A stretch of DNA of 20,000 nt from Protoeuglena noctilucae. Lineage: Eukaryota. A program made the translations under genes and the position numbers. The notes below the pieces were generated by a model. The model was not told where the DNA came from. It ran no database searches and saw only the letters and a program-made list of their open reading frames with translations. Below are positions 1 through 20,000 of this stretch, piece after piece; within the stretch, counting starts at the first letter, position 1, and each line of letters opens with the position of its first letter. The stretch is from positions 976,344 to 996,343 of the forward strand of contig OY253681.1 of the NCBI GenBank assembly GCA_958009085.1, written 5' to 3'.

Positions 1-59
1 GCGCTCGATCCGCTCGCCAAGGCTCCAGGAATTGCCTTCTGCTACCATCGCGCCCGTCT

Positions 60-1390
60 ATGCCCATCGAGCGACGTCTCCTGCCCAACTCGAGCCCACA
101 CACGTCCCCGCAGACGACCCAAGGCACGCTGACGGGTTTCGTCACGCGAGCCGTCAAGAGACAGCGGTCGGGTGACGGAGATGACGGAGATGACGTTCCA
201 TCGTCTTCACCCAAATTAGCGCGGCCCAGCGCTTCCCAGGGGTCCGCGGAGGACGCGTCGCACGCTGGGCATGGCCCGGCCCGGCCTCGCTCTCTCGGGC
301 TTCTGCCGACCCCTGTTCGCGTGGTAGACGGAAAAGTGGCCCGTCTGTCGTCCCCCCGAGGCGCGGAATCCCTTGACGGCGACGTCCCAGCGGCCCCAGC
401 CATGCTTCCGATGCCAGCAGCAGAGGCGCCTCCGGCAGCGGGGCCCGGCCTGGCGGACCTGCTCACCGAGGCAAGGGCGCTGCAGATGGGGACGCACTGT
501 CGTACGCCCCCCGCCGCTGCCCGCGCCCCACGCACCCCTGCCGCCCTACCCCGCCCCAGCCCTCGTGGCGCGAGCGACTGCAGTCCGAGTTCGCCCAGCC
601 ATACTTCAGCCGCCTGGACGCCTTCTTGCGCACGGAGCCCCCTTCCAAGGTCTTCCCTCCCCGCCCCTCCGTCTTCCGCGCCTTCGAGGCCTGCCCCTTC
701 GACCGTGTGCGCGTGGTGCTGCTGGGCCAGGACCCGTACCACGCGCGGGGGCAGGCCGTGGGGCTGTGCTTCGCGGTGCCGCGGGGGGTCGCGATCCCGT
801 CGTCCCTCCAGAACATCTACAAGGAGATCCAGGCCGACGTGGGGTGCCCGCGGCCCCGGCACGGGGACTTGGGCAAGTGGGCCGCGCAGGGGGTCTTCCT
901 GCTCAACACGTCGCTGACGGTGCGCGAGGGGCAGGCCGGGTCCCATGCCAAGGTGCGTGGACACGCGTGGTCGCCCCGAACCCCACCGCCTGGCGGAGTC
1001 GGAGTCACGAACACCATGACTCCGCTCCTGCTTACCCCGCAGAGGGGCTGGGAGGAGTTCACCGACGCGGCCATCCGGGCCCTGAGTCAGCAGCGGTCGG
1101 GTCTCGTCTTCCTCCTCTGGGGCAAGCACGCCCAGGGGAAGCTCAAGCTCATCGGTGGGGGGCAGGCCGCGTTTTGAGAGCAGCTTGGTCGCTGAAGCCT
1201 CACGCCAAGGCGCCCACCCGACCCCTCCCCGCAACGCGCAGACCAGAGCCGCCACGTGGTCTTGCAGGCGGCGCACCCCTCCGGCTTATCCGCGCACAAG
1301 GGCTTCTTCGGCTGCCGCCACTTCAGCCGCACCAACGAGGCCCTGAAGCGCCAGGGCCTCCCCCCCATCGACTGGTGCCTCGACCCCTGA
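60..1390 (+). CDS. UNG: Uracil-DNA glycosylase, family 1; exons 60-470, 560-952, 1043-1154, 1242-1390
   Basis: The spliced product has [19 protein letters not shown], the catalytic [36 protein letters not shown], the HPSGLS loop and C-terminal PIDW. Intron 471-559 is GC-AG; 953-1042 and 1155-1241 are GT-AG; phases are consistent. Confidence 0.95.
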
Positions 1391-1485
1391 GTGCGCCGCT
1401 TCAACGCCCGAGCGGCACGCGCTGCGGGACTGCCAGTGCCGCGCCGCCCCCGCTAGGCCCGTCCGCGTTCGGCTGCCGCTCTCCC

Positions 1486-2800
1486 TCAGAGCGCCTTGAA
1501 GAACTCCTTCGAGTCCTTGGGCGTCGGCTTCATCGTCTTCTGGCCCGGCTGCCAGCTGGCGGGGCACACCTCGTCGGGGTTCTTCTGCACGTACTGGATG
1601 GCCTGCAGCGTGCGGAGGGTCTCCTCCACCGACCGCCCGAACGCCAGGTTGTTGACCGTGGCGTGCTGGATGACGCCCTCCTTGTCGATGATGAAGAGCC
1701 CGCGTAGCGCCACCGACTCGTCCGACAGCACGTTGTACGAGCGGCAGATCTCCTTGGTCAGGTCCGAGACGAGGGGGTAGGCCAGGTCACCCACGCCGCC
1801 CTCCTTGCGGTCCGTCTGGCACCACGCGAGGTGCGAGAACTGCGAGTCCACCGACACGCCCAGAATCTCCGTGTCTAACTCCTTGAACTTGGCTGCGGGC
1901 ACGGAGGTCGCGGAGGTGGGACGGGGTGCGGGCGAGGGTGCCCAGGTGCCGCCACTCCCAAAAGCGCCCCAGCGCGCGACGCACCGTAGCTGTCCGAGAA
2001 GGCCGTGAGCTCCGTGGGGCACACGAACGTGAAGTCCAGCGGGTAGAAGAGCAGGACCACGTACTTCTTCCCCTTGTAGTTGGACAGCTTCACCTCCATG
2101 AACTCCTGGTCGTACACGGCCTGGGCCTTGAAGTCGGGCGCGGGGCCGCCGACCAGGGGCTTCTGCGGCGGGGAGGGAGGGGCAGACGGGCGCGTGAGGA
2201 GGCCAGGCATCCGCGAGCGCGCGCAGGCCCTGCGCCACTACGGCCCGCTCCGGATAAAGACGGCTGCAGGGAGCCCCCCGCGACGCCATCGGCGGCCGAG
2301 CTGCGCGGCACCGGTTGGGAGCACGCATGCGCATCCGTCGCCGCGGGGATCACGACGACGGGCCTGCCCGCGGGTCGCGGGCGGGGCCAGCCCAGGCCAC
2401 CAACGGTGGGCCCGGGGTGACCTCGCGGGGCGGCCGATGCGGCGATGCCGGGGTCCGATTGTCAGAGTGATCCAGATGGAGCCAGGGACGAGGCTGGGAT
2501 GCGCGGAATATGCCCCGTCGACTCGCCCCGATCCCCAGACCCGAGCCAGGACGCCCCCCGCCGCGCACTCGCCTCGCAGTGCGCCTTCACGGCGACGGCA
2601 GACCTCTTGCAGACGGCCATCTTGGGCGCCGTGCGCACGGCGCGGCCGGCGAAGGACGACGCCCTGCGGAAGGGACGAGAAGGGCCCGGTTTTCCCGAGG
2701 AGGAGGATGCAAGGAGCGGGTGCACGGGCCAGACGCGACCTCATCTCGCGCCTCCGAGGCCGGCGCACCTGAGGGCGACGGGGGACGCGAGAGCGGCCAT
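1486..2800 (-). CDS. PRX1: Plastid-targeted typical 2-Cys peroxiredoxin, 235 aa; exons 2800-2769, 2663-2573, 2162-1985, 1892-1486
   Basis: Contains [13 protein letters not shown] (peroxidatic Cys), [18 protein letters not shown] and EVCPASW (resolving Cys). The N-terminus [52 protein letters not shown] resembles a chlorophyte transit peptide. Intron 2572-2163 is GC-AG (GAG|GCGAGT). Confidence 0.95.
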
Positions 2801-3178
2801 GGTGCGGGCGTTGGGGCGAACGGAGACCACGTCGAGCGCTATGCGGCAGCCGGGCCGTCTCACACGCAACGTATCTGGGAGGCTGGGAGGCGCGGGGTCC
2901 GCTCTCCGCTCGTTTGCAAAACGTCAGTCGCGCCGTGTCAGAGCCGAGCGGTGCAGCCCAGCTCGTTTCGATTCCCCCCCCGCGCGGGCCGACGCGCTCA
3001 GTCCCTTACCATTGGTATCGGTCCCCTCGGCGTGCCGCAGGGCTACCCCAGAGGCGTTAGGGGGTTTGGAGGTCGCCCGCCGCTGAGACCCTGCGACGAA
3101 ATGGTTCTGTTTAGGACGGGTTAGGAGGAGCAGGGGGACCCTGCAGCGAGCACTCGCTGTCAGGCAGGGGGGGAAGCC

Positions 3179-5261
3179 ATGGGGGCTTCGGGGAGGCGCA
3201 TGGGACTCTTCGACCGCCTGGCCATGTGCTGGCTGGGCCTCAGCGAGCGACAGCTGCACATGCTGGAGGTCCCGGGGCCCAAGGTGGGGTTACGTGCGGC
3301 GAGGGGGGATGCGAGCCCGGGCAGCGCTTGGGTCGCGAGCCACCTTCGGGCCTGATGCTATAGACGGTCGCTGCTATCGGCCGACGACGCTCGAATGCAA
3401 TTTCTGTACGCCTAGCGCGCTCTCGGTCGGCCCGGCCCACCCGCCGAACTCGGCCCCTTTTTTTAGGTGCGGCCGCCCCTGCGGCGCAGCCAGGCAGCGC
3501 ATCGGGCCCGCGCGTGGCTCAGGCATTTCCATACGATGCGTTTGATCGCTTGCGACGGGCGGTGCGGCCTTTCCCTCGCCCCCGGCGAGGCGGGCCATGT
3601 ACTGTCGGCCCCGACAGGAGCCGCTTCCTCGGATCGTGTGGAGGCCCTATAGCGTCGTGTCGTCGGTGTCGGTGTTTGGTGCCGTCGTCGATTGGTCCCT
3701 CCCCCTCGCGTCGCTGCAGGCCAGGGGGGTGCGGAGGTCGAAGCGGGAATACGACGAGATGATAAGCATGCTCACGCCGCTGGTGAGTCGTAGATGCCTA
3801 TGCGCTCCTCCCGCTCGCGTGGCGCCGGCCGGGCAGCGGCCACCGCCGGCATGTGGACCCGCACGCATGGCCGGCCTCGGCTGTGGGGTGCTCGGCCGCG
3901 CGCCCCTGGCACGGGACGCGGCCCGCTCGGCTTGCTGCCGGGAGTGATCCCGCGCGACCTCCTGGCCTCCCTCCGCCGCCGCGCAGCTCTCGGACTGGGG
4001 TTTTGATGTTTATGAGGTCATGCAGCACCCGCTCATACGCGGGCGGCCGCTCGCGCCGGTGGCGCTGACGGTGCTGCAGAACCACGACGTGCTGGATGGG
4101 TGGCGCGTGGATCGGGCGACGATGGAGCGGTACCTGGAGGCGGTCGAGGAGTGCTACCTGGCCAACCCGTACCACAACAACGTGCACGCGGCGGACGTGG
4201 TGCAGGCGAGCGCGAGCGCGGGGACAGAGGGCCTCGAGGCGGGGGCCGCCCCCGGGGCCGGCGCCTGGGCGTCTGTGCGTGTCTGGCGGGAGGCGTCGCT
4301 GCGCCACCCGTGCCCCCGCGCCGTCCCGCGTCCGCAGGCCGTGCACTGCATGCTGCTGATGGACCTGGGTCAGCACTTGACCAAAGAGGACAAGTTCTGC
4401 CTGGTCGTGGCGGCGGCCGTGCACGACGTGGGCCACCCCGGCTACACGAACGACTTTCACGTGCGGCGGAGGGACGAGGTGGCCTTCCTGTACAACGACG
4501 TGAGCTGCAACGAGAACCTGCACGCGCGCATCGCCTTCCAGGTCGCCGACAGCCCCGAGCGCGACATTTTCCGGGACCTGCGGGGGGACGACTTCCCCCG
4601 CGTGCGCCGCACCATCATCCAGTCCATCCTGGCCACGGACATGCAGCAGCACTTCCTGCTGCTCGAGCTCTTCGAGCGGGAGATGGAGAACTGCGGAACG
4701 GACCTGGCCGACTGGGAGGACAAGCAGCTGCTGATGAAGATGGCGCTTCACCTGGCGGACCTCAGCAACCCGGCGCGGCCCGTGCACCTGGCGCAGCGGT
4801 GGGGGTACAACGTGGTGACGGAGATGCTGCGGCAGGAGGACGTGGAGCGGTCGCTGGGCATGGCCGTGTCGCCCGTGTGCGACAAAGACAAGGTGCAGGT
4901 GGCCACGGCCCAGCTGCGGTTCATCTCCTACTTCCTCACACCCACGCTCGACGCGTGGCAGAGGGTCGCGCCGCGCTTCGGGGCCCTCGCCAAGCGCATG
5001 TGCGAGAGGACCACCGAGGCGTGGAAGGACAAGGAGCGGGCCGAGGCAAAGGTGGGGATGCGAGGGGGTGGGGGGGGGGGGGAGGGGGGCAGCGGCATGG
5101 GCATGGGCATGGGCATGGATGGGACATGACACGCGCGCCTGACGCTGCCCTGGGGCCTGACGAGTGCGCTTCCAACCCCCCTTGGCCCCCCGTCATTGCC
5201 GCAGAGCCCCAAGCCCGTGTCTCAGCCGGAGAAGGCGGGGAACGACGGGGCGACCGAGTGA
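3179..5261 (+). CDS. Class I 3',5'-cyclic nucleotide phosphodiesterase; likely exons 3179-3283, 3720-3782, 3987-4205, 4338-5051, 5205-5261 (stop at 5129 if the last intron is retained)
   Basis: Motifs WGFDV, YHNNVHAADVVQ|AVH, HDVGHPG, ENLH, ILATDM, ADLSNP and AQLRFI. Intron 4206-4337 is GC-AG. The first two exons and the last exon are inferred from splice signals and phase only. Confidence 0.88.
5070..5117 (+). repeat. G13 run plus (GGCATG)x4 microsatellite, probably inside the last PDE intron
   Basis: G run at 5070-5082; GGCATG repeated at 5094-5117. Confidence 0.8.
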
Positions 5262-5673
5262 TGCGGCCCCTTTGGCCACCCGCGCCCTGTTCCCCTACCA
5301 GCCACTCCCCCCTTGCCCCGCCTGCCCCGCCCTCGCTGCGTGCTTGCAGGGCCGGAGCCGCCGGCCCCCGCAACTCCTGGCGGACCCCGTTCTGATTTGT
5401 CAGGTGCAGTTGTCAGTCGAGTAGTGCGATGTGTTGCCGTGATTTGAGCCTTTGCTTGCGTCCCCATGCTTCGCCGGACCCCCGGCTGGGTTGCGCAATT
5501 TTCGTCCATCGCGCCTTCGGGGCAACGAAGGAAGACAGCAGGCAACTGATTGTCAGCTCGCGTAGCCCCTAAGGATGCGTTGACGCAGAGCTCTCCTCTC
5601 TCCTACCAGGGCGATGAGATGACTGCCCGCCACTTTGTTTGAACACTCCACGTGACGTGCGGGTGCCCTGGAC

Positions 5674-8029
5674 TCAGACGCGCAGCCCAGCATCAGACAG
5701 CCGCCGCAAGAGCTGCGCGCGGTACTCGGCCGGGCCAGGCAGGGACCCGCGCATCTGCTCCCCGCGCACGATGGCCGACGCCCAGGCCCTCTCCGCCGCC
5801 TCGCATGCTGACCGCAGGTCCCGGCCGCTCAGACCCTGCGGGCGGGGGTGCGCCGCGCGTCGCGCCGCTCCCGGGTGCGCGTCCCCGCGACGCTCGCCGC
5901 GGGGTGCGCGTCCGGTCACCTGGCACAGTCCCGCCAGCTCTGCCGTGGCCTCCCCTGGCAGCTGCCGGGCGTACTCCGCAAGGATGGCGGCACGCTCGGC
6001 GCGGTCGGGGAGGCCAAAGGTGACGGTAAGCCCGAACCGGGAGAGCAGCGCGGGGTCCAGGTCCGCCTTCCTGGGTGGGGGAGGAGAGAGGGGGGGTCAG
6101 AGAGAAGAGGGAGTCCACAGCCAAGCGCCGTGCTGCTGCCCTCGGCACTGCTGTCCCTCACCGGTTGGTGGCCGCGAGGACCACGACCCCCGGGGCGGAT
6201 GAGAACCCATCAATCTGCCGCAGCAGCACCCCCAGCAGCCGCCGCGTGGCCTCGTTCATGTCCGCGGCACGCGTGGCGGCCAAGCTGTCGACCTCGTCCA
6301 GAAAGACGATGCACTTGCCCAGGGACCGGGCGCCGTGGAACACCCTCGCGAGGTGCTTCTCGCTCTGACCGTACCACTTGCTGGCCACCGCCTCGACGGG
6401 GACGTGCACGAGGGGGGCGCCGGCCTCGGACGCTGCGGGGGGGACACCACGCACCGGATGAAGGGTGCAGGCGCGGGCGAGACTGCGATATGCTGCATCG
6501 ACGGCCCATCACCGATGACGCGCGCCATCATGGTCTTGCCGCAGCCGGGGGGGCCCTCGAACAGCACCGCGCGTGGGACGTGGGACCCTGCCGCCGTTTG
6601 CTGCCGCGTTCCCCGCATCACCTCCTCGTACACGTCCCCATGCCTGGCAGATTGGGCGGGGCGCGGTGAGACACGAGACGGCCATAGCATGGCCACCCAC
6701 CACGCCACCCCATGCCACCCGCTGCCTCGCCTCAGCGCCATGAGCACCGTCTCCTCCACCGCCCGCTTCTGCCTCTCGTAGCCCTGCATGCCCCCCCACG
6801 CCGGGCCGTCCCCCTTGCCCGGCATCACCACCTCCATCCCCATGCCCCGCAGCTCCTCCACCACCGACTCTGCGTCGGCGTGGGTGCCCGCCCGCCCCTC
6901 GCCATCCGCCCCCTCCACCTCCCGCCGCTCCCCGCCCGGCAGCCCCAGCCAGCCGCCCCGCGACAGCTCCCCCAGGCCAGGCACCCCGCCCCCCAGCATC
7001 CAGTCCCTCAGCATCTCAAACTCATCCTCCAGCGACCCCCCCGGCTGCTCTAGCCCTGCCGCCGCCGCCAGCACGCTCTGCAGCGCCTCCACCAGGGGAG
7101 GGGACTCGCACTGCGCGCAATGCGGGCTGGTCAGGGTGCGCAACTGGCCAGGCCAGACGGCAGCGCATGCCACGTGCGACCTGGCCCTCGCCTGACTCGT
7201 AGGCACCGTCATCTCCACCCACAGTGCGCCCCCGTCCCCCCGACGCACGCGACCCCGCAGCAGCGGCGCCCCGCCCTGCAGCGGCCCCGACTGCACCTCC
7301 ACGTCGCCCCGCGCGTCGACCGTCTCGACGCAGCTGCCCGTGACAGCGCGCCCCGCCCAGCAGAGGGCGCGGGCCACGGCGCGGCGGGCGTCGCGGGCTT
7401 GCGCCACCTCGCAGCGCACCACCAGCGCGGCGGCATCGGTGGGGGACCGTGACACTGACAGCGACGCAGCGAGGGAGGGCGAGGGGGGGCCTGCAGGGGG
7501 TGACGGGACGAGATCACGTCAGCGCAGACCATCGCCTGCTACAAGCTGCTCTGGGTGGGCGGCCCTCGGGGCAGCCGCGCGCCTGCGTCTGGGCCTGGCA
7601 GGGCGCCCTGCGCTCGCCGCCGGTCGAAGCTCCTGCCGGCGTCCTCCAGCGCGTCTGCCCAGAAGACTGACAGGGCTTGGCGCAGCGACGTCACGGCATC
7701 GTCAGCTCCTTCGTCCGACTGTGGAAGGGGTGAAGCAGACATGAAGGTCGACTGCTATCCAGCTGAAGCCGGGTATCCTGGTTATGTGCCGCTCTGCAGC
7801 CTCGTACCTTGGCGAGGGCAGGGGAGAGGGCTGCTCCCCACAGCAGCGCCAGCAGCGCCCCCGGGAGCCGCACATCGTCCCGTGTGGGCGCCGGGGGCGG
7901 GTGGGCAATCGAACCGCTGGTTCTCTGTCCCATGTTCACAACCCCCTGTTCCTCCCGGGCGACGAGTCGCACAGCCGCGGCGACGGCTCGGACAACGCGC
8001 GCGAGGGGTGCCCTCCGGAGGGAGGCCAT
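5674..8029 (-). CDS. Single-module AAA+ ATPase with N-terminal extension, probably organelle-targeted; exons include 8029-7808, 7718-~7580, 7490-7192, 7110-6731, 6643-6513, 6432-6162, 6070-5920, 5835-5674
   Basis: Walker A GPPGCGKT, pore loop SKWYGQSE, Walker B VFLDEVD, sensor/SRH LAATNR|KADLDPALLSRF, and GLSGRDLR. The Arg-rich N-terminus MASLRRAPLARVVRAV is presequence-like. Introns 6730-6644 and 7191-7111 are GC-AG. The donor near 7580-7615 is unresolved. Confidence 0.88.
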
Positions 8030-8402
8030 CCGTGCCGCTGTGAGACGCCGATGTCACAGGGGAAGCGCAGATTCCATGCAAGCTCAATTTTCGCAATACG
8101 AGTTCAATGGGCGCATCACAAGTTGCCAACGGGCGTCCCGTCGCCAGTGCCCCGGTGCTGGAACGTGGTGGAGCAGCCACACGGTTCGTGGATGCGATCG
8201 CATCCTTGGCCTCGATGTCTGCGTGGCCCGTGTGGCCGCAAGTGCTAGATTTTGCAACCCGCGCTCGCGCATGGCCGCGTGCTTCCGCGACCGACGCTCC
8301 GCCCTCTCGCGCCGCGCCGCGCGTCCCATGAGTGCCTGCTGACGCTCCCGATTGCATTGTGATCGCGTCGCAGCTGGGCATTTCTCAAGATCGGTCGCGG
8401 CC
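8030..8402. promoter_or_regulatory. Putative bidirectional promoter region between the AAA+ ATPase and uL3m
   Basis: Divergent start codons are 373 nt apart and GC content is lower. No specific motif was identified. Confidence 0.45.
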
Positions 8403-10280
8403 ATGGCGCGGCGACTGGTGGCTGGGGCGCTCGCCCGCATCGCCCAGGGTGCGCTCGCGAGCACCTCGGCCGAAGCAGGCGTTTGCCAGAGCTCGTACAT
8501 GAGGAACGGGAGCCAGAGGCTGGCTTTCCATCACGAAAGGTAATTGCGCTGGCATGCACGACCTGTGCGGACGAAGACGCCTGATGCTCATCGCGCCCCG
8601 CTTTCCCAGAGCCTTCTGATGCACGTTGCGTGAACACTTCCGAGGCATAGATATGCTGAAGAGCTTTTTTCGAGACGAAAGCCTCGCCGCGCGCCTTTGC
8701 CTTCCCGCGCAGGGCCGCGCTTTGGGCGCGCGATCTCCCCGGCGCAGGCTCGCCCTGGCCGATCGGGGCCCTCTTTTCGTCTTTCCGGAGATCGCTGGCG
8801 TCGGCGGCTGGGAGCGAGGCCTCGGTTCAACCCCAGGGCGCTGCGGTCGACAAGGCCGGAGGGTCTGCCGTGCCGCAGGGCGGCCGGACGAAGGGCAAGC
8901 GCGCACCCGCGGCCGTCAAGATATGGGCACCGCATAAAGACGCAGCCAGCTTCTTTGGGGCGGGCGAGGTGAGCTCCTGCGCGTGAACCCCAGCAGTCCC
9001 TCGGCGTGTCTCCCACCACCCTGACTTGTGTGGCTTGTTCTGTCTCTCCTTCAGGCATCTCAGCGACAGGGACGGAGAGGCAAGCGGAAAGGGACCGAGA
9101 CGCGGCGCGCATGGCGTGCGGTGGTGCCCTCGGTGATGGCCGACGTGCCCCCGCTGCCGCCCACGCCGCTCGAGGCGCCTCGCGACAGCCGGCGCGCCGG
9201 GCTCGTGGGGGTCAAGGTGCGCGTGGCGACGTGGACTCCCCGCTCGGCACCTGGGGTCCCCGCTGCTCCCTGTGGCTGCCCCGACGCGCTGCATCATGCG
9301 TCATGCCATGCCCCTCGCGCTCGCAGTGCGGCATGACCATGGAGTGGGACTCGGACGGGCGCATGGTGCCCCTGACGGTGCTCTGGTTCGATGGGTGCCA
9401 GGTGGTGCAGGTCCGCACCCCCTCCCGCGACGGCTACGCGGCCGTCCAGGTCGGGGCGGGGGCCAAGCGCACACGCCGCATGCGCCGGGCGCTGCTGCAC
9501 CACTTCCGGGCACACGGGGTGCCGCCCAAGGCGCGCCTCAAGGAATTCCGCGTCACGCCGGTGAGTCCGGGGAAGCTGAGGGGGGAAGCTGAGAGGAGCC
9601 TGAGGGGCGTGGACCATGCAGTCCCAGGCATCGCACGCCTGGGCATGCGGGGAGCACCGCGGGCGTGCCGTGCGAGTCGGCAAGACCCTTCTGCCTTCGC
9701 AGGATGCGCTCCTGCCCCCGGGGACGCCCCTCTCCGCGGCCCACTTCCGCGCCGGGCAGTACGTGGCGGTGCAGGGCACGACAATCGGGAAGGGGTTCCA
9801 GGGGGCGATGAAGCGCCACGGGTTCAAGGGCCTGCCCGCATCGCACGGCGTGTCGGCCGCGCACCGCAGCATCGGGTCCACCGGGCAGCGCAAGGACCCC
9901 TCGCGCACCTTCCCCGGCAAGCGCATGCCGGGGCGCATGGGCGGAGACACGCGCACGGGTGAGCGGGGGCACGCTTGGGCGCCCATTCACGCTCGCACCC
10001 GCGCCCGCACCCCGCCGACGCGCCCTCTCCGCCCTTGCCCCCAGTGTTTGGCGTGTGGGTGTACCGCGTGGACCCCGCGCGCAACCTGCTGTGGGTGCGC
10101 GGCCAGGTGCCCGGCCACGCCGGCAACTGGGTGTACGTGCGCGACGACGTGCGGCGCCTCAGCCGCGGGGAGGCGGCCATGCAGGGGCTGCCATTCCCCA
10201 CCCACGTGGGCGCCCTGCCGCCCCCGGCCACGGCCGCGCCCGACAAGCCCCGCAGGCCCGGGGAGCCCATGTCGCTGTAG
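8403..10280 (+). CDS. MRPL3: Mitochondrial ribosomal protein L3 (uL3m); exons 8403-8539, 8713-8968, 9055-9216, 9327-9560, 9703-9958, 10045-10280
   Basis: Motifs [66 protein letters not shown] and [11 protein letters not shown]. The N-terminus [14 protein letters not shown] is presequence-like. All five introns are GT-AG and phase-consistent. Confidence 0.92.
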
Positions 10281-10299
10281 CGAGGCGCGTGCCCGGCCC

Positions 10300-11477
10300 T
10301 CACTGCCGCGGCCCCCAGGGCTCTCCCCACTCCCCCTGCTCGTGCCTGTCCTCCCCTTGCCTGCGCCGGTGCTTCCTGCGCCCGCGCTCCTCGCCCTGCC
10401 TGCCCTGCCTGCCCCCCTCGCTTGAACACGGCGCCTCATCCGCCAGTGGCCATCCTGTGGGCAACACAAGGGAAGGAGCAGGGCTCTGCAGCCCCGCAGA
10501 GGGCCGGGAGCCCAGCGCGCCCCGTGCCAGCCCCGCTCCCGCCTGCTCGCCTCCCGTGCGACTCCCCGCGTCCCTCTTCACCCTTTCCCGCTCCTCCTCC
10601 TCCCCCACCCCCACTCCCACCACCCCCGCCCCCTCCTCTGTGGACTCGTAAGGCACCGAGTCCCGGTGCAGGTGCACGATGCGCCACCCGCCCCTGTCCC
10701 CCGCGCCCACCCCGCTCCGCAGCACTGCCGTGTAGTATGCCATCTCGTCCACGGGCGCCCCTTGCCCGTCTTCGTACTGCTCCCGCACCAACGCCGTGGC
10801 CCACGCCAGGTCGCCCGCGCGGGCCACCTCGACGCGCGGGGGGTGGACCTGGCGAGGGCAATGCCACGCGGGCAGTGACAGGTGATCTCAGTGCAGCCCG
10901 CGGGGGAGGACCGCGCCAGGCCCCCCACTCTCACCAGGGAGCCCGCGAAGGGGCCCCGCACGAAGCCCTCGACCTCGTCCATGAAGAGCCAGAATCCCAG
11001 GGTCTGACCACGCCTGCGGATCGTGACCCCGTGGTCCAAGTACCGCCCCAGCCACTCGGGGTGCGAGAATGGGCTGCTGGCCCAGCCTCGGTCGTCGGGG
11101 CAGGGGGCGTGCGCGCTGAAGAACTGGCCCAGGAGGTCTCTGACCACGTCTCGTGCATGGGCGTCAGGGACGGCTCGGATTGGCCCTGATTTGTGGCGCC
11201 GACGGACGCGCTGCGATGGGGGAAGGTACGCATCACGATCACCATGCTCGACATCAACAGAAACGATGCGAGTTGCGAGTCTCCGATGCCTAGACCGCAC
11301 GTATATGGAGGCACTTACGGTCGTGGGGCGAGCGTGGTGTGAAAGGGTGGACGCAGGCGCGGGGAAGATCCCCCCGCCTGGTCTTGGCCCGGAGATGCAA
11401 GGGACTGGAACGACCATGACACCCGCGTCGTTCACCCAATAGTCGGCATCCAGTGCCCGCACAGATGAGGCATTCAT
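10300..11477 (-). CDS. NTF2/SnoaL-like fold protein with a low-complexity charged C-terminal tail; likely exons 11477-11319, 11210-10935, 10848-10300
   Basis: [18 protein letters not shown]...YTAVLR...[11 protein letters not shown] matches the SnoaL/DUF4440-type C-terminal strand pattern. Donors GTAAGT (11318) and GTGAGA (10934) have phase-0 acceptors. The start codon and 3' end are uncertain. Confidence 0.6.
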
Positions 11478-11676
11478 GGGCAATCTCAGCGCCTAGAACA
11501 GCCCTGTCTGACTTCTGAGGGCTGGCATATGGACCGCCAGGCCATCTTGCGTGCCTGAAACTCGAAGATTGGTCTTCAAGCGATGCCGGACACGCAATCG
11601 TGATGCATGCAGAGAGACTGTCGTTGTACGGGGAGGGGATCCTTAGGCTCCATTGTTAGGCCGTTCCCGTGGCTCC

Positions 11677-13653
11677 ATGCCAGCCAGCCCGCTGCTCCTT
11701 CGCGTCTGCGTGGCACCCTTGCTCGTGCTCTTTGCCTCTACACTCCTCCAATGCTCGAAGGGCGTCGTTCTCGCGTCGCCGCCTGCGAGCCCCAGTCCAG
11801 CGCATGCGCGGTCTCTCGGCGGAGCGGAGCCCTCGCGGGGCGCCTCGTCCGCGATGAATCCCTCGCGACATGCAGTGATGACAACTTCCAAAGGTACCGA
11901 TCGCGATTCGAGACTCGCGGCCGGCGCGCTGGACAAGTGCTGCTGGTCACTGCGGCATGCGGCGCAGTCAGCCATACCCGTCCCCCGCTCACGGCATGCG
12001 CGACCTCTTCCCCTCGCGCGACCCGCAGAGTGCATGGACGCCATCGCCATGAACCAGATTACCGCTCTCGGAGCCCACAACGCCTACCACTCGCCGCCGA
12101 CCAGCCGCAGCTTTTTGCAGAGAATGCTCCGGCTGTCGGGCCTGCTGGGGCTGTTCGGCTCCGGCGACCGGCTAGAAGCGCAGGGGTTCGCGCGCCGCCT
12201 CAGCCTGGGGTACCCGCGGCTGTCGGACCTCATCAGCCGGCTGGGGATCATCGCTGTGGAGTTGGACGTGTGGAAGGACACCCGGGGTGGGACCTACCAG
12301 TACCAGGCCCTGGTTAAGGCGAGATGCAATGGGGGCGCAGGCATTTCTCGGCCATGCTGGGCTGGCGAGGATGCGCGCAGTGCAGCTAGCCCATGGATCC
12401 ACCCCCGACCCTGCAGCTGCTTAACAACCTGACGCTTCACCCGCTGGCATCGACCGACTCGGGCGCTTCCATGGGCTCTCCCGGCTTTAAGGTCCTCCAC
12501 AGCCCCGACCTGGACTACGGCGTCACGTGCCAGACGCTCGACGCATGCCTCGCAGAGGTGCAGTAGGCAGCCCGGGGGGCCCACCTGCCCCTCTTCGTCT
12601 TCCTGGAGTACAAGCACGCGGACGTGGCGTCCGAGGTGGACCAGGTGGGATGCTTGCGGGAGGGTGCAGTGAACGCGAGCGTGTCGCTTCCCGTTGACCT
12701 GCCTTGTACCGTTCACATCTCCGCAGCTGGCTGGCCTGGGCACGGCGGCCTTCCTGGACCGCCTGCTGAGCCTCCAATCAGACCCTCCCCCACACGGCCT
12801 GGCGCGTGCTGAGGGGGTCGAGGAGGGCGACTGGGCGGCCATCGAGGCGGCGGTGCGGGCGCGGTTCCCCAGGGAGGCAGTGGTGGCACCGGGGGACGTC
12901 GAGATCGACGGCGGGACGGCGTGGTGGCCGCGGCTGGGGCAGGCCCGGGGGAGGGTCGCATTTGTCGGGCAGGGCGCTGCGGCGTCCCAGATCGATGCGC
13001 TGGGTCCCGACCGCATCCTCCACCGGTGCGCAGCGTCATGCGATGTAGTGAATGGCTTGCGTAGATGCGCCGTCACGCGATGTCCCTACCACGGTCGTTG
13101 CCCATGCGCCTGGCATCACCAGGACGCGCTTCCGTGCCCATTCAGGTATTGGGACTTGTGGGACCTGGTGGAGGGGGACGGCAAGCTGCGGGAGGTGTCT
13201 CGTGATACCCTCTTCTTGCAAGCGGAGGCGCGTGACCCGCTCCTGCCCCAGGCGGTGGCGCAGGCGAGGGCGGCCTGGCTTGCAGGCGTGGCGCTGGTCA
13301 CGATGCGTGGGCGACCATCTCCACTGACAAAGTCGCGGCGATTGCAGGGCCGCATCGTCACGGGCATCGGCGCGCTGATGGACGCCCCCGGCGACCTCCC
13401 GGGCGACTCCACAGAGCCGGCCGAGGTCCGCGTGGCCCAGGCCGAGGAGCTGGCGAGGAGGTACGTGGCGGTGGGGGCGCACATCGTCAAGACGGACTAC
13501 GTGGTGCCGCAGGAGGTGCGGGTGGCGGTGGGGTCTCTGATACGGCCGGAGAGGTTCAGCGCCGTCGACCTCGGCGGCGGGGCGGTGGTGCAGTGCAATC
13601 GTGCCGCGCTGGGCGAGGACGTGTTCCAGCAGGGGCGCTGCGCGGCTCCCTGA
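11677..13653 (+). pseudogene. Bacterial-type Ca2+-dependent PI-PLC-like (PLC-like phosphodiesterase TIM barrel) gene with N-terminal hydrophobic signal and an in-frame TAG at 12564-12566; exons 11677-11893, 12029-12318, 12417-12644, 12727-13025, 13146-13263, 13348-13653
   Basis: Motifs NQITALGAHNAYH, VELDVW, PGFKVLHSPDLDY..TC, HLPLFVFLEYK, WPRLGQARGRVAF and GAHIVKTDY resemble the bacterial PI-PLC-C1-type family. The stop lies in CLAEVQ*AARGAHLP. Pseudogene status is unproven. Confidence 0.7.
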
Positions 13654-13926
13654 CCCGTCTGAGCGCATGGCGCTAGGTATTCCGCCGGAGAGCATTGAAG
13701 GCGGGGTCGATGTGCCTGAACTGTGGCACAAGGCGGTGTGGCAAAACGTGATGCGTGCTGGCTGGGCTGTAGCCGAGCATCAGCGGCGAGGCAGGCCACA
13801 GTGCAGCAGCGAAGGAGCCTCCATGATGCTCCTGCCTCGCGGCATCTGTTGTTCGCGGGCAGCGTGGGGGACGCCCCAGCTTGCAGCGTCACAGGCAGAA
13901 AGGTTTGGCGAGTGATTTGCGATTGC

Positions 13927-16401
13927 ATGGAGACCCTCGACTTTGTGCAGTGGAAAGCAACCATGGCAGACCTGGAGCGGATCGCGGCCGACCTGGTGCG
14001 AGCTCAGCTGGGGCGCATACGTGGGGAAAGCGGCTCCCCTGCCCAGCGCGACGAAGCTCGCTGCTCGTCCGTTGACCCACGTTCGTTTATTGAACGAACA
14101 TCGCGTTTTCTGCCTGCAGCTGGCCCGACTCGCGGCCCGCAACGCCGCGCAGCAGGCGCTGCGCCCGGTGGTGACGAGCTACCAGTCGCTGCTGCGCGAG
14201 TGCGTGGCTTTGGGAGGTGACCTCGCTCGTGAGCGACAGGCGGGCGCCCAGCTGCGAGATGAGCTGAGGACCGCGCGGCAGCACGCGGCCAGCGCCTCCG
14301 AGGCGGCCAAGGCGAGCAGAGCGCTGCGTCTGCCACTCACGGGCTGCTCGCTATGCAGCGATGCTGTGTGAGAAGGTGAGCCTGGATGTCGTCCGTCTCT
14401 CGCAGAGCTCGCCCCGCATCCAGGAGCTGGAGGGCCGCCTGTCGGCGTTGCAGGCGGACCTGGTCGCTGCGTACCGTGACAAGAGTCGCCAGGCCGAGGA
14501 TCTGCTGGCAGCGCGGGCAGAGAGAGATGCCCTGACGACGCAGCTGAGGTGGGGGAATCACTTATGTGCCGTTGGCGGCGACGCAGGCGGGCGCTGCAGG
14601 TGAGGTGCTGTCACGATGGCATCCGTGGCTCGCCTCTGCCCCCAGGCAGCGGGTGGAGGAGCTGGCCGCGTGCCGCCGGGAGATGGCCGACCTGGAGGTG
14701 CGTGTGTCGGACGCGGAGGAGGTGGCGGAGAGCGAGAGGGACGCGCGGATGGCCGCGGGGGGGGAGCTCGAGGCGCGGCTGCGGGAGCGGGAGCGCGCGG
14801 AGGCGGAGGCGGAGGCGCTGCGTCGGGAGAACGGCGACCTGGTGTCGCGGGTGGTGGTGGTCAAGCAGGAGCTGGCGGACAAGATGAACGAGCTGATGGA
14901 GAGGGAGCAGGTGGGGGCGGTGGGTGAGACGGGTGCGGTTTTTGGGAGATGCAGTTGAGGTCATATGCACTACTCTTTTGCTTCTCTTTTGCTTCCACCA
15001 TTCAGAACCTCGCCCGTCGTTGGGAGGAGCTGGAGCGCGAGCGGGCGCTGTGGAAGGAGGCGACGGAGAAGGGCGTGGGTGCGGTGCTGCTGGGGGACGA
15101 GGACACGCGCACGCACCGGGTGCCGGAGAAGCGCGTGCTGCACTTCACGGCCCACGAGGGGGGATGCGGGGACGTCGAGTTCAGCGCCACGGGCGCAGCG
15201 CTGGCCACTGGCGGCCACGACCGGCTGGTCAAGGTCTGGGACGCGACCACGGGGGCTAACCGACTGGTGCTGACGGGCGAGTGGCTGCGGAAAGAGGGCG
15301 GGCTGGCTGCGGGTGCGCATGGGCGGCTGGCGAGCGACCGGGGGCCTCGCTCTGCCATCCATCCGCAGGCCTCACGGGGAGCGTGCTGGGCGTGGCGTGG
15401 ACGCCGGACGACCGCCTGGTGCTGGGATGCAGCGCGGACCGCAGCGTCAAGGTGTATGACGGCCTGTCGGGGCGGGAGGTGCACACCCTCACGGGGCACA
15501 AGGACAAGGTCACGCACGTGGGGTGACGGCCGGCCTGCCTGTCGGTGATGGCCAAGCATGTAATGCTGACCATTAGTCTCGCAGAGCCCGACTGTCATTG
15601 TCGCGTCTCGCCCTTTGCAGGTGCGTCGGTGCAGACGGCACGCGCGCCGTGACGGCCGGAGCTGACCGCTGCATCAAGTTGTGGGATCTGGGGAACGGGT
15701 ACGCGCGGCAGACCTTCCTGTGCCACAGCACGTGCAACGGCGTCGCGGCCGACCTGACCGGGCAGACGATCGTGTCCGGGTGAGGGCTGCGGGGTGTGCG
15801 AGTGTGGTGCTGATGGCTGGCGAGGGGGTGCAGAGAGGCAAGGGGACGCCGATGGGCATCGCGTTGTCGCTCCGCAGGCACTTTGACGGGGCCCTGCGGG
15901 TGTGGGATGCGCGGTCGGGTCGCTCGGAGCGCGAGGTCGAACACTTGCACGGCGCGGGCGTGGCCATCCACGGCGTCTGCGCTGCGCACGTGCAGTCGCT
16001 GGTGGGCAGCGTGGGCAAGGACGGGTCGGTCAAGGCGAGCGAGGGGCGGGGCAGGGGAGGCACTGCGCTTGTGAGCGGCGTCACTGGCGAACAGTGCCTT
16101 GGTCGGTGCCCTGCAGGTGGTGGACCTGCGCATGCTCGACGCCGGCCGCGCCCTGGTCCGCCACGCCGACTTCCGCCTGGGCCTGGGCAACTGCTCCGCG
16201 TGCTTCTCCCCCGACGACGCCTTCGTCGCCTGCGGGTCCCACGGCGGGGCGCTGGTGGCATGGGACGTGGCTAGGGGCGGGGTGGTGGCCGCGCTGGGGG
16301 GCGGCGGGGTGGGGGCACCGCCGTTGCAGGGCGTGTCGTGGAGCAAGCAGGGCCCCGTCGCTGTTGGGGACCGCGCGGGAGGGGTGGCTGTGTGGGCGTA
16401 G
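13927..16401 (+). CDS. ATG16: Autophagy protein ATG16 (N-terminal helix, coiled coil, WD40 propeller); exons 13927-13995, 14120-14311, 14406-14548, 14646-14910, 15006-15276, 15369-15522, 15621-15779, 15878-16034, 16117-16401
   Basis: N-terminal LARLAARNAAQ..VVTSYQSLL, a coiled coil ending ENGDLVSRVVVVKQELADKMNE, then WD repeats (AHEGGC, ATGGHDRLVKVWD, HTLTGHKDKV, ADRCIKLWDL, SGHFDGALRVWD, CFSPDDAFVACGS), ending VAVWA*. Three of eight introns are GC-AG. The start may be ATG 13963 instead. Confidence 0.88.
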
Positions 16402-16894
16402 GCTGCTGCTGGTCGAGTGCATGGCTGGATGTGCTGTTGATGCTCTTGCGCGCGCTGAAGAGGAAGGATTGAGAGCAGCGGTGATGCGATGGCGAGCGCA
16501 TGCGCTTGCGCGTGCATGCATGCGACGGTGCTGGGGTGAGTGGTCGGGGCGGTGGCATGGGAGTGGCTATGCGGTGAGGCGTGTCGACCGTGCGCTGCGC
16601 TGTACAAGCGGGCGGTGGCTAATGTGACAGCTGCTGTGCAGGACATGGGTGGGGTAGGTGCCGCGCATGGCGGACCGTGCGCTGGTCGTGGGATGGCGAG
16701 GCGGGGGGAGGCTGCCAGCGCTGGAGGGCGTCAGAGACGTGCTCTGAGGCTGCACGGAGGGCAGCAGCGTGTGACATGGGCCCTGCTGTATCTGCTGCTG
16801 ACCAGGTGAGGGAGGCTGCGACGCGTGCGTGCGTTGCGAGACCTCGTGGACTGCCGTGGGGCAGTAGGCTGGCTGCGAAATGTGAGGTAGGTGC

Positions 16895-17068
16895 TGACTG
16901 ACTTTCCTTCAACAAGGCTCACAGCTAAGGTCGCTGACCTATCTCTTGCCACTCTCGCCCGGGGCCCTCAAGCAGTGGCTTCAGCTGCTTTGGCAGCGCC
17001 AGGGCCAGCAGCTACCAACATTAGGGAAGGTCGCATCAACGGTGTAGCATACATCACCACCGCCTAGC
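16895..17068 (-). other. Structured 3'-terminal RNA element of retrotransposon copy 1 (multibranch, putative kissing loop)
   Basis: Manual pairing shows helices conserved with copy 2 through compensatory changes. The hairpin loops GGCCCU and AGGGCCC are complementary. Confidence 0.65.
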
Positions 17069-17546
17069 CAAAAAGAGGGCGAGGCCCTGGACCCGGCGAG
17101 CCGGTCAAGGGAGGGGTCCCTTGGGAAGTTACTGAGCAGGGCGAGGGGCCCTGGAGAGGAAAAGCCCCCTGAGGGACTATAAGCACACCCCCCCAGGGGA
17201 GGGGAGGAATGGTGGGGTCATGCAGCGTCAGATACAGACGGGAGAGGGAGCAGGTGCCGCGTGGGATGCGGCACGAGGTGGCTGCAGCGCCACAGCTACT
17301 GCTGCAGCACGGTAAGGATCACAGCAACCGGGGGGGGGGCTGGGTGGGCCCCCCACTCTGAGGGGGCCGACAAGTGGGGGCAGCCTACACGGCGGGCACA
17401 ACGCAGCGCGCCGGCTGTGGTTCACCGGCGGCGGTGGGGGGGGAGAGGTGGGCAGCCGAGGCAGCCTGCCCACCATAGGGGCACCGAGAACTCGCCAGGA
17501 GGCAGAGAAGACCACCTCTCTCTGCGCCTCGGGGCTGGCAGCCCCC

Positions 17547-18535
17547 TCAAGGTGGAGCGCGAGAGTGCAAGCCGATGGGGAAGGGGAGAGCGCACCCCAC
17601 ACTCGGTGCTGGCTCGCGATCCATGCCGAACCACCTCCTCGCCTTCGCGATCTCCTGGACGACGGGTCGGCGCTGAGCGAAGTAGGCACACCGCACCGTC
17701 TTGGCGATGACGCGGCGCACTCGAGTCAGCATCTCGCTCGTGCTCGGGGCCCGGGCGTGCGGCAGTAGGCGCAGGGTCGTGTGGTACAGGACCATCGTGC
17801 CCCACGCCGCCATGGTCCATGCGGACGCGACGATGAGCCAAAGGGTCGGCTGCCAGCCGGGCGGGGTCTGCAGGCCGAGCACGTGGCCGGCCGTGAGCTC
17901 CCCTGCGGGGCCCACCGCCCAGGCTGACAGCGCCCGCCGCGCTTCGGCAAGGCGGGGGCACGTCCACAGGGCGTGGATGCGGTTGTTGCGGGGGGTGGCG
18001 CCGTCTTGCGTGGGGCTGCAGAACCGGCACTCATAAAGGTCCGATTCCTTCCAGGCGTTCCTCCCGCACGTCAGGCCGTTGACGAGAGCCAGCCAGGCCC
18101 TTGAGCGGGCGTGGGGGAGGAGGGGCGCGTAGGCCAGTTGCATCAAGTTGAAGCGGAGGTTGTCAGCCGTGAGGCCGGTGGCGCCCGCGTCTGTCAGGGC
18201 CGTGATCGTGCCATCGAAGGTGGCACGCGGCACGGGGGCCAGCGCGAGGCTGTAGGTGGTCCTGATGGTGAGCACGCCCATGATCTCGGGGCGGCCGTCA
18301 ACGCCGGCGGCGTGCCAGTGCAGCGTGCCGGGGGGGAGTGGTGCCAGCGAGGCGCGGGTCGTGGGGTTGTCGCAGATGACCTCGCGCCAGTCCTGGGGGA
18401 CCGCTGCGCAGATGACCCGGCGCAGGGCCGAGTTCCAAACGGCGGACAGCCAATCCTGCAGGTGCCACGTGGTGGGCCACAGCCGGGGGTCTCGATACTG
18501 CTCCCAGATGGCCTGGGTGCGTTGGATGAAGCTCT
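17547..18535 (-). CDS. Partial retrotransposon ORF2 C-terminal region with zf-RVT (copy 1); 5'-truncated, no native start
   Basis: The frame of ORF 17547..18281 stays open upstream to the junction with copy 2 (SFIQRTQAIWEQYRDPRLWP...GRPEIMGVLTIRTTY...APP*). Confidence 0.75.
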
Positions 18536-18722
18536 TGACTGACTGACTCGCTTCAAAGGGTCCACAGCTTAGGCCTCAGGCCTATTGCTCGCCAGTTCTA
18601 GCCTATGACTAGGGGTCCGGGCCCTGGACCTGGCTTAAGCCGCTTTGGCAGCACAAGGGCCTATGCTACCAACACCCAAGAAGTTCGCATCGGCTGTGTA
18701 GTGTACGTCCGCACAGCCTAGC
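18536..18722 (-). other. Structured 3'-terminal RNA element of retrotransposon copy 2 (same fold plus one extra hairpin)
   Basis: Same helices as copy 1 with different stem sequences and identical loop sequences. An extra CUAGUC-AUA-GGCUAG hairpin lies at 18598-18612. Confidence 0.65.
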
Positions 18723-19775
18723 TTAGAGGTGGAACCCGAGGGAAAAACCACCCGAGGGCGAGGAGGGCAAGCCCCCCTGTGCCGGCGAAGGCGCATGCAA
18801 GAAGCAAGCGCAAGACCCCCAGATACGAGGGCGGGTGCCCGCTAGGCGGGCTCAAAGGGCTGCAGCAAGGCAGCGGGGGCAGCTGCAAGACAGCGGGTAG
18901 GCGGCGCGGCGGCTGCCACTCCCCCCGACTCGCAGGGCCGGGCTGGGGTGGCGGGCTCAGTGGCCCACCGCTTGAGAGCCCTGGTGCATGGGGAGGTGCC
19001 CCTGGGGCGCCGCCCTCTGCACCCTGGGCCCGGCCGCCCCATCATGGCGGCGCTCGGGCACGAAGGCCGATGGGGAAGGGGAGGGGGCGCCCCACGCCCG
19101 GCGCGGGCACACGGTCCATGCTGAACCACTGGCCCGCCTGCTGGATCTCTTGGACGACAACAGCCTGACGCTGGGAGAAGAAGGCGCCCCGCACCGTCGT
19201 GGCGATGGCGCGGCGCACCCGAGTGAGCACCTCGCCCGTGCCCGGGGGCCGGGCGTGGGGCAGCCGGCGCAGGGTGGTGTGGTACAGGACCATCGTGCCC
19301 CATGCCGCCATGGCCCAGGCGGAGGCGACGACGAGCCACAGGGTCGGCGGCCAGTTGGGCGGCGTCTGCATGCCGAGCACGTGGCCGGCCGTGAGCTGCT
19401 CAGAGGGCCCCAATGCCCAGGCTGACAGCGCTCGACGTGCCTCCGTGAGGCGCGGGCAGAGCCACAGGGCGTGGCTGCGAGTGTTGGGGGGGGCCGCGCC
19501 GTCCTCGGCGTGGCTGCAGAACCGGCACTCTTGCAGGTCCGAGTCCCTCCAGGCGGTCGTCCTCCCACACGGCAGCCCGTTGACGAGGACCAGCCAGGCC
19601 CGTGAGCGCGCGTGGGGGAGGAGGGGCGCCTTGAGGAGGCGCTCGAGGTTGGCGCGGAGGGCGTCGGCCGTCGGCTCGGCGGCGCCTGCATCGGACAGGG
19701 CTGCGAGCGTCCCGTCGATGGTTGTGCGCGGCAGTGGGGCCAGCGCGAGGCGGTAGGTCGTCGTGATGGTGAGGG
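18536..19775 (-). mobile_element. 5'-truncated non-LTR retrotransposon, L1/Tx1-like, copy 2 (diverged subfamily), abutting the telomere
   Basis: Tail TGACTGACTGACT on + at 18536-18548, ~500 nt 3' UTR, and an open frame 19773 to stop 19042 (LTITTTYRLALAPLP...RAWLVLVNGLPC..ECRFC..HALWLC...RAPP*) colinear with copy 1. Confidence 0.8.
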
Positions 19776-19803
19776 TTAGGTAGGTCAGGTAGGCAGGTCA
19801 GGG
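19776..19803 (+). repeat. Degenerate proximal telomere-like repeats TTAGG TAGG TCAGG TAGG CAGG TCAGGG
   Basis: Read directly between the element end and the canonical array. Confidence 0.85.
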
Positions 19804-20000
19804 TTAGGGTTAGGGTTAGGGTTAGGGTTAGGGTTAGGGTAGGGTTAGGGTTAGGGTTAGGGTTAGGGGTAGGGTTAAGGTTAGGGTTAGGGTTAGGGTT
19901 AGGGTTAGGGTTAGGGTTAGGGTTAGGGTTAGGGTTAGGGTTAGGGTTAGGGTTAGGGTTAGGGTTAGGGTTAGGGTTAGGGTTAGGGTTAGGGTTAGGG
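19804..20000 (+). repeat. Telomeric (TTAGGG)n array, G-strand on +
   Basis: Tandem TTAGGG to the window end, with variants TAGGG (19840), GTAGGG (19869) and TTAAGG (19875). Confidence 0.97.

Follow-up and report, generated by a model that had tools for sequence, protein, structure and literature searches.

Head-to-tail, 5'-truncated L1-type LINEs beneath a TTAGGG telomere at a chromosome end of the green alga Protoeuglena noctilucae

Background

At one chromosome end of Protoeuglena noctilucae, 2 retrotransposon fragments separate the last host gene from the telomere, which raises the question of whether such elements are directed to the telomere, build it, or cap an end that had been broken. 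A first-pass annotation proposed a telomere-targeted or end-extending LINE family. We analyzed the structure of this end, the affiliation of its elements, and the junctions in public short-read data.

Data and scope

All coordinates are positions in the window, the 20,000-nt stretch of contig OY253681.1 analyzed here. Read evidence consists of short-read contigs from 4 of 24 public runs (X1, X6, X8, and X13 among the run names), with at least 31 nt required on each side of a junction for bridging. Counts of tails and junctions rest on the loose ends listed (19 of 103), and contig depth in these runs does not equal copy number. X1 may derive from the same sample as the window; X6 and X8 have the same 2 haplotypes and are therefore probably of the same lineage. 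A joint seen in X6 only (16029-16894, with a 25-nt side) was excluded from every count, and an X6 contig end at 19397 was not scored for the 19398 junction because it was 1 base off and could have other causes.

Organization of the chromosome end

Two 5'-truncated LINEs are joined head to tail with their 5' ends toward a TTAGGG telomere (Table 1), an arrangement given in the first-pass annotation and confirmed by coordinates and contigs; its proposal of coexistence also holds with respect to telomerase-type repeats, as the TTAGGG array, with 29 of 39 parsed units perfect, caps the LINE-bearing end. The LINE array begins 495 bp beyond the end (16401) of the last host gene, which had a Pfam ATG16 match (E 3e-6, under the curated cut-off) and WD40 matches, found on three exon pieces. 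Host bases 16894-16895 keep the repeat register of the inner-copy tail, in the sequence and in the empty-site continuation, and GACTGACT is confined, within the window before the telomere, to the 2 LINE tails.

Table 1. Features of the chromosome end, in window coordinates
Feature	Position	Strand	Basis or remark
Last host gene, ATG16-like coiled coil and WD40 repeats	13960..16401	+	start approximate; exons partly mapped
Stop codon of ATG16/WD40 gene	16399-16401	+	sequence
Target flank	16800..16895	.	several versions in X1, X6, X8 contigs
Host target bases echoed at and after 5' end of outer copy	16882..16892	+	TSD-like remnant, post hoc
Inner LINE copy, 1641 bp, 5'-truncated, 3'UTR 651 nt	16896..18536	-	sequence
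Inner-copy tail (AGTC)2, + strand (GACT)2	16896..16903	-	sequence
Predicted 3'-end RNA hairpin, 12 pairs	16990..17018	-	folding, compensatory pairs
Inner-copy ORF2 C-terminus, 329 aa, CCHC-type motif, L1 ORF2p-like fold	17547..18536	-	open to stop
Outer LINE copy, 1237 bp, 5'-truncated, sister subfamily, 3'UTR 505 nt	18537..19773	-	sequence
Outer-copy tail (AGTC)3, + strand (GACT)3	18537..18548	-	abuts truncated 5' end of inner copy
Outer-copy ORF2 C-terminus, 243 aa	19042..19773	-	open to stop
Six variant repeat units	19774..19800	+	same bases in X1, X6, X8 contigs
TTAGGG telomere array	19796..20000 (window end)	+	34.3 copies, 96% matches

Affiliation of the elements

Both window copies lack their 5' parts, including ORF1, the 5'UTR, and the APE and RT regions, and Pfam, NCBIfam, and Rfam searches of both returned nothing (Pfam, 0 families at E<=1). 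The model of the inner-copy C-terminus (mean pLDDT 57) had its best structural match in human L1 ORF2p (9hdo_A, Z 10.9, rmsd 3.9, 181 aligned), with the next at Z 6.1 and R2 at Z 5.1; a Foldseek search gave no match at E<=0.001. Through the C-terminus, the copies were linked (E 3.5e-9; 36% over 113 aa) to the full-length relatives P0007, P0021, and P0022, in which Exo_endo_phos and RVT_1 were the only domains and the APE endonuclease was intact. P0007 scored 105 bits on L1 ORF2p versus 84 on R2, and in a 21-row RT tree that lacked reference rows for L1, Tx1, and Zepp, the 3 relatives formed their own clade (100/99) within a polytomy with plant L1-type rows. The modeled fold, together with APE and RT in the relatives, supports assignment of the copies to L1-type LINEs, in agreement with the first-pass annotation. 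Its further label of zf-RVT elements is retained only in part: zf-RVT (PF13966) was absent from the copies (E<=1) and from the full-length relatives, while a CxxC..H..C Cys/His motif is conserved in the copies beside the L1-like fold, and a weak Atlas feature match (score 0.95, with recognition under threshold) pointed to a cluster in which zf-RVT accounts for 64%.

Longer close relatives of the copies numbered 0 among 8000 candidates, a near-length search returned 1 protein, and no search yielded a Zepp sequence. The two-copy alignment yielded no DNA context of relatives in metagenome and viral contigs, and the alignment of full-length relatives yielded distant RTs only (64 + 2 loci); among these 66 loci, 0 had at least 3 telomere or tail repeats and none was significant on the C-terminal profile. 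P0008, a nematode repeat protein, was dropped as a repeat artefact. P0006, a diverged 47-aa fragment on a 545-kb contig, may weigh against a reading of end association.

At the protein level the 2 copies are 73% identical. Nucleotide identity is 80.3% over the shared ORF, 55.5% across the middle of the 3'UTR, and 66.7% for the final 190 nt, which identifies the copies as sister subfamilies. Simple tandem duplication was excluded by the 80% identity, the unlike UTR middles, and the unequal tail lengths. Both frames are open, with a dN/dS of 0.38 between the ORFs that probably reflects purifying selection. For the predicted hairpin, compensatory pairs occur in the outer copy (two) and in a third subfamily (one); single-sequence folding of the 3' ends scored no better than that of shuffled sequences (z 0.10 to -0.85), and a search of viral and prokaryote genome contigs with the hairpin DNA motif gave 0 matches. 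GC skew of the array is +0.11 with the G-rich strand outward, and G4-like motifs on the + strand are not clearly enriched (4 in the 2.9 kb array versus 21 in 16.9 kb of host DNA).

Junctions and haplotypes in short-read contigs

Contigs of X1 and X6 reproduced 16392-16921, 17870-18565, and 19479 into the telomere with 0 differences, the host-element contig having 26 nt on the element side, below the 31-nt bridging rule. An X8 contig of 1698 nt (10 differences, 3 gaps) spans the copy-copy and copy-telomere junctions; as X8 also covers intron and intergenic DNA, this contig is not proof of transcription. The copy-copy junction was thus present in contigs of X1, X6, and X8, array junctions were recovered from 3 of the 4 runs examined, and an assembly artefact was rejected on these public short-read contigs, which support the joins of the first-pass annotation.

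Two host haplotypes, ~7% apart at 15878-16168, were identified. Junction contigs had depths of 168, 159, and 149 in X1 (host haplotypes 170 and 118) and of 13.6, 15.2, and 12.4 in X6 (13.4 and 8.7), and the array appears to sit on 1 of the 2 haplotypes. Three contigs carry on beyond 16895 with no element inserted. The final ~100 bp of the flank thus occurs in other versions, 1 of which carries an inner-type tail ~40 bp further in; combined with the one-haplotype junction depth, these contigs indicate that this chromosome end reaches less far than the other flank versions do. The earlier description of the array as the whole subtelomere is accordingly true of the window haplotype and not of flank versions without the insertion. 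Contigs pass without a break through both 5' junctions, so X1 and X6 show no longer source copy of identical sequence.

Among the ends listed, 3 of 4 outer-type 3' junctions (at 18536, 17178, and 17158) are on inner-type sequence, for which the chance under random insertion is ~1e-6 or less, with genome and family sizes assumed. The joints at 17178 and 17158 come from X1 alone, with 80% likeness and short sides of 28 and 23 nt. Both may have arisen by deletion or recombination from a single original event, in which case the independence of the recurrence is lost; the longer tail at the 17178 joint speaks against simple deletion. In X13, 1 contig (depth 4.2) has the outer type ending at 19398, followed by 16 loose telomere-like bases. 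A sister subfamily continues beyond 19651.

Tail-register overlap was 2, 4, and 2 nt at the three 3' junctions with known unoccupied sequence, and telomere repeats were found neither at 16895 and 18536 nor at other tail flanks among the ends listed (19 of 103). In an RNA-run contig, T16 directly abuts (GACT)2 of a sister subfamily; the poly(A) of this RNA thus directly follows (AGTC)2 and is absent from the genomic copies here. No complete target-site duplication was identified at any of three pairings, and the one partial echo, an 8-nt match of 19778-19785 in the variant units to host flank 16885-16892, was found post hoc among these pairings inside telomere-like G-rich sequence, with 8 nt reached by 6 of 33,520 pseudo-junctions.

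Origin of the array

The observed structure, junctions, tails, L1-type fold, and recurring inner-to-outer join lead us to favor, with moderate confidence, a broken end that was capped, in a Zepp-like manner, by a self-stacking LINE family of the L1 clade with few copies and was then healed by telomerase. From these we infer the order of events. At 16895, the G-rich strand would offer a 3' end that pairs over 2-4 nt with AGUC repeats just inside the poly(A) of the RNA and primes reverse transcription toward the chromosome end, the primer being supplied either by a nick of the element's APE endonuclease or by an exposed break. Sister-subfamily RNA would next be copied onto the incomplete cDNA, either by template jumping within a single event or after a second priming; the 5' side would never be rejoined, distal DNA would be lost, and telomerase, the presumed enzyme at the observed junction, would add TTAGGG after a few irregular units. 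A genome-wide preference of the family for ends would likewise be expected; against this, other copies could be interstitial, and the second telomere junction comes from the single low-depth X13 contig and its 16 loose bases. In a further-reaching and rather doubtful version, a deep-branching algal L1 lineage makes new ends by nicking a short repeat near the end, a template jump between two sister-subfamily RNAs with the inner type always first, failed rejoining to the distal DNA, and handover of the cDNA end to telomerase, leaving the 8-nt echo among the first telomerase units.

The first-pass annotation cited the polarity of the copies as a match to telomeric elements, yet any healed centric-side TPRT product would have to point likewise; because healing after TPRT at a break forces the same direction, polarity is not evidence of targeting. 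The same constraint would allow an ordinary dispersed L1 without end preference, nested near the end by chance or at a hotspot and healed after a later break in the outer copy. The intact APE endonuclease of the relatives fits this account, as do 1 outer-type tail and at least 1 other tail on non-element flanks; we nevertheless regard it as unlikely, given that 3 of 4 outer-type tails listed sit on inner-type sequence, that a second element-telomere junction was seen, and that 2 inner-type tails fall within ~40 bp of the same flank sequence in a few-copy family. Targeting of telomere repeats is contradicted by their absence at either 3' tail and between the copies, while the apparent one-haplotype array and the lack of an identical longer source among the contigs of 2 runs argue against a maintenance role; what survives of the proposal is an end-associated, self-stacking, and non-random family (3 of 4 outer tails listed, second telomere junction). 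A dedicated end-extender like HeT-A/TART or GilM/GilT, transposing routinely onto natural ends and buffering erosion beside telomerase, would share the head-to-tail order, uniform polarity, outward G-rich strand (GC skew +0.11), apparent purifying selection (dN/dS 0.38), 5' truncations, 3'UTRs of 500-650 nt, and transcription of the sister subfamily. Priming on a telomerase-made end would, however, be expected to leave telomere repeats at the host-element and copy-copy junctions, where there are none; with only 2 units, apparently on one haplotype, no identical longer source copy seen in X1 or X6, and G4-like density not clearly above that of the host, this account is quite unlikely, and the family is best read as neither a HeT-A-like builder nor a telomere-repeat-targeted element.

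An array made at another end might also have been copied here, with the shared ~100-bp flank repeat serving ectopic recombination or break-induced replication. This account would draw on the several versions of flank 16800-16895, on the recurrence of similar inner-to-outer joins, and on the break-induced type of copying documented for MoTeR arrays (PMC7367193). The unique junction contigs are at single-haplotype depth, however, so no identical donor end is present, and the other joins differ in position and tail length, making this route very unlikely. Most improbable is a Zepp-like centromeric element with a small terminal (telocentric or neocentromeric) cluster from a break at or near a centromere: self-nesting is common to both families, and Zepp clusters occur one per chromosome, mostly internal with 2 subtelomeric (PMC3446292), but the window array measures 2.9 kb, apparently occupies one haplotype, and lies in gene-dense DNA with an intact gene 495 bp away, in a family with few copies overall and a tail unlike the poly(A) of Zepp (PMC3472496).

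Comparison with known systems

Athena and other EN-minus Penelope-like elements have a PLE-type RT, no APE, and telomere repeats at the 3' end, whereas the window copies have an L1-type fold, APE-RT relatives, and tails free of telomere repeats. L1-5_cRei of Chlamydomonas reinhardtii targets (GGGA)n well within subtelomeric DNA, and no formation of chromosome ends has been described for it. HeT-A/TART/TAHRE of Drosophila, which lacks telomerase, and GilM/GilT of Giardia share polarity, direct head-to-tail joins, 5' truncation, and a longish 3'UTR with the window array, but belong to the Jockey and CRE clades; HeT-A/TART builders replace telomerase repeats at all ends, whereas the end in the window is TTAGGG-capped, with 2 units, apparently on one haplotype.

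Zepp/Zepp1 of Coccomyxa subellipsoidea C-169 and ZeppL of Chlamydomonas are also green-algal L1-clade LINEs (for Zepp, PMC3472496 and PMC8226300). Zepp forms nested 5'-truncated arrays and terminal clusters and is found at some termini and on new minichromosomes with telomerase repeats (PMC8226300, PMC3446292); like Zepp, the window family stacks 5'-truncated copies of its own (the window junction and 2 X1 joints). It differs in its 2 subfamilies 20% apart, their fixed inner-then-outer order, its TTAGGG host, and its (AGTC)2-3 tails, against (A)n in Zepp and L1-1_CR (PMC3472496), and in its few copies and tiny arrays, against Zepp clusters of 1.5-42 kb that are mostly internal and probably centromeric. 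Telomerase-maintained ends also carry Tx1-1_ACar (anole), TRAS/SART (R1 clade), MoTeR (RLE; Magnaporthe), and CNL1 (Cryptococcus), as reported in PMC7367193, PMC10088271, PMC5537684, and PMC12810828. TRAS/SART, Tx1-1_ACar, and MoTeR insert in telomere repeats, unlike the window tails, which have no flanking telomere repeats, and MoTeR and CNL1 are R2-type rather than APE/L1 type. MoTeR arrays are, as here, head-to-tail with 5' ends distal, and truncated MoTeRs receive de novo telomeres from 1-4 nt seeds, but their copies are separated by TTAGGG tracts (PMC7367193), whereas the window copies are joined directly. The earlier remark that no L1-type example with such a tail was known thus needs amending, as the L1-like telomeric elements Zepp1 and Tx1-1_ACar are on record (PMC10088271, PMC5537684); as to the tail, (AGTC)n is absent from Table 1 of PMC3472496, where 8 of 15 algal L1 families have other microsatellite tails. 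Endonuclease-independent human L1 insertion at dysfunctional telomeres uses the exposed end as primer (Morrish 2007, reviewed in PMC4700185); that system is experimental, in repair-deficient mammalian cells and with a poly(A) tail, whereas the window holds a natural standing array.

Significance

If the family proves dispersed, the window locus is an ordinary healed break. A capped and healed end would instead extend the record of green-algal L1 elements at chromosome ends by a second, independent lineage with neither a telomere-repeat target nor genomic poly(A). The one-haplotype array and unoccupied flanks in the same sample let existing long reads test whether LINEs located at ends heal breaks or cause them, and whether head-to-tail LINE dimers arise by template jumps or repeated insertion. 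Were the more doubtful new-end-making version true, the junction would preserve TPRT halted before its second step was finished, and the element would repeatedly bring about terminal deletions in a diploid alga.

Structure of the array

The first-pass annotation described two truncated elements joined head to tail and running into a TTAGGG telomere, and the sequence bears this out (table).

Features at the chromosome end, in window coordinates
Feature	Position	Strand	Remark
ATG16/WD40-like gene	stop at 16401		followed by 495 bp of flank before the first element tail
(GACT)2	16896-16903		tail of inner copy
Inner element	to 18536	minus	frame open to stop, 329 aa
(GACT)3	18537-18548		tail of outer copy
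Outer element	to 19773	minus	frame open to stop, 243 aa
Irregular repeat units (6)	between 19773 and the TTAGGG array
TTAGGG array	reaches window end		29 of 39 units perfect

In both elements the (AGTC)n tail lies on the inner side and the truncated 5' end toward the telomere. The copies share 73% protein identity. At the DNA level, 80.3% of positions agree within the ORF common to both, 55.5% within the central 3'UTR, and 66.7% within the final 190 nt; these levels, a dN/dS of 0.38 (241 codons), and the open frames show them to be recent insertions of two separately evolving subfamilies. A single TTAGGG at 17021-17026, in the 3' end of the inner copy, differs at two bases from all contigs compared and may be a private change, the mark of a healed break, or an assembly difference.

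Positions 1-13700 are host DNA dense in genes with short introns, including a plastid-type 2-Cys peroxiredoxin. One of its exons matched a "2-cys peroxiredoxin" entry (E 4e-67) and, at E 6e-64, chloroplastic BAS1, both far ahead of the next entry (E 3e-44), which suggests a green-lineage host. Motifs seen by eye presumably mark uracil-DNA glycosylase, cyclic-nucleotide phosphodiesterase, AAA ATPase, ribosomal L3-like, and phospholipase-C-like genes.

Junctions, haplotypes, and further copies

Contigs, rather than reads, of 4 of the 24 listed public runs (X1, X6, X13, and the RNA run X8) were compared with positions 15000-19812 at 80% likeness, and a junction was considered bridged with 31 nt on its short side. 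X1 and X6 each had contigs identical to the window over 16392-16921, over 17870-18565, and from 19479 into the telomere; one 1698-nt X8 contig, spanning 18121-19808, differed at 10 positions and had 3 gaps. Under the 31-nt rule, three of the 4 runs bridged the element-telomere junction and one the copy-copy junction (short side 29 nt in X1 and X6); the host-element junction fell short of the rule, its element side measuring 26 nt in both X1 and X6. The junctions of the array are reproduced in these contigs, and an assembly artefact is an unlikely source of them. As X1 may come from the sample that gave the window, and X6 and X8 are a single sample with the same two host haplotypes, this is sequence confirmation rather than a population survey.

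The host gene at 15878-16168 occurred as two haplotypes with 21 differences in 290 nt (about 7%), at depths of 170 and 118 in X1 and 13.4 and 8.7 in X6. Depths of the three junction contigs (168, 159, and 149 in X1; 13.6, 15.2, and 12.4 in X6) were at one haplotype's level, and the array is therefore likely, contig depth not being copy number, to be present on one of the two haplotypes. The haplotype depth ratio was near 1.45-1.55 in both DNA runs, which could reflect a hybrid diploid, local aneuploidy, or a stable mixture. Past 16895, three contigs of X1 and X6, along with two of X8, run into other sequence without an element. The last ~100 bp of flank occur in several versions, any of which may be the homolog. 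In X1 and X6, one contig with a variant of this flank carried an inner-type tail ~40 bp farther inward. A joint only in X6, from 16029 (inside the WD40 gene) to 16894 and onto an inner-type tail (short side 25 nt), is possibly due to chance at 80% likeness.

In the portion listed (19 loose ends out of 103, 28 pieces out of 220, and every one of the 7 joints), three of the four visible outer-type 3' junctions lay on inner-type sequence, at 18536 (the window) and at 17178 and 17158 (X1 only; short sides 23 and 28 nt, respectively); the fourth lay on non-element flank. No joint among the 7 paired the types the other way round or joined a type to itself. A second element-telomere junction is weakly supported by an X13 contig (depth 4.2), in which the outer type is cut at 19398 and followed by 16 telomere-like bases. 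Summed contig depth climbed steeply toward the element 3' ends. More subfamilies are suggested by loose ends at 17076, 17393, 19076, and 19651. Contigs ran unbroken over both 5' junctions in X1 and X6, a hint, given that contigs may drop variants, that these runs hold no identical longer source copy.

Identity of the elements

Neither copy matched Pfam at E<=1, and the earlier zf-RVT label is not shown by this test. A profile of the two copies matched 5 proteins among 1.84 billion representatives: two short same-family pieces, a 208-aa fragment, a repeat artefact, which was dropped, and the protein P0007 (1586 aa), matched at its C-terminus (E 3.5e-9; 36% over 113 aa). P0007 and its relatives P0021 and P0022 carry APE endonuclease and RT without RNase H, and P0007 scored 105 bits on human L1 ORF2p and 84 bits on R2. 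The nearest named Atlas clusters were RT+APE, with zf-RVT on 16-48% of members in several. When the inner fragment was modelled (pLDDT 57 on average, 70-88 in the core) and compared with 48,161 chains, human L1 ORF2p was the best match (Z 10.9, rmsd 3.9, 181 aligned), with the next chain at Z 6.1 and R2 at Z 5.1; Foldseek returned no significant match for this model. We have good grounds to assign both copies to the L1 group of LINEs, and the array is a real feature made of such elements. Of the proposed L1/Tx1 type, L1-group membership holds by relatives, bit scores, and fold model, while placement among L1, Tx1, and Zepp-like elements does not follow from the RT tree of 21 proteins, where P0007, P0021, and P0022 form their own clade within a polytomy. 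These three full-length APE-RT proteins (1529-1586 aa) make up a long-branch LINE clade of their own, to which no named search match belonged.

Three other proteins are related to the copies. The public protein P0001 is identical to the inner subfamily over its first ~140 residues and outer-like thereafter, possibly as an inter-subfamily recombinant, a template-switch product, or an assembly chimera; P0002, identical to the inner copy's last 244 aa, is recorded on 10 contigs (longest 91,991 bases); and P0006, located on a contig of 544,778 bases, is a 47-aa piece of a diverged 3' end of the family.

3' ends and priming

Tail-register overlaps of 2, 4, and 2 nt were found at the three 3' junctions with known unoccupied sequence. 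In an X8 contig of a third subfamily, T16 directly abuts (GACT)2, where the DNA runs have more repeat, which suggests RNA polyadenylated immediately past its tail. The overlaps would fit cDNA primed where a target 3' end pairs over a short stretch with the AGUC repeats, the poly(A) staying uncopied. Inner and outer copies differ by two compensatory pairs in a conserved, predicted 3' hairpin (16990-17018), and the third subfamily adds one more. Four of nine third-subfamily changes fell on the 24 of 45 predicted pairs mapped and broke none; one further change, on a long-range pair outside these 24, would break it. Single-sequence folding energies of the 3' ends were no better than shuffles. A similar, stringent recognition of 3' ends has been proposed for algal L1s in PMC3472496.

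Comparison with known elements

Zepp is described as an L1-clade element with nested insertions building arrays of 5'-truncated 3' ends (PMC8226300), its clusters lying one per chromosome, mostly internally with two subtelomeric, and as present on newly formed minichromosomes (PMC3446292). The family studied here appears to work like Zepp at the chromosome end but departs from it in the tail, (AGTC)n instead of Zepp's poly(A), and is not taken to be Zepp itself; in Table 1 of PMC3472496, 8 of 15 algal L1 families end in short repeats other than poly(A), none of them (AGTC)n. MoTeRs, according to PMC7367193, are likewise head to tail with 5' ends distal, and truncated ones were healed de novo, but telomere tracts part their copies, whereas those here are joined without telomere repeats at the tails. 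CNL1 is reported as similar to MoTeRs and R2-type (PMC12810828), the C. reinhardtii L1-5_cRei as targeting a subtelomeric repeat (PMC8287924), and uncapped chromosome ends as usable by human L1 (PMC4700185). The suggested novelty stands in part: searches of open-access literature turned up neither the family nor any telomeric LINE with an (AGTC)n tail, but telomere-located elements, as covered in PMC10088271 and PMC5537684, include Zepp1 and Tx1-1_ACar, with L1-like among four clades.

Origin of the chromosome end

We consider the end probably a healed terminal break capped by a low-copy, self-stacking L1-clade LINE family. An ordinary dispersed L1 without end preference, followed later by a healed break, is unlikely, as three of four outer-type tails on the inner type would arise by chance at ~1e-6 or less, provided joins are independent and assuming a 15-60 Mb genome with 20-100 kb of family sequence. 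Slightly less likely is a dedicated HeT-A-like end-extender, against which stand the probable confinement of the array to one haplotype and tails without telomere repeats. With none at either tail, priming of the inner copy on a telomerase-made end is ruled out, and the element is not telomere-repeat-targeted, contrary to the first-pass annotation; nor, on present evidence, is it the telomere builder also envisaged there. A recombinational copy of the array from another end, with which the several versions of the last ~100 bp of flank agree, seems improbable, and a Zepp-like centromere remnant more improbable still. The polarity, earlier taken as a sign of telomere targeting, would follow from loss of the distal DNA and healing alone, because only cDNA growing from the centric side survives.

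No full target-site duplication was present in three pairings tested. The 8 nt at 19778-19785 are nevertheless a copy of 16885-16892 in the host flank, and the five bases of 16882-16886 close the outer copy at its telomere side. This echo was noticed post hoc within G-rich telomere-like sequence, and a match of its length, 8 nt, arose at 6 of 33,520 pseudo-junctions taken from host sequence, with pure telomere giving 4 nt; we lean slightly against its being real. If it is, the end of the outer copy would have met the target of the inner copy, which would point to one TPRT event with a template jump between copies and a failed rejoin. By this route or by a second priming event, the distal DNA would be lost and the cDNA end capped by telomerase.
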